A DNA stretch of 64,000 nt from an uncultured bacterium (lineage in GTDB: Bacteria > Planctomycetota > UBA1135 > GCA-002686595). A model generated the notes under the pieces. The model was not told the DNA's origin. It saw only the letters and a list, made by a program, of their open reading frames with translations, and did not search any database. Below, piece after piece: positions 1-64,000 of the stretch. A program made the position numbers and the translations under genes. The stretch lies in contig CALSNU010000003.1 in assembly GCA_943787795.1 (NCBI GenBank), positions 256,001 to 320,000 of the forward strand, read 5' to 3'. Positions within the stretch are counted from its first letter, which is position 1, and each line of letters starts with the position of its first letter.

Positions 1-364
1 CCCAGCGGATCGGCTCGTCGTCATCGTTGGTGTAGAACTCCTCCCGTCCGAAGAGCTCGGGTGAGTGGATGAACTCCACTTGGAGCGGGACGCCCTCGTC
101 GTTCTCGGAGTCCGGCAGCGGCGCCTTGCGGACGGAGACCGGGACGTCCCACCCGGGGAAGCTCAGGGGGAAGGGCGAGAGGAAGGGCTCCGTCTCGAGC
201 CCCGACCGTTCGACCCGCCCGTAGAGGGGGACGAACAGCCTGACCTCATGGCCACGCTTCCAGAGGGTTCGGGAGAGCGCCGCGGCCACGTCGGCGAGGC
301 CGCCCGTCTTGGCGAACGGAGCGCACTCCGCGGACACCATCGCGATGCGAAGGGGCAGCTGCAT
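1..364 (-). CDS. glgA: Glycogen synthase (GT5), 5' part; runs off the left edge of the window
   Basis: Not in the ORF track; translated by hand from the ATG at 364: MQLPLRIAMVSAECAPFAKTGGLADVAAALSRTLWKRGHEVRLFVPLY... It has the KTGGL ADP-glucose-binding motif and stays open to the window edge. Confidence 0.93.
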   Translation of the reverse strand, partial: MQLPLRIAMVSAECAPFAKTGGLADVAAALSRTLWKRGHEVRLFVPLYGRVERSGLETEPFLSPFPLSFPGWDVPVSVRKAPLPDSENDEGVPLQVEFIHSPELFGREEFYTNDDDEPIRW

Positions 365-458
365 GGCGGGAGCTTAGCGAACGGCGGGGGCCGGGTTGGG
401 CACGGCGAGGAGTTCTGGTGGGAATCCAGGCCCCGTTGGTGGGTATCCTCCGGTTCAG

Positions 459-1700
459 ATGTCACGCGCCAACACCGTCTTCGTCGCGCCCTTCGCCCTC
501 CCCAGCACGCTGAGGTTCCTGAGGGCGGCGGCCCTGCTCCCCGAGACCACCTTCTCGGTGGTGGCGCAGGAGCCGGCGGCGTCGTTCATGGCCGCGCTGG
601 ACGAGGAGGTGCGGGGTAGGATCGCCGAATTCGTGTCCGTGGCCGACTGCCACGACCCGGACCAACTCGAGGGAGCCGTCCGTCGAGTCGCCGGAAGCAC
701 GGGCGCCGGGGTCACGGCTCTGGTGGGCATCCTCGAGCCACTCCAGGAGGCGCTCGCATGCGTGCGGGAGCGACTCCAGATCCGCGGGATGGACCGCGCC
801 GAGGCGGGGCGCTTCAGGGACAAGGCGGTCATGAAGGACGCGCTCCGCGCCCATGACCTGCCCTGCGCCGGTCACCACCTGGCGACGGACGCGGCGAGCG
901 CCCTGAGCTTCGCGCGCCGCACCATGCCCCTCGTGGCCAAGCCCCCCGCTGGTGCCGGGGCCCGGGATACCTTCCGGGTGGATGAGGTCTCGCAGCTGGA
1001 GAGCTGGATGGCTTCGAATCCGCCGACTCCCGCGCGGCCGCTGCTGCTCGAGGAGTTCGTCCAGGGGCGGGAGTACTCCTTCGACAGCGTGTCGATCGGA
1101 GGTCGTCACCTCTTCCATTCGATCTCCGAGTACTCGCCCACGCCGCTGCAGGTCATGGAGTCGCCCTGGATCCAGTGGACGGTCATGCTGCCCCGGGATG
1201 TCGGTGGCCCGGAATATGCGCCGATCCTCTCGGCCGGTCCGCGTGCGCTGGATGCCCTGGGGATGGTCAGCGGGATGACCCACATGGAGTGGTTCCGCCG
1301 CGCCGATGGGTCCATCGCGATCTCGGAGGTCGCCGCGCGGCCGCCCGGGGCGCAGTTCACCTCCTTGATCTCCTACGCCCACGACCGCGACTTCTATCGG
1401 GTCTGGGCCGAGGTCTCGATCCTCGAGGAATTCTCGGTCCCGCCGCGCAAGTACGCGACCGGCGCCGCGTACCTGCGCGGTCAGGGCGGCGGCCGAGTGG
1501 CGCGCGTGGCCGGGATCGAGCGGGCCAACGAGGAGCTCGGTGACCTCGTCGTCGAGTCCCAGCTTCCGGTTCCGGGCCAGCTCAAGGCGAGCTCCTACGA
1601 GGGCGAGGGCTTCATCATCCTCCGCCATGAGGACACCGACCGCGTGCGGGAAGGGCTTCGGCGCGCCGTCGAGATCCTCCAGGTCGAGCTGTCCTCCTGA
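459..1700 (+). CDS. ATP-grasp domain protein 1 (carboxylate-amine ligase family)
   Basis: FRDKAVMK, VAKPPAGAGA, LLEEFVQGREYS, HMEWF and EVAARPPG motifs. Start placed at ATG 459 (MSRANTVFVAP). Confidence 0.88.
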   Translation: MSRANTVFVAPFALPSTLRFLRAAALLPETTFSVVAQEPAASFMAALDEEVRGRIAEFVSVADCHDPDQLEGAVRRVAGSTGAGVTALVGILEPLQEALACVRERLQIRGMDRAEAGRFRDKAVMKDALRAHDLPCAGHHLATDAASALSFARRTMPLVAKPPAGAGARDTFRVDEVSQLESWMASNPPTPARPLLLEEFVQGREYSFDSVSIGGRHLFHSISEYSPTPLQVMESPWIQWTVMLPRDVGGPEYAPILSAGPRALDALGMVSGMTHMEWFRRADGSIAISEVAARPPGAQFTSLISYAHDRDFYRVWAEVSILEEFSVPPRKYATGAAYLRGQGGGRVARVAGIERANEELGDLVVESQLPVPGQLKASSYEGEGFIILRHEDTDRVREGLRRAVEILQVELSS

Positions 1701-1752
1701 GCCGCGTCCGCCCTCCTCTTCCACCGACCCCACTCCACCCCTAAGGCTCCCC

Positions 1753-2994
1753 ATGACGATCAACGTCGTCCTCATTTCCCCGGGCTTCCCCGCCGACAAC
1801 GGTCACTTCACGCAGGCGCTGCACGCGCTGCCCGGCGTGCGAGTCCTGGGGGTCGGAGACCAGCCCATCGCGGCCATGGAGCCCGCGGTCCGGGCTGCCA
1901 TCGACGACCATCTCGTGGTGAAGGACCTCTGGAGCGAGGAGCAGACCGTGGCCGAGGTGGGCCGCTGGCTCGGACAGCTCGGGGTGCGGCCCGATCGGGT
2001 CGAGTGCCTGTGGGAGATCGGCGTGGTGCTGGCGGCGCGCATGCGTGAGGCCTTCGATGTCCCTGGCTTGCGCGTGGACCAGGCCGTGACCTTCCGTGAC
2101 AAGGAGGTGATGAAGGCAACCCTCGACGCCGCGGGGGTCCGCACGCCGCACCACTACCGCGCCCGAACCCGCGCGGAGGTGGAGGAGGCCGCCCGCGCCG
2201 TGGGGTACCCGCTGATCGTCAAGCCCATCGACGGCGCAGGCTCCGAGGACACCCACACGGCCCGCTCTGACGAGGAGCTCTCCCAGGTCATCGAGGCCGT
2301 GGCTCACGTCCCCGAGGTCAGCGTGGAGGAGTTCATCGAGGGCAAGGAGTTCACCTATGACGCGATCCTCGCCGACGGGGAGACCCTGTTCGAGAACGTG
2401 GCCTGGTATCGGCCCAAGCCGCTCGTCGCGCGCCAGAATCCGTGGATGAGCCCCCAGGCGGTGTGTCTCGCGGACCTGGAGCAGCCCGACGTCGCGCCGG
2501 GCGTGGAGCTGGGCCGCCGCGCCCTGAAGGCGCTTGGCTACCGCACCGGGATGGCCCACATGGAGTGGTACCTCTCGGACAAGACCGGGGAGGCCATCTT
2601 CGGAGAGGTCGGCGCCCGCGCCCCTGGGGGGCGGCTCTCCCACGGCATGAACTACGCGTGCGATGGCGACGTGTTCCAGCTCTGGGCGGAGGCGATCACC
2701 CGCGGCTCGTCGGAGCAGTCCATGGAGCGCCGGTACAACGCGGCGCTGGTCTTCAAGCGCGCCCACGGCGACGGGCAGCTCGTGACGCGGATCGAGGGGC
2801 TGGAGCCGATCCTCGCGCGCGACGGGGAGCACCTCCCCGTGGTCGAGCTGGTTCCCATCGGGGCGCCGCGGCGAGACTGGACCCAGGTGGTGACCGGTGA
2901 TGGGTGGTGCATCGCCCGGCATAACCTGCTGGGTGAGGCGCTCCGCATCGCGGACGACATCGGTCGGGACGTGAGGATCCACTGCGACGCCTGA
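1753..2994 (+). CDS. ATP-grasp domain protein 2, paralogous to 459-1700
   Basis: FRDKEVMK, GYPLIVKPIDGAGSEDT, EEFIEGKEF, HMEWY and EVGARAPG motifs. Start at ATG 1753 (MTINVVLISPGFP). Confidence 0.88.
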   Translation: MTINVVLISPGFPADNGHFTQALHALPGVRVLGVGDQPIAAMEPAVRAAIDDHLVVKDLWSEEQTVAEVGRWLGQLGVRPDRVECLWEIGVVLAARMREAFDVPGLRVDQAVTFRDKEVMKATLDAAGVRTPHHYRARTRAEVEEAARAVGYPLIVKPIDGAGSEDTHTARSDEELSQVIEAVAHVPEVSVEEFIEGKEFTYDAILADGETLFENVAWYRPKPLVARQNPWMSPQAVCLADLEQPDVAPGVELGRRALKALGYRTGMAHMEWYLSDKTGEAIFGEVGARAPGGRLSHGMNYACDGDVFQLWAEAITRGSSEQSMERRYNAALVFKRAHGDGQLVTRIEGLEPILARDGEHLPVVELVPIGAPRRDWTQVVTGDGWCIARHNLLGEALRIADDIGRDVRIHCDA

Positions 2995-3947
2995 TGGCCG
3001 CTGACTCCCGACCACTCGCTCTGCTGGGGCCCCAGCATGAGAGGCCGACCCTGCGCGATGTCCTCGACGGCATGGGCGCTGGGGGTCCTTATGTCCTCGT
3101 CTCCGCAGGTTGGCAGGAGCGCGAGTCCGAGACCGGGCGCCTCGACGCTCACCTCGGTGAGGCCGTACGCACCCTCGACCTCTGGCCGCGCTGCGAGGCT
3201 GCGTTCGAGGCGGACGCCGATCTTCGGCACATGATGTTCGATCGGCACGACCGAATGAATGAGCTGTCTGCGCTGTACCGCGTGCGGCTGGCGGCGGAGC
3301 TCGCTGCTGCCCGGGACCTGATGGGGCGCACGCGCCCGGATCGAGCAGACCCCCTCGTGGGCCCGTCGCTGGACCTCGCCTGCGGTGCCCTGCGAGACCT
3401 CGATGACCTCCACTGCTCGCGGGTGGGCGAGCTCAATGAGGAGGTCTTCGGCCAGGCCATCGAGCGGGAGAGTCTCCGCGCCGGCCGGGCGGAGATCGCG
3501 GAGGCGCTCGCTGGGGCAGGGACGCTGCTGGTGGCGGGGGGGCACGTCGGCATCCTCTACAACCGGATGCGCCTGTTCGGGGTGCGTGAGATGCTCCCCG
3601 CCGCGACCCCCGTGGTCGGCTGGTCGGCCGGCGCGATGGTGCTGACTGACCGCATCCTGCTCTTCCACGACTCGCCCCCCCAGGGCCCGGGCGACGCCGA
3701 GTTCCTGGGCCCCGGGTTCGGACTCGCTCCCGGCGTGGTCGTGCTGCCCCACGCCTCCCGGCGGCTTGACCTCGAGCACCGCGGCCGGGTCGCGCTCCTC
3801 GCCCGGCGGCTGGCTCCGGAGCTCGTGGTCGCCCTCGATGACGGCGATCGCCTCGAGGCTGGCGCGGAAGGCTGGTCCGGCGTGGGGGCGCGCCGACTGA
3901 CCCACGCCGGCGCGGTCGACGAAGAGCTCATGGGGGCCGGCGCGTGA
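2994..3947 (+). CDS. Peptidase S51 / cyanophycinase-like protein (class I glutamine amidotransferase-like fold)
   Basis: LLVAGGH, nucleophile motif GWSAGAM and VLPH. TGATG overlap with the upstream gene. Confidence 0.75.
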   Translation: MAADSRPLALLGPQHERPTLRDVLDGMGAGGPYVLVSAGWQERESETGRLDAHLGEAVRTLDLWPRCEAAFEADADLRHMMFDRHDRMNELSALYRVRLAAELAAARDLMGRTRPDRADPLVGPSLDLACGALRDLDDLHCSRVGELNEEVFGQAIERESLRAGRAEIAEALAGAGTLLVAGGHVGILYNRMRLFGVREMLPAATPVVGWSAGAMVLTDRILLFHDSPPQGPGDAEFLGPGFGLAPGVVVLPHASRRLDLEHRGRVALLARRLAPELVVALDDGDRLEAGAEGWSGVGARRLTHAGAVDEELMGAGA

Positions 3948-5074
3948 CGTCGCTCAGCAGCATCGAGGCGGTGAAGGACGCCATCGGCGAATCCGGGGCC
4001 GCTGCCCTGGAGGGGCTTGAGGTACCGATCGTCGAGGGCGGCCGCGCGCTCTTCGTCTATGAAGGCCGCGCGGAGGGCGTCTGGCTCCACCACTGGATCT
4101 TCGGGCTCGAGTCGGCCCAGGAGTTCCTTCGGACGCACCCCGACGTCTGGACGCTCGAGCTCGAGGTGCAGGCCACGGCCCGGGTCGAATACAAGCTGGA
4201 GATCCAGGACAATGGCGAGCGCAAGCTCATCCTGGACGCGCTGAACCCCGCCGTCGCGCGGGACCCGTTCGCCACCAACTCGGTGGTGACGGGCCCGGAC
4301 TACACGACCCCTTGGTGGGCGGTGGAGGATCGCTCGCGCCGTCAGGGGGTGATCCTTGAGCGGCAGCTTCAAAGCGAGGTCTTCGGCGACGTGCGCCCGC
4401 TCTCGATCTACCTCCCGCCTCGCTACCGGGTGACGCGCCGCTACCCGCTCCTCGTGGTGCACGATGGGCTCGACTATCTGCGGTATGCGGCCTTCAAGAC
4501 GGTGATCGACAACCTCATCGACCTCGGGGAGATCCCCCCGATGGTCGTGTGCTTCATTCAGTCGCCGGATCGGGTCCATGAGTACGCGGCGAGCGAACAG
4601 CACGCCGACTTCCTCGCGACCGAGCTGCTGCCGCTGCTCGAGGACGAGTTCTCGCTGGAGGCTGGCCCCGACAACCGCGCCTTGATGGGGGCCAGCTTCG
4701 GCGGCGTTGCGTCGCTCCACGCGTCGCTCCAGCACCCCGGTGTGTTCGGCCGCCTCTTCCTTCAGTCGGGCTCATTCGCGTTCACCGACATCGGTGACCA
4801 CGAGCGCGGCCCGCTCTTTGACCCGGTGGTGGCCTTCGTGAACGGGTACCGCCGCGCGCCGCAGAAGCCGGCCGACAGGGTCTTCCTGTCCTGCGGGATC
4901 TACGAGTCTCTCATCGTCTACAACCGCTCCCTGCTTCCGATGCTCCAGTCTGTCGGGGTCGACGCTACCCTCGTGGAGGCGCAGGACGGTCACAACTGGG
5001 AGAACTGGCGGGACCACCTCCGCGCCGGGCTCACCTGGCTCTTCCCCGGACCTCTCTGGATGGTGTACGAGTGA
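3944..5074 (+). CDS. Alpha/beta esterase (enterochelin esterase-like) with an N-terminal E-set/CBM48-like domain
   Basis: IYLPPRY..YPLLVVHDG, GASFGG nucleophile elbow, QSGSF and GHNW. The N-terminal segment W.LELEV...RVEYKL...LDALNP resembles an E-set domain. GTGA overlap with the upstream gene. Confidence 0.85.
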   Translation: MTSLSSIEAVKDAIGESGAAALEGLEVPIVEGGRALFVYEGRAEGVWLHHWIFGLESAQEFLRTHPDVWTLELEVQATARVEYKLEIQDNGERKLILDALNPAVARDPFATNSVVTGPDYTTPWWAVEDRSRRQGVILERQLQSEVFGDVRPLSIYLPPRYRVTRRYPLLVVHDGLDYLRYAAFKTVIDNLIDLGEIPPMVVCFIQSPDRVHEYAASEQHADFLATELLPLLEDEFSLEAGPDNRALMGASFGGVASLHASLQHPGVFGRLFLQSGSFAFTDIGDHERGPLFDPVVAFVNGYRRAPQKPADRVFLSCGIYESLIVYNRSLLPMLQSVGVDATLVEAQDGHNWENWRDHLRAGLTWLFPGPLWMVYE

Positions 5075-5080
5075 AACGAC

Positions 5081-6349
5081 ATGGCTGACATCAAACGAAT
5101 CGGGCTCTCCCTCGGCGCTGACATCTGCTGGCCGCGCTGCTTTGAGGGCATCCTCGAGCGGTGGGACCCCACCCTCAAGGTGGCGGGGCGTGACGTGCGC
5201 TTCGAGGTGGATCGAGTGGTCATCGAGCCCTTCGATCTGCGGACGCCGACGCGCTACAACGTCGTCCTCGACCGCCTCACCCACTGGTACGCGAACACCC
5301 GCGAGTGGATCAAGAAGGGTGTGCTGATGGACGACCTCTACGTCCTCAACAACCCCTGGTCGGTGCAGTCCATGGAGAAGCAGACCTCGTACTGCGCCAT
5401 GATGCGGCTGGGCATGCCAATCCCGGATACGTGGCTGGTGCCGCCGAAGGAGTATGAGTCCAGCCCGGACCTGCAGCCGACGCTCGAGCGCTATGCCCGT
5501 TACTTCGACCTCGAGGAGCTCGGGGAGAAGGTGGGCTACCCACACTTCATGAAGCCTTATGACGGCGGCGGCTGGGTCGGCGTCAACAAGATCGACAGCG
5601 TCGAGGAGCTCAAGACGGCCTACGACGAGAGCGGCAAGTTCGTCATGCACCTGCAGCACGGGGTGCTGCCCCACGATCACTTCGTCCGCTGCGTTGGGAT
5701 CGGTCCCGACATCCGGATGGTGGAGTACGACCCTTCGGCGCCCCTGCATGAGCGCTACACCAAGGAGTACAACCACCTCTCGCCGGCGGAGATGGAGCAC
5801 CTGCGCCAGATCACCCTGACGATCAACGCCTTCTTCGGCTGGGACTTCAACTCCTGCGAGAGCCTCCGACAGGACGGCGTCTGGCACCCGATCGACTTCG
5901 CGAACCCCTGCCCTGACTCGCAGGTGACCTCGTTGCATCAGCACTTCCCGTGGCTGGTGCTCGGCAAGCTGCGGTGGGCGCTCTTCGTCGCGGCCACCGG
6001 CCGCAAGTTCAAGAACAACCTCGACTGGGACCCGTACTTCGAGATCGCCGACGGGCCGGGCTCGTTTGCAGAGAAGCTCCCTCAGTACGCGGCGATCGCC
6101 GACGAACACTTCGAGACCGCGCGCTTCCAGGAGTTCTGCGCCGAGCACCTCGGCCCCCTGGATGAGGTGGCGTGGGAGTTCTTCGGCACCGCGGCGGCGA
6201 GAGACGCGGTGCACGAGAAGGTGGCCGCGCTCTTCCCCGAGCACGAGGTGGAGGAGTTCACCGAGCGCTTCTGGGGGTCGATCCAGAGCTGGCGGCACGA
6301 GACCGCTCACGCGTCGCCGAGCGACAGCATCCACGGAGTGCCGTCATGA
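5081..6349 (+). CDS. ATP-grasp domain protein 3 (RimK/glutathione synthetase-like)
   Basis: VLNNP, GMPIPDTWLVP, GYPHFMKPYDGGGWVGV and IDFANPCPD motifs. Confidence 0.85.
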   Translation: MADIKRIGLSLGADICWPRCFEGILERWDPTLKVAGRDVRFEVDRVVIEPFDLRTPTRYNVVLDRLTHWYANTREWIKKGVLMDDLYVLNNPWSVQSMEKQTSYCAMMRLGMPIPDTWLVPPKEYESSPDLQPTLERYARYFDLEELGEKVGYPHFMKPYDGGGWVGVNKIDSVEELKTAYDESGKFVMHLQHGVLPHDHFVRCVGIGPDIRMVEYDPSAPLHERYTKEYNHLSPAEMEHLRQITLTINAFFGWDFNSCESLRQDGVWHPIDFANPCPDSQVTSLHQHFPWLVLGKLRWALFVAATGRKFKNNLDWDPYFEIADGPGSFAEKLPQYAAIADEHFETARFQEFCAEHLGPLDEVAWEFFGTAAARDAVHEKVAALFPEHEVEEFTERFWGSIQSWRHETAHASPSDSIHGVPS

Positions 6350-7095
6350 CGCGTATCGCCGAGACCTGGACGTCCGAGCGCGTGGGGCGTGAGGTGAAGG
6401 TGGTCCGTTGGGGTGAGATGGGGACGCCCGTGGTCTTCTTCCCAACGGCCGCGGGGGACGCCGAGGAGTGCGAGCGGTTCCTGCTCGTGGACGCCCTCGC
6501 GCCGCTCCTGGAGGAGGGCATCATCAAGCTCTACTCGGTGGACTCGGTGCCAGGCATGGTCTGGTTGAAGGAGGACAACTCCGTGCCCGGCGCGTCCCGC
6601 GCCCAGGCGGGGTTCGACGCGTTCGTCGAGCACGAGCTTGTGCCCATGATCCGCCGGGACTGCAACGTCGCGGAAGGCGAGCCCCTGGACATCATCGCGT
6701 CGGGGGCGTCCATCGGTGCGTACAACGCCCTGGCCGCGATCTGCCGTCACCCGGAGCTGTTCTCGGAGGCGATCTGCATGTCCGGGACGTACGAGCTGTC
6801 CAAGTTCATCGACGGCGACATGGACGAGGCGTGGTACTTCGCGTCGCCCCTGCACTTCATCCCGAACCTGCCCGAGGATCATCCCAACCTCGCCCGCCTT
6901 CGAGAGCGCCGGATCCTCATCAGCCACGGCGCTGGCCGCTGGGAGGACCCCGAGGAGTCCTGGGCCGTCGCTCGCGTGCTGGGCGCCAGGGGGATCCCGA
7001 ACCACGTGGACGAGTGGGGCGAGGACTGGGACCACGACTGGCCGACGTGGCGCCGGATGCTGCCGGAGTATCTCAGGGCGCGCCTCGTCGACTGA
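6346..7095 (+). CDS. Alpha/beta hydrolase-fold esterase
   Basis: WGEMGTPVVFFPT, GASIGAY nucleophile elbow, MSG.Y and HDWPTW. ATGA overlap with the upstream gene. Confidence 0.85.
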   Translation: MTRIAETWTSERVGREVKVVRWGEMGTPVVFFPTAAGDAEECERFLLVDALAPLLEEGIIKLYSVDSVPGMVWLKEDNSVPGASRAQAGFDAFVEHELVPMIRRDCNVAEGEPLDIIASGASIGAYNALAAICRHPELFSEAICMSGTYELSKFIDGDMDEAWYFASPLHFIPNLPEDHPNLARLRERRILISHGAGRWEDPEESWAVARVLGARGIPNHVDEWGEDWDHDWPTWRRMLPEYLRARLVD

Positions 7096-7167
7096 TACCG
7101 GGCGGCGCGGGCCTTGCCTGGCCAAAGGAGGCTCGCCGGCTGGATCTACCGGTGTGATCTGTCGAAT

Positions 7168-7240
7168 TGAGCCGCCAGTGTGAGCTGCCAGTGTGAGCCG
7201 CCGATGTGAGCCATTGTGTCGGCCACTGTGTGAGCCACCG
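7168..7240. repeat. Intergenic degenerate tandem repeat, 12-13 bp unit (tgagccgccagtg), about 6 copies
   Basis: Read directly: tgagccgccagtg / tgagctgccagtg / tgagccgccgatg / tgagccattgtg / tcggccactgtg / tgagccaccg. Confidence 0.8.
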
Positions 7241-7419
7241 CCGGTAGGGCTCCCGGTCCTTTGGCCCCTCTCAGTCCGATACCGTCCAAGGCGCCCCTGA
7301 TCTGCGCTCGGGACCCGTGACGGGGCGCCTTGGATCGGCACGGGTGCGGCAGGAAGAGCGTGGCGGCATGCGCGGGCACATGGGACACTCAGAGCACTCC
7401 ATCGTCCTTCCCGACTGAC

Positions 7420-9807
7420 ATGATCCTCACAGCCTCGCGCGTCGCTCTGCTCGCCCTCGCCGTCCTCTCACCCGCGGCTCTGGGCCAGGTGGAGGCGCCG
7501 TCCTTCGACAACGTCCCCTTCGTCCACGACACAGGGTGGGTGTCCCCGGCCGCTGCGACGGGCAGCGACCTCGAGCTCTGCGCGAGCTTCGCCGTGGACC
7601 AGGAGGGCGCGGAGTGGATCCGGCTCTACTTCGAGGATGTCGTGCTCGCCGGGGATCTGCTCGCGGGCACCGGCGCCGAGCTCCGCATCACCTCGATGCT
7701 GGACGGAGGCCTTCAGGTCATGAACGCCATCGAGGTGGAGCGCTGGGACCGCTCGACCGCGTACTTCAATGGAGACGCCCTGGTGGTCGAGGTCTGGGCG
7801 CGGCCTGGAACCGGCACGAGCCGCGTGCAGCTCCGGGCCATGGATATGGGGACGCCTCCGCTCCTTGGGACGGCCTCCATCTGCGGCCCGAACGACGACC
7901 GCCTGCCGTCGACCGACGCGCGCTCGGGGCGGTTGCTCCCGGTGGGCTGCACGGGGTGGCTGATCCAGGACTGCGCGGGCTGCTTCCTGACGGCGGGGCA
8001 CTGCACCGGCAACCTCCAGGTGATTCAGTTCAACGTGCCCCCCTCGTCCAGCTCCGGCTCCATCCAGAACCCGCCGCCCTCGGACCAGTACCCGGTGGAC
8101 GGCGCGTCGCTCCAGTCCAACGGTGGGCAGGGCGTGGGGGACGACTGGGCCTACTTCGGCGCCTTTCCGAACGGCACCTCGGGGCTGACCGTGACCCAGG
8201 CCCAGGGCCCCGGCTTCCAGCTCTCCGCCCCGCCGCAGCCGGGCGGCGCCGACATCCGGATCACGGGCTTCGGGACGGATAGCTCTCCGCCTGAGCGCAA
8301 TCAGACCCAGCAGACCCACCTCGGACCGCTGGTCACCAACTCCGGAACGACGGTGCAGTACCAAACGGACACCACCGGCGGGAACTCCGGTTCGCCGGTG
8401 ATCTGGGCCCAGACGGACCAGGCGGTGGGCATCCACACCCACGGCGGGTGCAGCTCCTCCGGCGGCCAGAACTCGGGCACGAGCTTCTCGCACCCCGATC
8501 TTCAGAGCGCGCTGGCGAGCCCTCAGGGCATCTGCGGCGCGAGCCTCGCCGCGCCCGGCGCGCCGACCCTCTTGCCGCCGCTTCAGGCGGTCGCGGTCTC
8601 CGCGCTGGTGCTCGGGCCGGTGGTCCCCGGCAGCGTGACGCTCCACGAGCGCACGAGCCTGGCCGGGATGTTCCAGTCCATCGCCATGGTGGACATGGGC
8701 GGTGGGGTCTTCACGGCTCAGCTGCCGGCCTACGTCTGCGGCGATGTGCCGGAGTACTTCTTCAGCGCCCAATCGGTGTCTTGTGGCCAGGTCTTCGCGC
8801 CCGCAGGCGGCGCTTCAGACCCGTTCACCGCCGCAGTGGGGGTGGTCAACACGAGCTTCGCCGACGACTTCGAGGTCCCCCTGGGCTGGCAGACGGCCTC
8901 CACCGCCACGACCGGAGACTGGCAGCGCGGGGTCCCGGTGAACGACCCCTCGTGGGCTTTCGACCCGTCCTCCGACGGTGATGGCAGCGGGAGCTGCTTC
9001 GTCACCCAGAACACAGCCGGCAACTCGGATGTGGACAACGGCGAGGTCCGGCTCACCTCGCCCCCGCTCACCGTCGTGGGCGCGGCGAGCGAGTTGACTT
9101 ACCTCTACTACCTCGAGCTGAGCAACCAGAACGCTGAGGACGAGCTGGCCGTCGCCGTGAGCCCGGACGGCGGCGTGAACTGGTCCACGCTCCGACGGCA
9201 CCGCTCCTCGACCGGCGGAGGGTGGGTTCCGGACACCCTCACCGCGGCGGAGCTCGCCGGCGCAGGGGTCGTGGCTGGCTCGACCATGCTCGTGCGATTC
9301 ACCGCGAACGACGCGAACGCTCAGTCCATCGTCGAGGCGGGCGTGGACGGGGTCCAGGTCGGGACCGTGGACTGCGATCCGACCGTGATCGGCGTCGCCG
9401 AGTGCGCCCCGGCGGTCGCCAACTCTACCGGGGCCCCTGGAACGCTCCGGGCCGTGGGCTCCAGCGCCGTGGCGGATAACGACGTGCAGCTCATCGCCGA
9501 GTCGCTCCCTGTGAACACCCTCGGGTACTTCTTGGTGTCGACGGATGCCGGGCTGATCGTCAGCCCGGGCGGGAGCTCAGGGACCCTCTGTCTCGGCGGC
9601 TCGATTGGCCGCTACGCAGGCGATGTCCTGAGCTCGGGGCCCGCCGGAGAGTTCCTCTTCCAGCTGGACCTCTCCGCGCTGCCGCAGCCCACGGGCGCCG
9701 TGGGGGCTGTGGCCGGTGACACGTTCCGGTTCCAGGCCTGGTTCCGCGACTTCTCGATCTTCAACACCTCCAACTTCACCCACTCCCTGGCGATCAGCTT
9801 CGACTGA
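7420..9807 (+). CDS. Secreted trypsin-like serine protease with C-terminal beta-sandwich domains
   Basis: Signal peptide MILTASRVALLALAVLSPAALG; catalytic LTAGHC, DWAYF and GGNSGSP; C-terminal domain ending FQAWFRD...NFTHSLAISFD. Confidence 0.88.
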   Translation: MILTASRVALLALAVLSPAALGQVEAPSFDNVPFVHDTGWVSPAAATGSDLELCASFAVDQEGAEWIRLYFEDVVLAGDLLAGTGAELRITSMLDGGLQVMNAIEVERWDRSTAYFNGDALVVEVWARPGTGTSRVQLRAMDMGTPPLLGTASICGPNDDRLPSTDARSGRLLPVGCTGWLIQDCAGCFLTAGHCTGNLQVIQFNVPPSSSSGSIQNPPPSDQYPVDGASLQSNGGQGVGDDWAYFGAFPNGTSGLTVTQAQGPGFQLSAPPQPGGADIRITGFGTDSSPPERNQTQQTHLGPLVTNSGTTVQYQTDTTGGNSGSPVIWAQTDQAVGIHTHGGCSSSGGQNSGTSFSHPDLQSALASPQGICGASLAAPGAPTLLPPLQAVAVSALVLGPVVPGSVTLHERTSLAGMFQSIAMVDMGGGVFTAQLPAYVCGDVPEYFFSAQSVSCGQVFAPAGGASDPFTAAVGVVNTSFADDFEVPLGWQTASTATTGDWQRGVPVNDPSWAFDPSSDGDGSGSCFVTQNTAGNSDVDNGEVRLTSPPLTVVGAASELTYLYYLELSNQNAEDELAVAVSPDGGVNWSTLRRHRSSTGGGWVPDTLTAAELAGAGVVAGSTMLVRFTANDANAQSIVEAGVDGVQVGTVDCDPTVIGVAECAPAVANSTGAPGTLRAVGSSAVADNDVQLIAESLPVNTLGYFLVSTDAGLIVSPGGSSGTLCLGGSIGRYAGDVLSSGPAGEFLFQLDLSALPQPTGAVGAVAGDTFRFQAWFRDFSIFNTSNFTHSLAISFD

Positions 9808-9890
9808 GCGGTGGTCGCTCAGGAGGCTCCGCTGCTCTGGAGAGTCGGCGCTCTAGAGCTTCGGCCCTCTCGGGGGTGGATGCTCCGGGG

Positions 9891-9950
9891 CTCTCTGCGC
9901 AGGGTCTCTGGGCGCAGGGTCTCTTGGCGCAGGTTCTCTGGGCGCAGGAC
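9891..9950. repeat. Intergenic tandem repeat, 15 bp x4 (ctctgggcgcagggt)
   Basis: Four near-identical units start at 9891, 9906, 9921 and 9936. Confidence 0.85.
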
Positions 9951-10128
9951 CCACCTGCGTTCAGGCCCTGTGCCTCCGGGTCTCTGGGACTCCAGGCCTG
10001 CGTGCGCTTCCGATGCCGCAGGCGGTGTTCAGGGGGGGCGCAGGGGCGGTCGCGCTCCGGGCTCTGGGCACGTTGGTATGCTCCTCGACCTCTCCGACGT
10101 CCGGAGCAGCCGACCCCACCCCCTCAAC

Positions 10129-10974
10129 ATGTCCCTCTCCTCGCGCTCGCGTCTTATCCCGCTCCTCCTGTCCTCACTGGCGCTGGTGAGCTGCCGAGCC
10201 GGGGGTGGCCACGCCGGAGCGGTCCCGGAGTTGCTTGAGGCCTCGGTCCCGGTGCAGCCCCTCATGCTGGAAACCGGCGCGGAGCCCGCCCCTGTGCTCG
10301 GAGCACCGGCGCCCACGGCGCCCTATCTCCTCGGGCTGCGGGAGCCCGGGCCCGCCAGCCTCAGCGCGCAGCGGAGGGGCACCAAGTGGCGCGACGGGCA
10401 AGCGCTGCTCCAGGGCTACCTGGCCGTCAATTCGATCCAGGACCTGTCGCGTACGGGAGGAACCTCGAGCGACATCGAGGGGGGCAGCGGCTCCATCAAT
10501 CAGTACCCCGTGATTGGCGGGGGCGGGCAGTTCAAGCTCGGCGGTAACCGGGTCGACCTCGGCCTCGAGGCCATGATGTCCCTCGGCGGAAGAGCCAACG
10601 GCGGCGCGTTCGTTGCCGGCGGCGGCGGGGCCGCGGTCGCGGTGAGCCTCGACCTGCTGATCGTCGACTTCTACGGGGGTCCCTTCATCAGCGTGCCCCT
10701 CGGCGGGCGCGCACGGGTGTACGGTGCGGCGGGTCCCGTGGTCCAGTTCGCCAACTACCACCAGTCCTCGGCTCCCGGCGTCGAAGCTGGGTCAGGGAGC
10801 GGGTTCGGGGTCGGCGGATACGCCAGGACCGGCGTGGAGCTTGAGATCTCCCCGGGCTCCTTCATCGGGGTCGGCGCCCGCTGGTACGACACGAGCGTGA
10901 ACCTGAGCAGCAACTTCGGGGACCTCGATGTCGAGGGCGTCGAGGCCATGCTCACGTTCAGCACGCGCCACTGA
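10129..10974 (+). CDS. Putative outer-membrane beta-barrel lipoprotein
   Basis: Lipobox-like LALVSC. The C-terminal part has Gly/aromatic-rich alternating strands (RVYGAAGPVVQF, GFGVGGYARTGVELEI, IGVGARWY). Confidence 0.6.
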   Translation: MSLSSRSRLIPLLLSSLALVSCRAGGGHAGAVPELLEASVPVQPLMLETGAEPAPVLGAPAPTAPYLLGLREPGPASLSAQRRGTKWRDGQALLQGYLAVNSIQDLSRTGGTSSDIEGGSGSINQYPVIGGGGQFKLGGNRVDLGLEAMMSLGGRANGGAFVAGGGGAAVAVSLDLLIVDFYGGPFISVPLGGRARVYGAAGPVVQFANYHQSSAPGVEAGSGSGFGVGGYARTGVELEISPGSFIGVGARWYDTSVNLSSNFGDLDVEGVEAMLTFSTRH

Positions 10975-11195
10975 GATCTCGGACCGCCGTCTGCGGGCGG
11001 CCCCCCTTCAGAGTCGCCTCACCCTGGAGTCCCTTCCCTGGAGCCGCGTCGGCCCTGCTGAGCGGAGCCGAGGGCACGCGGGTCCAGGTGAGGTGGCCGT
11101 GTCCCATGCGCCGGAGACCAGGAGCCCCAGCGTCCACGGCGCCCTGCCCCGTGGAAGCCGGGCCCCATTGCGGAACCCGGTCGCCTGGCGGGTGC

Positions 11196-12023
11196 TCAGC
11201 GCTTGAGAGGGGCGGTGAGGGAGAACTCCAGCAGCGTCCCGGCCGGGATGAAGATGCTGTTGCCCGCGGTCAGAATCGCGGCCCCCGCGCCCCACTTCGC
11301 GCCGTTCTTGGCTCCCTTGGAGCCCTTGGCGAGGCCTCCGATCGCTGCGCCGCGCGCCACGGTGCCGGCGGTCTTCTTGGCGGTGTTCTCGGTGACCACC
11401 TTGCAGCTGCTGGAGGTGAGGGGGACGATCGTCCCGTCGATCGAGACCGCGGTGAGGCGGATGGTGAACTCCGACCGACCGCGCAGACGGCCCGACTTCT
11501 TCTTCCCCACCATCTCGCCGTAGACCGGTGATCCCTTGCGGGCCACGGTCGTGCCGCCGACCACGAGGTTCCCCTCGAGGACGGCCGTGAACCGGTGCCC
11601 GCTCGACTGGCGGTTGGAGTCGAGGGTGTCCTTGAGGCGCACCGAGAGAGGGGTGCCCGCGGGCACCGTTACGCCGCTCGCGGCTGCCTTGGCGGCCGGC
11701 TTGGGAGCCGGCTTGGGAGCCTGAGCTGGGGCCGAGGTTGCGGCCGACGTCGGGGTCGAGGTCGGGGCCGGAGCTGCCGTCGGCTGCGGAGCACGAGCTG
11801 GCGCCGGAGCGGGCCGCAGGTCGAAGGTGAGGGCGAGAATCTCGGAGGTGGCGACCACGCGCAGGGACCCAGCGACCTCGAAGCGGATCGAGGTCTGGGA
11901 GCCTCCCATGTACTTCCCGTTCAGCAGCTCGCCTGAGCGGAGCTCGAGAACATCAGCCTGCGCCAGGGGAAGCGTCAGCGCCGTGAGGAGGACGGACCAG
12001 GCAAGGGGAAGGTACTTCATCAT
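11196..12023 (-). CDS. Secreted hypothetical protein with Pro/Ala linker and glycine-zipper C-terminal domain
   Basis: Signal peptide ending AQA/D, PAPA linker, VPAGTPLSVRL...LDS, GAAIGGLAKGSKGAKNGAKWGAG, IPAGTLLEF. Confidence 0.7.
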   Translation of the reverse strand: MMKYLPLAWSVLLTALTLPLAQADVLELRSGELLNGKYMGGSQTSIRFEVAGSLRVVATSEILALTFDLRPAPAPARAPQPTAAPAPTSTPTSAATSAPAQAPKPAPKPAAKAAASGVTVPAGTPLSVRLKDTLDSNRQSSGHRFTAVLEGNLVVGGTTVARKGSPVYGEMVGKKKSGRLRGRSEFTIRLTAVSIDGTIVPLTSSSCKVVTENTAKKTAGTVARGAAIGGLAKGSKGAKNGAKWGAGAAILTAGNSIFIPAGTLLEFSLTAPLKR

Positions 12024-12051
12024 CTTGTTCAATCGGTGGTGGCGAGGCCGG

Positions 12052-13029
12052 TCAGGGGGCGGGCTGGAAGATGGTCTCGAAGTCACGGGTCATGGAGATC
12101 ACCTCGATCTCACCGTCTCCTGCGGCGCGCAGGGCGCGCTCGATACCGTCGTCATAGGCGAACTCGCGCTCGCCATCGTCGTGATGGAGGAGCAGGGTCA
12201 GGGTGCGAGCGTGGCGCTGGGCCACATACTCGAGCATCTCAAGGTCGCCGTCCGAGTTGCCCACGGCCAGGATCGGGGTGCGGCCGATGTGCCGGTTGAT
12301 GTTGACCGGCTTGCCCGGACCGTCGTTGATCGGGACCACCAGCTCTCGCAGGCGGACGAACTCGCCGCGCCCGTCAATCTCACGGAAGGCCTTCTGGCCG
12401 GAGGAGCCGATGACGTTCTCCGGCCCGATGCCGTAGACGTCCTTGGCGTAGCAGCGGACGAAGTCGACGCCACCCCCCGTACAGATCCAAACCTGGAAGC
12501 CAGCGTCCTGGAGGTAGGCCACAAGCTCCAGCATGGGGGCATAGACCAGCTCGGTATAGGGGCGCTGGAGGTCCGGATGGCGCGCGGAAGCGAGCCACCC
12601 CTCCGCCACCGCCACGAACTCCTCATCGAGCATGCCCGTGTGGGTCTCCATGGCCAGCTCGATGAACGCCTCGATGTCCTTCGTGCTCCCGAAGGTCCCG
12701 TCCATGAGGGAGCTATAGGGCTCCTTTTCGCGGAGGGTCGGGTCCTCGGCCACATACTCCCGAGCCCGGTCGACCATGAACGCGAGCTGGGAGTACATGG
12801 GCTTCTCGCAAATCAGGGTCCCGTCGTTGTCGAAGACGGCGATCCGCTCCTCTGCGGGCACAAAGTGGACGCTCTCGGGGTCCGTGGCCTCGCTGACGAA
12901 GCTGGTGATCGTGGACTTGACTTCTCCATCGGCCCAGGAGGCGAGCGGGTCCTCACCACCGAAGAGGCTCAGGCCAGAGGTTGATGCACAAGAGGCGAGG
13001 AGGGCCAGCAGCAGGGGAAGAAACCGCAT
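12052..13029 (-). CDS. HAD-family hydrolase lipoprotein (non-specific acid phosphatase-like)
   Basis: Lipobox LLASC, HAD motif I VFDNDGTL, motif II CTGGG and motif IV GNSDGD. Confidence 0.85.
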   Translation of the reverse strand: MRFLPLLLALLASCASTSGLSLFGGEDPLASWADGEVKSTITSFVSEATDPESVHFVPAEERIAVFDNDGTLICEKPMYSQLAFMVDRAREYVAEDPTLREKEPYSSLMDGTFGSTKDIEAFIELAMETHTGMLDEEFVAVAEGWLASARHPDLQRPYTELVYAPMLELVAYLQDAGFQVWICTGGGVDFVRCYAKDVYGIGPENVIGSSGQKAFREIDGRGEFVRLRELVVPINDGPGKPVNINRHIGRTPILAVGNSDGDLEMLEYVAQRHARTLTLLLHHDDGEREFAYDDGIERALRAAGDGEIEVISMTRDFETIFQPAP

Positions 13030-13065
13030 GAGTCGAAGGCTCAGGTTTGAGGGGAGCTAGGGGTC

Positions 13066-14418
13066 TTAGACGTTGACGAAGTCCGCGTCACTGGGGAGGT
13101 CGTGGTCGTCGGCTCTTCGATTGCGCTTGAAGTCATATCCGCGGGGGACACAGACGATCCCGGAGTCGGTGACCGTGAAGCGCTTACGGTCCTCGTCCAG
13201 GTCAACGCCGATCTCTGCGCCCGAGGGGACGGTGGTCCACTTGTCGATGATCGCCCGGCGGATGATGGCGCCAGGCTCTACGACGACGCCGTGCATCAGG
13301 ATGCTCTCCTCGATGTCCGCGTCCTCGCCTGAGCAGACGCGGTTCCCCATGATGGAGCGCCGCACCCGTGACCCGGAGATGATGGATCCATTACAGAGCA
13401 GGGAGTCCACGATCTGCGCGTGGTGCCCCTCTGGCTCCGAGAAGATCGTCTTGGCCGGCGGGTCGTTGTGCCAGAGCGTATAGATGGGCCAGTGCTTGTC
13501 GTACAGGTTGATCGAAGGCACCACCTGGCAGAGGTCCAGGTTGGCGTCGAAGTACGCGTCGAGCGTGCCCACGTCTCGCCAGTAAGGGGTGTTGCCCTTG
13601 GGGTCTTCCGACCTGGGGCCGCCTGCATTCTCTGCGCCGCTTGCGCCGCCGGCGGCGTCCACGTCACGGAAGGAGTGGGCGATGACCGTGGTGCCGTCCT
13701 CGACCATCGCAGGGAGCACGTCCTGGCCGAAGTCGTGGCTCGTCCCGGAGGTCTTGGCCATGTCCTCGCGGAGGCGCCGGATGAGCTCCTGCCGTTCGAA
13801 GATGTAGATCCCCATGGACCCCAGGCAGCGACCGGGCTTGCCCGGGATCTCCGTGCCGACCTCCGGCTTCTCCTGGAAGCCCGTCACCTGCGACCGGCCA
13901 TCGACCTCGAGGACGCCGAAGCGCGGCGCGTCCTCCGCGCCGATCTCCACGGCGCCGATGGTGCACTTGGCGCCGGCCTCGACGTGCTCCTCCAGCATGT
14001 CGCCGTAGTCCATCTTGTAGATGTGGTCGCCCGAGAGGATCACCACGTGATCACACTCGACCTGCTGGAGTAGCTCGAGGTTCTGGGCGATCGCGTCGGC
14101 GGTTCCCCGGTACCAGCTTCCCTGTCCGCCGTGTTGGGGGGGGCGCGGGACGATGAACTGGGAGAGACGACGGGGTAGGAAGTTCCAAGCGAGGCGCAGG
14201 TGCTCTTCCAGCGAATACGCCTGGTACTGCGTCAGCACGAAGACGCGCCGGAGTCCGGAGTGGATGACGTTCGATAGGGTGAAGTCGATGATCCGATAGG
14301 CCCCGCCGAAGGGCACTGCCGGCTTGGCGCGGCCGATCGTGAGCGGCGAGAGGCGCTCTCCGCGCCCTCCCGCGAGGACGAAGGTCAGCGTCGACTTGAG
14401 GAGCTGTGCGCGATTCAT
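13066..14418 (-). CDS. glgC: Glucose-1-phosphate adenylyltransferase
   Basis: VLAGGRGERLSPLT..RAKPAVPFGG.YRIIDF, WYRGTADA, LSGDHIYKMDY, SMGIYIF, HDFG and YWRDVGT. Confidence 0.97.
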   Translation of the reverse strand: MNRAQLLKSTLTFVLAGGRGERLSPLTIGRAKPAVPFGGAYRIIDFTLSNVIHSGLRRVFVLTQYQAYSLEEHLRLAWNFLPRRLSQFIVPRPPQHGGQGSWYRGTADAIAQNLELLQQVECDHVVILSGDHIYKMDYGDMLEEHVEAGAKCTIGAVEIGAEDAPRFGVLEVDGRSQVTGFQEKPEVGTEIPGKPGRCLGSMGIYIFERQELIRRLREDMAKTSGTSHDFGQDVLPAMVEDGTTVIAHSFRDVDAAGGASGAENAGGPRSEDPKGNTPYWRDVGTLDAYFDANLDLCQVVPSINLYDKHWPIYTLWHNDPPAKTIFSEPEGHHAQIVDSLLCNGSIISGSRVRRSIMGNRVCSGEDADIEESILMHGVVVEPGAIIRRAIIDKWTTVPSGAEIGVDLDEDRKRFTVTDSGIVCVPRGYDFKRNRRADDHDLPSDADFVNV

Positions 14419-14601
14419 GGGGGTGCGAGGGCCGGGGGCTCGGAATCCGCCTTGATCAGAACAGACTGGGAGCCCGGATAACAGATGACCCAGGGAGATC
14501 CTCCGCGACTCGACCTTTGATCTGGATCGCGCAGGTAGCTACCTTCCCAGGTGAAGGCGCTGTGCCAGAGCGCACGACCCGGGCCCACGGCTCCACCCCG
14601 A

Positions 14602-16599
14602 ATGTCTGCCCCTCTTCTGCGTCGACTTCAACAGCCCAGGGAACTCCACTCGGAGCCCCTTGGTGGCCGCCGCTGGTGCTCCACCGCGACCGACGCCCGC
14701 GACATCGCGTCCACGGGCCCGCACCTCATCGGGCTCCCCGAGCGGGTCCTCTGGTCCTCTGGGCGCCGCGCGGCTGACGGGCTCCTCGTGGCGGAGCGTC
14801 TCGACGACGGGCTGCTGGTGGCCGAGACCGCCGACCTGCCGGGCGAGCCGATCGTGTGGCTGGGTGACCTGGCCGTGACCCTGGGCGAAGATCCTGAGGT
14901 TGGAGATCCGGAGCCGAGCGCCCTGGCTTCGGCGCCTGTCGGGCTCGGAGCACCCAGGATCCGCCTCGGCACCCTCACGCCTCGGGTCGAGGCGGTCTGG
15001 TCCGTCAACGAGTCGCTGGCGCGGGTTGAGTGCACGCTGCCCTGCCGCCCGGTCGGCCAACGCACCCACCAGAACGATGCGCTCGATCCCCGAGTGCAGT
15101 TGGAGGCCACCGAGTCGGGGGCGGTCGCGCGCGTACGCCCCTATCCCGGGATGCCGGCGATCATCCTTCGCTTCAACGGCGACGTCACCCTTGTGGGGGC
15201 CGCGCTCTGGCATTCGGACGTCGCGGTCCTCGACCGCACGGGGCCCATCGGCGTCGAGGATCGATTCTCGCCGGGAGTGTTCCTGGTTCGTCTGCCCGAG
15301 ACCGCCACGAGCCTGCGGGTGACGGTTGAGGTCGAGGCGGACCTGGTCCGCGCCGGCGACCGGCGCGCTGGAGTCGACGCCGAGCCCGCCGCCGAGCCTG
15401 ACGCTGAGCCTGACGCTGAGCCTGACGCCGAGCCTGACGCCGAGCCTGAAGCTGGGCCGGGAGTTGGGCCCCTGTCGGCCGCCGTCACGGCGCGCGGACG
15501 GCTCATGGACATCCTCTCTGCCCCGGGGCTCGCGCTCGAGGCGGGCTGGAGCCCCGATCAGATCTCCAGCTGGATCAAGCACCATGTGGCCGCCGCCGTG
15601 ACCGCCATCGGGGGCCCCGGTGAGGTCGCCGGGGATGACTCCGCCCTGTGGCTGGGGCGTACGTGCCAGCTGCTCCTACGTAACCTCCGATCGGCCTGGG
15701 GCCCGCTGACTTATCGGGGGCTCGTGGAGGACTGCTTTGCTCCGGCGGTCGCCTCGATGGTCGACGCGATCCTCGCCGAGGCACCCGGTGCCGCGTCAGC
15801 CTCGGAGCTGAGCGACGGCGCGGTGGGGGAGAGCCCTCCCACCGATGGGGTCGCCGGGTTCGCTGGAGCAGGCCCGGGTGAGGAGACGAGCCCCGGGGCC
15901 GCGCGGTTCCGGGGGACCCGTCGCTGGTACGAGGTGCTCGCCTCCACCCCGTCCGTCCCGCGCGGAGCGGTGTGCGTGGAGGCCGGCGCGCTCCTGCACC
16001 AGCTGTTCATCTTTGATGAGCAGCTTTGCCGGATGACATCGAACGGGCCGCGGCGCGAGCAAGCTGCGCGCCGCGCGCTGGACGCCCGCCGCTGGTTTCA
16101 GCGGGCCTTCTGGCTCTCGACGCCGCGGCGGCTCGCGGACCTCGAGGTGAGCGGGTCGGACCCCGTTGGCGGGACGGCCCTGTCCATGCGGGCCGGGATG
16201 CTCGTGGCGGCTGCCCTCGAGGGGGCGCCCCTGGATCAGATGCAGCGCCGCGCCGTGGTGAACGCGGCGGATGAGCGCCTGCTGACGCCCCTTGGGGTGC
16301 GGTCCATCGATCGAGCGGACCTTGGGTTTCACCAGGATTCGCCGGTGGACGGCGCGGTCTGGCCGTGGCTCCTCGGGATGCACGTCGAGGCGGCGATCAG
16401 GGCGTTCGGGCGAGACTTCGTCCGCCTCGACTTCGAGGAGAGCCTGCTGGCGGCCATCGATGGCGCGCCTGAAGCCTGGGCCGAACGCTCGGAAGGCGGC
16501 GTGTCGCCGATCGGAGACTTGACCTTCCCCCCTGCCAGCGGCGAGTCCATTCGAGCGTTCCGCCTCCTGACCGAGGTCCTGGGCGGAACACCGGAGTGA
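14602..16599 (+). CDS. Amylo-alpha-1,6-glucosidase (archaeal/Bacteroidota-type debranching enzyme)-like protein, strongly diverged
   Basis: LLTPLGVRSI, GAVWPWLLG, PRGAVCVEAGAL and DDSALW remain. It heads a GT4-GH57 operon. Start is uncertain (GTG 14551 or ATG 14602). Confidence 0.7.
   Translation: MSAPLLRRLQQPRELHSEPLGGRRWCSTATDARDIASTGPHLIGLPERVLWSSGRRAADGLLVAERLDDGLLVAETADLPGEPIVWLGDLAVTLGEDPEVGDPEPSALASAPVGLGAPRIRLGTLTPRVEAVWSVNESLARVECTLPCRPVGQRTHQNDALDPRVQLEATESGAVARVRPYPGMPAIILRFNGDVTLVGAALWHSDVAVLDRTGPIGVEDRFSPGVFLVRLPETATSLRVTVEVEADLVRAGDRRAGVDAEPAAEPDAEPDAEPDAEPDAEPEAGPGVGPLSAAVTARGRLMDILSAPGLALEAGWSPDQISSWIKHHVAAAVTAIGGPGEVAGDDSALWLGRTCQLLLRNLRSAWGPLTYRGLVEDCFAPAVASMVDAILAEAPGAASASELSDGAVGESPPTDGVAGFAGAGPGEETSPGAARFRGTRRWYEVLASTPSVPRGAVCVEAGALLHQLFIFDEQLCRMTSNGPRREQAARRALDARRWFQRAFWLSTPRRLADLEVSGSDPVGGTALSMRAGMLVAAALEGAPLDQMQRRAVVNAADERLLTPLGVRSIDRADLGFHQDSPVDGAVWPWLLGMHVEAAIRAFGRDFVRLDFEESLLAAIDGAPEAWAERSEGGVSPIGDLTFPPASGESIRAFRLLTEVLGGTPE
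15382..15453 (+). repeat. In-frame 12 bp tandem repeat x6 encoding EPDA
   Basis: gagcctgacgc(t/c) units inside the debranching-like CDS. Confidence 0.9.
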
Positions 16600-17939
16600 T
16601 GAAGGTACTGGTTCTTGGCTGGGAGTATCCCCCGGCCGTGGCGGGCGGACTGGGGGCGGCGTGCCACGGGCTCACCACCGCCCTCGCCGATCGCGGTCAC
16701 GAGGTGATCCTGTGCACGCCCGCGGACGGCGCTCCGGCAGACCCGGCGCCGTACCCCGGGATCGAGCGCGTGTCCCTCGGCGGTGACGCCTCGTTCTCCC
16801 CGTTTCACCCCGGGGCCGTGCTGGACCCTTATGCCGTGGATACGGCTCCCGGCTCGGCCAGCGCATCGGGGTCGCTCGTGCCACCCGTATCCTCTGGGGC
16901 GGCTGTCGCGGGGGCCGCGTCGGTGGAGGCTGGCTCAACGGGGCTCGGTTCATCCCGCCCTGACTCCCACGCGCAGAGCGCCCGCAAGCTGTACGGCGAG
17001 GACCTCTCGACGGCGATCCAGCGCTACTCCCGTGAGGCGGTGACCCGCCTCAAGGGTCGAGACTTCGACGTGGTCCATGCCCACGACTGGATGACGTTCC
17101 CCGCGGCGCTCCGCCTGCGCTTCGCGCGCCGACGACCCGTGTGCCTCCACGTGCACTCCACGGCGATCGACCGGGGCGGGGTATCCGCGCCGGGGCCGGT
17201 GGGGTCCATCAGCGCGGTGGAGCGCGCCGGGCTCCGCACGGCGGATCGGGTCTGCGCGGTCAGCGGCTTCACCAGGGATCTCCTTGTGCGTGAATATCGC
17301 CTCGACCCCGAGCGGGTCAGCGTCGTGCATAACGCGGCGCCTTCCGGCGTGGATTCGTCTCCCGAGAGGGTGGTCGGGCCGGAGGGCCCCACGGTCCTCT
17401 TCGTCGGGCGCTTGACCCGCCAGAAGGGCGTCGGCTTCCTGGTCCGAGCGGCGGCCCGGGTCCTGGAGTCCTGCCCGGCGGCGCGCTTTGTGTTCATGGG
17501 GGAGGGGGAGGATCGGACGCGGATGATCGAGATGGCTGCGGCCCTCGGGATCGGCCGGAGGGTCTTCTTTGCCGGTGGCGTGACCTCGGAGCTGCGCGAC
17601 CGCGCCTACGCCGAGGCCAGCGTCTTCGTGCTCTCCTCGGTCTCGGAGCCCTTCGGCCTGACGCCGCTTGAGGCCCTGCGCGGTGGCGCCGCTCCCGTCC
17701 TCACCGACGCCTGTGGCGTCCGCGAGGTCTTGCCCTCCGCCCCCGTGTGTCCCCCCTGGGATGCTGCCGGCCTGTCGGCCCAGATCGTCACCTTGCTCAC
17801 CGACGAGGCCCGACGCCTCGCGGTCGTTGAACAGGGCCGAGCAGAGCTCGAGCGCCTGACCTGGGCCGAGAGTGCCCGCCACCTAGAGGCTGCCCTGGAG
17901 AAGGCGCGGTCCACCTCCGGGAGGAGGACCACCGGATGA
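16599..17939 (+). CDS. GT4 glycosyltransferase (putative alpha-glucan/glycogen synthase type)
   Basis: MKVLVLGWEYPPAVAGGLGAAC, HAHDWMT, HVHST, FVGRLTRQKG and SEPFGLTPLEA. TGATG overlap with the upstream gene. Confidence 0.9.
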   Translation: MKVLVLGWEYPPAVAGGLGAACHGLTTALADRGHEVILCTPADGAPADPAPYPGIERVSLGGDASFSPFHPGAVLDPYAVDTAPGSASASGSLVPPVSSGAAVAGAASVEAGSTGLGSSRPDSHAQSARKLYGEDLSTAIQRYSREAVTRLKGRDFDVVHAHDWMTFPAALRLRFARRRPVCLHVHSTAIDRGGVSAPGPVGSISAVERAGLRTADRVCAVSGFTRDLLVREYRLDPERVSVVHNAAPSGVDSSPERVVGPEGPTVLFVGRLTRQKGVGFLVRAAARVLESCPAARFVFMGEGEDRTRMIEMAAALGIGRRVFFAGGVTSELRDRAYAEASVFVLSSVSEPFGLTPLEALRGGAAPVLTDACGVREVLPSAPVCPPWDAAGLSAQIVTLLTDEARRLAVVEQGRAELERLTWAESARHLEAALEKARSTSGRRTTG

Positions 17940-19120
17940 CCTCGATCGTCTACTACTTCCAGGTCCATCAGCCCTACCGGGTGAAGCCCTTTCCCTACGA
18001 CGCGATCGGCGCCCGGTCCGACTACTGGGATGACTGGCTCAACGAGGACGTGGCCAAGCGCGTGGCAGAGAAGTGCTACCTGCCCATGAACCGCCAGCTC
18101 CTGCGGGCGGTGGAGCGCTCGGATGGCGCCTTTCGGTGCAGCTTCTCGGTCTCGGGTACCGCCATTCGTCAGCTCGCCGCCTGGGCGCCTGAGGCCCTCG
18201 AGAGCTTTCGCGACCTCGCGGAGAGCGGTTCGGTGGAGTTCATGTGCGAGACCTCCCGGCACAGCCTCGCTGCGCTCGTGGACCCAGAGGAGTTCAAGGC
18301 TCAGGTCGCAGAGCAGCGCGCGCTGCTGAAGGAGCACCTCGGCGTCGAGCCCACGGCCTTCCGCAACACCGAGCTGATCACGGACGCGAGCGTCGCTCAG
18401 CAGGTGAAGGACCTGGGCTTCGAGGTGCTGCTCGCCGAGGGTGCCGATCAGCTCCTCCACGGCCGGACGGCCCAGGCCCTGTACGGCATGGCGGGGGCAG
18501 GCGGCTTCCCCCTGATCCTCCGGGACTTCCAGCTCTCCGACGACATCGGGTTCCGCTTCAGCAACCAGGGCTGGGAGGGGTATCCCCTGCTCGCGCCCAC
18601 CTTCAACGGGTGGCTCGAGTCCCTCCCTGACGAGCGTCCGTTCGTCGGGCTCTTCATGGACTACGAGACCTTCGGCGAGCACCAGTCGCGGGATACCGGG
18701 ATCTTCGACTTCATGGACACCATGGTCGACCTCGCCGTGGCCTCGGACAAGCTGGACTTCGCGACCCCGACGGAGATCGCCCGGCGAGATCCAATCGTGG
18801 AGGACCTGGACTATCCACGCCCGATCTCCTGGGCGGACGAGGAGCGGGACGTCTCGGCCTGGCTTGGCAATCACATGCAGCGCGCGGCGCACGAGGCCAT
18901 CTACAAGCTCGGCCCCGCGGCGCGAGCCTCGGGGGATGCGGACCTGCTGAACACGTGGCGGGACTTCACCACCTCGGATCACGTGTACTACATGTCGACG
19001 AAGTGTGAGACTGACGGCGACGTGCACGAGTACTTCAGCCCCTACGACAGCCCGCACGATGCTTACCTCAACGTGATGAACGCGCTCGAGGACCTGCGGC
19101 GGCGGCTCGGCGCGGACTGA
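17936..19120 (+). CDS. GH57 family alpha-amylase / glycoside hydrolase
   Basis: FQVHQPYR, FRNTELI, LSDDIGFRFS, FMDYETFGEHQ, SWADEERD and SDHVYYMSTK. Confidence 0.92.
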   Translation: MTSIVYYFQVHQPYRVKPFPYDAIGARSDYWDDWLNEDVAKRVAEKCYLPMNRQLLRAVERSDGAFRCSFSVSGTAIRQLAAWAPEALESFRDLAESGSVEFMCETSRHSLAALVDPEEFKAQVAEQRALLKEHLGVEPTAFRNTELITDASVAQQVKDLGFEVLLAEGADQLLHGRTAQALYGMAGAGGFPLILRDFQLSDDIGFRFSNQGWEGYPLLAPTFNGWLESLPDERPFVGLFMDYETFGEHQSRDTGIFDFMDTMVDLAVASDKLDFATPTEIARRDPIVEDLDYPRPISWADEERDVSAWLGNHMQRAAHEAIYKLGPAARASGDADLLNTWRDFTTSDHVYYMSTKCETDGDVHEYFSPYDSPHDAYLNVMNALEDLRRRLGAD

Positions 19121-19299
19121 TCCGCGAGGCCCTCGAGCTCCGGCGGGCTTCAGGGCCCGTGCCGATGCATCGCAGGCGGCCCGGCCCCAGGGGCTCCGGC
19201 CATAGGCTCCTCGACCCCAGGCCCCTCTGGTTCTTTGGGGCCCCCGGGATCCCGGTGCCGCCAGGGTCCATCGTCAGCGTGGTGTCCTAGAATCCCGGC

Positions 19300-22200
19300 A
19301 TGCTGTCGGCGCTCCTTCTCTCTCTCGCGGGTCTTTGCTCCCAGGAGCCGAGCCTGCCGGGGCCTGACCCACTGGACGGGGCGGAGGCGATCTCCAACTC
19401 GGTGACCCGGCTGGCCCGAGAGCTCGATAGGGCTTACCTGGCCACCGGAGATCCCCTCGGGGGCGACGTCGGTGAGGCGTGGATCGACGCGGACGCGCGG
19501 GCCGTGGTTGTGGGGGACTCCGCCAAGGGAAGCTCCGCCAAGGGGGACCCGACCGAGGAAGACGGGCGCGCCAAGTCGACCTGGTCCACCGCCACTGCGC
19601 CGCGTCCGATCTCGGTCGCGCGGGCCCTCGACGTCGCCCTCGTGCTCGACGCGTCCACGGGCCCGGAGGACGCGGCCGAGGATGTCCGCGCCGCCTTCAG
19701 CGCGGTGACCGAGGCCCTCGGGGGCCGGCCGACGCGCGCGGCGGAGGTCAGCTCGAAGGCCGTGCTCCCGACGGGGGACGGTGGATGGGACGTTCGACTG
19801 CGCGTCCGGCACCTGCGCCAGGCCCCAGGCGGTGGGGCGGCCTCGGTGCGGTCCATCTGGAACCTGCGGGTGACCGAGGCGCCGGAAGGTCCCCTGCGCA
19901 TTCTCGGTTGGGCGGCGGCGATCACCGAGCGGGTGGCGCTGGCGGGTGAGCCCGCATCCGAACCCGCGTTCGAGGACGTGACCGGAACGCTGCTCGGCGC
20001 CACGCCGGCCACCGCCGGGCTGGCCGAGTCGATCATGGACCTGCGGGACCGCCTGGACGTGGACGTCGGGGTCGGACTCCTCGGGCACCACGGGGTGGCG
20101 GTGGCTGACGTCAACGGCGACGGGCTCGAGGACCTCTACCTCTGTCAGCCCGGCGGCGTCCCCAACCAACTGTGGCTCCGGCTCCCTGACGGAGGGTTCA
20201 TGGAGGCGGCGCGGGGTGGGGGCCTCGATCTGGTGGACGCCACGACCAGCGTGCTGTTCGTCGACCTCGACCGTGACGCCGACCTCGACGTGGTGCTCGG
20301 GTTGGCCTCGGGGGTCGTGGTCCTGGCCAGGACGGACCAGGGGTACGTGGAGGCCGAACGCTTCGAGCGCACCGGGGTCACGAGCCTCGCGGCCGCGGAC
20401 ATCAACATGGACGGCCTGCTTGATATCTACGCCTGCGCCTACGCGAACCCCTACGACGGCTCCACCTTCCCTCTGCCCTACCACGACGCGGAGAACGGCC
20501 AGGCCAATCTCCTGATCGCAAACGTGACCGAGGAGCCCGACCAGCTGATCCTCGGAGACGCGACGGTGGAGACGGGGCTGGACCGAGACGGCTCACGCTT
20601 CAGCTTCGCGGCGACCTTCGAGGACGTCGACGACGACGGAGACCCCGACCTCTACGTCGCGAACGACTTCGGGCGGAACACGCTCTACGTCAACAACGGC
20701 ACGGGCTACTTCAGGAACATGGCGCCCGAGCTCGGCGTGGAGGACGTGGCCGCGGGGATGGGGGCCGCCTTCGCGGACCTCGACCGGGACGGGCGGGTCG
20801 ACCTGTATGTGAGCAACATGGAGTCCTCGGCCGGGCGGCGGATCACGGCGCAGGGCGCGTTCCAGAGCGACGCCGACGAGGGCACGCTGTCCCTGTACCG
20901 GCGCCACGCGAAGGGCAACACGCTCTTTCTCAGGTCGCCGGAGGGCGGGTTCCTGGAGTCGGGGCTGGCGACGGCCGGTCAATGGGCCTGGGGCGGCATC
21001 CCCGTGGATCTGGACGGGAACGGGTGGCTGGACCTCTTTGTTCCCAACGGGTTCGTCTCCGCTTCCCGGCGAGGCGCCCCGGATCTCTGAAGCTCGTTCT
21101 GGCGGCACGTGGTGTCGCGCTCACCTCTGAATGAGAGCACGGACGGTGCTCCGGTCGGCGAGGCGGATTCCAGCGGCACCGGCACCAGCAGCGACCGCTA
21201 CTTCGAGGGCTGGGCCGACCTGAACGAACGCCTGCGCCGCGGAGAGCCGTGGAGCGGCGGCGAGCGCAACGCCGCGTTCATCAACTCCGGAAGCGCTGAC
21301 GTCGACCGCGCGGACGTCGACTTCGTGGACGCCGGCCCGGTGCTTGGGCTCGACTATCCGGACGACGGCCGCAGCGCGGCGCGCATGGACATCGACTTCG
21401 ACGGGGATGATGACCTCATCGTCTCGAACCGCACGGCGCCGCGCGTTCGGGTCCTCGCCAACCGTTTGGCTGATGGGGCGGAGCACCTCGCGGTTCGCCT
21501 GAGGGGAACCGCGTCCAACCGCGACGCGGTCGGGGGCGTGGTCTTCGCGACGACCACCAGCGTTGACGGCGAGACCGAGACGCAGCGCCGGACCCGATCC
21601 GCGGGTTCGGGCTACCTGGCACAGTCGTCCGCATGGCTCAGGTTTGGCTTCGGGCGCCGCGGCGGCGGCGCCCGACCAGCGCGCGCGCGGAGGGTCAAGC
21701 TGCAGGTGCGTTGGCCGGGCTCGCAGGCGCTGGAGGACTTCGGAGAGGTTCGGACGGGGCGGCGCTATGTGCTGGTGGAGGGCCAAGGGACGGCGAGCGA
21801 GGCCTCGGCGCCCAATCGACTCGTGCTCTCCCCGGGGCCCCTCCTTGCGGCACCGTCGGAGCTCGACGGACGCCGCCGGTTGGTCCTGCCCTCTCCTACC
21901 TCGATCCCCGGCCTGGAGTTGCGCGGGCGTGGGGGCCGCGCAGGGCGGGTCTTCGGGCTCACCCCCGACGGCCCCCTCGGGACCGGTCGGAACACGGTGG
22001 TCGCGGTCTGGGACTCGAGCGATTCAGCGGCGATCCAGGGGCTGGGCGACCTGGCCGCGCTGAGCTCTTCGGCGGCAGGCGCGGACGTCGCGCTGGTGTC
22101 CGTGGACCTCGGGGGACAGCGGGTGGAGGCCAGCTCGGTCGCGGGCGCCCCGGACCCGCTCGACTTCAGCTCCACGCGCCTGGCCGCGGCCGGCTGGGGT

Positions 22201-23004
22201 GGCGGCGTGTTCGCGCCGATCGGCGAGGCCGCGCTCATCGTCCCCGAGCTCGTGAGCTGGCGCCTGGACCGCGCCGATCCGCCGCCGCTGCCCTGGTTCC
22301 TGGTCTTCGAGCCGGACGGCCGTCTCGCCATCGTCCGCACCGGCGCCTGGCGGGCGGGGGACCTGGAGGCGGACCTCAACGTGTTCGCTCAGCCCCTGCT
22401 CCAGCGCCCGGCCTGGTCCACGCCCTTCCCTGGCCGATGGGCGGATCCTCCGGGCGAGGCGGACCTCGGGCGCCTGCGATCGCGATTGATCCGGCGCGGG
22501 GCCTTGGGGGCCGCGCGTGAGCTGGAGCTGGGCCGTATCAAGACCGTCTCCCTGGGCAGCGCGGAGGTGAAGATCCGGCTCGGGCGGGCGGACCTGGAGC
22601 GGGGGGATCTCGAAGGTGCGGTGGCCCGCTTCGACGCTGCCATCGAGCTTGAGCCGAGCAGCGCCCTCGCCCGGCGCGGTCGGGCCTACGCCCTCCATCG
22701 GCTCGCCCGCTATCCCGAGGCGCTCGATGAGTGGACGCGGGCCCTGGCGCTCGAGCCTCGCGACATCGCCACCCTCGGCAACCGTGCCCTCGCGGCTGTG
22801 GCGGCTGGAAACCTCGAGGTCGCGCGGGAGGATCTGAATGAACTCACCCGCCGCGAGGGGGTCGCCGCGCCCGTGGTCCGGGCCGTCTGGCAGGCCGTGG
22901 AAGACGCGTCTCAGCTGCCGAGCAGCGGCCAAGGCGCGGGCAGCGGCGACGGCGAGGACGGCGGCGACGGTCTGGACGCCCCGGGTGAAGGTGGAACCCG
23001 ATGA
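19300..23004 (+). CDS. Secreted FG-GAP/VCBS-repeat + ASPIC/UnbV + degenerate redoxin-like + TPR protein, spanning an in-frame TGA at 21088-21090 (1234 aa if read through)
   Basis: ORFs 19300-21090 and 21109-23004 are in the same frame, separated only by TGA and six sense codons. FG-GAP repeats occur on both sides (DVNGDGLEDLY ... DLDGNGWLDLF before; DIDFDGDDDLI after), then ASPIC-type NRDAVGG, AGSGYLAQSS, VRWPG and C-terminal TPRs. The families are secure; the single-polypeptide reading is inferred. Confidence 0.7.
21088..21123 (+). promoter_or_regulatory. In-frame UGA followed by a bacterial SECIS-like hairpin
   Basis: Stem GCGGCAC (21102-21108) pairs with GTGTCGC (21112-21118). The loop is GTG and the stem starts 11 nt after the UGA. 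Confidence 0.5.
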
Positions 23005-23513
23005 GGGCGCTGTACATCGTGCGCCATGCCGAGGCCGCCATGACGTCGGCCTCCGGGGATCACGGTCGGCCGCTCTCGCCGCGCGGTGAACTCTGCGCCC
23101 AAGCGCTTGGCGCGATGCTCGTACGGCTCGGACAGGAGCCGGGGCAGCTGCTCTGCTCTGACGCGTTGCGGGCCAGGATGACGGCGGAGGGCGCTCGCGC
23201 CGAGGGGCGCTTGGGGGCCGAGATCGAGCTCGTCCCCGACCTCTACCTTGCCTCCGCTCAGACGCTGACGGCCGCCGCGCGCAAGGCGCGGGTCGAGTCC
23301 ACCCGGCTGTTGGTGGTGGCCCATCAGCCTGGACTCTCCGAGTGGATTCATCGCCTGACCGGCGGCCCGCAGCTCGCCTTTGCTCCGGCCTCCGTGGCGC
23401 GGGTGGACGTGGACCTCTCCTCATGGGCGGACCTCTCGCCTGGGACGGGGACCCTCCGCTGGGTGGTGGGGCCCGGCCAGGCGGCCGCCTTTCGTGAGCT
23501 CGCCGAGGGTTGA
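23001..23513 (+). CDS. sixA: Phosphohistidine phosphatase SixA family
   Basis: LYIVRHAEA, D..RPLSPRG, CSDALRARMTA and VAHQPG. ATGA overlap with the upstream gene. Confidence 0.85.
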   Translation: MRALYIVRHAEAAMTSASGDHGRPLSPRGELCAQALGAMLVRLGQEPGQLLCSDALRARMTAEGARAEGRLGAEIELVPDLYLASAQTLTAAARKARVESTRLLVVAHQPGLSEWIHRLTGGPQLAFAPASVARVDVDLSSWADLSPGTGTLRWVVGPGQAAAFRELAEG

Positions 23514-23592
23514 ACCCGAAGGGTGGAATCCGTCGAGCTGGGCCCGCTGAGCGGAACCCGCGGAGCTGATTCCTCTGAGTGTTCCCTGGGCT

Positions 23593-23648
23593 GAATCCTC
23601 TGGGCCGAATCCTCTGGGCCGAATCCTCTAGGCCGAATCCTCTAGGCC
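23593..23648. repeat. Intergenic tandem repeat, 14 bp x4 (gaatcctct[g/a]ggcc), with decayed copies upstream to about 23512
   Basis: Units start at 23593, 23607, 23621 and 23635. Confidence 0.88.
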
Positions 23649-23761
23649 GGCCATGGCCCCCTCCAGGGGGCGGGGCCCAGGGCGAGAGCCGACGTTTTGG
23701 TGGAAGGCGGGGGGCTCGTTTCCGAACAGGTCCTGGGGCGCTTACTCTCCCCGGCGGATCC

Positions 23762-25709
23762 ATGCCTGAAGCTTCACGCCCCCAGCCTCCGATTTCCCTC
23801 ACGCAGCGTCCCCTCACGCAGCGTCCCCTCACGCAGCGCCTCCGTGACCTTCATGGAGCGCTGGGCGAACTCGTGGCGCCCGGTGGCCCGGGGGGAGAGG
23901 CCGTGGCTGCCGTACGCTCGCGCCTGGAGCGAGATCTGCTCCCCAGGACGGCCGGTGGGCATGAGCACCTGGTGGTGGGGATCGTCGGACCCAACAACGC
24001 GGGCAAGTCCTCGCTCTTCAACGCGCTGGTGGCCGGCGAGGGCGCGGCGCCCAGGGTCCTGAGTCCAGCCGAGCCGACGGGCGGGGCGACGCGCCGGCTG
24101 GTGGGGGCGCTCTCGCCAGCGCTGCGCGCGGCCCTCGAGGCCGAGCCCACCATGCGGCGATTCGATCTCCGTCCGGTGACCTGCGGGGCCGGCGGCGTGG
24201 AAGAGGCCAGGGAGTCCGCCGAACCCGGTGCCGAGGCGGCGCTGTTCCTCGTGGAGTCGGACGTGCTCCCGGACGGCCTGCTGCTCGTGGACACCCCCGA
24301 CTTCGACAGCGTGCTCCGGGAGAACCGTGCCGTGACCGACGCCCTGCTCGAGGTGGCAGACGTCGCGGTGGTTGTGGTGACCCGGCACACCTATCAGAAC
24401 CACGACGTCATCGAGTTTCTATCGGGCTGGCTCGAGCACGGCCGGCCCTGGGTGCTCGTCTACAACGAGTCCATCGACGACGCGACCACCGCAGCCCACG
24501 CCCGCAAGGTCGAGGAGGATCTGGCACAGGCGGCCGAGGCGATCTTCGCCGCCGCGTTCGATCCTGGGGTCGCGCGGGGGGAGGCGCCGCTGGAGCCGCG
24601 CGACCTGCGAGACCCGGGCGTCTCCCTCGCGGGCTGGTTGCGCGCGCTGGGGGACCGCGGCGATCTCAAGGCGCGAGCCATGGAGGCGTCACTGGCCGCC
24701 CTCAGGGAGGGCCTCGGGGAGCTGGGCCTCGAGTGTCGCCGGGCCATCGGCGCCGTGGCGCAGGCGAGAGGCTCGCTGCTGGAGTCGGCGACCCCGCTCG
24801 GTCGCGCGGTGGCGAGGGAGGCGATGCCCATGGGCCCGTTCCTGGAGGCCTTCCGTGATGTGCTGGATGAGCGGCCGACGCTCGTCCAACGAGAGCTGCG
24901 TCGAGGGCTACGGTGGACCGGCGATCAGCTCGCTGGCGGGCTGCGCTGGGCCAGGCGGCAGCTGACCGGCGGCGCGCAGGGGCCGTCGGCCGACGACATC
25001 GCCGAGCGGACCCTCCTCGAGGTGGAGCGCGTGGAGCTCGAGCGCCGTTGGGCTGGATTCTTCGAGCCCGCCCAGCGCCGCCTGCGCGAGCTCGCGCGCG
25101 ACGGCGGCCTGCCACCCCCGGGCGGTCGAGGCGCTCGAGGTCGAGCTTGGCGCGGCGCCGGGGCGAGGCTCCGGGGCCGGAGCGGTTTCCCCGGCCCGCG
25201 CCTCATTTGACCGGGCGGCCGCTGCGCTGGCCCTCGACCCTGGCCTGCTCGAGGAGCACCGAGCAGCGTGCCGTGAGATCATTCGAGAGGAGTTGGACCG
25301 TCAGGGCTCCGAGGCCTTCCTGCAGCTCGCGGTCGACGTGGTGCACCTGCTGCCGCTGGGCGTGGCCGGCGCGCTCATCGTGCACACCGGCGGCCTGGGG
25401 AGCGACGTGGCCGTGGCCGGCGGGGGTGCGGCAGCGGCGGCCCTGGCGGAGCGCCTCTCCCGGACCCTGGGCACCGGGGTGGCCTTGGCCGCCCGCTCGC
25501 GTTGGACGGAACTGCGCGCGGCCCGAATCGCCGAGGCGGCGCTGGCTGGCCTCTTGGGGCCAGCGGCGGGCGTCTTCAAGAACGTCGAGGCCGAGGCGGC
25601 CGAGTTGCGCTCCACCTGCGACGAGTGGGCGGCGCCCGCGGCGTGGAGCTGGGACCTGAACGACCCGGCTGCCCAGGCGGCGGCGCGCGGCGAGGAGTCA
25701 CCGATATGA
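23762..25709 (+). CDS. Dynamin-like/TRAFAC GTPase 1 with C-terminal membrane segment; one extra base (frameshift) near 25115-25119
   Basis: G1 GPNNAGKSS and G3 DTPD. Removing one C from the C5 run joins ORF 23579-25210 to ORF 25293-25709 and restores an ATGA overlap with the next gene. Confidence 0.75.
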
Positions 25710-27466
25710 TGAATGAACGATCGCAGGCCTCCCGAGGTGAGCTCGGGCGCCTTCACCAGGAGCTGCAGCGAGACCTGCGGGCCATCGAGCCCCTGCGAGC
25801 CATCGCCGATCGAGCGGGGGAGCTCGCTGGCTTCGAGGAGGACCTCGCGGAGCAGCTGGAGCGAGCCAGCTCAGCCGCGGTGGTCTGTCTGGTCGGTTCA
25901 ACGGGGGCGGGCAAGTCGACCCTCTTGAACGCGCTGGTCGGGCGGGACATCGCCACGGAGGGTGTCGATCGACCCACGACATCGGCGCCGGTGATCTACC
26001 GGCCGGCTGACGCGGATATCTCGGAGCTCCTCACAGGGCTCCCGGGAGAGCCGCCGCGGGTGGTGACCTACGACCCCAGGGACGGGGGCGGCGTGGAGGC
26101 CTTCTGGCGGGGGCAGATCCTCGTCGACGCGCCGGACACCAACAGCGTCGAGACCGGTCACCGAGAGGTGGTGCGTGCCCTCGCGGCCCGCTCGGACGTG
26201 CTCGTCGTCGTGGCCCATCGTCAGTCGGTGGCCGAGCTGAGCTCCGCCGCCTTCGTGGATCTCTTCGCGGGTCGCCGCGGGATGATCTTCGTCCTCGGCC
26301 GGAGGGATGAGCTCGACGCAGCCGCGGACGCGGAGCTGCGGGCTCAGCTGAGGGGGCTGGCAGCGGACCGGTGGGGCGCGGAGGGGGCGCCCGTCCTCTC
26401 GGTGAGCGCACGCCGCGGCAAGGAGGGGGCAGACGCCGGTGGCCTCCCGGAGCTCCGGCGAGTCCTCGGCGACCTGATCTCGGAGGAGCGCCTCGGGAGC
26501 GTGCGGCGCCAGAATGCCGTGGGCAACGTGGCGCGCATCGGGGCGGAGATCTCGGAGGTGGGGCCGGAGGTCGAGGCGGCCGCCGAGCGCCTGCGGGAAG
26601 GCCTGGAGGCCGGCGCCGCGGCGTGGTGCGGTCGCACCGTGGCGCTGGTCAACGAGCGGCTCGATCAGCGCAAGGCGGACCTCTCGCGAATGCTCTGGAA
26701 CGACGCCGCCAAGGTCTGGGACGGCCCGGGCGGATATGCCCTGCGGGTCGGAGGGCTCGGGACCCTCGGCCTCGGGGCTGGCGCGGCGGTCGCGCGGCGC
26801 AACCCGCTGCTCGCCGCGGGGCTGGCGGCAGGGAGCATCGCCGCGTCACGGGTGCAGGGCGCGGTCCGCGATCGCGCCTTCGAGTCCACCTCGGGTCTCC
26901 TGCCTGGGGGCAGCGAGCTCGCGGAGCTGCAACGGGCAGCCTTCGTCGATGCGCGGGTCGCGGCAGCCGAGCTCGCGGTGGATGAGGCCGCGATCGGCCT
27001 CGCGCCCGCCGAGAGCGAACTCTCAGCCTGCGCGGCCGGCGCCGTGGATGAGGCATGGGATCGCTTGCTGCGCGTGGACCTGCCCCGTGAGGCTCGTCGT
27101 GGCGTCCCCAGGCCCCTTCGCGCCCTGGTGGATCTGCCCGTGTTCGGGCTGGGCGGGTGGGTGCTCTACCGGACGGTCGAGGGCTTCATCGCCGAGCAAT
27201 ACGTGGGAGTCGACTTCCTCGTCAGCGCCACGATCATCGCGCTCGCCTGGCTCTTCGGGGCACGGGTCCTGGTGCGCGCCCGCTTCGCGGGGCGTAGCGC
27301 GGCGCTCCTCTCGCAGGTCCGTGGTGACATCGAGCAGCGCGTCGGGGCCGCCGCCAGCCGGGCCATCGGGGAGCCGTCGGAGCGGCTCGAGATCCTCCTG
27401 GGCGGCCTTCGGCGAGTGGAGTTGGCGGACCGCGCTTGGCGGCGTCGCCTGCACGGCGGAGAATGA
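25706..27466 (+). CDS. Dynamin-like/TRAFAC GTPase 2 with helical stalk and hydrophobic segments
   Basis: G1 GSTGAGKST, G2 RPTT, G3 DAPD; Gly-rich hydrophobic hairpin and C-terminal TM-like segments. Confidence 0.8.
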   Translation: MMNERSQASRGELGRLHQELQRDLRAIEPLRAIADRAGELAGFEEDLAEQLERASSAAVVCLVGSTGAGKSTLLNALVGRDIATEGVDRPTTSAPVIYRPADADISELLTGLPGEPPRVVTYDPRDGGGVEAFWRGQILVDAPDTNSVETGHREVVRALAARSDVLVVVAHRQSVAELSSAAFVDLFAGRRGMIFVLGRRDELDAAADAELRAQLRGLAADRWGAEGAPVLSVSARRGKEGADAGGLPELRRVLGDLISEERLGSVRRQNAVGNVARIGAEISEVGPEVEAAAERLREGLEAGAAAWCGRTVALVNERLDQRKADLSRMLWNDAAKVWDGPGGYALRVGGLGTLGLGAGAAVARRNPLLAAGLAAGSIAASRVQGAVRDRAFESTSGLLPGGSELAELQRAAFVDARVAAAELAVDEAAIGLAPAESELSACAAGAVDEAWDRLLRVDLPREARRGVPRPLRALVDLPVFGLGGWVLYRTVEGFIAEQYVGVDFLVSATIIALAWLFGARVLVRARFAGRSAALLSQVRGDIEQRVGAAASRAIGEPSERLEILLGGLRRVELADRAWRRRLHGGE

Positions 27467-27499
27467 GCAGCCGCTTCACTCCTGACCCCAACGACTTCG

Positions 27500-28537
27500 A
27501 TGCTGATCCTGCTGCCCCTCATCGCGCCCCTCGCCTTCTCCATCCCCGCCGCCCCCGGCCCGGTCCAGGACGACGCCCTCGCCAAGACCGCGGAGCCGGC
27601 CGCGGTCATCCTCGGCCCGGAGGGGCACCGCTATCGTTGGGTGTCTGATTGGCTGAAGCTGCCGGAGGGCATGGTCCTGGGGAACACGCACGGCTGCGTG
27701 GCCGTGGACTCCAAGGGGCGCGTGTACTTCAACACCGACGCCAAGCACGCCGTGGTGGTGGCGGACGCCAACGGTGACGTGGTCGACACCTGGGGCTCGG
27801 AGTGGGCGGGCGGCCTGCACGGGATGACCATCGTCAAGGAGAGCGAAGGGGAGTTCTGCTACCTCTCGCACACCGGTCGCCATGAGATCGCCAAGGTGAC
27901 CCTCGACGGGGAGCTGGTCTGGAAGAGCGGATACCCCGCAGCCTCGGGGGTCTACACGGGCGCCGGCCAATACCGTCCGACGGGCATCGCCGTGGCGCCG
28001 AACGGAGACATCTACGTGGGGGACGGCTACGGCCAGAGCTGGTGCCACTCATTCTCGTCGAGCGGCGAGTACCAGGGCTCCTTCGGTGGTCCGGGGACCG
28101 AGCCGGGCAAGATGCGTACCCCCCACGGGATGATCATCGAGCGCGCGGGTGACAAGACCTACGTCGTGGTCTGCGATCGAGAGAACCACCGGCTCCAGCG
28201 CTTTGACCTGGATGGCAACCTCGTGAGGGTTGAGACTCCGGGCTTGCGCAGGCCTTGCAACGGTGTGTTCACCGGCGACGTGCTCGCCGTGGCGGACCTC
28301 ATGGGGCGAGTGACCTTGCTGGGCCTCGACGAGAAGGGCGAGCGCTACGTGGTGGCGCACCTGGGTGACAACCCCGAGCCCTCGCGGCGCGGGGTGAACG
28401 GGGTGCCCCGGGATCAGTGGGTCGACGGTGAGTTCCTCTCGCCCCACGGGATCGGGGCGGACGCGGACGGGAACCTCTACGTGCTGGACTGGAACCGGAA
28501 TGGCCGGGTCAGCAAGCTCGAGCGGCTGAAGGACTGA
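27500..28537 (+). CDS. Secreted NHL-repeat beta-propeller (peptidyl-hydroxyglycine lyase-like)
   Basis: Signal peptide; PTGIAVAPNGDIYVGDGYG, TPHG, DRENHRLQRF and SPHGIGADADGNLYV. Confidence 0.82.
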   Translation: MLILLPLIAPLAFSIPAAPGPVQDDALAKTAEPAAVILGPEGHRYRWVSDWLKLPEGMVLGNTHGCVAVDSKGRVYFNTDAKHAVVVADANGDVVDTWGSEWAGGLHGMTIVKESEGEFCYLSHTGRHEIAKVTLDGELVWKSGYPAASGVYTGAGQYRPTGIAVAPNGDIYVGDGYGQSWCHSFSSSGEYQGSFGGPGTEPGKMRTPHGMIIERAGDKTYVVVCDRENHRLQRFDLDGNLVRVETPGLRRPCNGVFTGDVLAVADLMGRVTLLGLDEKGERYVVAHLGDNPEPSRRGVNGVPRDQWVDGEFLSPHGIGADADGNLYVLDWNRNGRVSKLERLKD

Positions 28538-28781
28538 GCTGGGCCGAGGCTGGCGCCACGGAGACCTGCGGGCTCTGACCACCGGAGCCTCCAGGGCTCG
28601 GCGGGGACCCCGCGGGTCCTGGACGCCAGGAGAGCGCTCCCGCGCCGGGGAGGGGGGCGGAGGTGCCACTTCAGCAGAGGGCTCGATGGGGCACGTGCCG
28701 CTTTGGCAGACCCCGGGGCGGATCGGTGCTCAGGGGGGCGGCAGGGCGGTTTCCAGGCTCCCAACGTCTCCTGGTGACCCG

Positions 28782-28797
28782 TTGGCACGCGAGTTGT
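28782..28797 (+). promoter_or_regulatory. Possible sigma-54 (-24/-12) promoter of dnaK
   Basis: TTGGCACGCGAGTTGT against consensus TGGCACG-N4-TTGC; one mismatch at the conserved -12 C. Confidence 0.35.
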
Positions 28798-28875
28798 TCC
28801 TCGGAGGGCTCGGAGTAAGGAGACCCCATCGGGGCTGGCCGATCCGCGCGTCAGACCCCACGGAAGAACAAGAGC

Positions 28876-30789
<1,914 letters not shown>

Positions 30790-30835
30790 GGCCGCGGGTC
30801 GGCTCGACGCAGGTCGGGTGAAGGCCCGCCACGAA

Positions 30836-30874
30836 CGAGCCCCGGCTCCGGCGAACTGCCGGAGCCGGGGCTCG
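30836..30874. terminator. Perfect 17 bp hairpin after dnaK (probable terminator; no clear U-tract)
   Basis: cgagccccggctccggc-gaact-gccggagccggggctcg. Confidence 0.7.
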
Positions 30875-30944
30875 CTCAGGTTCCCCACGCCCCACGGTCC
30901 CCACCCCTGGGGGGCAGGCCTCCGGGAGGCCCGCGGTGCCGGAG

Positions 30945-31316
30945 TCAGGCGCGGTCTGCATCCGGCTCGTCCTGCTCCACCGCCGGCGCGCAGGGTCCGG
31001 GCGGCCTCCGGGCGGCCTTGGGGAGGACGTGTCCGAGGACGCAGGCAACGGAGGAGGGAATCGAGCCCAGGGGAAGCATCCCGGCGGGCTCCGCGTCGGC
31101 AAGGGCCTCATCCAGGAGGGGGGAGGGCATGCGCTGCCATGCGCAGTGAGCCAGGTCGGGAGCGACTGTCGTACCGATCCACAGCGTGCAGATGGGGAGC
31201 GCCAGGAAGCCAAGGGTCCCGAGCGCGCCCCGGCGCGCCGACAGGTACAAGGCGCCGAGGGTCAGCGCGCAGGTGAGTGCGAAGAGGGGATAGCAGGTGG
31301 TGTCTTGGGGCGCCAT
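30945..31316 (-). CDS. Small hypothetical membrane protein
   Basis: From MAPQDTT: two hydrophobic segments (YPLFALTCALTLGALYL, LGTLGFLALPICTLWIG). No family recognised. Confidence 0.35.
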   Translation of the reverse strand: MAPQDTTCYPLFALTCALTLGALYLSARRGALGTLGFLALPICTLWIGTTVAPDLAHCAWQRMPSPLLDEALADAEPAGMLPLGSIPSSVACVLGHVLPKAARRPPGPCAPAVEQDEPDADRA

Positions 31317-31711
31317 CCGTTCCCGGGTGGGGCTGATCCCGGCGCTGCCCCAATCGCCTCGAGCTTCCCAACGGAGAGCTTGGGTCCGCTGGACGTCGGG
31401 GCGACGCTGCTCGCCGGTGAAGCCGCGCTCCACGCCGTGTGGGTTCCGCTCGGGTCAGTGGGGCACTTCGGTCCGAGGGCCGGGATCCCCGGAGGATCGG
31501 CAGCGGCTGGCGCCCGCGCTCGCTCCTCAATCGCCAGGGTCGGGGGCCAGCTTCCTAGCGCCTCCCGCTTCCAGGGATCCGTCCGTTCAGGCCCTATTGA
31601 AGGGGTCTGGCGGACGGGAGCGGGCCGCGGGGATCCCGAGAGGCCTGGCGGCGCTGGACGGTCCGCGTCGCACCTCTTGGCCCAGGATCTTGGATCCCGG
31701 GCTCCACCGGG

Positions 31712-32041
31712 TCAGGGCGTAGGCCCGGAGCGGCTCAGCATCGGCGGGGCGATGCCGGCCGGCTCGAGCCCATGCTCCCCTTGCTCGGAGGCTCCGCCCG
31801 AGGTCGGTTCAGGCCGCTGGTGTCCTTCCACACTCTTCGCGGCGGGGGTGATGACCAGCAGCGGCGTCTGCGAGAGACCCACCGGACGGGCGGCCTCTTT
31901 GCTCCCGAAGTCGGGCGCTGTCACGTCGCTTCCCACGGACTCAGGACCCTGCCCGAGCGGGAGGGTGAGTGTCACGGTGGGGCACCACATGATGACTGCG
32001 CCCGCGAGGGCGAAGGTCAGGAGGTAAGCGAGGATCTTCAT
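31712..32041 (-). CDS. Small hypothetical exported protein
   Basis: Signal-like N-terminus MKILAYLLTFALAGAVIMW, an AT-richer upstream region and an imperfect hairpin just downstream (31680-31702). Confidence 0.45.
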   Translation of the reverse strand: MKILAYLLTFALAGAVIMWCPTVTLTLPLGQGPESVGSDVTAPDFGSKEAARPVGLSQTPLLVITPAAKSVEGHQRPEPTSGGASEQGEHGLEPAGIAPPMLSRSGPTP

Positions 32042-32521
32042 GGGCGAGCAGGCGTCGGGCAGCGGTGGATGTGGCTTTCCGCAGCCGTACCCTCAGGTGT
32101 ATCTGGTTCTTATCCATTCAGGTAAGTGCAAACCCGTATTTCATGTTTGCGGCCCTCCGATCATCGCCCAGCAGCGTGGCTTCGCCCTTTGCCTGGCACT
32201 ATTCCCGCTCGCTGGGTCGCGCCATGTGGCGCGCTGGGGCCCTTGCGGTCGGTCGGCCTGGAAGGGGCTCGCAGTGCAAAGGCGGTCGCCGCGAGGCGCT
32301 GATTCTGATGTCGGTAATGAGTCCGACCTCGCCTGGCTAGGAGCGGGCGGCGGGTCTCGAGTGGGCCACTTGTGGGCTCCGGTCATGGCTCCTTGGGTAG
32401 GGCGACGGGCTCGGTAGACCTGCTGGACGCCTCTCTCAGGACATGCGCCCGTTCCAATGGCCCTGTGAGCGAGCGCGACGCCCGGATCTCCGGGCTGGCC
32501 GGTCGCGCCACCGTGGCTGCT

Positions 32522-33118
32522 CTAGCGCGCGAGGTGGCCGAGGAGGTCGTACTGGTCGATGTCGAATCGCGAGCCCTGGCCGTTCCACTGGATGGTGCCC
32601 ATGTGGGCGCGGTGGGTGCCGTCGGCGCGGTCGGCGGCGTAGAGGCGCAGGGCGGTGGCGACGCTCGGGAAGGCGAGGTCGGCCCAGGGGATCTCGTCGA
32701 GGTCCACCAGCTTGACCTCGCTGGACTCCTCGCCGGGGCCAAAATGCCTGCCCACCAGCCGCGCCCGGTAGACCATGTAGAGCTGGCTGATGTGCGGGAT
32801 GTCGAGGGCCGCGTGGAGGCCGAGGATCTCGACCTCGGCGTCAGACTCTTCCAGGGTCTCCCGCGCCGCGCCCGCCGGCGAGGACTCGTTGCACTCCAGG
32901 TATCCCGCCGGGAAGGTCCAGCGGCCGAGGGCCGGCTCGATGGCGCGCTTGCAGAGGAGCAGCTGGTCGCCGGCCTCCACGATGCAGCCCACCACCACGT
33001 TGGGGTTCACGTAGCGGATGTGCCCGCAGCTCGTACACACCGCGCGCTCGCGGTTGTCGCCCTCGGGGATCCGCGGCTCGGTGGGCGAGCCGCACTCGGT
33101 GCAGAAAGAGCCAGCCAT
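32522..33118 (-). CDS. NUDIX hydrolase with N-terminal zinc ribbon
   Basis: FCTECG...CTSCG..YVNP and Nudix box GYLECNESSPAGAARETLEE. Start at ATG 33118, overlapping the upstream stop. Confidence 0.9.
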   Translation of the reverse strand: MAGSFCTECGSPTEPRIPEGDNRERAVCTSCGHIRYVNPNVVVGCIVEAGDQLLLCKRAIEPALGRWTFPAGYLECNESSPAGAARETLEESDAEVEILGLHAALDIPHISQLYMVYRARLVGRHFGPGEESSEVKLVDLDEIPWADLAFPSVATALRLYAADRADGTHRAHMGTIQWNGQGSRFDIDQYDLLGHLAR

Positions 33119-34239
33119 CACACGCGGAGGAAGATCCGCCGTCGCCAGAGGACGTAGAGCAGGCCCCACTGGAGGGAGAGTGCCAGGAGCGGAACGAGGG
33201 CCTCGGACATGCGCCCGGTCTCGAGGGCGCGGCCGCAGAGGACCGCGACGAGGCCGTTGTAGTCCACGTAGGCGCTCAGGAGGTAGGCGAGGATGGCGTT
33301 GGCACCGACGACGGAGAAGAAGAAGCCGAGGCGGGGAGCGCCGATCACGTCGAAGATCAGGTGGAAGAGGCCGAGGAGCACGAGGCTCCAGCCGCCCGCC
33401 ACGAGCACGAAGCTCGCGGTCCACAGGTTCTTGTTCACGGGCAGTCCCGCGGCGTCCAGGAGCCATCCCAGGAGCAGGCACTGCAGGCCGGCTGCCAGAA
33501 GCCAGCCCACCCGCCGCCGGTCGGGCACGTCCTGCCGGCGGAGCCAGCGCCCCGCGAAGGAGCCGAGCAGCGCGGTGCCAATGGCCGAGAGGACCCCGAA
33601 GAGCCCCTCGGGATCCCGGTCGACCATGTGGAGGCGCCCCGGCACGGTCATGCGGTCGAAGAGGTCCCCGAACGTCTGGCCGGGCTCGAGGCTGGGGGCG
33701 TCGAGGCCCTGCGCAGCGGGGATGAGGAGCAGGGCGGCGGAGTGCGCGGCGAGCACGAGCCCGAAGGCGATGGCCTGCCCGCGGAGGCTCAGGAAGAGGA
33801 CCGCGAGGGCGGCGCCGGCCCAGGCGAGGCCGATGCGCCCGAGGACGCTCGCGTAGCGCAGGCCCTCGAGCTCGAGGGAGAGCAGCCCGTTGTAGACGAC
33901 GCCCAGGAACACCAGCAGCGCCGCACGGCGCGCCGTGTGGAGGGCGAGGGTGGCCCGCGTGTCGCCGCGCTCCAGCCTCCGGTCGAAGGAGAGGGGCATG
34001 GAGGCCCCCGCCAGGAACAGGAACAGGGGGAAGATCAGGTCCCAAGCGGTGAAGCCGTTCCACTCGGGGTGGTGCGCCTGGGCGTCGAGGGCGTCGTGGA
34101 GGCCGCCCAGTCCGAACGCGAGGCAGAGGGCAAGCACCACCTCCCGGAGGCCCAGGATCATCATCATGTCGAGGCCCCTGAGGGCGTCGATGGAGAGGAT
34201 CCGCCGCGGTGCGGTCGAGTCTTGGGGGGCTTCGTTCAT
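33118..34239 (-). CDS. Heparan-alpha-glucosaminide N-acetyltransferase-like (NagX/DUF5009) membrane protein
   Basis: RILSIDALRG, DLIFPLFLF.AG.S, VLGRIG, DPEG and PVNKNLWTASF; many TM helices. Confidence 0.85.
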   Translation of the reverse strand: MNEAPQDSTAPRRILSIDALRGLDMMMILGLREVVLALCLAFGLGGLHDALDAQAHHPEWNGFTAWDLIFPLFLFLAGASMPLSFDRRLERGDTRATLALHTARRAALLVFLGVVYNGLLSLELEGLRYASVLGRIGLAWAGAALAVLFLSLRGQAIAFGLVLAAHSAALLLIPAAQGLDAPSLEPGQTFGDLFDRMTVPGRLHMVDRDPEGLFGVLSAIGTALLGSFAGRWLRRQDVPDRRRVGWLLAAGLQCLLLGWLLDAAGLPVNKNLWTASFVLVAGGWSLVLLGLFHLIFDVIGAPRLGFFFSVVGANAILAYLLSAYVDYNGLVAVLCGRALETGRMSEALVPLLALSLQWGLLYVLWRRRIFLRV

Positions 34240-34249
34240 CGCGGGTTCG

Positions 34250-35284
34250 TCAGCGGGAGGCGTTGGTGCCCGCGGACGAGCTGTACTCGCGCTCGGGGAA
34301 GGCGGGATCCTGGAGCTGGACGAACCAGTCCGCAGCGCGCGCTGCGGCGAGGGGCGGCGAGACGTCGAAGAGCCAGTACTCCTCCACGTCCCCGGCGCCG
34401 ATGTAGCCCAGCATGGTGCCCTGGCTGAGGTGCTGGGCGATGGCGACGCTGGCGATGGCCTTGAGGGTCAGGCGGTCCCGGTGGCCAAACGGTTGGTTGC
34501 GGTCGACCGTGAAAGGGGCCGGCGTCGCGCGGAGGGCGGTCAGGTCCTGCCCTTCTGCTCCGGCGTCGACGAGGACGGGCGGCACCCCGATGTCCTCGGC
34601 GTCCGCCGCCTTGACCTGGCAACACAGGGCGATCGCTCGATCGGCCTCGGGCATGCGCGCGACCGCCTCGAGGGCCAGCAGGCTCGCGGCCTGGTGGTGG
34701 CCGTGGGTGGTGGCGGTGGGCGCGAGGGTCACGACGAAGTCGTACCGCTCGTCAGCGAGGCGCCGGTCGAGGCTGGCGCGCACGGCGGCGAGGTCCCAGA
34801 CCCCCGCGTCCTCTGCCAGGACCTCCATGCGGTCCTGGGTGTAGCGGTGGTCGGTCTGCTGGAGTCGCACGAGCATGCGCGCTCCCAGGAGCTCCAGGGA
34901 GCGCCGCTGCTCCTCGCGCCGGATGGCGGGGAGCTCGCGGCGCCCGACCTCCTCCTCTGTGAGGGGCATGCCGTGCAGCGCCTCGGCGAAGCTCGCGTAC
35001 TTGAACCCCCCCTGGCCGTCCGTGATCGTGAGTACGTCGCAGGCGCCGCCCAGTCGCGCGCCCGTGAGATAGAGGGCGCCCGTTGCCACCAGCTCGTCAT
35101 CGGGATGCGCGACGACCACCAGCACCTTCGGGGCCTCATCGGTGAGGGGCTCGAAGCTGGCGCGGTTGAGGCGGATCTCCTCCTCTGCGGCGGGCGAGGC
35201 GCAGGCGGCGGCGAGGAGCAGCGCCAGGATCGCCACGCGGCGAGGCGCCGGGAGAGCCGGGTGGGGAGCGAGGAGGTGAGTCAC
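34250..35284 (-). CDS. PIG-L/LmbE family deacetylase, lipoprotein
   Basis: Lipobox LAAAC, VVAHPDDE, TDGQGG, RREE and HGHH. Start is approximate. Confidence 0.85.
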   Translation of the reverse strand: MTHLLAPHPALPAPRRVAILALLLAAACASPAAEEEIRLNRASFEPLTDEAPKVLVVVAHPDDELVATGALYLTGARLGGACDVLTITDGQGGFKYASFAEALHGMPLTEEEVGRRELPAIRREEQRRSLELLGARMLVRLQQTDHRYTQDRMEVLAEDAGVWDLAAVRASLDRRLADERYDFVVTLAPTATTHGHHQAASLLALEAVARMPEADRAIALCCQVKAADAEDIGVPPVLVDAGAEGQDLTALRATPAPFTVDRNQPFGHRDRLTLKAIASVAIAQHLSQGTMLGYIGAGDVEEYWLFDVSPPLAAARAADWFVQLQDPAFPEREYSSSAGTNASR

Positions 35285-35328
35285 AGGGCGTGGTGGAGAG
35301 CACAGAAGGTACCTTGGGCGTCACCTCC

Positions 35329-37488
35329 ATGCTCCTCTCCAGCGCCCTCTGCCTCGTTACCTCGCCCGCGGTCCACGCTGCGGCTCCTCAGGACACCCCT
35401 GACCTCGCGCCGCTCGCGCCGGTCCCCGTCCAGCGCCAGCTCGACTGGCATGACCGGCGCTTCTACGCCTTCATCCACTTCGGGCCCAACACCTTCACCG
35501 CGGTCGAGTGGGGCGGCGGCCAGGAGGACCCAGAGGTCTTCCAGCCTGGAGAGATGGACGCGCGGCAGTGGGTGCGCGCCTTCAAGACGGCCGGCATGAG
35601 CGGGGTGGTCATCACCGCCAAGCACCACGACGGGTTCTGCCTCTGGCCCTCGGCGGTCACCGAGCACGACGTTGCGTCCTCGAGCTGGCGCGGCGGTGAG
35701 GGCGACGTCCTCGCCGACCTCTCGGAGGCCTGCGCCGCGGAGGGGCTGTGGCTGGGCGTGTACCTGTCCCCGTGGGATCGCCACGAGGCGTGCTACGGCA
35801 CCGGCGAGGCCTACGACGATCACTTCGTGACGCAGCTCACGGAGGTCCTCACTGGCTACGGGCCCATCAAGGAGGTGTGGTTCGACGGCGCCTGCGGGGA
35901 GGGGCCCAACGGCAAGCGTCAGGTCTACGACTGGCCGCGCTACATCGCCACGGTGCGCGAGCACCAGCCGGACGCGGTGATCTTCTCGGACGCCGGCCCG
36001 GACGTGCGCTGGTGCGGGAACGAACGCGCCATCGGGGGCGAGACCAACTGGGCCACCCTGCGGCGGGATGAGATCTCGGTGGGGACCTCGAAGACCGCGG
36101 AGCTCAACCGCGGCCACGCGGACGGGACCCACTGGGTGCCAGCCGAGTTCAACACCTCGATCCGGCCGGGCTGGTTCTGGAAGGCGGGGCTCGACGACGG
36201 GGTGAAGAGCCTGGACGTGCTCATGGAGACTTACCGCGCGTCCGTGGGGCGCGGCGGGAACTTCCTCCTGAACATCCCCCCCGACGACCGAGGGCTCATC
36301 ACGGACACCGACGTGGCGCGGCTTGCCGCCCTGGGTGAGGTGCTCGATGCGACCTACGGGCGCTGCGCGTTAGCCGCCCTCGCCGAGGGGGGCGGGGTCG
36401 TGGCACGGGCCTCGAACGTGCGCGGCGGCGAGGCCCGCTTCGCTGCCAGCCAGGTCCTCGACCCTGGCCGTGACACCTTCTGGGCGGTGGACGATGACCA
36501 TGACCCGGGGGGCCCCGTGCGCGCCTGGGCCGAGTGGGACCTCGCCTCCCCTGTGACGTTCGACGAGGTCTGGCTGGGGGAGCCCATCCAGCTAGGTCAG
36601 CGGGTCGAGCGCTTCCGGGTCCTGTGCCGCGGTCCGGAGGGGAGGTGGAAGCCCATCGGCGCTGGCACCACCATCGGCCCCGCCCGAGGGCTCACGGTGG
36701 GAGAGCAGACCACCACCGGGCTCCGGGTGGAGATCCTCGGGAGCCAGGCGGCGCCGGCGCTCTCGCGGGTGTCCCTCTACCTCTCGCCGCCCCGGGTCGC
36801 CATCGAGCCCGCCGGCGCGGTGGCCGTGTCGCCGGTGGAGGTCTCTGTCTCCACCCGGCTCGGCGCGGTCGCCCGCTACACCCTCGACGGCTCCGAACCG
36901 ACCGCAGAGTCCCCCGTTGCAGAGGGGCCCGTGAGAGTAGACCGCTCGCTGACCCTGCGCGCCCGGGCCTTCGACGGGCGCGGCGCGAGCCCCTTCCCCG
37001 CCCAGGCCAGCTACCGCGTCCTGGGACCCGACGAGTGGAAGGCCGCCACCCAGTTCCTCGTCCCGCCTGCCCAGGGGCTGCGCGCGAGGCTCTACGAGGG
37101 AGGCTGGCAGACCCTTGATCAGATGGAGGGTCGGGCGCCCGTGGAGACCCGTGACGCCGTGACCTTCGACATCGGCCTCGCCACGCGCTCCGAGCAGTGC
37201 GCCATCGCCTTCGAGGGCTTCGTGAACGTGCCGGAGGATGGCCTGTTCACTTTCGCGACGCGATCCGATGACGGCAGCCGACTGTTCATCGACGGAGAGC
37301 TCGTTGTGGAGAACGACGGGCTGCACGGCATGGACCGCCGCGCGGGCAAGATCGCTCTGCGAGCGGGGTACCACGCTCTGAGAGTGGAGTGGTTCAACTC
37401 CCGCGGCGGCGCGGGCCTCGAGGTCCGCTGGGCGGGGCCCGGGATCGGCGCCGAGGTCGCGATCCCTGACGACGCTCTCTTCCGCTAG
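35329..37488 (+). CDS. Alpha-L-fucosidase GH29 with F5/8-like, Fn3-associated and PA14 domains
   Basis: FIHFGPNTF, TAKHHDGFCLWPS, WFDGACGEG, SVGRGGNFLLNIPP; RYTLDGSEPT; SDDGSRLFIDG..VVENDGLH. Confidence 0.92.
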   Translation: MLLSSALCLVTSPAVHAAAPQDTPDLAPLAPVPVQRQLDWHDRRFYAFIHFGPNTFTAVEWGGGQEDPEVFQPGEMDARQWVRAFKTAGMSGVVITAKHHDGFCLWPSAVTEHDVASSSWRGGEGDVLADLSEACAAEGLWLGVYLSPWDRHEACYGTGEAYDDHFVTQLTEVLTGYGPIKEVWFDGACGEGPNGKRQVYDWPRYIATVREHQPDAVIFSDAGPDVRWCGNERAIGGETNWATLRRDEISVGTSKTAELNRGHADGTHWVPAEFNTSIRPGWFWKAGLDDGVKSLDVLMETYRASVGRGGNFLLNIPPDDRGLITDTDVARLAALGEVLDATYGRCALAALAEGGGVVARASNVRGGEARFAASQVLDPGRDTFWAVDDDHDPGGPVRAWAEWDLASPVTFDEVWLGEPIQLGQRVERFRVLCRGPEGRWKPIGAGTTIGPARGLTVGEQTTTGLRVEILGSQAAPALSRVSLYLSPPRVAIEPAGAVAVSPVEVSVSTRLGAVARYTLDGSEPTAESPVAEGPVRVDRSLTLRARAFDGRGASPFPAQASYRVLGPDEWKAATQFLVPPAQGLRARLYEGGWQTLDQMEGRAPVETRDAVTFDIGLATRSEQCAIAFEGFVNVPEDGLFTFATRSDDGSRLFIDGELVVENDGLHGMDRRAGKIALRAGYHALRVEWFNSRGGAGLEVRWAGPGIGAEVAIPDDALFR

Positions 37489-37541
37489 ACCCGGGTCCCG
37501 AGCCGCCGACTGTCTTCCACCGAACCCTGACGCCCTGCCCC

Positions 37542-39356
37542 ATGCTCCTCGCTCTCCCGCTCCTCCTCCTCACGTCCCAGGCGGGGGCTCCTGCGCCAGA
37601 CGTCACGGACCCCATGACCCTGCGGGTGGTGGCCTTCGGAGACTCCTTCACCTCCCAGCGCCGAGACGCCAAGACGCCCTGGCCTGCGCGGCTGGACGCG
37701 CTCCTCGAGGCTCGCTACCCGGACATGCGCATCGAGGTCGAGAACGCAGGCCGCCCCGGAGATACCTCGTCGTCGGCCCTGCGCCGCCTGGGAAGGGACG
37801 TGCTCAGCCGAGACGCTGACGTTGTGGTGATCCAGTTTGGTGTCAACGACTCGGTGGTGGACATCCCGCGGGGAGAGGACTTTCCGGCCATCGCTCCCGG
37901 GGCGTATCGCTCGAACCTCATCGACATGATCACCACCGTGCGCGGCGCGGACTCCGACGTGATCCTGCTCCAGCCCTCGGCCACCATGTGGACCGACGCC
38001 CTGCGGGAGAGCCATGGGAGCTATCCCTACGGCGTCGAGGACCCCTGGGGCTTCGACCGCATGGTCGAGTCCTATGCGGAGGTCGCGCGGCGGACCGCAG
38101 GCAGCCAGCGGGTGCCCCTGGTGGCGGTGCACGACGCGGACCGCGCGCGCGGGCCTGTGGCCACTTCGGCCTTGCGCACGGACGGCTGGCACCCCACGGA
38201 TGAGGCGAGCGCGTTCCAGGCGCAGGCCGTGTTCGACGCGCTGGTGGCGCGGATCGAGAGCGGGGACGCGAAGGCGCGCCGCCTCTCAGAGCACGCTGCG
38301 CCCTCCCGCGGATGGACTGTGCCCGAGCTGGACCTCGCCGGCGATGAGGATCGCCTGGTGATGGTGGACCGCGACCCGGGCCAGTACCTCGGCCACCCGA
38401 CCACCTACCTGCTGGACGACGGCCGCACGATGCTCTGCGTGTACCCCAAGGGGCACGGGAAGGGCGGCATCTGCATGAAGCGGTCGGAGGACGGCGGGCT
38501 CACCTGGAGTGAGCGCCTCCCGCTCCCCGAGTCGTTCAAGACGTCCATGGAGGTCCCGGTCATCGAGCGCATCACCTCGCAGGACGGGGAGGCCTCCAAC
38601 CTGATCCTGTGGTCGGGGCTCTTCCCCGCCCGGCGCGCGCTCTCCTCCGACGACGGCCGCACCTGGACCGAGCTCGAGCCCGTGGGCGGCGACGCGCCCT
38701 GGGGCGGCATCGTGGTCATGGGGGATCACCAGCGCATGGCCGACGGGCGCACCTGCGCGTGGTTCCACGACGATGGCCGGTTCTTCGGGCCGGGGGGCAA
38801 CTGGTCGGGCTTCACCGTCTACCAGACCGAGTCCATCGACGCCGGCGTCACCTGGTCCGCACCGCGGGCCATCAGCCGCTGGCCCCACGGGCACCTCTGC
38901 GAGCCGGGCGTGATCCGCCGCGACGGGCGTACCGTCCTCCTGCTCCGGGAGAACAGCCGTCAGCGCAACAGCCAGTTCATCGAGTCCACCGACGATGGCC
39001 GCACCTGGTCCGCGCCGCGGCCCCTCTCCGGCGCCCTCACCGGCGACCGCCACCAGGTCCTCGAGCTGCCGGACGGGCGGCTCTTCATCAGCTATCGGGA
39101 CACAGGCCTCGATAGCCCGCGCTGGGGGGACTGGGTCGCCTGGGTGGGCACCTTCGAGGACGTGGTCTCCGGAGGCCAGGGGGACCTCCGCCTGCGCCTG
39201 ATGGACAACCTCGTCCGCGCCGACTGCGCCTACCCCGCCCTGGAGCTCCTGGAGGATGGCACCCTCGTCGCCACCACCTACGGCCACTGGACCGAGGGAG
39301 CGCCGCCCTGGATCGCCTCGGTGCGGATCGGCCTGGACGATCTGAAGGCCCCCTGA
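37542..39356 (+). CDS. SGNH/GDSL esterase fused to a BNR-repeat (sialidase-like) propeller
   Basis: AFGDSFT, NAGRPG, FGVND and DGWHP; four Asp-boxes (SEDGGLTW, SSDDGRTW, SIDAGVTW, STDDGRTW). Confidence 0.85.
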   Translation: MLLALPLLLLTSQAGAPAPDVTDPMTLRVVAFGDSFTSQRRDAKTPWPARLDALLEARYPDMRIEVENAGRPGDTSSSALRRLGRDVLSRDADVVVIQFGVNDSVVDIPRGEDFPAIAPGAYRSNLIDMITTVRGADSDVILLQPSATMWTDALRESHGSYPYGVEDPWGFDRMVESYAEVARRTAGSQRVPLVAVHDADRARGPVATSALRTDGWHPTDEASAFQAQAVFDALVARIESGDAKARRLSEHAAPSRGWTVPELDLAGDEDRLVMVDRDPGQYLGHPTTYLLDDGRTMLCVYPKGHGKGGICMKRSEDGGLTWSERLPLPESFKTSMEVPVIERITSQDGEASNLILWSGLFPARRALSSDDGRTWTELEPVGGDAPWGGIVVMGDHQRMADGRTCAWFHDDGRFFGPGGNWSGFTVYQTESIDAGVTWSAPRAISRWPHGHLCEPGVIRRDGRTVLLLRENSRQRNSQFIESTDDGRTWSAPRPLSGALTGDRHQVLELPDGRLFISYRDTGLDSPRWGDWVAWVGTFEDVVSGGQGDLRLRLMDNLVRADCAYPALELLEDGTLVATTYGHWTEGAPPWIASVRIGLDDLKAP

Positions 39357-39430
39357 GGGCCTGTCTCGCTCCAGGGGGCATCCGGATTGCGCGGGTTCGG
39401 TTTGGCCCGGGCAAGGGCTAGAGTGGGGGC

Positions 39431-40474
39431 ATGTCCCGCCTGCTATTCGCCATCGCCTATCTGCTCCCGGTGGTCCACCTGGCTGCCCTGGAGCTGCGCG
39501 GGCCGTGGGTTTGGCTGCCGCTCGCGTACGTGTTCGGGCTGATCCCGCTCGGGGATCGCCTGGTGGGCGCAGCACGCGACGATGATGCGGAGGCCGACGC
39601 CCGGCCGAAGGAGTCCCGGATCCACGACCTGTGGCTGGAGCTGTGGGCGCCCATGCAGCTGGCGGTCCTGGCCTGGACGATGGTGCAGATCCACACGCGG
39701 CCGCCGGTCGGGTACGAGTGGGTTGGCCTCGGCCTCTCCATGGGGCTGGTCACCGGGGCGGGCGGCATCAACGTCGCCCACGAGCTGATGCACCGCAGCA
39801 AGCTCGCCCACCGGGGCCTCGGCGAGCTGCTGATGACCAGCGTCTTCTACGCTCACTTCTGCGTGGAGCACGTGCTCGGCCACCACAAGAACGCGGCCAC
39901 GCCCCAGGACCCTGCCACCTCTCGCCGCGGCGAGTGGGTGTACGCCTTCTGGGTCCGCTCCATCGTGCAGTCCTTGCCCAGCGCCTGGCGCCTCGAGGCG
40001 CGGCGGGTGGAGAAGCACGGGATCACGTGGACGCTGCGGGACCGGCGGCTGCGGATGGTCCTGAGCCAGCTCGCGCTCGCCGGTGGGCTCCTTTGGTTCT
40101 TCGGGCCGGCGGGCTTCGCCTTCTACGCGGGCCAGGCCCTCTTCGGCGTGCTGCTGCTTGAAACCGTGGACTACATCGAGCACTACGGGCTCACGCGCAA
40201 GGAGCTCAGCCCCGGCCGCTACGAACGGGTGCAGCCCCACCACTCGTGGAACAGCAGCCACGTGGTGAGCAGCGCCCACCTGTTTCAGCTCCCCCGGCAC
40301 TCGGACCATCACGCGAACGCCAGCCGTCCCTACCACCGGCTGCGCACCCTCCCCGGCGAGGCGCCGCTGCTCCCCGCGGGCTATCCGGCGATGATGCTCA
40401 CGGCCCTGGTGCCCCCGCTCTTCTTCCAGCGGGTTGACCCGCTGCTCGACGCGGGCGCCGGTCGGCCGACTTGA
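39431..40474 (+). CDS. alkB: Alkane 1-monooxygenase family membrane di-iron enzyme
   Basis: His boxes HELMH, EHVLGHH, DYIEHYG and LPRHSDHHA; also TPQDPATSRRGE and HSWNS. Confidence 0.9.
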   Translation: MSRLLFAIAYLLPVVHLAALELRGPWVWLPLAYVFGLIPLGDRLVGAARDDDAEADARPKESRIHDLWLELWAPMQLAVLAWTMVQIHTRPPVGYEWVGLGLSMGLVTGAGGINVAHELMHRSKLAHRGLGELLMTSVFYAHFCVEHVLGHHKNAATPQDPATSRRGEWVYAFWVRSIVQSLPSAWRLEARRVEKHGITWTLRDRRLRMVLSQLALAGGLLWFFGPAGFAFYAGQALFGVLLLETVDYIEHYGLTRKELSPGRYERVQPHHSWNSSHVVSSAHLFQLPRHSDHHANASRPYHRLRTLPGEAPLLPAGYPAMMLTALVPPLFFQRVDPLLDAGAGRPT

Positions 40475-40908
40475 CCCGCTTCATCGGCTAGATGGGTCAC
40501 GGCCTCTCTGGCCACGGGCGGCGTTCACTCCGGAATGAGGACCGGGTAGGTCCCAAGCTCTGGAATCCAGCGCAGCCGCGGCCGATGCCTGGCGGATCTG
40601 CTGGGGTTCGGTTTGCCATCGGGCACGAGCGCGCCGAGGCCGTCGAGAGCACACGGCTGGAGCTGCTCGTTCAGGTGCTGGAGATGAGCGGCCGATCTAT
40701 ACCGGTTCGGCCCAGCCTCTCGAGCGGCTCGCGCCCGAGCGCCTTGCTCATGCGGAGGACCAGCGCGCCCACGGGCACCTTCCGGCTCCGGCCCTCAGGG
40801 GCTGGAGTGCCCTCCGACGCCAGCCGGTGAAGGCGCTCGCCTGCGGGCCGCACTCCGGGCGGTGGCGGCAAGGCAGCACAAGTGACCGCGCCAGCGGCCG
40901 CTCCACGG

Positions 40909-42423
40909 TCAGGCCGAGGCGGGCTCCATGGGGGCGGCCCCCACGACCTCGCGGACCAGAGCCCGAAAGTCGCGGGCGCCGATGTCGATCGAGGCTGCCA
41001 TGCGCCGGAGGAGCTTGATCTCCTTGGACGAGAGCGAACCGTCGGCGAGGGCGAGCTCGATGAGGTCTACGAGGTCCTCGCGCCCGGCGAGCTCGTGGGT
41101 CGTGTCTCCCGCCGCCTCTGCCTCGATCATCTGCTCCAGCGTGTCCTGGTCGATCGCAGCGGCGTCGGCCCATCGGTCGAGGAAGCTGCGCTCACGCTTG
41201 GAGATGTCACCGTTGCTCATGGCGACATGGACCAACGCCTCGAGGGCCGCCTGGTTGCGGTCGGCGAAGGGGTCTCTTGACGATTCCCCGGGAGGACTCA
41301 TGGCTGCGCTGGATGCCCCCGCGCGGCGTCGACGGGCGCTCGTTGCTGCTCTGCCCTTGAGGCTCCTCAGGTACAAGGCGACGGCAGCGAGGCCGCCAAG
41401 TGGGATCACGAGGGCGATGGGATGGTGGAAGAGTGCGCTGGAGAGGATCACGAGCAGCCCGACCGTCCCGCCGACCACGCCGCTGACGACCAAGGCCGCT
41501 CCATTGGCAAGGTCGCCGATGACAGGGATCATGTAGAGCAGGCTCGCGACGGCGCTGAGCGCGACGTAAATGCCGCCGATGACCGCGAGGATGCCGAACC
41601 CGCGGACGCGCCACTTGAGGGCAGAGATGCTGGCCGCCATCTTCTGGACGGCCTCTGCTCGCTCGCCATTGACGAGGTAGTGAAAGATGCCGTCGTTGCC
41701 GATGAAGCCGGAGATGATCGATTGCTCGATCTCGAAGTCGAGAGGGTGTCCCTTGCCGTCTCGGATCGAACCAAAGTAGGTGCCAGTGGCCGCGGCTGGT
41801 ATGGCTCGGTAGATGACCCTCTCGTCGCCTAACTTGGGGTCGTCTAGTGCCTGCGCCCGGTTCACTAGTTGGTTGCCGACTCTCACCAATCCGAGCTCTA
41901 CGGCCTCTGTGCTCAGCGACAAGCTGGTCAGGTCGAGCGCCTGGTCATCGTCGATGAGCTTCAGCTTGGCGGGCTCGACGGTGGTCTCCCCGATCACGAC
42001 CCGGTCGAGCCGCGCGGTCCCGCTGCGGAGCCGTTGGGTGACCTCGTTGTTCTCTGTCACCCTGGGGACGTGGGCGCGCCAATCGAGCTCCATGTCGTCC
42101 ATGAGATCGTCCTCGTCGCTCTCGTCGTCCCAGCAATAGATCTCGGCGATCGCGACGACCTGGTGCCAGCCGGTGAGCGGTTCGAGGTAGAGCGGCGTCA
42201 GCGTCCCGCCGGGTGGGAGCGGACCGGTGAGGGAGATGGGCTCATCCCCACGGGCGTCGCTGGCGGTGGAGATGGCGCGGGCGTCTGCGGCGGTCTCGGC
42301 GTAGTCGAATCGCCCCTCATTTTCCCACAGCGCGAGGATGCCTCCTCCGATGAGCATCGGGATGAGGACGATGCTGTTTCCTCGGTTCTTGCGGCGGGAG
42401 CCGAGGCCGATGCTGAATCCCAT
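40909..42423 (-). CDS. TMEM43-family membrane protein fused to a C-terminal TerB-like domain
   Basis: LWENEGR after the first TM, LGDERVIY, four C-terminal TMs, then two TerB-like helical repeats (VAMSNGDISKRE, LALADGSLSSKE). Confidence 0.7.
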   Translation of the reverse strand: MGFSIGLGSRRKNRGNSIVLIPMLIGGGILALWENEGRFDYAETAADARAISTASDARGDEPISLTGPLPPGGTLTPLYLEPLTGWHQVVAIAEIYCWDDESDEDDLMDDMELDWRAHVPRVTENNEVTQRLRSGTARLDRVVIGETTVEPAKLKLIDDDQALDLTSLSLSTEAVELGLVRVGNQLVNRAQALDDPKLGDERVIYRAIPAAATGTYFGSIRDGKGHPLDFEIEQSIISGFIGNDGIFHYLVNGERAEAVQKMAASISALKWRVRGFGILAVIGGIYVALSAVASLLYMIPVIGDLANGAALVVSGVVGGTVGLLVILSSALFHHPIALVIPLGGLAAVALYLRSLKGRAATSARRRRAGASSAAMSPPGESSRDPFADRNQAALEALVHVAMSNGDISKRERSFLDRWADAAAIDQDTLEQMIEAEAAGDTTHELAGREDLVDLIELALADGSLSSKEIKLLRRMAASIDIGARDFRALVREVVGAAPMEPASA

Positions 42424-42637
42424 GGGGAAGTGCCGGGCGTGAAGGTGGAGCCAGCTGAGCTCGGCGAGCCGGCTGGACCGGGTCAGACCGGCGCCCGCGG
42501 GGCGTGGCTGCGGTCTGTAACGGGCCCCTGCTGGGCCCCTCGCCAACGAGCTTAGCAGATCTCAGGCGCCGCTCTTAAGGGGGGAAGATCCCGACCGGAT
42601 CGGGCGGTGATGGTCCGGCAGTGGCCGACTCGCTCGC

Positions 42638-43456
42638 TCAGCCCTCGTCCCGCACGCCGTCCCACTTGCCCAGCTTGGCAGGGAAGGCTCGCTTGTTCTT
42701 GCGGAGCCAGACCGTCCACTCTCGCTCCACCTTGTCCCCGAAGGCCGGGCGCTTCTCGATCTCCTTCTCGTCGGCCACTCGTACGAGAGACATGTGGATC
42801 CTCCGCAGGCGTGTCGTGTCCTTGCCCTTGGCGAGCTGCTTGATCACGGCCTCAAGGGCGCCTTGGGTCTGGAGCTCCAGCAGCGAGTGGGTGGCGGCCA
42901 TGGCGACGGGCTCGCCGCGCATCTCCGCGGGGTAGGCGCCGAGCAGAGAGGAGAGCGCCTTCACCACCCGATCGTCCGGCAACTCCCTGCACGCCCTCAT
43001 GCTGGCCTCCAGGTACTGCATGGCATCTTCGGGAGTGCCGTGCTCGTTATCTGGCCCCGTCATGCTCCCCACGAGCGACCACATGTTCTTCTCGAACCAC
43101 TTCAGCTGCGCTACGACGGCGGTCACGGCGGTGTCCGCGTGCTGTCCGTCCACGAGCAGCTCGATGGCCAACTCTCGGACCTCAAGCCGGTCATCGGCGA
43201 GGGCGCTGGCCAGGACCTTGGCGACGTCCTTGCCCGGCGCATTCTCGTGCTCCTCGGTCAACTCCGCGACGACGCTCAGCGCGCTCATGCGCTGCCCTGC
43301 GTCCTTCGACGCGAGGAGCGGAGCGAGTCGCTTGAGCTCGGCCTTGTCCTGGTTCTTGTGCGGTGTGCAGACCTTGCTCCGCCGGCACGCCTCGCACTCG
43401 TCGAGGGGCGCTGCGGGGAGGAGGATGAGCGCAGCGAGGGCGAGGAGGTTCGACAT
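42638..43456 (-). CDS. Secreted HEAT-repeat protein
   Basis: Signal peptide, a CxxC...CxxH segment and HEAT-like helices (LASALADDRLEVRELAIELL). Confidence 0.65.
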   Translation of the reverse strand: MSNLLALAALILLPAAPLDECEACRRSKVCTPHKNQDKAELKRLAPLLASKDAGQRMSALSVVAELTEEHENAPGKDVAKVLASALADDRLEVRELAIELLVDGQHADTAVTAVVAQLKWFEKNMWSLVGSMTGPDNEHGTPEDAMQYLEASMRACRELPDDRVVKALSSLLGAYPAEMRGEPVAMAATHSLLELQTQGALEAVIKQLAKGKDTTRLRRIHMSLVRVADEKEIEKRPAFGDKVEREWTVWLRKNKRAFPAKLGKWDGVRDEG

Positions 43457-43887
43457 GTTTAGGCTGCGCGATCGCTGCCCCAGGACGACAGGGGCGTTTG
43501 GGGCGCGAAGCGATTCTAAGCGGCCTCCTGTCGGGCCAAGAGGGCCTTCAGGTGGCAATGCCACCGGATGGGGGGGGAGAGGTGTCGACATCGGTGCGTG
43601 CTGCGCCCTGAAGGGCCCGGAGCCGGCCGACGGGAACCGCCCCCGACTCAGGGGGGAGTGGGAGCCCGCTGGACGGCTCGAGGCCCCTTGCCCGGGGGGG
43701 GGGGCCGCGGCGCCACTTCGGCGTGGGGGCCTCGAGCCACTGGTGAGACCTGCCTGGCCGCCCATGCATCGTCCCGCGACTCCTGCGGCACTCCGAGGAA
43801 GCGAGCCGGGCAAGGAGGTACTGAATACCGCCGTCTGGGCCCTAGACTGGGGGGCCCCGAATGCTCTCCGGGCCCGTTTGCCTCCCC

Positions 43888-45840
43888 ATGCTTCGACACC
43901 AGCTCTACCTCTCCTCGCTCGCCCTCTTCTGCGCAGCATCGCCGCTGCTGGCCCAGACGTGGGGCGACGGTCCCGCGCCACGGCAGGTCGCGGCGCCGGC
44001 CTCGGACATCGAGAGCGGGCTGCTGCGATTGCCCGAGCCCGCGGCCGGGGCGGTCCGATCTCGCGCGGCGCTCTTCGAGCTGGAGTGGACCGCGGATGGA
44101 GCGGGCGGCTGGCGGAGTGAGGCCGCGCTCCCGGTGGCCCCTGGACCCCTCGCGCTCGCCTTGCAGGCCCACGGCGCCGGCGGCATGGAGATCGAGCTCG
44201 CGGTCCGGGGGCGCCGGTTGCTCCATGGGCGTGGCGGCGCCGTGCGCTCGGATCAGGTGCTATCGCCTGAGGCCGGCGGCGAGGAGGTGCAGCGGTGGGA
44301 CGTTGGCCTGCGTCGGGGTGGAGAGGCGCGGGTGACGGTGCGCTTCGCGGCGGCGCCGGAGCCGCCGCGAGCGCGGCTCGTGGTGCGAGATCATCAGGAG
44401 CTGACCGCCGCGGCGTTCATCGACAGCCACGAGCTTGTGGTGGGACGGCCCTTCGCTCTCGCGGCGCAGGTGGAGTGGAACCACAGCGGGGTGGGGGTCG
44501 AGCCTCCGGTGCCCGTGGTGGATCGCGCCTGGGCCGAGGTCGCAGGGCCCACCGGCTCGACCCGGCTCCGGCTGGCGGACGATGGGCTGAGCGGCGACGG
44601 GGCCGCAGGGGACGGACGCTTTGGTGTCCTTCTGCCGGCGGAGATGAGCGGAGACTTCACGGCCCGCGTCGAGCTCGCGGGGACCCAGGGGGGCACGCGC
44701 TTCCTTCGGACGACCCGGGTGACCTTCACGGTGGACGAGCCCGCGGTCGTGCTGACAGGCGGCGTCCAAAGTGAGGTGCTGGACGCGCGGCGTCTACGGT
44801 TGGATCTGGACGCGGTCATGCTCGGCGACCCGCGGCGGCTACAGGTCTCCGCGGAGGTCTGGGCCCACGACGCCTCGGGCGCCGCCCGGCCCATGACCTG
44901 GCTCTCACGCATCGACGCCCCGCGGGCGGACGCTCGCCAGGCGGGCCACTGGAACCTCTCTCTCTGGCTCGACGCCGGGTGGTTCTCCCACGCAGGGCTT
45001 CGGCCGCCCCTCGAGCTGAGGAACGTGCGCGTCCAGGACCCCGACCACCTCGGCGTCCTCGCTCGCGCGGAGATGCTGCCGGTGCCGACCGGGGCCCTGC
45101 CGCCCCTCGCGGGCCGTGGGCTGGTCGCTCCGGAGTCACTCTTCGGGGTCACGGCGAACGCCTCGGCGCCCCCGACACCCACCACGGCCGTCCTGATCTC
45201 GCCGATCCTCCCGAACCCCGGATTGGTGCTCTCCCATGGGTACTGCGCCTCCGGGAATCCCTTCCCGACCTCGGACTTCAGCGCCCCGCTCTTCGTCTTC
45301 CAGGACACGTCGCAGAACCGGAGTCATGACCAGTTCGCGCGGCGCATCGCCAATCAGGCCTCGGCCTACACGTCCTTCGGGGTCGTGGCTCACAGCCAAG
45401 GAGGCAACGCCGCGCTCCACCTGCTGACCTACTACCAGAGCCCCCTCGACCGGGCCGAGGGGCCGCGCAGGATCCAGAGCGTGGGCTCCCCGTACCAGGG
45501 CACGCCCCTGGCATCCCTGGGCTTCTTCGCCTGCGGTGTGAACAACAACCTGACGACCGGCGGCGGACCCGTCTGGCTCGCGGGGATTCCGAGCTGGGCG
45601 CGCGCGGAGGTCTACTACCACACCACGGAAGAGGGCGGCTTCTTCGCCTGTCAGCTGCTGACCGCGCTGCTGCTCGCCAACCCCGAGGACGGGACCACGG
45701 AGCGGAGCCGGGGGCAACTCTCCGGTGCCCAGAACGAGGGACACGTCTCCGGCTGGTGCCACACGGTCCTGATGGCCGATCCGCCCCAGTGCGAGGACGG
45801 CGGTCGGAACAGCGTGATGGACGCCCTCGCCGCCCGCTGA
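43888..45840 (+). CDS. Secreted alpha/beta hydrolase resembling Dictyostelium conditioned medium factor homologues
   Basis: Signal peptide; LADDGLSGDGAAGDGRF; C-terminal HGYC, QNRSHDQFA, AHSQGG and IQSVGSPYQGT. Confidence 0.72.
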   Translation: MLRHQLYLSSLALFCAASPLLAQTWGDGPAPRQVAAPASDIESGLLRLPEPAAGAVRSRAALFELEWTADGAGGWRSEAALPVAPGPLALALQAHGAGGMEIELAVRGRRLLHGRGGAVRSDQVLSPEAGGEEVQRWDVGLRRGGEARVTVRFAAAPEPPRARLVVRDHQELTAAAFIDSHELVVGRPFALAAQVEWNHSGVGVEPPVPVVDRAWAEVAGPTGSTRLRLADDGLSGDGAAGDGRFGVLLPAEMSGDFTARVELAGTQGGTRFLRTTRVTFTVDEPAVVLTGGVQSEVLDARRLRLDLDAVMLGDPRRLQVSAEVWAHDASGAARPMTWLSRIDAPRADARQAGHWNLSLWLDAGWFSHAGLRPPLELRNVRVQDPDHLGVLARAEMLPVPTGALPPLAGRGLVAPESLFGVTANASAPPTPTTAVLISPILPNPGLVLSHGYCASGNPFPTSDFSAPLFVFQDTSQNRSHDQFARRIANQASAYTSFGVVAHSQGGNAALHLLTYYQSPLDRAEGPRRIQSVGSPYQGTPLASLGFFACGVNNNLTTGGGPVWLAGIPSWARAEVYYHTTEEGGFFACQLLTALLLANPEDGTTERSRGQLSGAQNEGHVSGWCHTVLMADPPQCEDGGRNSVMDALAAR

Positions 45841-45882
45841 TCCGCGCTGCGAGGCCCGGCGCCGCGGGGGGGGGAAGGCGCG

Positions 45883-45922
45883 AAGAAGGCGGCGGCTCCC
45901 GTGTGGGAGCCGCCGCCTTCTT
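45883..45922. terminator. Perfect 18 bp hairpin between convergent genes (bidirectional terminator)
   Basis: aagaaggcggcggctccc-gtgt-gggagccgccgccttctt. Confidence 0.8.
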
Positions 45923-45999
45923 GATGGCACCTGTCCTTGGATGGCACCTGTGTTGGATGGAACGGTTGTCCGGGGCCACCGCCGTGCGGCGCCGTGCCG

Positions 46000-47562
46000 C
46001 TAGCAGTGGTTGCTGACGATGCGCTGGTCCTTGTGGCGCATGTCCCGGGTGGACACGCCGTGCAGGCTTGAGAAGTCCACCGAGTCAAGGAAGCTCAGAG
46101 CGGCGTTGAAGGACTCGAGGAGGTCCTCGGCCATGTCCCGGGTGAGGTTGCCTTTCACGACGATGCGGAACATGGACTGGTCCGCCTTCGCGTCGTGGAA
46201 GAGGGGCAGGGTGTCCTCGCTGATCGGATGCTCGTAGCTCATCTTGTAGCCGCTGACGTACCAGTGGTGCTGGGAGAGCACGTGCTGGAGGTCGATGTCA
46301 TCGAAGGTGAAGCCCGCGTCGGGGTTGAGCATCGCGGTGACCACCGGGAGGCAGTGCTCGTCGCCGTCATCCAGGAGGACGAAGCGCGGCTTGCCGTCGT
46401 GGTCCATGGCGCGTAGCCCGTCCCGCAGGAAGCTGGCGTTGCGCATCATGTTCTCCTCGCACTGGCGGTAGCCGGCCATGCCGAAGCGCAGCAGCTTGTA
46501 GAACTGCACGTAGACCCCGCTGGCGGGCCGTGAGAAGTTGAGCGTGTAGGAGTCGGCCTTGCCTCCGAGGTAGGTGACGGAGATCGCCACGTGCTCGCTG
46601 AGGTCGTGGCGCTCGCGCCAGACCACCCAGCCCGTGCCGCAGCAGGATTCCCCGTACTTGTGCCCGCTGGAGGAGATGGAGAGCACGTTCGCGAGGCGGA
46701 AGTCCCAGGCCGGCAGGTCATCCTGGAACGGCGCGATGAAGCCGCCGGAGGCGGCGTCCACGTGGATGCCGACCTGCCAGCCGTTGGCGCCGTTCACCTC
46801 GGTGACGACCTTGTCCACGTCCCATACGGGGTCGTACTGGCCGCCGTAGTGGTTGCCCATGATGCAGACCACGGCCATGGTCTTCTCGTCGATGGCCTCG
46901 CGGACGCCCTCCGGGTCGACCTTGAAGGTGTCGCGAGAGGGCGCGACAAGGCGGGGCTCGATGTCGAGGTACTTGAAGAGCTTCTCCCACGCCGCCTGGT
47001 AGCAGGTGGAGATCACGACGTTGGGCCGGATGGCGCGGACCTCGTCGTCGCTCAGCCCGTGGCGCTTCTGATACCAGGCGCGCCAGCGGAACTTGAGGGC
47101 GAGGCCTGCGAGCAGGCAGGCCTCGGTGGAGCCGACCGTGCCGGCGCCGGGGTAGACGCCATACTCGTCGAAGTCGTCGGGCTTGGGGCAGTTCCACAGG
47201 GTCGCGATCATGTTCACCACCGAGTCGTGGATCGCGTACGACTTGGGGTAGACGGTCTGGTCCGCGAGGTTGACCTGCAGCCCCATGAGCGCGACCTCCT
47301 CCTCCTCGGGCTCGAAGCTCACGTTCACGTACGACGACGTGTTGAGCTTCTGATCGAAGTCGAGGGAGTGGGCGTTCTCGATCAGGGTCTTGACGGTCTT
47401 GGCGGGCAGGCCGGCGTCGGGCATGTGCGCCTCGCCGGAGAGGTCATGCTCCGCCTCTTCCGAGAAGTAGTAGCTCGTATCGGCCTGCTGTCGGGTGCGG
47501 TGGAGCTCGTCGCGCAGGGCCGCGACCTCACGCTTCAGTTCGTCGATCTCGGTGTTGCTCAT
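46000..47562 (-). CDS. gadB: Glutamate decarboxylase (group II PLP decarboxylase)
   Basis: TVGSTEACLLAGLALKFRW, WEKLFKY, HVDAASGGFIAPF, WDFRL, SGHKYG (PLP lysine), YLGG and TLNFSRP. Confidence 0.9.
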   Translation of the reverse strand: MSNTEIDELKREVAALRDELHRTRQQADTSYYFSEEAEHDLSGEAHMPDAGLPAKTVKTLIENAHSLDFDQKLNTSSYVNVSFEPEEEEVALMGLQVNLADQTVYPKSYAIHDSVVNMIATLWNCPKPDDFDEYGVYPGAGTVGSTEACLLAGLALKFRWRAWYQKRHGLSDDEVRAIRPNVVISTCYQAAWEKLFKYLDIEPRLVAPSRDTFKVDPEGVREAIDEKTMAVVCIMGNHYGGQYDPVWDVDKVVTEVNGANGWQVGIHVDAASGGFIAPFQDDLPAWDFRLANVLSISSSGHKYGESCCGTGWVVWRERHDLSEHVAISVTYLGGKADSYTLNFSRPASGVYVQFYKLLRFGMAGYRQCEENMMRNASFLRDGLRAMDHDGKPRFVLLDDGDEHCLPVVTAMLNPDAGFTFDDIDLQHVLSQHHWYVSGYKMSYEHPISEDTLPLFHDAKADQSMFRIVVKGNLTRDMAEDLLESFNAALSFLDSVDFSSLHGVSTRDMRHKDQRIVSNHC

Positions 47563-47827
47563 GTGCGTGCGCCGTTGCGTCGGCGTGATCTCGATGGTGC
47601 GCCCCTGCTGCCACCTGCCTGGGCGCCGGCTGCCCGGTCGGGGCGGTGGCGTCAGGCGAGCGAGCGGGGAGACTGGATGGAGGGAGGCCTCAGGAGGCCG
47701 GATGAGGAGACCCGGGGGGAAGGCCCAGGCAGAGAGGCTCGTGCAGAAGGCCCTGGAGCCAGAGGGGTGGAGAGAATTTTGAAGGGAGAGGGGCGAGGCG
47801 GCCGGGACGGGCCGCCGCCGCGGGTGC

Positions 47828-48763
47828 TCAGCTGTCGGCGTCGATGTACGCGTCGATCACGGCTCGCTCGCCTTCCTTTCCGCCGGAGGCGTTGCCGTGC
47901 TCCATGCCGACGATACCGGTGTAGCCCTTCTTCTTCAGATGGCGGAAGACGTTGCGATACCCGATCTCGCCGGTGCCGGGCTCCTTGCGCCCAGGGTTAT
48001 CGCCGACCTGGATGTAGGCGATCTCGCTCCAGGAGCGGTCGAGGTTCGGGATGAGGTTCCCCTCGGTGATCTGCTGGTGGTAGAGGTCGTCCAGGATCTT
48101 GACCGAGGGCGAGTCGACCGCCCGGCAGATCATGTACGCCTGGGGCATGCCGCGCAGCATGAGCCCGGGATGATCGCGCCAGGGGTTGAGGGGCTCGAGG
48201 ACGGCGACAAGGCCGGCGGGCTCCAGGATCTCCGCGGCGAAGCGCAGGTTGTCGATGGCGTTGGCCATCTGGTACTCGTGGGGCACGTTTCGCTTCATGG
48301 CGCCCGGGACGACGGTGCACCACTTTGCGTTGACGCGCTTGGCCACCTCCACCGAGCGCTTCATGTCCGCCTCGATGCGCTCACGGGCCTTGGCGGGGGG
48401 CTCCACGAAGGTCGGGTTGCGCATGTCCACGTGGGCCACGAAGACGCCCATGGCCATGTCCATCTCGGCCATCGCGGCGGCCACGCGATCCTGGGTCGCG
48501 TCGTCCCGGCCCTTCATCCCGTTGTCCTCGAGGGCGGTGAAGCCCTCGTCCTTCATGAAGCGCAGCTGGTCCACCAGATCGTCGCCAGCGTGGGCACGGA
48601 ACATCCCGAAGTGGGGGGCGTAGCGCAGGCCGAATCCCTGGGCGGGGCGCGCAGGGGGTGATGTGCTGAGTCGCTCACTCCCGAGGGCGGAGGCGAACAC
48701 GGAGGGCGCTGCGGCGGTGGCCGCGGCTGCGGCGGCTCCGCGGAGAAAGTGGCGTCGTTGCAT
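47828..48763 (-). CDS. Tat-exported hydroxypyruvate isomerase / xylose isomerase-like TIM barrel protein
   Basis: MQRRHFLRG Tat motif; LEPLN, DLYHQQITEGNLI, DNPGRKEPGTGEI and GMEH. Confidence 0.85.
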   Translation of the reverse strand: MQRRHFLRGAAAAAATAAAPSVFASALGSERLSTSPPARPAQGFGLRYAPHFGMFRAHAGDDLVDQLRFMKDEGFTALEDNGMKGRDDATQDRVAAAMAEMDMAMGVFVAHVDMRNPTFVEPPAKARERIEADMKRSVEVAKRVNAKWCTVVPGAMKRNVPHEYQMANAIDNLRFAAEILEPAGLVAVLEPLNPWRDHPGLMLRGMPQAYMICRAVDSPSVKILDDLYHQQITEGNLIPNLDRSWSEIAYIQVGDNPGRKEPGTGEIGYRNVFRHLKKKGYTGIVGMEHGNASGGKEGERAVIDAYIDADS

Positions 48764-48976
48764 GGGGAAGGGGGCGGGAGAGGGGACCTGAGCGCACACC
48801 GTACACGGCGCGGGCGATTCGGCGCGGCACACGGTTTGTAACCAGACCTCCCGCGACTACCCTTACGCGCCCCAACTGGAGCCTGGCGGATCCGTAGGCC
48901 CACGCTCCACCCCAACGGATGCCGGGCAGATCGAGCATCCAGGCCCAGACTCCAAACCGAGCACCCCCACCAGACC

Positions 48977-50271
48977 ATGATCGAAGTGGCCAACCTGACC
49001 CGCCGGTACGGCGCGCTGACCGCCGTCGACGACCTCAGCTTCGAGGTCGGCCGCGGCGAGGTCGTCGGGTTCCTCGGTCCCAATGGTGCCGGCAAGACCA
49101 CCACCATCCGGATCCTCGCGGGCTACCTGGCGGCCACCAAGGCGGAGCGCCTCGTGGTGGCTGGGCACGACGTGCAGCGGGACTCCATGGGCGTGCGCCG
49201 TTCGATCGGGTACCTCCCGGAGTCGGTCCCGCTCTATCCCGAGCTGCGAGTCGTGGAGATGATGCGCTTTCAGGGGCGACTGCATCGCATGGACCGACAC
49301 ACCATGCGAAGCCGCATCCCCGAGGTGCTCGAGCGGGTCGGCGTCCAGGACCGTGGGAAGCAGCTGGTGGGGACCCTCTCCCGCGGACTCAAGCAGCGAG
49401 TCGGTCTCGCCGTGGCGCTGCTGCCCGACCCGGAGGTCCTCGTCCTCGACGAGCCGACGAGCGGGCTGGACCCCATCCAGCGCGGCGAGGTTCGGGATCT
49501 GATTCACTCTCTCGCTGACGACCGCACCGTGCTGTTGTCCTCGCACATCCTCGCAGAGGTCGAGTCGGTGGCCCCCCGAGTGATCATTCTCCACGAGGGC
49601 CGTAAGGTCGCCGATGGGAAGCCCGCAGAGCTCGCCGCCTCGCTCGGGGGCGGCGGCCACGTGGCGGTCGAGGTCATGGGTGCGGCGTCCGCCGAGGACA
49701 TGGCCTCGCTGATCGGCACCCTCCCCGGCGTGGAGTCGGTGGCGACGGGCGATCGCGTCGGGATCCACCAGTCGTTTCAGGTGCGCGGGGAGGGGGACCT
49801 CCGGGAGGACATCGGCGCCCTCGCCATGACCCAGAGCTGGGCCCTTCGGGAGCTCTCCTGGCAGCGCCCGACCCTGGAGCAGCTGTTCACCCGGCTCGTG
49901 ACGGGCCGCAGCCTCGACGACCTGACTGGCCCGGGGGCTGCGTCGCTCACCGGAGCGGGAGCACCGTCTCCGGTCGCAGCGAGCGAGTTGGCCTCGCCCC
50001 CGCCGCCGCTGACGCCGCCGCTGCCGACGCCGCTGCCCCCGACGCGGGGGTCCCTGCGTCGGGCCTGGAGCTCTCTCAGGCCCCGACCGAGACCTCGCCG
50101 CTGCCGCTGGGGACGCCTGGGAACACGGGCTCGAAGATCATCTACAGCCTCAACCCGTTCGACCGGGGGGCGTCGCGTGATCTCTCGAAGCCCGTCTCGG
50201 TGGATGCGCCGGCCAATGAGGCCAGCGGGGCGGGGGACGAAGCGGACGATTCGGGCGAGGGCGAGTCATGA
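48977..50271 (+). CDS. ABC transporter ATP-binding protein (GldA-like); one base apparently missing near 49997-50001 in the low-complexity tail
   Basis: GPNGAGKTT, LSRGLKQRV, LDEPTSGLDP and SSH. The alternative-frame tail ends in a TGA overlapping the next ATG (ATGA 50268-50271). As written, the ORF ends at 50305. Confidence 0.88.
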
Positions 50272-51056
50272 TCGGCACCTTCACCGTCGCTCGCCGGGAG
50301 CTTAGCGGCCTGTTCATGGCTCCGTTCACGTGGGTCATCCTCCTCGTGGTGCTGTTCCTCAACGGGCTGCTCTTCTCGAACACCCTGTATCAGACCCAGT
50401 TCAACGTCACGGCCTCGCTCACCGACGCCATGACGGGCGCGAGCTTTTGGCTCTGGATGATCTTCCTGCCGGCGCTGCTGTCCATGCGGCTGGTCGCCGA
50501 GGAGTCGCGGAGCGGCACCCTGGAGTACCTGCTCACCGCGCCGGTCAGCGACGCGGCGGTTGTGGTGGGGAAGTTCCTCGCCGCCACCGGCTTCCTGGCC
50601 GTGATCTGGTCGTCCTCCCTGATCTACGCCTTGTCCCTGCACCTCGCCGGTGGGCCGCCGGACTGGCCCGCGGTGCTCGGGACGTGGTTCGGGACCATCC
50701 TGGTGTCGGGGCTGTTCGTCTCCATCGGAATGCTGGCCGCGACCCTCACGTCGACGCCGCTGCTGGCCGCCTTCCTGAGCATGATCGCCTGCCTGATGTG
50801 GATCGCGCTCCCCTTCCTCGCCTCGCAGCTCATGCTCTACCTGGTGCCGCTCCTCACCTCCTCGGCGGAGGGGCAGGCCGCCCTGACGGATCTGATGGGG
50901 AACATCGTGGCGAGCATGGACGCCCTCCGGCACTTCGGGCGCTCGTTCCAGCTGGGTGTCCTCGATAGCTCCGAGCTGGTCTTCTTCCTGACCTGGATCA
51001 GCTTCTTCCTCTTCCTCACGGCGCGCTCCATCGAGGCCCGGAGGTGGCGAGGATGA
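50268..51056 (+). CDS. ABC-2 permease (GldF-like)
   Basis: ARRELSGLF, SMRLVAEESRSGTLEYLLTAPV and VGKFLA; six TMs. Confidence 0.88.
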   Translation: MIGTFTVARRELSGLFMAPFTWVILLVVLFLNGLLFSNTLYQTQFNVTASLTDAMTGASFWLWMIFLPALLSMRLVAEESRSGTLEYLLTAPVSDAAVVVGKFLAATGFLAVIWSSSLIYALSLHLAGGPPDWPAVLGTWFGTILVSGLFVSIGMLAATLTSTPLLAAFLSMIACLMWIALPFLASQLMLYLVPLLTSSAEGQAALTDLMGNIVASMDALRHFGRSFQLGVLDSSELVFFLTWISFFLFLTARSIEARRWRG

Positions 51057-52663
51057 GCGGCTCCAACGCACGGGTCGGCGGCCTCTCGCGGTTCGGGATT
51101 GGCGTCCAGGTGTTCCTCACCGTCGTCCTCGCCCTGGCCGCGCTGCTGCTGGTGAACTGGCTCGTGGCGAGGCCCGGACTCCGTCACCGGATCGACCTCA
51201 CCTCGGCGGGCAGCAACACCCTCTCCACGGCGAGCCTGGGGGTGTTGGAGCAGCTGGAATCGGACATCCAGGTGGACATCCTCTTCCGACCGATGGACGC
51301 GCCGCTGACGGCGCTCGGCCAGGAGGTCCTGGTCCGCACCGATCGACTGCTGGTGATGATGGAGGAGGCCGCCGCGGGCCGCGTCGCGATCCAGGCGGTC
51401 GACACCGCGGATCAGGAGGCCTGGCGCGTCCGGCAGCAGCAGCTGCGCCTTCGGGGCTACGAGAACGGGCTCGTCATCTCCAACGGGGAGCGCCGCGAGT
51501 TCCTGGCCATGTCGGGGGACCTCGCGGTGTTCGACCTCGGCAACCCCGTGGCGAAGCTGCCCCCCAAGGTCGTGGAGTTCGATGCCGAGCGGGCCATCAT
51601 CGGGGCGATCCTGGACGTGACGAAGGGGGCCGAACGGCACGTCTATTTCACCCACGGGTTCGGCGAGCCCGACGCCCTGGAGAGCGTCGACCCATTCGGG
51701 CTGGGGCTGCTCTCGGAGGAGCTCGAGGGGGACGGACTGCGGGTGCACCGCTGGAACTACCTCGAGGATGGCCCCTTGCCCGAGGACTGCGACGCCGTGG
51801 CAGTGGTCGGGCCGGATGTCGCTTGGCCGGAGGACATGTACGCCGAGGTCGTGAGCTACGTGGAGGCCGGCGGGCGCCTCCTGGTGGCCCCGGCGGTGGA
51901 TGCTGAGGGCCTCCGCAACAGCGTCGTTCCTGACCTCCTGGAGCACTTCGGGCTGGAGGTCAGCGAGGGGCGCGTCGCGGGCGCGTTCTATTCGCAGCGT
52001 GGAATCCTCGTTGAAGGGGGCGACCCCCGGTGCGAGTGGAACGTCGTGACGCCGGACCTCATGAGCCGGCACCCGATCCTGCGCGCCATGCGGACCGCAG
52101 GGGAGGCCTTCCAGTTCAACTACTCCCATCGGATCCAGGTGGGTCTGCAGCCAGAGGATGGCGTGGCGCAGAACCTGTTCATGTCCTCCCCGGCCTCCTG
52201 GCTGGATGCTCCGCCCGGTGACCGATATCACGACCCCGCGTTGGACGGGACGTTCCGTTCCTTCCCTCTCGCGGCCACGGTCCACAGGCCGCCGATGGTG
52301 GAGGTCGACGCGCCCAAGGGGCTGGAGGTCGACCCCAAGATCCGGATCGTGGCGCTGGGCTCGCAGTTCATGCTCTCCAACACCGCCCTCGGGGAACCTT
52401 CGATGCGCGCTGCGGACCTCTTCCGTGCCGCCTTCAACTGGCTGCTCGATCGGGAGCACCGGATCGTCATGGAGGAGAAGGGCGCCGACCTGCGGTACCT
52501 CCCCCTCGATCGACCCGAGGGCGCGGTCTGGGTCATGAATGTTGCCCAGTACTACCTCCCCCTGGGCGCGCTCCTGGCGGGCGCCTTGGTGTGGTGGCGC
52601 CGCATGCGCGGCAGCCGGCGAGTGATCGCTAAGACGCCCAACTCCGAGGGAGACGCGAGATGA
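51053..52663 (+). CDS. GldG-like ABC auxiliary membrane protein
   Basis: N-terminal TM, RIDLT....TLS, VYFTHGFGE and a C-terminal TM ending WWRR. Confidence 0.8.
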   Translation: MSGSNARVGGLSRFGIGVQVFLTVVLALAALLLVNWLVARPGLRHRIDLTSAGSNTLSTASLGVLEQLESDIQVDILFRPMDAPLTALGQEVLVRTDRLLVMMEEAAAGRVAIQAVDTADQEAWRVRQQQLRLRGYENGLVISNGERREFLAMSGDLAVFDLGNPVAKLPPKVVEFDAERAIIGAILDVTKGAERHVYFTHGFGEPDALESVDPFGLGLLSEELEGDGLRVHRWNYLEDGPLPEDCDAVAVVGPDVAWPEDMYAEVVSYVEAGGRLLVAPAVDAEGLRNSVVPDLLEHFGLEVSEGRVAGAFYSQRGILVEGGDPRCEWNVVTPDLMSRHPILRAMRTAGEAFQFNYSHRIQVGLQPEDGVAQNLFMSSPASWLDAPPGDRYHDPALDGTFRSFPLAATVHRPPMVEVDAPKGLEVDPKIRIVALGSQFMLSNTALGEPSMRAADLFRAAFNWLLDREHRIVMEEKGADLRYLPLDRPEGAVWVMNVAQYYLPLGALLAGALVWWRRMRGSRRVIAKTPNSEGDAR

Positions 52664-54450
52664 ATCGCCTGACCACACTGATCCTCCTCGTCGCGGTCCT
52701 CGCCCTCGGCGCGGTCGCTTACCTGCAGACCGAGCGCGAGGCCCAGACGGGCCCGGCCGACGGTGCCTCGGAGGCGCTCTTCCCCGGCGTGGACCGGAGC
52801 CGGCTCGCCGCGATTCGGCTCGAGGACATCAAGGGCTCGATGCACCTGCGCTTCGAGCGCGACGTGGCGGGGCAGTGGTTCATCACCGACCCCATCGCCT
52901 GGCCTGCGGAGCAGAACCAGGTCCTTGAGATCGTGGAGGTGGTCCTGCGCAACCGCGTGGTGGCGGTCCCGGAGGCCCTCGTGGAGCAAGCGAGCAGGTC
53001 CTTCGAGCCGCCCGAGGGCTTCATCGAGGTGGAGGAGGAGATCGAGGGCGGCGAACCTCGCCGCACGCGCGTCGAGCTCGGCGCCGTGGACCTCGACGGC
53101 ATGCGCGTCTATGTGCGCCGCGACGGCAAGATCTACCGGACCCTCCGGAACTTCGAGACGCCCTTCACGCTGGGCCTCAACGAGTACCGCTCCAAGCGCA
53201 TCTTCGCGCTCCGGGCGGATGAGGTCGTGGCCCTCGAACGCATCGGTGGGTGGTACGACCAGGGTGAGCAGCAGGGCCTCGGGATGCGGGCCTTCCGCGC
53301 AGGGGCTGGCTGGCGGATTGATGCTCCCTCCCAGGCCCAGGGGGACCCGGAGCTCTTCACGCTTTGGACCCGCTTCTTGAACCGGCTAGAGGCCAAGAGG
53401 ATCGCGAGCGATCGCTCCGACGTGGACCTCGCGCTCTTCGGCCTGGATGCCCCGTGGATGTCGATCAGCGCGACGTCATTGAGCGGGGTCGTGCAGACCA
53501 TCCAGGTCGCCTCCGAGGAGGGGCGGGTCTTCTGCCGGCGCGGAGAAGAGAAGGCCGTCTTCGAGCTGGAACCGCTCGATGTGCTCCGCTTGCGCGAGCC
53601 CGTGACCAGCTTTCTGGAGGGCCAATTCGTGCGCTTCAAGCGGGATGAGCTCAAGGAGATCCTGATCGGGCGGGGCGCGCGCTCCGTTCGCCTTCGACCC
53701 GTGGGAGACGGCTGGTCCGTCTCCAGGCGATCAGAGGGGGTCGCGGAGTATTCGGCGGACCTCCCCGGGGACCGCCGTCGAATCGAGGATCTGATCTCGA
53801 CCCTCGAGGACGCGCCGGTGGTGCAGTACTTCATCGACACGGACGGGAGTGAGTTCTTCCCCGTGGGTTCCCGGGACCGTGGCGTCTGGGTGGAGACCGT
53901 GGACGGCCTCGTTCAAGGCGGCGCCATCGCCAAGGCGACTCGCAACGCCGAGGGGACGGAGGTGCTCCCGCTCCTGCGGGACGGAGACAAGATCATGGGG
54001 GCGCTGGATCCGACCTTCGCCGAGATCCTCGAGTTGCCCTTCGAGAGCCTCCTCGACCGAGAGCTCTGGACCCTCTCCAATGTTCGGCTGCGACAGCTTC
54101 GAATCCAGCAGGACGGGAGGGCTCGCGAGTGGGTCCGGGCCAACTCCTTCGACTGGCGTCCGAAGGGCACCAAGATCCCCGCGAGGGAGCTCGACCCTGT
54201 GCTCGATCACCTGCTCTTCCTGAAGGCCGAGCGGCACATCGCCGAAGGCGAGCGAGAGGAGCTCTTGAGCCCCGTCGAGGTGCGCTTTGTCGGGGGGGAC
54301 GGCGAGGTCCACGAGGCTCGCTTCGGCCGGACAGCGAGCGGGGAAGCCCAGGTTCAGCTCGGCGCGCTACGGGCCGTGCTGTCCCGGCAAGAGCTGCTCG
54401 GGGACCTGCAGGCCATCGTGGACCGCAAGCCGGACCGGCCGGGTGACTGA
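52660..54450 (+). CDS. DUF4340-like membrane-anchored protein
   Basis: N-terminal anchor, repeated W.I..P modules and FGLDAP; usual position after GldG-like genes. Confidence 0.7.
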   Translation: MNRLTTLILLVAVLALGAVAYLQTEREAQTGPADGASEALFPGVDRSRLAAIRLEDIKGSMHLRFERDVAGQWFITDPIAWPAEQNQVLEIVEVVLRNRVVAVPEALVEQASRSFEPPEGFIEVEEEIEGGEPRRTRVELGAVDLDGMRVYVRRDGKIYRTLRNFETPFTLGLNEYRSKRIFALRADEVVALERIGGWYDQGEQQGLGMRAFRAGAGWRIDAPSQAQGDPELFTLWTRFLNRLEAKRIASDRSDVDLALFGLDAPWMSISATSLSGVVQTIQVASEEGRVFCRRGEEKAVFELEPLDVLRLREPVTSFLEGQFVRFKRDELKEILIGRGARSVRLRPVGDGWSVSRRSEGVAEYSADLPGDRRRIEDLISTLEDAPVVQYFIDTDGSEFFPVGSRDRGVWVETVDGLVQGGAIAKATRNAEGTEVLPLLRDGDKIMGALDPTFAEILELPFESLLDRELWTLSNVRLRQLRIQQDGRAREWVRANSFDWRPKGTKIPARELDPVLDHLLFLKAERHIAEGEREELLSPVEVRFVGGDGEVHEARFGRTASGEAQVQLGALRAVLSRQELLGDLQAIVDRKPDRPGD

Positions 54451-54673
54451 CCGGGTGGCGGACCGTATGACGGACCGGCTGCCTGGCCGGGTGGCCGATC
54501 GTTGGGTCCAGCGGCTGGTGGGCCCGGCGACGGACGGGCTGGGAGAAAGAGCGGCGGAGCGGCAGGCGGGCAGCCCTGTGGGGCCGCCGGAGGAGTGAGG
54601 GCGAGCGGCTCCGGGCGAGATCGCGGCCCAGGTCCTTCCCTGTAGCGACCGGCCTCCCTACCATATCCCTAAC

Positions 54674-57385
54674 ATGATGGGGAGCAGCCATGAGAGGGAG
54701 GGGAGCGCGTCGGTCCGGTCCGGCGGCGAGCGGCGGGCCCGCAGGGCCCAGGGCGTCGAGGCCATCGCGCATCGCCTCGGGACCGAGCCGCCCTGGAAGG
54801 GACGCATCGTGCACTGGCGCGAGGCCGCCGCGAGGCCTGGTCGGACCTCCCCCTGGCCCGAGGCCCTCGACGAGCGACTCGTGGAGGTCTTCAAGGCGCG
54901 TGGGATCGAGGAGCCCTACGCCCATCAGTCGGCCGCCATCGAGGCCGCGCTGCGGGGCGAGGACGTGCTGGTGGCGACGCCGACGGCCAGCGGCAAGACC
55001 GTGTGCTACACCGCCCCGGTCCTGCAGTCGCTGCTCGAATCCGACGGCGCCTCCCGAGCGCTGTTCCTCTACCCGACCAAGGCCCTCTCTCAGGATCAGA
55101 CCGTGGGCCTCACGGGGCTGGTGGAGGAGTTCGTCTCCCGCCACGGGGACGCCACCGGCGCGAGGGACTGGCACGCGTTCACCTACGATGGCGATACGCC
55201 GCCGAGCGTTCGGCGCACCCTCAGGGACCGCGGGCACATGGTGCTCACCAACCCCTACATGCTCCACCAGGGCATCCTGCCCAACCACGCCAAGTGGGCG
55301 GAGCTCTTCCGCGACCTCCGGTACGTCGTGGTGGACGAGGTCCACACGCTCTCCGGGGTCTTCGGCTCCAGCGTGGCCAACGTGCTCCGACGCCTGATGC
55401 GCATCGCCCGGCATTACGGCGCGAACCCGAGGTTCCTCGCCTCATCGGCCACGGTGGCGGACCCCAAGGGGCACGCCGAGCGCCTGTTCGGACGGCCCGT
55501 GACGGTGGTGGATGAGGACGCATCACCCGCCGGCAAGCGCATCTTTGGCGTCTACGAGCCGCCCGTCGTGAACCCGGTGGCGGGGCTCCGCGCCAACGCC
55601 CTCGAGGAGGCCAGGGAGCTGGCTCGGGAGGTGGTGGGGCCCGGGCACCAGACCATCTTCTTCTGCGGTCGCCGCACGGCGGTCGAGGTGCTGACCCGGT
55701 ACCTGAAGGAGACCGCGAAGCAGCTGGGGCTCAAGCCGAGCGAGATCCGCGGCTATCGGGGCGGGTACCTGCCGGACATGCGGCGGGAGATCGAGTCCGG
55801 CCTGAAGGAGGGCAAGGTCAAGGTCGTCGTGTCCACCAACGCCCTCGAGCTGGGCGTGGATATCGGGGCCCTGGACGTCGCCGTTCTGGTGGGCTACCCG
55901 GGGAGCCAGGCGAGCTTCTGGCAGCGGGCGGGGCGGGTCGGCCGCCGCGGGAAGCCGAGCCTGGTGATTCAGATCGCCCGCAGCGAGCCGGTGGACCAGT
56001 TCCTCGTCCACCACCCCGAGTTCCTGTTCGAGGCGCCGCGGGAGCGCCTGGGCGTCGATCCGAACAACCTCGTGCTGCTCAGCGAGCACGTGAAGTGCGC
56101 GGCCTTCGAGCTGCCCTTCCGGGCGGCGGCCGAGATTGCCGAGGACCGGGGTGCCGAGGACAGAGCTGCTGGGGACAGAGCTGCTGAGGACAGAGCTGCT
56201 GAGGACAGAGCTGCTGAGGACAGAGCTGCTGACGATGGGGCTGCTGACTTTGGGGCTACTGAAGACCGGGCTGGCGAGGATGGCGCCGAGGTGCTGGAGA
56301 ACGAAGCCGAGTTCGAGCTCGCGCCGCACGTTCCCGAGATCCTGGACTACCTCGCCGATGAATCTGGCTTCCTGCACCGCAGGGGGGAGACCTGGTTCTG
56401 GATGGCCGACGCCTACCCCGCTCAGGATGTGTCCCTCGCGGGCGGGGACATCGACAACGTGCTCATCCTCGAGCAGGGCACCGAGCGCGCCATCGGCGAG
56501 ACGGATCGGGAGTCCTCCATCACCACCGTGCACGAGGGCGCCATCTACCAGGTCCAGGGGGTCACATGGCGGGTGGAGCGCTTCGACTACAAGAATCGAC
56601 GCGCCTACGTGCGGGAGGTGGAGTCGGACTACTACACGGACGCGCAGACGGACACCGAGGTGCGCGTGCTGCGCCTCGAGGAGCGCTCACGCCGGGACCG
56701 TGCGGTGGCGCGCGTGGAGTCGCCGGTTCCCCCTGAGGGACCCCGTGAGGGCGAGGATTACTCGGGCTGGCGTGGAGAGGTGCACGTGACCACGGTGGCG
56801 ACCCTGTACAAGAAGATCCGCTTCTATACCCGCGAGAACGTGGGGGCCGGGGATATCCACCTGCCCCCCGAGGAGCTCGACACCGAGGCCTTCGTCATGA
56901 CGCTCTCCGAGCCAACGGCGGACGAGCTCGGGTTGGCTGGCGGGAACCGCGGGGCCGCGTGGCGGGCGCTCGGGGAGCTGCTGCGGCGGGTCGCGCCCCT
57001 GTTCATCCGTTGCCAGCCCTCTGACCTTGGCCTCTCCAGCCACGTGAAGTCGCCACACTTCAGCAGGCCGACGCTGTTCCTCTACGACAAGGTCCAGGGT
57101 GGCGTCGGGCTCGGGGAGCTGCTCTTCAACGCGCATCGGGATCTCCTCGGTGCGGCGCTGGACGTCGTGACCCGCTGCTCGTGCCCGGCGGGGTGCCCCG
57201 CCTGCGTGGGGCCAACTGCGGAGGTCGGGCCCCTGGGCAAGGAGACCGTGGAGCGGCTTCTGAAGCACCTGGCGGGTGGGCCGTCGCCCACGGTGGCGGA
57301 CGTCGGAGACCTTGAGGCCCCCGCTGAGGAGGAGCCCGCGGACTTCGGTCCGCTGCCCCGCGGCGCGGCCACGGAGGGGCTCTGA
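54674..57385 (+). CDS. DEAD/DEAH-box helicase with DUF1998 (MrfA/YprA/Hrq1-like)
   Basis: TPTASGKT, LYPTKAL, DEVH, SAT, STNALELGVDIG, QRAGRVGR and C-terminal CSCPAGCPAC. Confidence 0.93.
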   Translation: MMGSSHEREGSASVRSGGERRARRAQGVEAIAHRLGTEPPWKGRIVHWREAAARPGRTSPWPEALDERLVEVFKARGIEEPYAHQSAAIEAALRGEDVLVATPTASGKTVCYTAPVLQSLLESDGASRALFLYPTKALSQDQTVGLTGLVEEFVSRHGDATGARDWHAFTYDGDTPPSVRRTLRDRGHMVLTNPYMLHQGILPNHAKWAELFRDLRYVVVDEVHTLSGVFGSSVANVLRRLMRIARHYGANPRFLASSATVADPKGHAERLFGRPVTVVDEDASPAGKRIFGVYEPPVVNPVAGLRANALEEARELAREVVGPGHQTIFFCGRRTAVEVLTRYLKETAKQLGLKPSEIRGYRGGYLPDMRREIESGLKEGKVKVVVSTNALELGVDIGALDVAVLVGYPGSQASFWQRAGRVGRRGKPSLVIQIARSEPVDQFLVHHPEFLFEAPRERLGVDPNNLVLLSEHVKCAAFELPFRAAAEIAEDRGAEDRAAGDRAAEDRAAEDRAAEDRAADDGAADFGATEDRAGEDGAEVLENEAEFELAPHVPEILDYLADESGFLHRRGETWFWMADAYPAQDVSLAGGDIDNVLILEQGTERAIGETDRESSITTVHEGAIYQVQGVTWRVERFDYKNRRAYVREVESDYYTDAQTDTEVRVLRLEERSRRDRAVARVESPVPPEGPREGEDYSGWRGEVHVTTVATLYKKIRFYTRENVGAGDIHLPPEELDTEAFVMTLSEPTADELGLAGGNRGAAWRALGELLRRVAPLFIRCQPSDLGLSSHVKSPHFSRPTLFLYDKVQGGVGLGELLFNAHRDLLGAALDVVTRCSCPAGCPACVGPTAEVGPLGKETVERLLKHLAGGPSPTVADVGDLEAPAEEEPADFGPLPRGAATEGL
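56141..56275 (+). repeat. In-frame 15 bp tandem repeat, about 9 copies (gaggacagagctgct; EDRAA)
   Basis: Read directly inside the helicase CDS; near-perfect central copies, decayed flanks. Confidence 0.9.
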
Positions 57386-57393
57386 GCGCGCAG

Positions 57394-58935
57394 ATGAAGG
57401 ACGGCTTTCGTTCCAAGCTCGCCCGGCTACGGCGTGAGGGGGACCGCCTGCGCTCGGACGCGTCTGGGAAGACCGCGGCTGTGGTTCCCAGCGCAGAGGA
57501 CCCCAGCGCAGAGGACCCCAGCGCAGGCGATCGGGACGTCGGGGCTCTGACAGCGGGGTTGCCGAGCGCAGGGGCTCCAACCCCCGGGGCTCCAGTCCCC
57601 GGGGCCTCGGGTGCTGCGGCCGCGATGCCCGCGAGTCTGAAGGCGCGCCTGGGGGGGCGCACACCCGGCGCTCGTCGCGTGCCGGGCAGCGGGCCAGGCT
57701 CCCGAGGCGCCGCCCCCGAGGGCGGGGCAGATGGGCTGCGGGAGGCGAGCTCGGCACCTCCCTCCGGGCTCGAGGAGGTGCGGCGAGCCGAGGGGAGCTT
57801 CGCGGCGCGGGAGACTCGCGTGGACGTCGGTCGCTGGCAGCACGGCGACTGGCGCCTCGATGAGGTGGACGGGGCCGGGACGGCCACCATCGCGCGGCTG
57901 GCACGCGACGCGGCGCTGGTGCAGATGCCGCTGCGAGAGGCGGTCTACCTGGACACCGAGACCAGCGGGCTCTCGGGGGGGGCCGGTGTGTATGTCTACA
58001 TGGTGGGCCTCGGCTGGTTCGAGGGGGATGAGTTCGTGAGCTGGCAGGGGTTCCTCAGGGAGCCGGGGGAGGAGCGGGCCATGCTCGCCGCGGTGGCCGA
58101 GCGGCTGCGCGCCGCCCCCGGGATGGTCTCGTTCTTCGGCAAGTCCTTCGATCGTCATCGCCTCGAGGACAAGATGCGCATCGCCGGAGTGACAGCCCCC
58201 TTCGACGGCCTGGCGCACCTTGACCTCTACCATCCGCTCCGGCGCTTGACCCAGGGCACGCTCCCCGACGGTCGGCTCCAGACCATGGAGCGGGAGCTCC
58301 TCGGCTTCCACCGGGTGGATGACCTGCCGGGGAGCCTGGCTCCTGCCGCTTGGTTCGACTTCCTGGCCGAGCGGCCCCACCGGCTGGAGGGGGTCTTCGA
58401 GCACAACCACCATGACGTGCTCTCCCTCGCCGCCTTGGCCGCGTACCTCGGCCGAGCCGAGGAAGAGACGCGCCTGGACGGCGAGCCGCTGGCGGGCGCA
58501 CCCTCTCAGCGGGCGGTGGCGCTGGCGGAGACCGCGGCCGACGAGTCCGAGGAGTTGCGCTGGATCGAGGCGGCCTTCGCCCGCGGCGCGGCGGGCGAGC
58601 CCCGTCGTCGGCTCCAGGTCCGTCAGGCGCACCTGCACCGCCGCGCGGGGAGGGTCGAGGCGGCCCGCGCCGCCTACAGGGTCGCTCTGGAGGAGGGCGC
58701 CGAGGACCGCCACGCGGTGGAGCTGTTCACGGGCGGGTCCATGCTCCTGGAGCGCCAGGTCGGTGATCTGGCCAGCGCTCACCGCCTCGCGGAGCGAGCC
58801 TTGGAGGCGGGGGTGCGGCTCGGGCTGACCGCACGGCAGCAGGAGCGCCTGCGGGACCGAGCCCGGCGGCTCGCGTCGCGGCGGGCGGCCTCAGCGGCGC
58901 CAGAAGCGGCGCAGGGCCTCGGGGAGAGCGAGTAG
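57394..58935 (+). CDS. RNase H-like DEDD exonuclease with TPR-like tail (MrfB/YprB-like)
   Basis: YLDTETSGL, FFGKSFD, HLDL and HNHHDVLSL; directly follows the DUF1998 helicase. Confidence 0.85.
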   Translation: MKDGFRSKLARLRREGDRLRSDASGKTAAVVPSAEDPSAEDPSAGDRDVGALTAGLPSAGAPTPGAPVPGASGAAAAMPASLKARLGGRTPGARRVPGSGPGSRGAAPEGGADGLREASSAPPSGLEEVRRAEGSFAARETRVDVGRWQHGDWRLDEVDGAGTATIARLARDAALVQMPLREAVYLDTETSGLSGGAGVYVYMVGLGWFEGDEFVSWQGFLREPGEERAMLAAVAERLRAAPGMVSFFGKSFDRHRLEDKMRIAGVTAPFDGLAHLDLYHPLRRLTQGTLPDGRLQTMERELLGFHRVDDLPGSLAPAAWFDFLAERPHRLEGVFEHNHHDVLSLAALAAYLGRAEEETRLDGEPLAGAPSQRAVALAETAADESEELRWIEAAFARGAAGEPRRRLQVRQAHLHRRAGRVEAARAAYRVALEEGAEDRHAVELFTGGSMLLERQVGDLASAHRLAERALEAGVRLGLTARQQERLRDRARRLASRRAASAAPEAAQGLGESE

Positions 58936-59475
58936 CTCCTCCTCGAAGACCCGGGCAGCCAGCGCTTCGGGGGTGTCCTCGGGGTGCACCGCACACCAGC
59001 GCTGGAGCAGGATCGGCCCGTTGTCATAGACCTCATCCACGAGGTGAACCGTGCAGCCCGTCACCTGACATCCGCGTGCGAGCACCGCGCGGTGGACCCG
59101 CGCCCCGTAGCAGCCCTTGCCACCAAAGGCGGGCAGGAGCGATGGGTGGATGTTGATCACGCGCCCCGCAAAGTCCTCCGGGATCCACAGCTTCTTGAGA
59201 AAGCCCGCGAGGATCACGGTGTCCGCATCGGCCGCTCGGATCAGGTCAAAGACGCGTCGCCCGTAGGCCTCGTCCGACTCCCCCTCGACCCCTTGCAGCA
59301 CCTCGGCTCGGAGACCGAAGCGCGCGGCTCGATCCAGGGCGCCGACGCCAGGGCGGTTCGAAATCACAAGACCGATCTCGGCGTCGAAGTCGGCGGCTGG
59401 ATCCGTCGATAGCGTCGCCAGGTTCTCCAGGTGCCGTCCGGTGCCGGACACCAGGACAGCCAGGCGGTGGCTCAC
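58891..59475 (-). CDS. purN: Phosphoribosylglycinamide formyltransferase
   Basis: LAVLVSGTG, ILAGF, INIHPSLLPAFGG, GCTVHLVDE.YDNGPI. GTG start at 59475 overlaps the upstream TGA. Confidence 0.93.
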   Translation of the reverse strand: MSHRLAVLVSGTGRHLENLATLSTDPAADFDAEIGLVISNRPGVGALDRAARFGLRAEVLQGVEGESDEAYGRRVFDLIRAADADTVILAGFLKKLWIPEDFAGRVINIHPSLLPAFGGKGCYGARVHRAVLARGCQVTGCTVHLVDEVYDNGPILLQRWCAVHPEDTPEALAARVFEEELLALPEALRRFWRR

Positions 59476-60365
59476 GCCTCCACCTCTGCAGCGCGCTCTC
59501 GGGCGATGGGGCCGACCTGTCGGGCGACGTCGTCCACCAGCTGATCGAGCACGGGGGCCGTGTGTTCGGCGCGGGCCACGATGGCCGCGACGTCGAGGTC
59601 GTCCTCGCCGGCGACGTCCGTGATGGCCACGAGGGCGAGGCACGCCATCCCCGCATGGGCGGCGGCGATCAACGGGTCGCCGAGACGCTGCACCGACACG
59701 TCGCAGCCTGCGGTCTTGTGCCAGGCCAGCTCCGCCGGGGTGCAGAGGGCGGGGCCCGAGGTGCAGGCCGCGATCCCGTTGGTCAGGTCGAGGCCGCGGC
59801 GCTTCGCGGCGTCCCACGCCAGCTCGCCAAGCCGCTCATCGTGGACGCGCGTCTGGTCGGGAAAGAGCGGACCGAGTCGACTCTCTCCGAGCCCCCGGAG
59901 GGGGGAACGCCCGGAGAGGTTGAGATGGTCGACGAGGCGGACGACGTCTCCGGCGACGAGGGTCGCGCCGTCCGGGCTCGTGGAGCCGAGCGCGGTCCCG
60001 GCGGAGGTGTGGATCATCAGCCGGGCACCTGCGGCGCCGGCGAGCCAGACGGGGAACGCGCGGTTCCAGTCCGGTTCAGGGCCGTGCTCGAGGTCCGCGT
60101 CGTCCTCGATGAGCCAGACCAAAGCTACGCCGAGGCGGCCTGCGCGGAGGGTCACTCCGTGCCAGGCCGCCGGGACGCCGGGGACCTCGCGCAGGGGGAC
60201 CACCACGGAGTCGGTCATCCTGGCGGGGAGGTCGCCGGGTCCGGTGGCGAGCAGCAGGAGAGCGTCGGGGGAGCCGACCTCGGAGTCACGGAGCGCGTCC
60301 GCGGCCCGCGCCACCGACCGGTCCAGCGGATTCCAGTCCGCGCGAAGGTCTTCGTTCGAGCTCAT
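59472..60365 (-). CDS. Purine-nucleoside phosphorylase-like protein, diverged
   Basis: DHLNLSGRSPLRG..RLGPLFPD, GP...TPAE, AAHAGM and ITD fit the trimeric PNP fold; several catalytic motifs are altered. Confidence 0.75.
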   Translation of the reverse strand: MSSNEDLRADWNPLDRSVARAADALRDSEVGSPDALLLLATGPGDLPARMTDSVVVPLREVPGVPAAWHGVTLRAGRLGVALVWLIEDDADLEHGPEPDWNRAFPVWLAGAAGARLMIHTSAGTALGSTSPDGATLVAGDVVRLVDHLNLSGRSPLRGLGESRLGPLFPDQTRVHDERLGELAWDAAKRRGLDLTNGIAACTSGPALCTPAELAWHKTAGCDVSVQRLGDPLIAAAHAGMACLALVAITDVAGEDDLDVAAIVARAEHTAPVLDQLVDDVARQVGPIARERAAEVEA

Positions 60366-63300
60366 TGCTCCGCTCCGCCGTCCGAGAGGAGCATGACGAC
60401 CCAGGTGTCCCGGTTCTCATTGACGAGGCGCCCCAGGAGGGAGGTGCAGAGGCTCCAGTCTCCATCCTGTCGGGCGAGGATCGCGTCAGCCAGGAGTCGC
60501 GCGGCGCCGCGCTGGCGGGCGGCATAGGAGCCGCTACCGGGTGCCCGCTCCACCCACTCCTGGACCTCGGAGAAGGACTGCAGCGCCTTGGTCGCGGCGC
60601 CTCTGGTGACCCGTCGCCCATTCTTGCTCAGCGCCGGGTCGAGGGCGTCGATCAGTTGTAGTGAGGCGCTGAGGCCCATGAGGGTGGCGATACCCTCCGC
60701 CTCGTCCTCGGTCCAGCTGCGGTCGAGTCGCCCCTTGAACAGGTTGTCGAGGGCCTTGGTATTCGAGCTCCAGGCGGAGAGCGGGACGCGATCGGGGGCG
60801 CCGTCGGCCTCGAGCATGAGCCCGCCGGGAGCGGTTCCCAGGACGCTGACGTTCCCAGTTCCCCTCGGATCCATCACGCCGCGCCGACGCCAGCCCGGAT
60901 CAGCCCAGCCGGTGAGGAGCGCGCTCAGGGCGAGCTCGCTCTTCTGAAGGCTCGCGGCCATGTCGCGGAGTCGACTGGCGAGCTCGGGATCGCTGGAGAG
61001 CTCGGCGGCCTGGCCAAGCCGTTGGCCCGCGCTGGCGAAGGAGAGCTGGCGCAAGTCGGACTCGAGCTCAGCACCTAGCGAGGCCGCGACGGCGGTGCGC
61101 TCCTTGGCCTTGCGGATCGCGTCGAACGCCTCCTCGCTTCCCCGGAGGTCGTTCAGGCGCTCCCTGGCGGCGGCGGCGAGCGCCTCAAGCTCACTGACCG
61201 AAGCGGGGGCGCCCACGCCCAAGAGCAGGGGAGCCTCCTCCGCGGTGGGCAGGTCCGCGAGGCCGACAAAATCGCGCAGCGGGGCGCGCGTCCCGCTGAG
61301 GTCGCCGCGGGCCGCGGCCTTGTCGGCGGCGGCCATGGCGGCTTCGCCCCGGGTCAGCCCGATCTTCATCGCCCGGTCCACCAGGGCCGTGCGTGCAGCC
61401 ATGAACTCGGGGTCGGTGGCCAGATTCGCCGGCGCGACGATCAGGTTCATGGCGCGCAGGGCCTGGCCAGGGTGGAAGGGGCTCGCCTCGAAGTTGGCGG
61501 CGGCGGTCAGGGCTTCCAGCGCCGCGCTGATCCCGGCAGCCCGTGCCTGGGCCACGTCGGTGGCGGCGGAAGCACCAGATTCGATGAGCACGGCCTCCTC
61601 GAAGGCGCGCGCCGCCGCGTCGGTCCCGGCGAATTGCTCGGCCAGGAGGCGCAGCCGGGCGGCGCGATCTGCGGGGGTGAGCAGCTCCTCGTTGAGGGCC
61701 AGGGTGGCGCGCTCGGCCTGGTACTCCAGCTCGGCTTCAGCAGCGGGGGCGCCCTGACGGATGGTGACGCCGTTGGACGCTCCGCCGCTCGCGGAGCTCT
61801 CCCCGCCTTCCTCCGGATCCGGACCCGTCGCGGCATCGGACCCGCCGGCCGAGGGAGGGGCGGCCAGGCCTGTGCCACTGTCAGTGCCACTGCCGCTGTC
61901 AGTGCCACTGCCGCTGTCAGTGCCAATGCCGCTGCCAGTGCCAATGCCGCTGCCACGGCCACTGCCGCCAGGGCTGGTCTGCTCCTCGTCGGCCCTGGCT
62001 GTCGTGGCGGCGCCGCCGGTCTTGAAGGGTTCCGGCTCGGGGGCGGGCTCGTCCCCGCCGCTGATGACCAGGTAGCCCGCGGCGGCGACCGCCACGGCGA
62101 CCACCCCTGCGATGACCCCACCCTTGGAGCTCTTGCCGGCGGTGAGGCCGCCTGTCGGGGCCGTGCCGAGGTCGCCCGAGCGGATGGCCTCCAGCTCCTT
62201 CAGGAGGATGGAAGCGGAGGGCGGACGCTTGTCGGGGTCCTTCTCGAGGAGTCGATGGACGGTCGCCTCGAGGCGCGCGGGGAGGCCGGGGACCAGCGTC
62301 CCGAGCCGGGCGGGCTCCTCGGTCATGGCGGCGCGGAGGATGTCCCGTGAGGTCGGACCCTCGAAGGGGGTCTTGCCGGAGAGGACGCGGTAGGCAGTGA
62401 CACCGAGCGCATACAGGTCGCCGCGCGCGTCAGCGGGCTGGCCCTTGGCCACCTCAGGAGCGATGAAGTGCGGCGTCCCGAAGATCTTCCCGCCGCTGGA
62501 GTCCACGGTCTCCTGCTCCACCTGCACCGCCAGCCCCAGGTCCGCGATCTTGGTGACCCCGTCCTGATTACGCATCAGATTCTCTGGCTTGATGTCCCGG
62601 TGCACGATGCCCCGTGACTCTGCGTAGACCAGCCCCGCAGCTGAGTCCCGGAGGACGTCAAGGGCCTCGCGCCAAGGGAGCGGGCCGAGCTCCTCGAGCC
62701 TGGCCTCGATGGACCCGCCGGCCATGAACTCCATGGACAGGAAGTAGTGGTCTCCTGCCTGGCCCACGTCGAAGACGGTGACGATGTTCGGGTGGTTGAG
62801 GCGGGCGGCGGCGCGGGCCTCATCCTTGAAGCGCTGGACGAAGACCTGGTCCCCGGCGAGCTTGGGCTTGAGCACCTTCAGGGCAACCCTCCTGTCGAGG
62901 CTCTCCTGCGTGCTCAGATAGACGTCGCCCATGGCACCGCGTCCGAGCAAGCGGTCCACCTGATAACCCGTGATCGCGGGAGCGCCCGGCTGGGCGGCCG
63001 GCCTCGGCTTCGCGGGCGTGGACGAGGAGCGGGTCCGCGCGGCTGTGGGAGGCTCAGCTGTGGGAGGCGCCGCCGGGGCGGCGGGCTCCGGAAGGACGAG
63101 TTCCTCGACCTCTTCCAGGGCGAGCTCCTCGTGCGCGGGCTCCTCGAGCGCGGGCTCCTGTTGGCCGCCTGCGGAGCCGGGAGCGCCTCCGGCAGGCGTC
63201 CCCTTGGCCGAGGCGAGCGAGAAGATGCGGAGCTTCTTGGACCCGAGGAGAATCTCGTCGCCCTCGCTCAGGCGCGTGGCCTCCACGGGGGCACCGTTGA

Positions 63301-63508
63301 GCAGCGTGCCGAACTCCGAGCCCAGGTCGCGCAAGGCCCAGCCTCCTCCCTTGATGCGCCCGATCGCGCAGTGGACACCCGCGACGCCCTGGCCAGGTAC
63401 GACGAACGAGGCCTTCTCGCTGGACGAGCCGATCACGAGCTTGCCCTGGCGCGGGAGCTCGGCGGGGGCTCCGCTGGACCCAACCACTTCGATGTAGAGC
63501 GGTTCCAT
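60362..63508 (-). CDS. FHA-domain Ser/Thr protein kinase with TM segment and large C-terminal helical region
   Basis: N-terminal FHA-like (HCAI, DLGSEFGTLLNG); LGRGAMGDVY, VALKVL, HRDIKPEN, KIADLGLA and GTPHFIAPE; TM GVIAGVVAVAVAAAGYLVI. Confidence 0.92.
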   Translation of the reverse strand: MEPLYIEVVGSSGAPAELPRQGKLVIGSSSEKASFVVPGQGVAGVHCAIGRIKGGGWALRDLGSEFGTLLNGAPVEATRLSEGDEILLGSKKLRIFSLASAKGTPAGGAPGSAGGQQEPALEEPAHEELALEEVEELVLPEPAAPAAPPTAEPPTAARTRSSSTPAKPRPAAQPGAPAITGYQVDRLLGRGAMGDVYLSTQESLDRRVALKVLKPKLAGDQVFVQRFKDEARAAARLNHPNIVTVFDVGQAGDHYFLSMEFMAGGSIEARLEELGPLPWREALDVLRDSAAGLVYAESRGIVHRDIKPENLMRNQDGVTKIADLGLAVQVEQETVDSSGGKIFGTPHFIAPEVAKGQPADARGDLYALGVTAYRVLSGKTPFEGPTSRDILRAAMTEEPARLGTLVPGLPARLEATVHRLLEKDPDKRPPSASILLKELEAIRSGDLGTAPTGGLTAGKSSKGGVIAGVVAVAVAAAGYLVISGGDEPAPEPEPFKTGGAATTARADEEQTSPGGSGRGSGIGTGSGIGTDSGSGTDSGSGTDSGTGLAAPPSAGGSDAATGPDPEEGGESSASGGASNGVTIRQGAPAAEAELEYQAERATLALNEELLTPADRAARLRLLAEQFAGTDAAARAFEEAVLIESGASAATDVAQARAAGISAALEALTAAANFEASPFHPGQALRAMNLIVAPANLATDPEFMAARTALVDRAMKIGLTRGEAAMAAADKAAARGDLSGTRAPLRDFVGLADLPTAEEAPLLLGVGAPASVSELEALAAAARERLNDLRGSEEAFDAIRKAKERTAVAASLGAELESDLRQLSFASAGQRLGQAAELSSDPELASRLRDMAASLQKSELALSALLTGWADPGWRRRGVMDPRGTGNVSVLGTAPGGLMLEADGAPDRVPLSAWSSNTKALDNLFKGRLDRSWTEDEAEGIATLMGLSASLQLIDALDPALSKNGRRVTRGAATKALQSFSEVQEWVERAPGSGSYAARQRGAARLLADAILARQDGDWSLCTSLLGRLVNENRDTWVVMLLSDGGAEQ
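61872..61970 (-). repeat. In-frame 18 bp tandem repeat encoding a GSG(T/I)(D/G)(S/T) linker
   Basis: gtgccactgccgctgtca-type units on the + strand. Confidence 0.8.
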
Positions 63509-64000
63509 CAGTCGTCCTCGGCCCGCTTGAGGGCATCCGTAGTCAATGGGGGCTGGGGCGCTTGGTCGAGCGTCGCAGGGTGTGGAAGATCGACGAAGAG
63601 AGCGGACCCAACCCGGACGAGGTCAGAGCCGAGCTCGGTGGCGAGGGCCGCGTCGCCGCTCATCCCCATGGAGAGCTCGCAGCGGCGCTGGTGGAAGGCC
63701 TCGGGTACCTCATCTTCGAGGCTCCGGGCGAGCTCGCGCGCCTCCTCGAAGACCTCTCGTGCCGTGCGATGCGAGCGAAGCGGGCCCATGGCCATCAATC
63801 CACGGACGCTGATGGCGGGAGATTCCGCCAGCCGCAGAGCGGCGGCGGCGGCCTCGTCCCCTCCGAAGCCGTGCTTCTCATCCTCCCCGGTCAGGTTGAC
63901 CTGGATGAAGACGTCGATCTGGCGCCCGAGCTCCTCGGCAACGCGCGCGACGGCGTCCGCGAGGCGCTCCGAGTCGACCGAGTGCAGGACGTGCACGTGC
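63508..64000 (-). CDS. yggS: YggS-family PLP homeostasis protein, 3' part; 5' end lies beyond the window
   Basis: HSVDS, IQVN..GE..KHG, GLMAMGP, LSMGMSGD and GSDLVRVGSALF. Confidence 0.92.
   Translation of the reverse strand, partial: HVHVLHSVDSERLADAVARVAEELGRQIDVFIQVNLTGEDEKHGFGGDEAAAAALRLAESPAISVRGLMAMGPLRSHRTAREVFEEARELARSLEDEVPEAFHQRRCELSMGMSGDAALATELGSDLVRVGSALFVDLPHPATLDQAPQPPLTTDALKRAEDD

Follow-up and report, generated by a model that had tools for sequence, protein, structure and literature searches.

Bacterial glycogen is usually regarded as a plain glucose polymer. Ester groups are placed reversibly on sugar or polyol hydroxyls during teichoic acid D-alanylation and during acylation of mycobacterial methylglucose lipopolysaccharide, but these systems rely on carrier-protein or acyl-CoA transferases, involve no ATP-grasp enzyme, and have targets other than storage glycogen. 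The chemistry is the same as that proposed below for a module of genes encoding ATP-grasp ligases, serine esterases, and an S51-like peptidase. Among ATP-grasp enzymes, D-Ala-D-Lac and graspetide lactones provide precedents for ester formation in passages of two sources (PMC6920838, PMC8939145), the first of which also describes L-amino-acid ligases as using free amino acids as substrates.

We analyzed a 64,000-nucleotide window of DNA from an uncultured member of the Planctomycetota that carries this module beside glgA (Table 1). A description of the module was not found in the literature, although Iyer et al. 2009 (Mol Biosyst), which reportedly covers amidoligase neighborhoods, or its supplements may list the neighborhood.

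Organization of the locus

ORF calls on the forward strand bear out the six co-oriented genes noted in an earlier sequence-only reading, with stop/start overlaps at 2994 (TGATG), 3944 (GTGA), and 6346 (ATGA). The remaining two intergenic gaps within g1–g6 measure 52 and 6 bp, and the third-position GC of the six ORFs (0.85–0.93) is of the coding type. Public-run contigs with at least 99% identity to this stretch run across both the g2/g3 and the g4/g5 junction. Also confirmed were the operon start 94 bp from the divergent glgA, which begins at 364 on the reverse strand, and, by coordinates and family matches, the placement of glgC and the GDE/GT4/GH57 genes no farther than 12 kb from where the operon ends. 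The inventory given in that reading (three ATP-grasp ligases, one S51 protein, and two esterases) agrees with Pfam and model matches but is incomplete, because g0 and the CBM48-fold domain of g4 were missed.

Table 1. Features of the locus. Positions refer to the window unless contig coordinates are given.
Feature	Position	Strand	Remarks
glgA 5′ part, GT5 glycogen synthase, 493 aa	1..364	-	Whole gene G000:C3:256364-254883
g0, fourth ATP-grasp, L-amino-acid-ligase type, 406 aa	G000:C3:254785-253565, beyond window		97 bp 3′ of glgA
Divergent glgA/g1 gap, 94 bp	365..458	.	No sigma-70-like site, no Rfam match
g1, ATP-grasp, L-amino-acid-ligase-like, 413 aa	459..1700	+	Pfam ATP-grasp
g2, paralog of g1 and g0, 413 aa	1753..2994	+	Pfam ATP-grasp
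g3, peptidase S51-like with ~100-aa insert, 317 aa	2994..3947	+	Pfam S51
g4, N-terminal CBM48-fold domain and PF00756 serine esterase, 376 aa	3944..5074	+	Core gene
g5, RimK-fold ATP-grasp with helical C-terminal extension, 422 aa	5081..6349	+	Core gene
g6, PF00756 serine esterase, 249 aa	6346..7095	+	Core gene
glgC, ADP-glucose pyrophosphorylase	13066..14418	-	Adjoins module in 14/80 loci
GDE_C debranching-enzyme-like, GT4, and GH57 genes	14551..19120	+	Belong to surrounding alpha-glucan locus

No exporter was seen in the module, in line with the earlier reading, and neither a graspetide-type precursor peptide gene nor an exporter was seen among its recurrent neighbors; for the accompanying claim that a precursor is lacking, the search covered ORFs of at least 70 aa, the size range called. 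All eight proteins (8/8) are free of export-type hydrophobic segments, which counts for a reading that involves a cytoplasmic glucan. Rfam gave no match, no promoter-like sites were found, and terminator-like sites occurred at chance level. In four marine RNA libraries from one study that hold the stretch, contig cover stays low and even across 19.5 kb, the divergent gap included, a pattern that may stem from DNA carried in the libraries, and these four libraries provide no evidence for transcription or co-transcription. The trypsin-like gene located 3′ of g6 is local to close relatives (5/80 loci). An adjoining FMN alpha-hydroxy-acid dehydrogenase, considered as the source of a hydroxy-acid acceptor, was rejected, as it is present in 1 of 80 loci.

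Ligases g0, g1, and g2 and the S51-like protein

Of the three paralogs, g2 shares 30 to 32% identity with g1 and g0, g1 and g2 align over their full length and are each 31 to 32% identical to g0, and the H-x-E, E, and R motifs are intact in all three. Residues K122, K161, E198/E199, E205, H275, E277, E290, and R294 of g1 are invariant in 37 aligned sequences, as are K117, K157, E192/E193, H269, E271, E285, and R289 of g2 in 38. A PDB search, which covered g0 only, returned RizA (4WD3), BacD/YwfE (3VMM), and BL00235 (3VOT) as the solved proteins most closely related to the g0 profile (E 6e-23 to 5e-14), and the BacD model scored 39 bits, far below its cut-off of 850. The three proteins resemble L-amino-acid ligases, and synthesis of dipeptides from free L-amino acids would be their predicted activity. 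They share the catalytic motif layout of RizA, BacD, and BL00235, whereas here three paralogs travel with a glycogen synthase and esterases, and antibiotic-peptide tailoring or export genes are absent from the module's recurrent neighbors.

The S51 domain of g3 scores 30.8 bits against the Pfam cut-off of 23.9, and PF03575 is found in 21 to 43% of the members of g3 Atlas clusters. PDB searches with the g3 sequence returned nothing under E 0.06. S211 and H253 are present here, but just 36 of 55 homologs retain the Ser and the His together, g3 is absent from many loci (55/80), and CphA was not found in this genome (85% complete; best score 84 bits versus a cut-off of 850). For these reasons, the cyanophycinase-like gene, although its domain assignment stands, is weaker evidence than the sequence-only reading had assumed. 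Like cyanophycin metabolism (CphA, CphB), the module pairs ATP-grasp synthesis with an S51 protein, and a storage role is possible; it differs in the long insert and variable catalytic pair of g3 and in its esterases and GlgA, which lack counterparts in that system.

The core g4, g5, and g6

Structural relatives of the model proteins were sought with Foldseek. The g5 model, whose sequence gives only a weak Pfam match, has RimK as its best structural match (Z 20.1, rmsd 2.9, 264 aligned), followed by other RimK, synapsin, and ArgX/LysX chains, with a TM-score to ArgX of 0.72 by target length. The curated RimK-family model TIGR00768 does not figure in the 14 matches that NCBIfam gave at E 0.01. 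Residues K100, K158, R203, E260, D272, and N275 are kept in 81/81 sequences. RimK, LysX, and ArgX offer the closest fold, and the Lys, Lys, Arg, and metal-site positions are invariant in g5, but g5 is set apart by an identity of 15 to 17%, an E...D-x-x-N metal site, a helical tail of about 110 aa, and its esterase partners.

The catalytic residues of both esterases are fully conserved, with the G-x-S-x-G serine, acid, and His represented by S251, E321, and H350 in g4 (73/73) and by S122, E200, and H230 in g6 (57/57). The presence of two intact serine esterases in the core suggests an ester product. Counting against this, each of the four ligases (g0, g1, g2, and g5) has amide-forming enzymes as its closest solved relatives. 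The N-terminal domain of the g4 model (pLDDT 93) has a CBM48 fold, with Z values of 12.9 to wtsFae1B (rmsd 2.5 over 101 residues) and 10.3 to the AMPK beta CBM. Pfam CBM48 gave no match on g4, and a sequence search with the domain yielded only a weak glucoamylase starch-binding-domain match (E 0.07). The two-domain build of g4 is shared with CBM48-CE1 esterases (wtsFae1B, 6RZN/8BBP) and with the enterochelin esterase Fes (2B20). However, g4 has no signal-peptide-like segment, xylan and siderophore genes are absent from the recurrent neighbors, and the curated Fes model scores 98 bits on g4, below its cut-off of 222. Against a glucan role, the g4 domain is closest to the subfamily of CBM48 domains appended to CE1 esterases, which failed to bind starch according to a portion of PMC8040265, and the Fes N-terminal domain has the same fold.

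Association with alpha-glucan genes

Gene neighborhoods, co-occurrence, and a dedicated GlgA clade all support the proposed link to alpha-glucan metabolism, and we regard the coupling of the module to glycogen metabolism as well supported. Of 80 related loci, drawn from seven phyla, 41 have an alpha-glucan gene within 10 kb, compared with a baseline of about 1.8% of this genome; these locus counts include related, non-independent kin, and the 80 loci overlap with the genome samples below. A lack of enrichment near alpha-glucan genes, which would have told against the earlier reading, is not what these loci show. The fraction is 30/48 for loci of at least 17 kb. The glucan partner varies by lineage (glgA, glgC, glgB, malQ, GH13, GH57, or GT3-phosphorylase), and in Acidimicrobiia a glucan gene adjoins the g4/g5/g6 genes in each of the five loci examined. 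In three samples, GT5 glgA was found in 33/36, 26/26, and 11/11 genomes with long-type g5, versus 105/165, 63/95, and 30/140 genomes without it. An Actinomycetota-wide sample, with g0 in just 2 of 151 genomes, holds too few cases to inform. Of genomes whose module loci had no glucan genes, 13 of the 15 tested possess glgA.

Several observations weigh against a function in glucan decoration. Glucan genes are missing from 18 of the 48 long loci, and when 117 neighboring genes at 19 loci lacking glucan genes were scanned with Pfam, one GH13 was recovered. Moreover, g5 is within 12 kb of glgA in only 7/26 cases of the Myxococcota sample, three of the 36 Planctomycetota genomes with g5 (86–93% complete) gave no glgA match, and only two of seven examined loci with a called short-type g5 relative have glucan genes. 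A search of a plasmid collection for g5 relatives gave none at E 1e-20. Among cultured bacteria, Labilithrix luteola encodes a g5 of 66% identity (WP_146654736.1).

The GlgA of this locus passes TIGR02095 (516 versus a cut-off of 328 bits) and carries the KTGGL and EPCGL motifs, and its K19, D146, R314, K319, and E392 are invariant among 33 sequences. In a FastTree phylogeny with SH-like support, one branch spanning four phyla holds 39 of 43 linked GlgA rows (support 100). Further module-linked GlgAs sit in other branches, and other GlgA lineages are thus linked to the module separately. The linked clade is often an extra copy, as in 9/9 genomes of the Myxococcota sample, and the genome analyzed here likewise has a second GlgA (G000:C1:616705-618150). 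It has residues of its own (E117, C132-Q133, W162-D163, L206, and Q475) and replaces two residues, at the positions of E. coli N106 and E190, that are retained in most other GlgAs. Where the module is split, glgA remains near g0 in five of eight such loci. Complex prediction for GlgA with g0 gave a score of 0.00, which has no weight either way. We consider it doubtful that the clade GlgA works with the three ligase paralogs to produce a second storage polymer, in which an alpha-glucan primed with peptide or bearing it would hold carbon and nitrogen together.

Possible functions of the module

The comparisons above matched the ligases to no characterized pathway. The explanation that we tentatively place ahead of a peptide reserve and of protein tagging is that the module encodes cytoplasmic enzymes, with a genetic tie to glycogen synthesis, that would attach amino acids or short peptides to alpha-glucan inside the cell via ester bonds and take them off again. 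The genes, their folds, the intact catalytic residues, the three-gene core, and its recurrent pairing with glucan genes are observed, whereas the build-and-remove chemistry that the sequence-only reading had suggested, and covalent attachment, are inferred. GlgC and GlgA would make the glucan, and a short peptide would be assembled from amino acids by g0, g1, and g2, together with a GCS2 ligase in many genomes. The peptide carboxyl may then be activated by g5 as an acyl phosphate and passed to a glucose hydroxyl, either directly or via a serine enzyme acting as a transacylase. Before glucan mobilization, the ester would be hydrolyzed by g4 and g6, with recycling of the peptide falling to g3 and an AstE/AspA-like enzyme. 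In its minimal form, lacking the three ligase paralogs, the core would add a single residue or acid.

A lesser possibility is that the product is a free peptide or peptide polymer, a cyanophycin-like nitrogen reserve turned over alongside glycogen and unattached to it. The four or five amide-type ligases, with the S51 protein and the AstE/AspA-like enzyme, do recall cyanophycin turnover, the GCS2 ligase (23/80 loci) carries CBS domains, and g0 accompanies long-type g5 in 35 of 36 genomes, whether or not the two are linked. Such a reserve accounts neither for the two invariant core esterases nor for a GlgA clade of the module's own and an almost complete dependence on glgA, and it fits poorly with a CphA score below cut-off here and a g3 that is often absent and variable in its catalytic pair. 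We consider it unlikely that g5, like RimK or LysX, reversibly tags glycogen enzymes such as the linked GlgA to control storage, with the hydrolases removing the added residues. Although RimK is the closest match to the g5 model and the residues particular to the GlgA clade could form a partner surface, the core also occurs beside ordinary GlgA lineages that lack them, no protein or carrier substrate candidate for g5 (a conserved small carrier or acidic-tailed target gene) is found among the recurrent neighbors, and L-amino-acid ligases act on free amino acids in the account given in part of PMC6920838.

Loci without glucan neighbors are numerous, and the proteobacterial loci L066 and L069 comprise just the core and the GCS2 ligase, as might be expected if the module made an unrelated small metabolite and merely traveled with glycogen genes in a stationary-phase island. 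This is quite improbable given that the linkage recurs with different glucan genes and GlgA lineages and that glgA is retained in most genomes with glucan-free loci. Very unlikely, finally, is a kinase role for g5, which would then resemble the ATP-grasp inositol kinase ITPK1, work on sugars or glucan, and phosphorylate glucan rather than acylate it. ITPK1 is among the look-alikes of g5 by features (0.93; fold Z 18.2), and g5 has an invariant Asp in D272-F-A-N275, a position usually occupied by Glu-x-Asn in ligases and by Asp in ITPK1. RimK nevertheless outranks ITPK1 in fold, the obligate partners are serine esterases, and a phosphatase is absent from the recurrent neighbors.

A widespread system for decorating or priming glycogen with amino acids would constitute a new layer of carbon storage coupled to nitrogen status, and an ATP-grasp enzyme would gain a sugar acceptor; even on the rival readings, there would be a novel reserve compound or protein modification to describe. 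With at least 7,860 clusters, and an Atlas cluster of 8,601, the family of g5 is large; it has no functional name and can be tested with soluble enzymes.

Gene layout and neighborhoods

ORF calling of the window recovered the six genes g1–g6, the three stop/start overlaps among them, the 94-bp gap separating them from the divergent GT5 glycogen synthase gene (glgA), and the nearby glgC and GDE/GT4/GH57 genes, in agreement with the sequence-only reading. Beyond the window edge, 97 bp downstream of glgA on the same strand, lies a fourth ATP-grasp gene (g0) that is paralogous to g1 and g2 (30–32% identity). The closest named relatives of g5, the RimK-fold ATP-grasp gene, are from Planctomycetota MAGs. 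Genes for a GCS2 ligase with CBS domains (GCS2-CBS) and an AstE/AspA-like protein adjoin the g0–g6 module in other genomes, and therefore the pair found on another contig of the source genome (G000) probably represents detached module parts.

A GTDB genome scan confirmed 575 relatives among 600 stretches, from which we analyzed the best 80 loci; these are the closest matches, not a random sample, and come from Planctomycetota, Myxococcota, Acidobacteriota, Actinomycetota, Eisenbacteria, Gemmatimonadota, and Proteobacteria. The neighborhood comparison across phyla that had been called for upheld the proposed linkage: 41 of these best 80 loci carry an alpha-glucan gene inside the 10-kb flanks (30 of 48 when the locus spans at least 17 kb), versus ~1.8% of the source genome lying equally close to such a gene. 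The serine esterase genes g4 and g6 are present in 73 and 57 of the 80, the S51-like gene g3 in 55, the paralogous ligase genes g0, g2, and g1 in 46, 39, and 38, glgA in 33, glgC in 14, and GCS2-CBS in 23. Gene order varies between loci, and in 22 of the 33 glgA-bearing loci glgA immediately precedes g0 in the same orientation. Glucan partners depend on lineage (glgB, malQ, GH13, GH57, GT3-phosphorylase). Searching 117 genes of 19 of the glucan-negative loci against Pfam turned up a single further glucan gene, a GH13; of 15 tested genomes with such loci, 13 carry glgA elsewhere. Among more distant relatives, glgA or glgC occurs in 4 of 7 fetched loci of the 475–510 bit class, and glgB in 2 of 7 loci in which a short-type gene was called. 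An N-formylglutamate-amidohydrolase-like gene sits just upstream of glgA-g0 in seven Myxococcota-type loci (L029, L042, L051, L053, L067, L074, and L078).

Co-occurrence with glgA

Long-type g5 was found in 36 of 201 genomes sampled from the same phylum, 35 of which have g0, which is present in none of the others at that score. Counting the source genome, the distance from g5 to a glgA is at most 12 kb in 19 of the 36 genomes, and that from g0 at most 10 kb in 25 of the 35. A glgA match was obtained for 33 of the 36 genomes versus 105 of 165 others. The corresponding values are 26/26 versus 63/95 in a Haliangiales-centered Myxococcota sample (n = 121), where g5 and glgA are physically linked in only 7 of 26, and 11/11 versus 30/140 for GT5 glgA in an Acidimicrobiia class sample (n = 151). 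Fisher tests run without the centre genomes gave p values of 6e-4, 1e-4, and 7e-7, respectively, which overstate the significance because kin are not independent. Five of the 11 Acidimicrobiia loci were fetched: glgA and glgC adjoin g4/g5/g6 in three of them (together with glgB in two), and a GH13 gene immediately follows g6 in the other two. Because g0–g3 are absent nearby in four of the five, g4-g5-g6 is the minimal core.

A module-linked GlgA clade

In a midpoint-rooted FastTree of 78 GlgA rows, with outside rows picked among lower-scoring matches, 39 of the 43 linked rows, representing four phyla, group with three unlinked rows in one branch (SH-like 100); fetched second GlgA copies of the same genomes fall outside it. 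Other linked rows form separate branches (G219; G052, G097, G180; and, in a tree from which one broken long row was dropped, G342, G510, G591), which suggests that glgA was recruited repeatedly. In the Myxococcota sample, a second glgA is present in 9 of 9 clade-bearing genomes versus 14 of 80 others, and where modules are split, 5 of 8 fetched loci still have the clade glgA close to g0. Clade members retain the catalytic motifs but differ from most other GlgAs at two positions, with E117 instead of Asn and L206 instead of Glu (N106 and E190 of the E. coli protein in the alignment).

Esterases, S51-like protein, and paralogous ligases

The catalytic Ser, acid, and His are retained in all 73 g4 and all 57 g6 sequences. 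The g4 N-domain has a CBM48 fold (predicted model pLDDT 93) whose best structural match is the CBM48 subfamily appended to CE1 esterases, followed by pullulanase, Fes, and AMPK domains (Z 10–11.6). That subfamily is reported not to bind starch (PMC8040265), and thus the fold is no proof of glycogen binding by g4. The S51-like assignment of g3 stood in that the protein exceeds the Pfam cut-off, but Ser and His are both kept in only 36 of 55. The best solved relatives of the g0 profile are RizA, BacD, and BL00235, and alignments of g0, g1, and g2 show invariant ATP-binding lysines and H-x-E, E, and R motifs. Extra g0-like paralogues (440–550 bits) lie apart from the module in G062, G085, G104, G109, G138, G170, G043, G142, and G004. 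None of the eight proteins checked has a strongly hydrophobic segment.

Possible functions of the module

The module is real, widespread, uncharacterized, and tied to glycogen synthase; its chemistry is testable and unproven. Its proteins are similar to L-amino-acid ligases, RimK, S51 peptidases, and Fes/CBM48-CE1 esterases, but none of g0–g6 reaches a function-level NCBIfam cut-off. Searches of the open-access literature listed no paper on the module. ATP-grasp neighborhoods were reportedly surveyed by Iyer et al. in 2009.

A functional link to alpha-glucan has good support and is very probable; a role in unrelated metabolite synthesis is given little credence. A core made up of a single carboxyl-activating ligase and two serine esterases implies that the product is an ester, and since glucan is the recurring hydroxyl-rich partner, we tentatively favor, at somewhat under even odds, a reversible modification in which aminoacyl or peptidyl groups are esterified to glycogen or maltooligosaccharides, with every chemical step putative. 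The g5-type ligase would activate a carboxyl, the activated group would be passed to a glucan hydroxyl as an ester, and the serine esterases could reverse this; in the full version, the three paralogous ligases and GCS2 might build a longer peptide.

A free peptide reserve is doubtful; CphA was not found in the source genome. Foldseek places the g5 model (pLDDT 87) nearest to ArgX, and VIA-align places it nearest to RimK (Z 20.1, rmsd 2.9, 264 aligned). RimK-style tagging of glycogen enzymes is unlikely. ITPK1 also aligns with the model (Z 18.2), and the metal site E260...D272-F-A-N275 is present in 81 of 81 sequences; we consider a glucan kinase the most improbable of these readings.

Additional features

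Coordinates of the module and of further genes in the window, the source genome, and fetched loci (L numbers)
Location	Feature	Remark
Window 459–7095 (+)	g1–g6	
Window 7420–9807	Secreted trypsin-like protease, long C-terminal region, directly after g6	Kept in 5/80 loci, every one a close relative
G000:C1:616705–618150	Second, distant glgA of source genome	29% identity; not in module-linked clade
G000:C5:257363–260505 (L082:8322–11505)	GCS2-CBS, then AstE/AspA-like gene	
L001:12323–13531 and 9367–12033	FMN alpha-hydroxy-acid dehydrogenase and catalase-peroxidase, just past g0	Dehydrogenase beside module in 1 of best 80 loci
L066:7492–8640; L069:7444–8601	CBS-less GCS2 ligase directly 5' of g4 (Proteobacteria)	No glucan gene within scanned flanks
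L100:5000–14000; L102	Distant short g5 relative (~300 aa) and g6-like esterase beside glgB	L100 also has M29 aminopeptidase and glgC
Window 14551–16599	Debranching-enzyme-like gene; weak Pfam match, C-terminal domain only	PDAE/PEAE repeat insert near 15370–15450; uncertain start; possibly degenerate
Window 23972–27466	Two neighboring P-loop genes, one matching Dynamin_N	Possible bacterial dynamin-like pair
Window 33121–39356	PIG-L deacetylase, alpha-L-fucosidase with PA14, GDSL/BNR protein in one cluster	Likely glycan breakdown
Window 54674–58935	DEAD-box helicase with MrfA zinc-binding domain, then RNase_H_2 gene	Resembles the MrfAB repair pair

Follow-up and report, generated by a model that had tools for sequence, protein, structure and literature searches.

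A predicted selenocysteine codon in CRTAC1-like propeller proteins of Planctomycetota and Acidobacteriota

Here we report that an in-frame UGA in a gene at 19300-23004 (+) of the window, the whole 64,000-nucleotide stretch of DNA analysed, is very probably decoded as selenocysteine (Sec). Our best explanation, to which we assign a probability of about 0.8, is that the codon would be decoded with SelB as Sec597 of a 1234-residue, probably exported, CRTAC1-like propeller protein, in which it is likely to act as a redox nucleophile. An earlier note on this DNA had proposed the decoded UGA, Sec at residue 597 and a product of 1234 residues; a TGA conserved among homologues, a covarying hairpin behind it and the presence of the decoding machinery now lend that reading strong support. 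The decoding mechanism is a known one, the carrier fold is new among listed selenoproteins, and the function is what we infer.

Reading frame and in-frame UGA

Read from stop to stop, 19300-23004 (+) is one frame of 1234 codons if the TGA at codon 597 stands for Sec, and this lone TGA is its sole internal stop, just as the earlier note had described. The codon (21088-21090, +) fuses two ORFs in the junction context RGAPDL*SSFWRHVVSRSP, the frame ends at 23004 in a genuine TGA stop, and the loop of the hairpin (21109-21111) is itself the GTG at which the second ORF was called to begin. Pfam places FG-GAP repeats 5' of the TGA and UnbV_ASPIC and TPR matches 3' of it; together with one confident predicted fold across the codon, this bears out the claim that the FG-GAP series runs on past the stop. 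The absence of a ribosome-binding site before the GTG, also put forward in the note, is a weak argument, because a clear site is likewise not visible upstream of ATG 19300.

The note's worry that the TGA might be unique to this assembly can be answered. Record 20 of run X4, a contig that comes from an independent study (P3), covers 19550-23600 with nine differences and has the same TGA intact, so an assembly error is excluded. RNA runs X16 and X18 yielded patchy, short contigs on either side of the TGA, none of which bridges the site under a 31-letter rule; neither a single transcript nor the strand is readable from them.

Codon, hairpin and decoding machinery across homologues

Among 185 distinct homologous junctions, the aligned codon is TGA in 130 and TAA or TAG in none. 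These figures are no census, because the loci are a selection, made up of best hits, weak phylum hits and deliberately retrieved stop-free hits, and TGA occupies the same profile column in all three junction sets (52/98, 59/66 and 19/21). The 55 sense-codon junctions encode Glu (20), Gln (11), Asp (6), Ala (6), Cys (4), Ser (3), Arg (3) and Gly (2), and 41 full-length database proteins have Glu (14), Ser (9), Asp (6), Asn (4), Ala (4), Cys (3) or Arg (1) at the site. Cys and Ser, the sense alternatives the note had envisaged, thus both occur, but Cys is rare (L087, L156-L158; P0119, P0121, P0162) and the usual sense codons are those for Glu, Gln, Ser, Asp and Ala. Trp601, four residues on, is invariant, and the stretch from the TGA to the first GTG encodes conserved residues.

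The family is widespread and multi-copy. A profile built from 22 junctions matched 97 of 121 genomes of the class (E 1e-20), 59 of 251 of the phylum (E 1e-30; up to eight family matches per genome) and 17 of 91 in the phylum to which the Acidobacteriota MAG G370 belongs (E 1e-35; this count includes G421, an unpublished genome that nothing else here depends on). One Archangiaceae MAG also carries the TGA form. The window's own genome (G000) has five family members, with TGA at the aligned codon in three and CAG in two. Searches of protein collections were less productive: a single-protein database search returned 16 matches, only four of them full-length homologues with the motif, and a protein-representative search, dominated by long repeat proteins, gave the whole motif in 37 of the 150 matches listed. 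Four genomes reached via weak Acidobacteriota hits gave no match. One weak match (G013:C12, E 1e-4) has an internal TAA.

The hairpin is as the earlier note described it: a stem GCGGCAC (21102-21108), a GTG loop (21109-21111) and a returning strand GTGTCGC (21112-21118), giving seven base pairs and a GUG loop, with the stem 11 nt and the loop 18 nt from the UGA and a folding energy of -10.3 kcal/mol. It matches the consensus bSECIS model given in PMC13188914. The note had cautioned that short stems arise easily at this GC content, and rightly so: z scores against shuffles were -0.35 to -0.79 in three short windows and +0.60 in a 100-nt window, and a G-loop stem of at least 6 bp follows 23.6% of the 107,773 six-frame TGA stops in the GC-rich genome G000. 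The window's hairpin, viewed singly, could have arisen by chance; its recurrence across homologues far exceeds chance expectation. With duplicates, N-containing junctions and Acidobacteriota loci left out, a register-free rule identified a hairpin in 103 of the 106 TGA junctions, where shuffling of synonymous codons predicts 10.0; for the 53 sense-codon junctions the corresponding numbers are 6 observed and 5.8 predicted. In a fixed register, a complete 6-bp stem is present in 51/52 TGA junctions versus 3/46 others; in distant subfamilies the register has moved by 1-2 nt.

The stem also covaries, as the note had suggested checking. Compensatory changes at pair 15:25 span GU (33), AU (10), CG (7), GC (1) and UA (1), and pair 17:23 shows several pair types as well. 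Within the window's clade, CGG/TCG (12) alternates with CGC/GCG (5), an Arg third base moving with a Ser-to-Ala codon, and CAC/GTG (16) with TAC/GTA (1), a His-to-Tyr change moving with a Val third base.

The Sec machinery, which the note had proposed to look for, is complete in G000: selA, selB, selD and tRNA-Sec all score above curated cut-offs, and selD itself contains an in-frame TGA followed by a hairpin 11 nt on, the spacing also seen in the window's gene. In the 251-genome phylum sample, selA occurs in 53/53 TGA-carrying genomes versus 187/251 overall, and of the 64 genomes in which it was not found only G141 has the family, with codon TGC and no hairpin; selA, selB, selD and tRNA-Sec were not found in this genome, which is 91% complete. 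Outside the order, selB was found in 45 of 46 TGA carriers. Four carriers each lack at least one sel gene in our searches (selA was not found in G003, G450 and G369, nor selB above cut-off in G155 and G003), and all four have tRNA-Sec. This co-occurrence is weaker than it appears, because kin are not independent and because the family is nearly restricted to selA-positive phylum genomes (58/59) whatever the codon.

Two other readings of the codon may be weighed against these data. That the UGA is a true stop, whether as a conserved split into two proteins, a pseudogene or a sequencing error, would agree with the two ORFs given by gene callers and with the failure of the short RNA contigs to bridge the site under the 31-letter rule. 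We consider it extremely improbable, as a true stop should drift to TAA or TAG (0/130), would cut a blade of a confidently modelled propeller, and fits poorly with the invariant W601, with conserved residues ahead of the first GTG, with intact sense-codon homologues and with the TGA in the independent study's contig. Alternatively, the UGA could be read through by other means, as Trp or Cys via a near-cognate tRNA or under a reassigned code, and the mostly non-Cys residues aligned with the site are consistent with this. Trp, however, was found at the site in none of the 55 genomic and 41 database forms with a sense residue, and the hairpin both fits the bacterial SECIS model and tracks the TGA. 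UGA is still a stop in G000, because RF2 is present, tRNA-Sec is the only one of 45 tRNAs found with a UCA anticodon, and the gene itself ends in TGA. A reassigned code was rejected on the first two of these grounds, and we regard such readthrough as a whole as very improbable.

Predicted fold and partner thiols

The protein probably is exported. A predicted signal peptide (19300-19344, +) is suggested by a hydrophobic N-terminus, with mean hydropathy 2.2 over residues 1-13, and by orthologue N-termini; the protein is probably not a lipoprotein, since Cys13 is not kept in most orthologues. An N-terminal domain (19345-19962, +), 35-59% identical within the clade, has no Pfam or NCBIfam match. 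The FG-GAP beta-propeller (residues 222-722; 19963-21465, +) spans the UGA and is assigned from Pfam PF13517, the AlphaFold2 model and the match to CRTAC1; predicted Sec597 (21088-21090, +) and the SECIS-type hairpin (21102-21118, +) lie within its coding region. An ASPIC/UnbV domain follows (residues 743-823; 21526-21768, +; PF07593 above cut-off), then a degenerate TlpA/ResA-like redoxin domain with approximate limits (21892-22389, +), placed by alignment and by comparison of the family profile with TlpA and ResA structures, and finally TPR repeats (residues 1090-1194; 22567-22881, +; Pfam TPR_11, TPR_2 and TPR_16).

AlphaFold2, run on residues 222-842 with 66 sequences and Sec entered as Cys, gave a confident model (pLDDT 92.8, pTM 0.94), whose best structural match is murine CRTAC1 (PDB 9etn; Z 43.6, rmsd 2.2 over 459 residues; Foldseek E 5e-27, TM 0.67/0.75), the runner-up having Z 32.0. 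In the model, residue 597 is the second residue of a helix (596-603) within a long loop that is inserted after the strand LDLFV and before the next strand of the same blade. Calcium-type DxDxDG loops are present, as read from sequence alone, and the residues invariant outside them are N455, D456, M487, R514, W562, W601, D689 and R691. FG-GAP propellers have loops of this kind on the face opposite the calcium loops. We infer a pocket around Sec because the invariant residues lie in loops of the same kinds; Sec597 would stand at a helix start, its loop lying on the same face of the propeller as the other invariant residues.

The C-terminal part of the family profile matches TlpA and ResA structures (E 6e-14), so that the earlier description of the protein as a non-oxidoreductase fold is only partly right: most Sec-type relatives carry a CxxC in this domain, which is degenerate in the window's protein. 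When the count is limited to loci of sufficient length, 56 of 76 with TGA have a CxxC 230-320 residues past the site, versus none of eight with a sense codon; outside the window's clade the figure for TGA loci is 56/59. In Acidobacteriota it is present in 19/19 TGA loci and 0/2 sense-codon loci, and among database proteins (three too short were dropped) in 5 of 35 having a non-Cys residue at the site and two of three having Cys. That Sec forms mostly come with a TlpA-like CxxC, and Glu, Ser, Asp and Gln forms mostly without, suggests that Sec and the fused CxxC form a redox pair. In a midpoint-rooted FastTree phylogeny built from 123 core sequences after masking of the site, in which some deep nodes are weak, Sec with CxxC occurs throughout; sense-codon forms are scattered over several separate places, which suggests repeated loss.

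The window's protein belongs to the main exception. Of the 20 TGA loci that lack CxxC, 17, the window's among them, group in a single clade (support 1.0), whose sister is a locus with CxxC (L026; support 0.998). Where relatives have WASWCAPC the window's protein has WDSSDSAA, so that Asp908 and Ala911 take the place of the two Cys; the CxxC active site of TlpA/ResA thioredoxins is thus absent from the window protein, whose only Cys residues are 13, 282 and 379, none of them after residue 597. Ten of the 17 clade members have no Cys 3' of the site in the available DNA. The predicted Sec of this clade is still under selection without thiols in cis, because the TGA is kept in 17/17, along with the hairpin codons, at 52-85% identity in the junction region.

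Based on these observations, we propose that SelB and tRNA-Sec would insert Sec at the UGA, directed by the hairpin just behind it, to give a single 1234-residue, probably exported, CRTAC1-like propeller protein. Sec597 would then be a likely redox-active nucleophile, attacking or reducing a bound extracytoplasmic substrate; a redox-catalytic role seems to us reasonably probable, the case being weaker for the window's own gene because its protein is without CxxC. Re-reduction of Sec would fall to the fused TlpA-like CxxC domain in most relatives. In the window's clade re-reduction would have to occur in trans, because the CxxC is lost and no Cys follows Sec; a separate thioredoxin could do this, and a motif scan of G000 found several UxxC thioredoxin-like candidates that could serve; the genome also encodes two paralogues with CxxC. 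We hold this last step tentatively, at a little short of even chances.

Sec might instead be inserted and, in this clade, serve as a metal ligand for binding or sensing soft metals, or as a non-recycled nucleophile in group transfer, with the redoxin domain now structural. Several of the findings above are in keeping with this: TGA and hairpin codons were retained in all 17 members while CxxC was lost, ten members are without Cys after the site in the available DNA, and Glu and Asp, both oxygen ligands, are common replacements. Elsewhere in the family, however, Sec and CxxC are lost together, which points to an ancestral thiol-redox use, and the sequence around the site contains no conserved Cys. 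We therefore consider the metal-ligand or non-recycled role unlikely, and a redox nucleophile remains our preferred reading of Sec597.

Relation to known selenoproteins and wider significance

The decoding signals resemble those of bacterial SelB/SECIS selenoproteins such as FdhA and SelD: an in-frame UGA, a hairpin inside the ORF, a 3-nt G-first loop 18 nt on and a 7-bp stem, the 11-nt spacing being shared with G000 selD. Unlike in those proteins, the carrier is an FG-GAP propeller, Sec has no neighbouring Cys motif and Cys homologues are rare. With CRTAC1/ASPIC/UnbV proteins, of which murine CRTAC1 (9etn) is the example, the window protein shares the CRTAC1 fold and the order of FG-GAP propeller then ASPIC/UnbV domain; identity is 17-23%, and the window protein adds an N-terminal domain, a redoxin domain, TPRs and a Sec-bearing helical insert that has no sequence alignment to CRTAC1. 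The periplasmic thioredoxins TlpA and ResA (1jfu, 1st9) match the C-terminal profile of the family, and relatives carry WxxWCxxC; here, however, the domain is fused to a propeller, Sec lies about 270-310 residues upstream and outside the CxxC, and both Cys are replaced in the window's clade.

The note's remark that it knew of no described selenoprotein family with this fold agrees with the sources consulted. FG-GAP, ASPIC, UnbV and CRTAC1 do not appear among the 119 families in Table 1 of a 2026 review (PMC13188914), no selenoprotein model of NCBIfam 20.0 matches the window protein at E 0.1, and the accessible portions of PMC13745706 and PMC3174227 contain nothing on the FG-GAP/ASPIC/UnbV family as selenoproteins. 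A literature search whose coverage left out most subscription journals found nothing tying selenoproteins or selenocysteine to ASPIC, CRTAC1 or FG-GAP. What we describe is a conserved Sec codon in a family that these catalogues do not list and that may nonetheless have appeared in print elsewhere.

We further suggest, at evenly balanced odds, that the CRTAC1/UnbV propellers of Planctomycetota and Acidobacteriota may be an unrecognised class of extracytoplasmic selenoenzymes, with Sec in a pocket and a fused CxxC as reductant, missed because their sense relatives have Glu, Gln, Ser or Asp and not Cys; the window's clade would use the same chemistry without the built-in reductant. The family would add a large, multi-copy group to the bacterial selenoproteome, with three Sec-type copies in G000, whose genes are split in two by gene callers. 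It also exposes a blind spot of searches for Cys/TGA pairs, a limit admitted in the deep-Sep paper (PMC12013277), which states that every known selenoprotein seems to have a Cys homologue and that selenoproteins lacking one may escape the method. For bacterial CRTAC1/ASPIC/UnbV proteins it provides a first testable chemical handle, namely a single residue, the CxxC domain that goes with it and natural controls in which one or both are lost, and the window's clade is a natural control that parts Sec from its partner thiols.

Around the gene lie glycogen genes, a SixA-like phosphatase and two dynamin-like GTPases, which are syntenic in close relatives and suggest no common function. A possible link of UnbV to enediyne gene clusters was dropped, as no supporting paper was found and the gene's neighbourhood has no such cluster. 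The named close relatives are mostly Planctomycetota MAGs, and the sequencing runs containing the window DNA are marine.

Gene neighbourhood and strain variation

The stop codon of the gene at 19300..23004 (+) overlaps, as ATGA, the start of a histidine-phosphatase (SixA-like) gene at window positions 23001-23513, which is followed by two dynamin-like GTPase genes (23579-27466). Synteny of the phosphatase and the first GTPase is kept at family loci L039 and L041-L044 of close relatives. Upstream lies a glycogen-type cluster (13066-19120) of GlgC-like nucleotidyltransferase, amylo-alpha-1,6-glucosidase, GT4 and GH57 genes, and dnaK is located at 28876-30789. A strain in sequencing run X9 carries an 18-base in-frame insertion at 22937, within the low-complexity C-terminal tail of the protein.

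Unusual arrangements within the family

At locus L154 (G158:C78:24600-25750), TGA recurs in frame twice after the predicted Sec codon, at distances of 21 and 25 codons, and the frame runs on beyond both as family sequence; a three-Sec form, or decay, is possible. At L155 (G280:C19:1-16000), four tandem TGA-type paralogues were found inside 16 kb, three of the four with the CxxC motif of the fused TlpA-like domain.

Other candidate selenoproteins and the Sec machinery

A motif scan of the genome containing the window (G000) identified further candidate selenoproteins with hairpins and UxxC thioredoxin-like or GrdB-like motifs, family names here being motif-based assignments, at C1:576891 (+), C2:479457 (-), C6:69375 and 70102 (both +), C7:99959 (+) and C8:38655 (+). 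The two C6 sites are spaced ~730 nt apart and may represent a single protein with two Sec residues.

In the same genome, C5:184589-187201 carries selA next to selD, which has a TGA inside it, with selB on C1 and tRNA-Sec at C3:34220, both apart from this pair. Elsewhere, the TGA-type member L205 (G394:C1:1153725-1157177) is directly upstream of, and on the same strand as, selA (C1:1156960-1158321). In G450, another TGA carrier, a putative translation-factor GTPase (C6:15269-16447) containing one TGA matched the selB model below the cut-off (E 4e-57).
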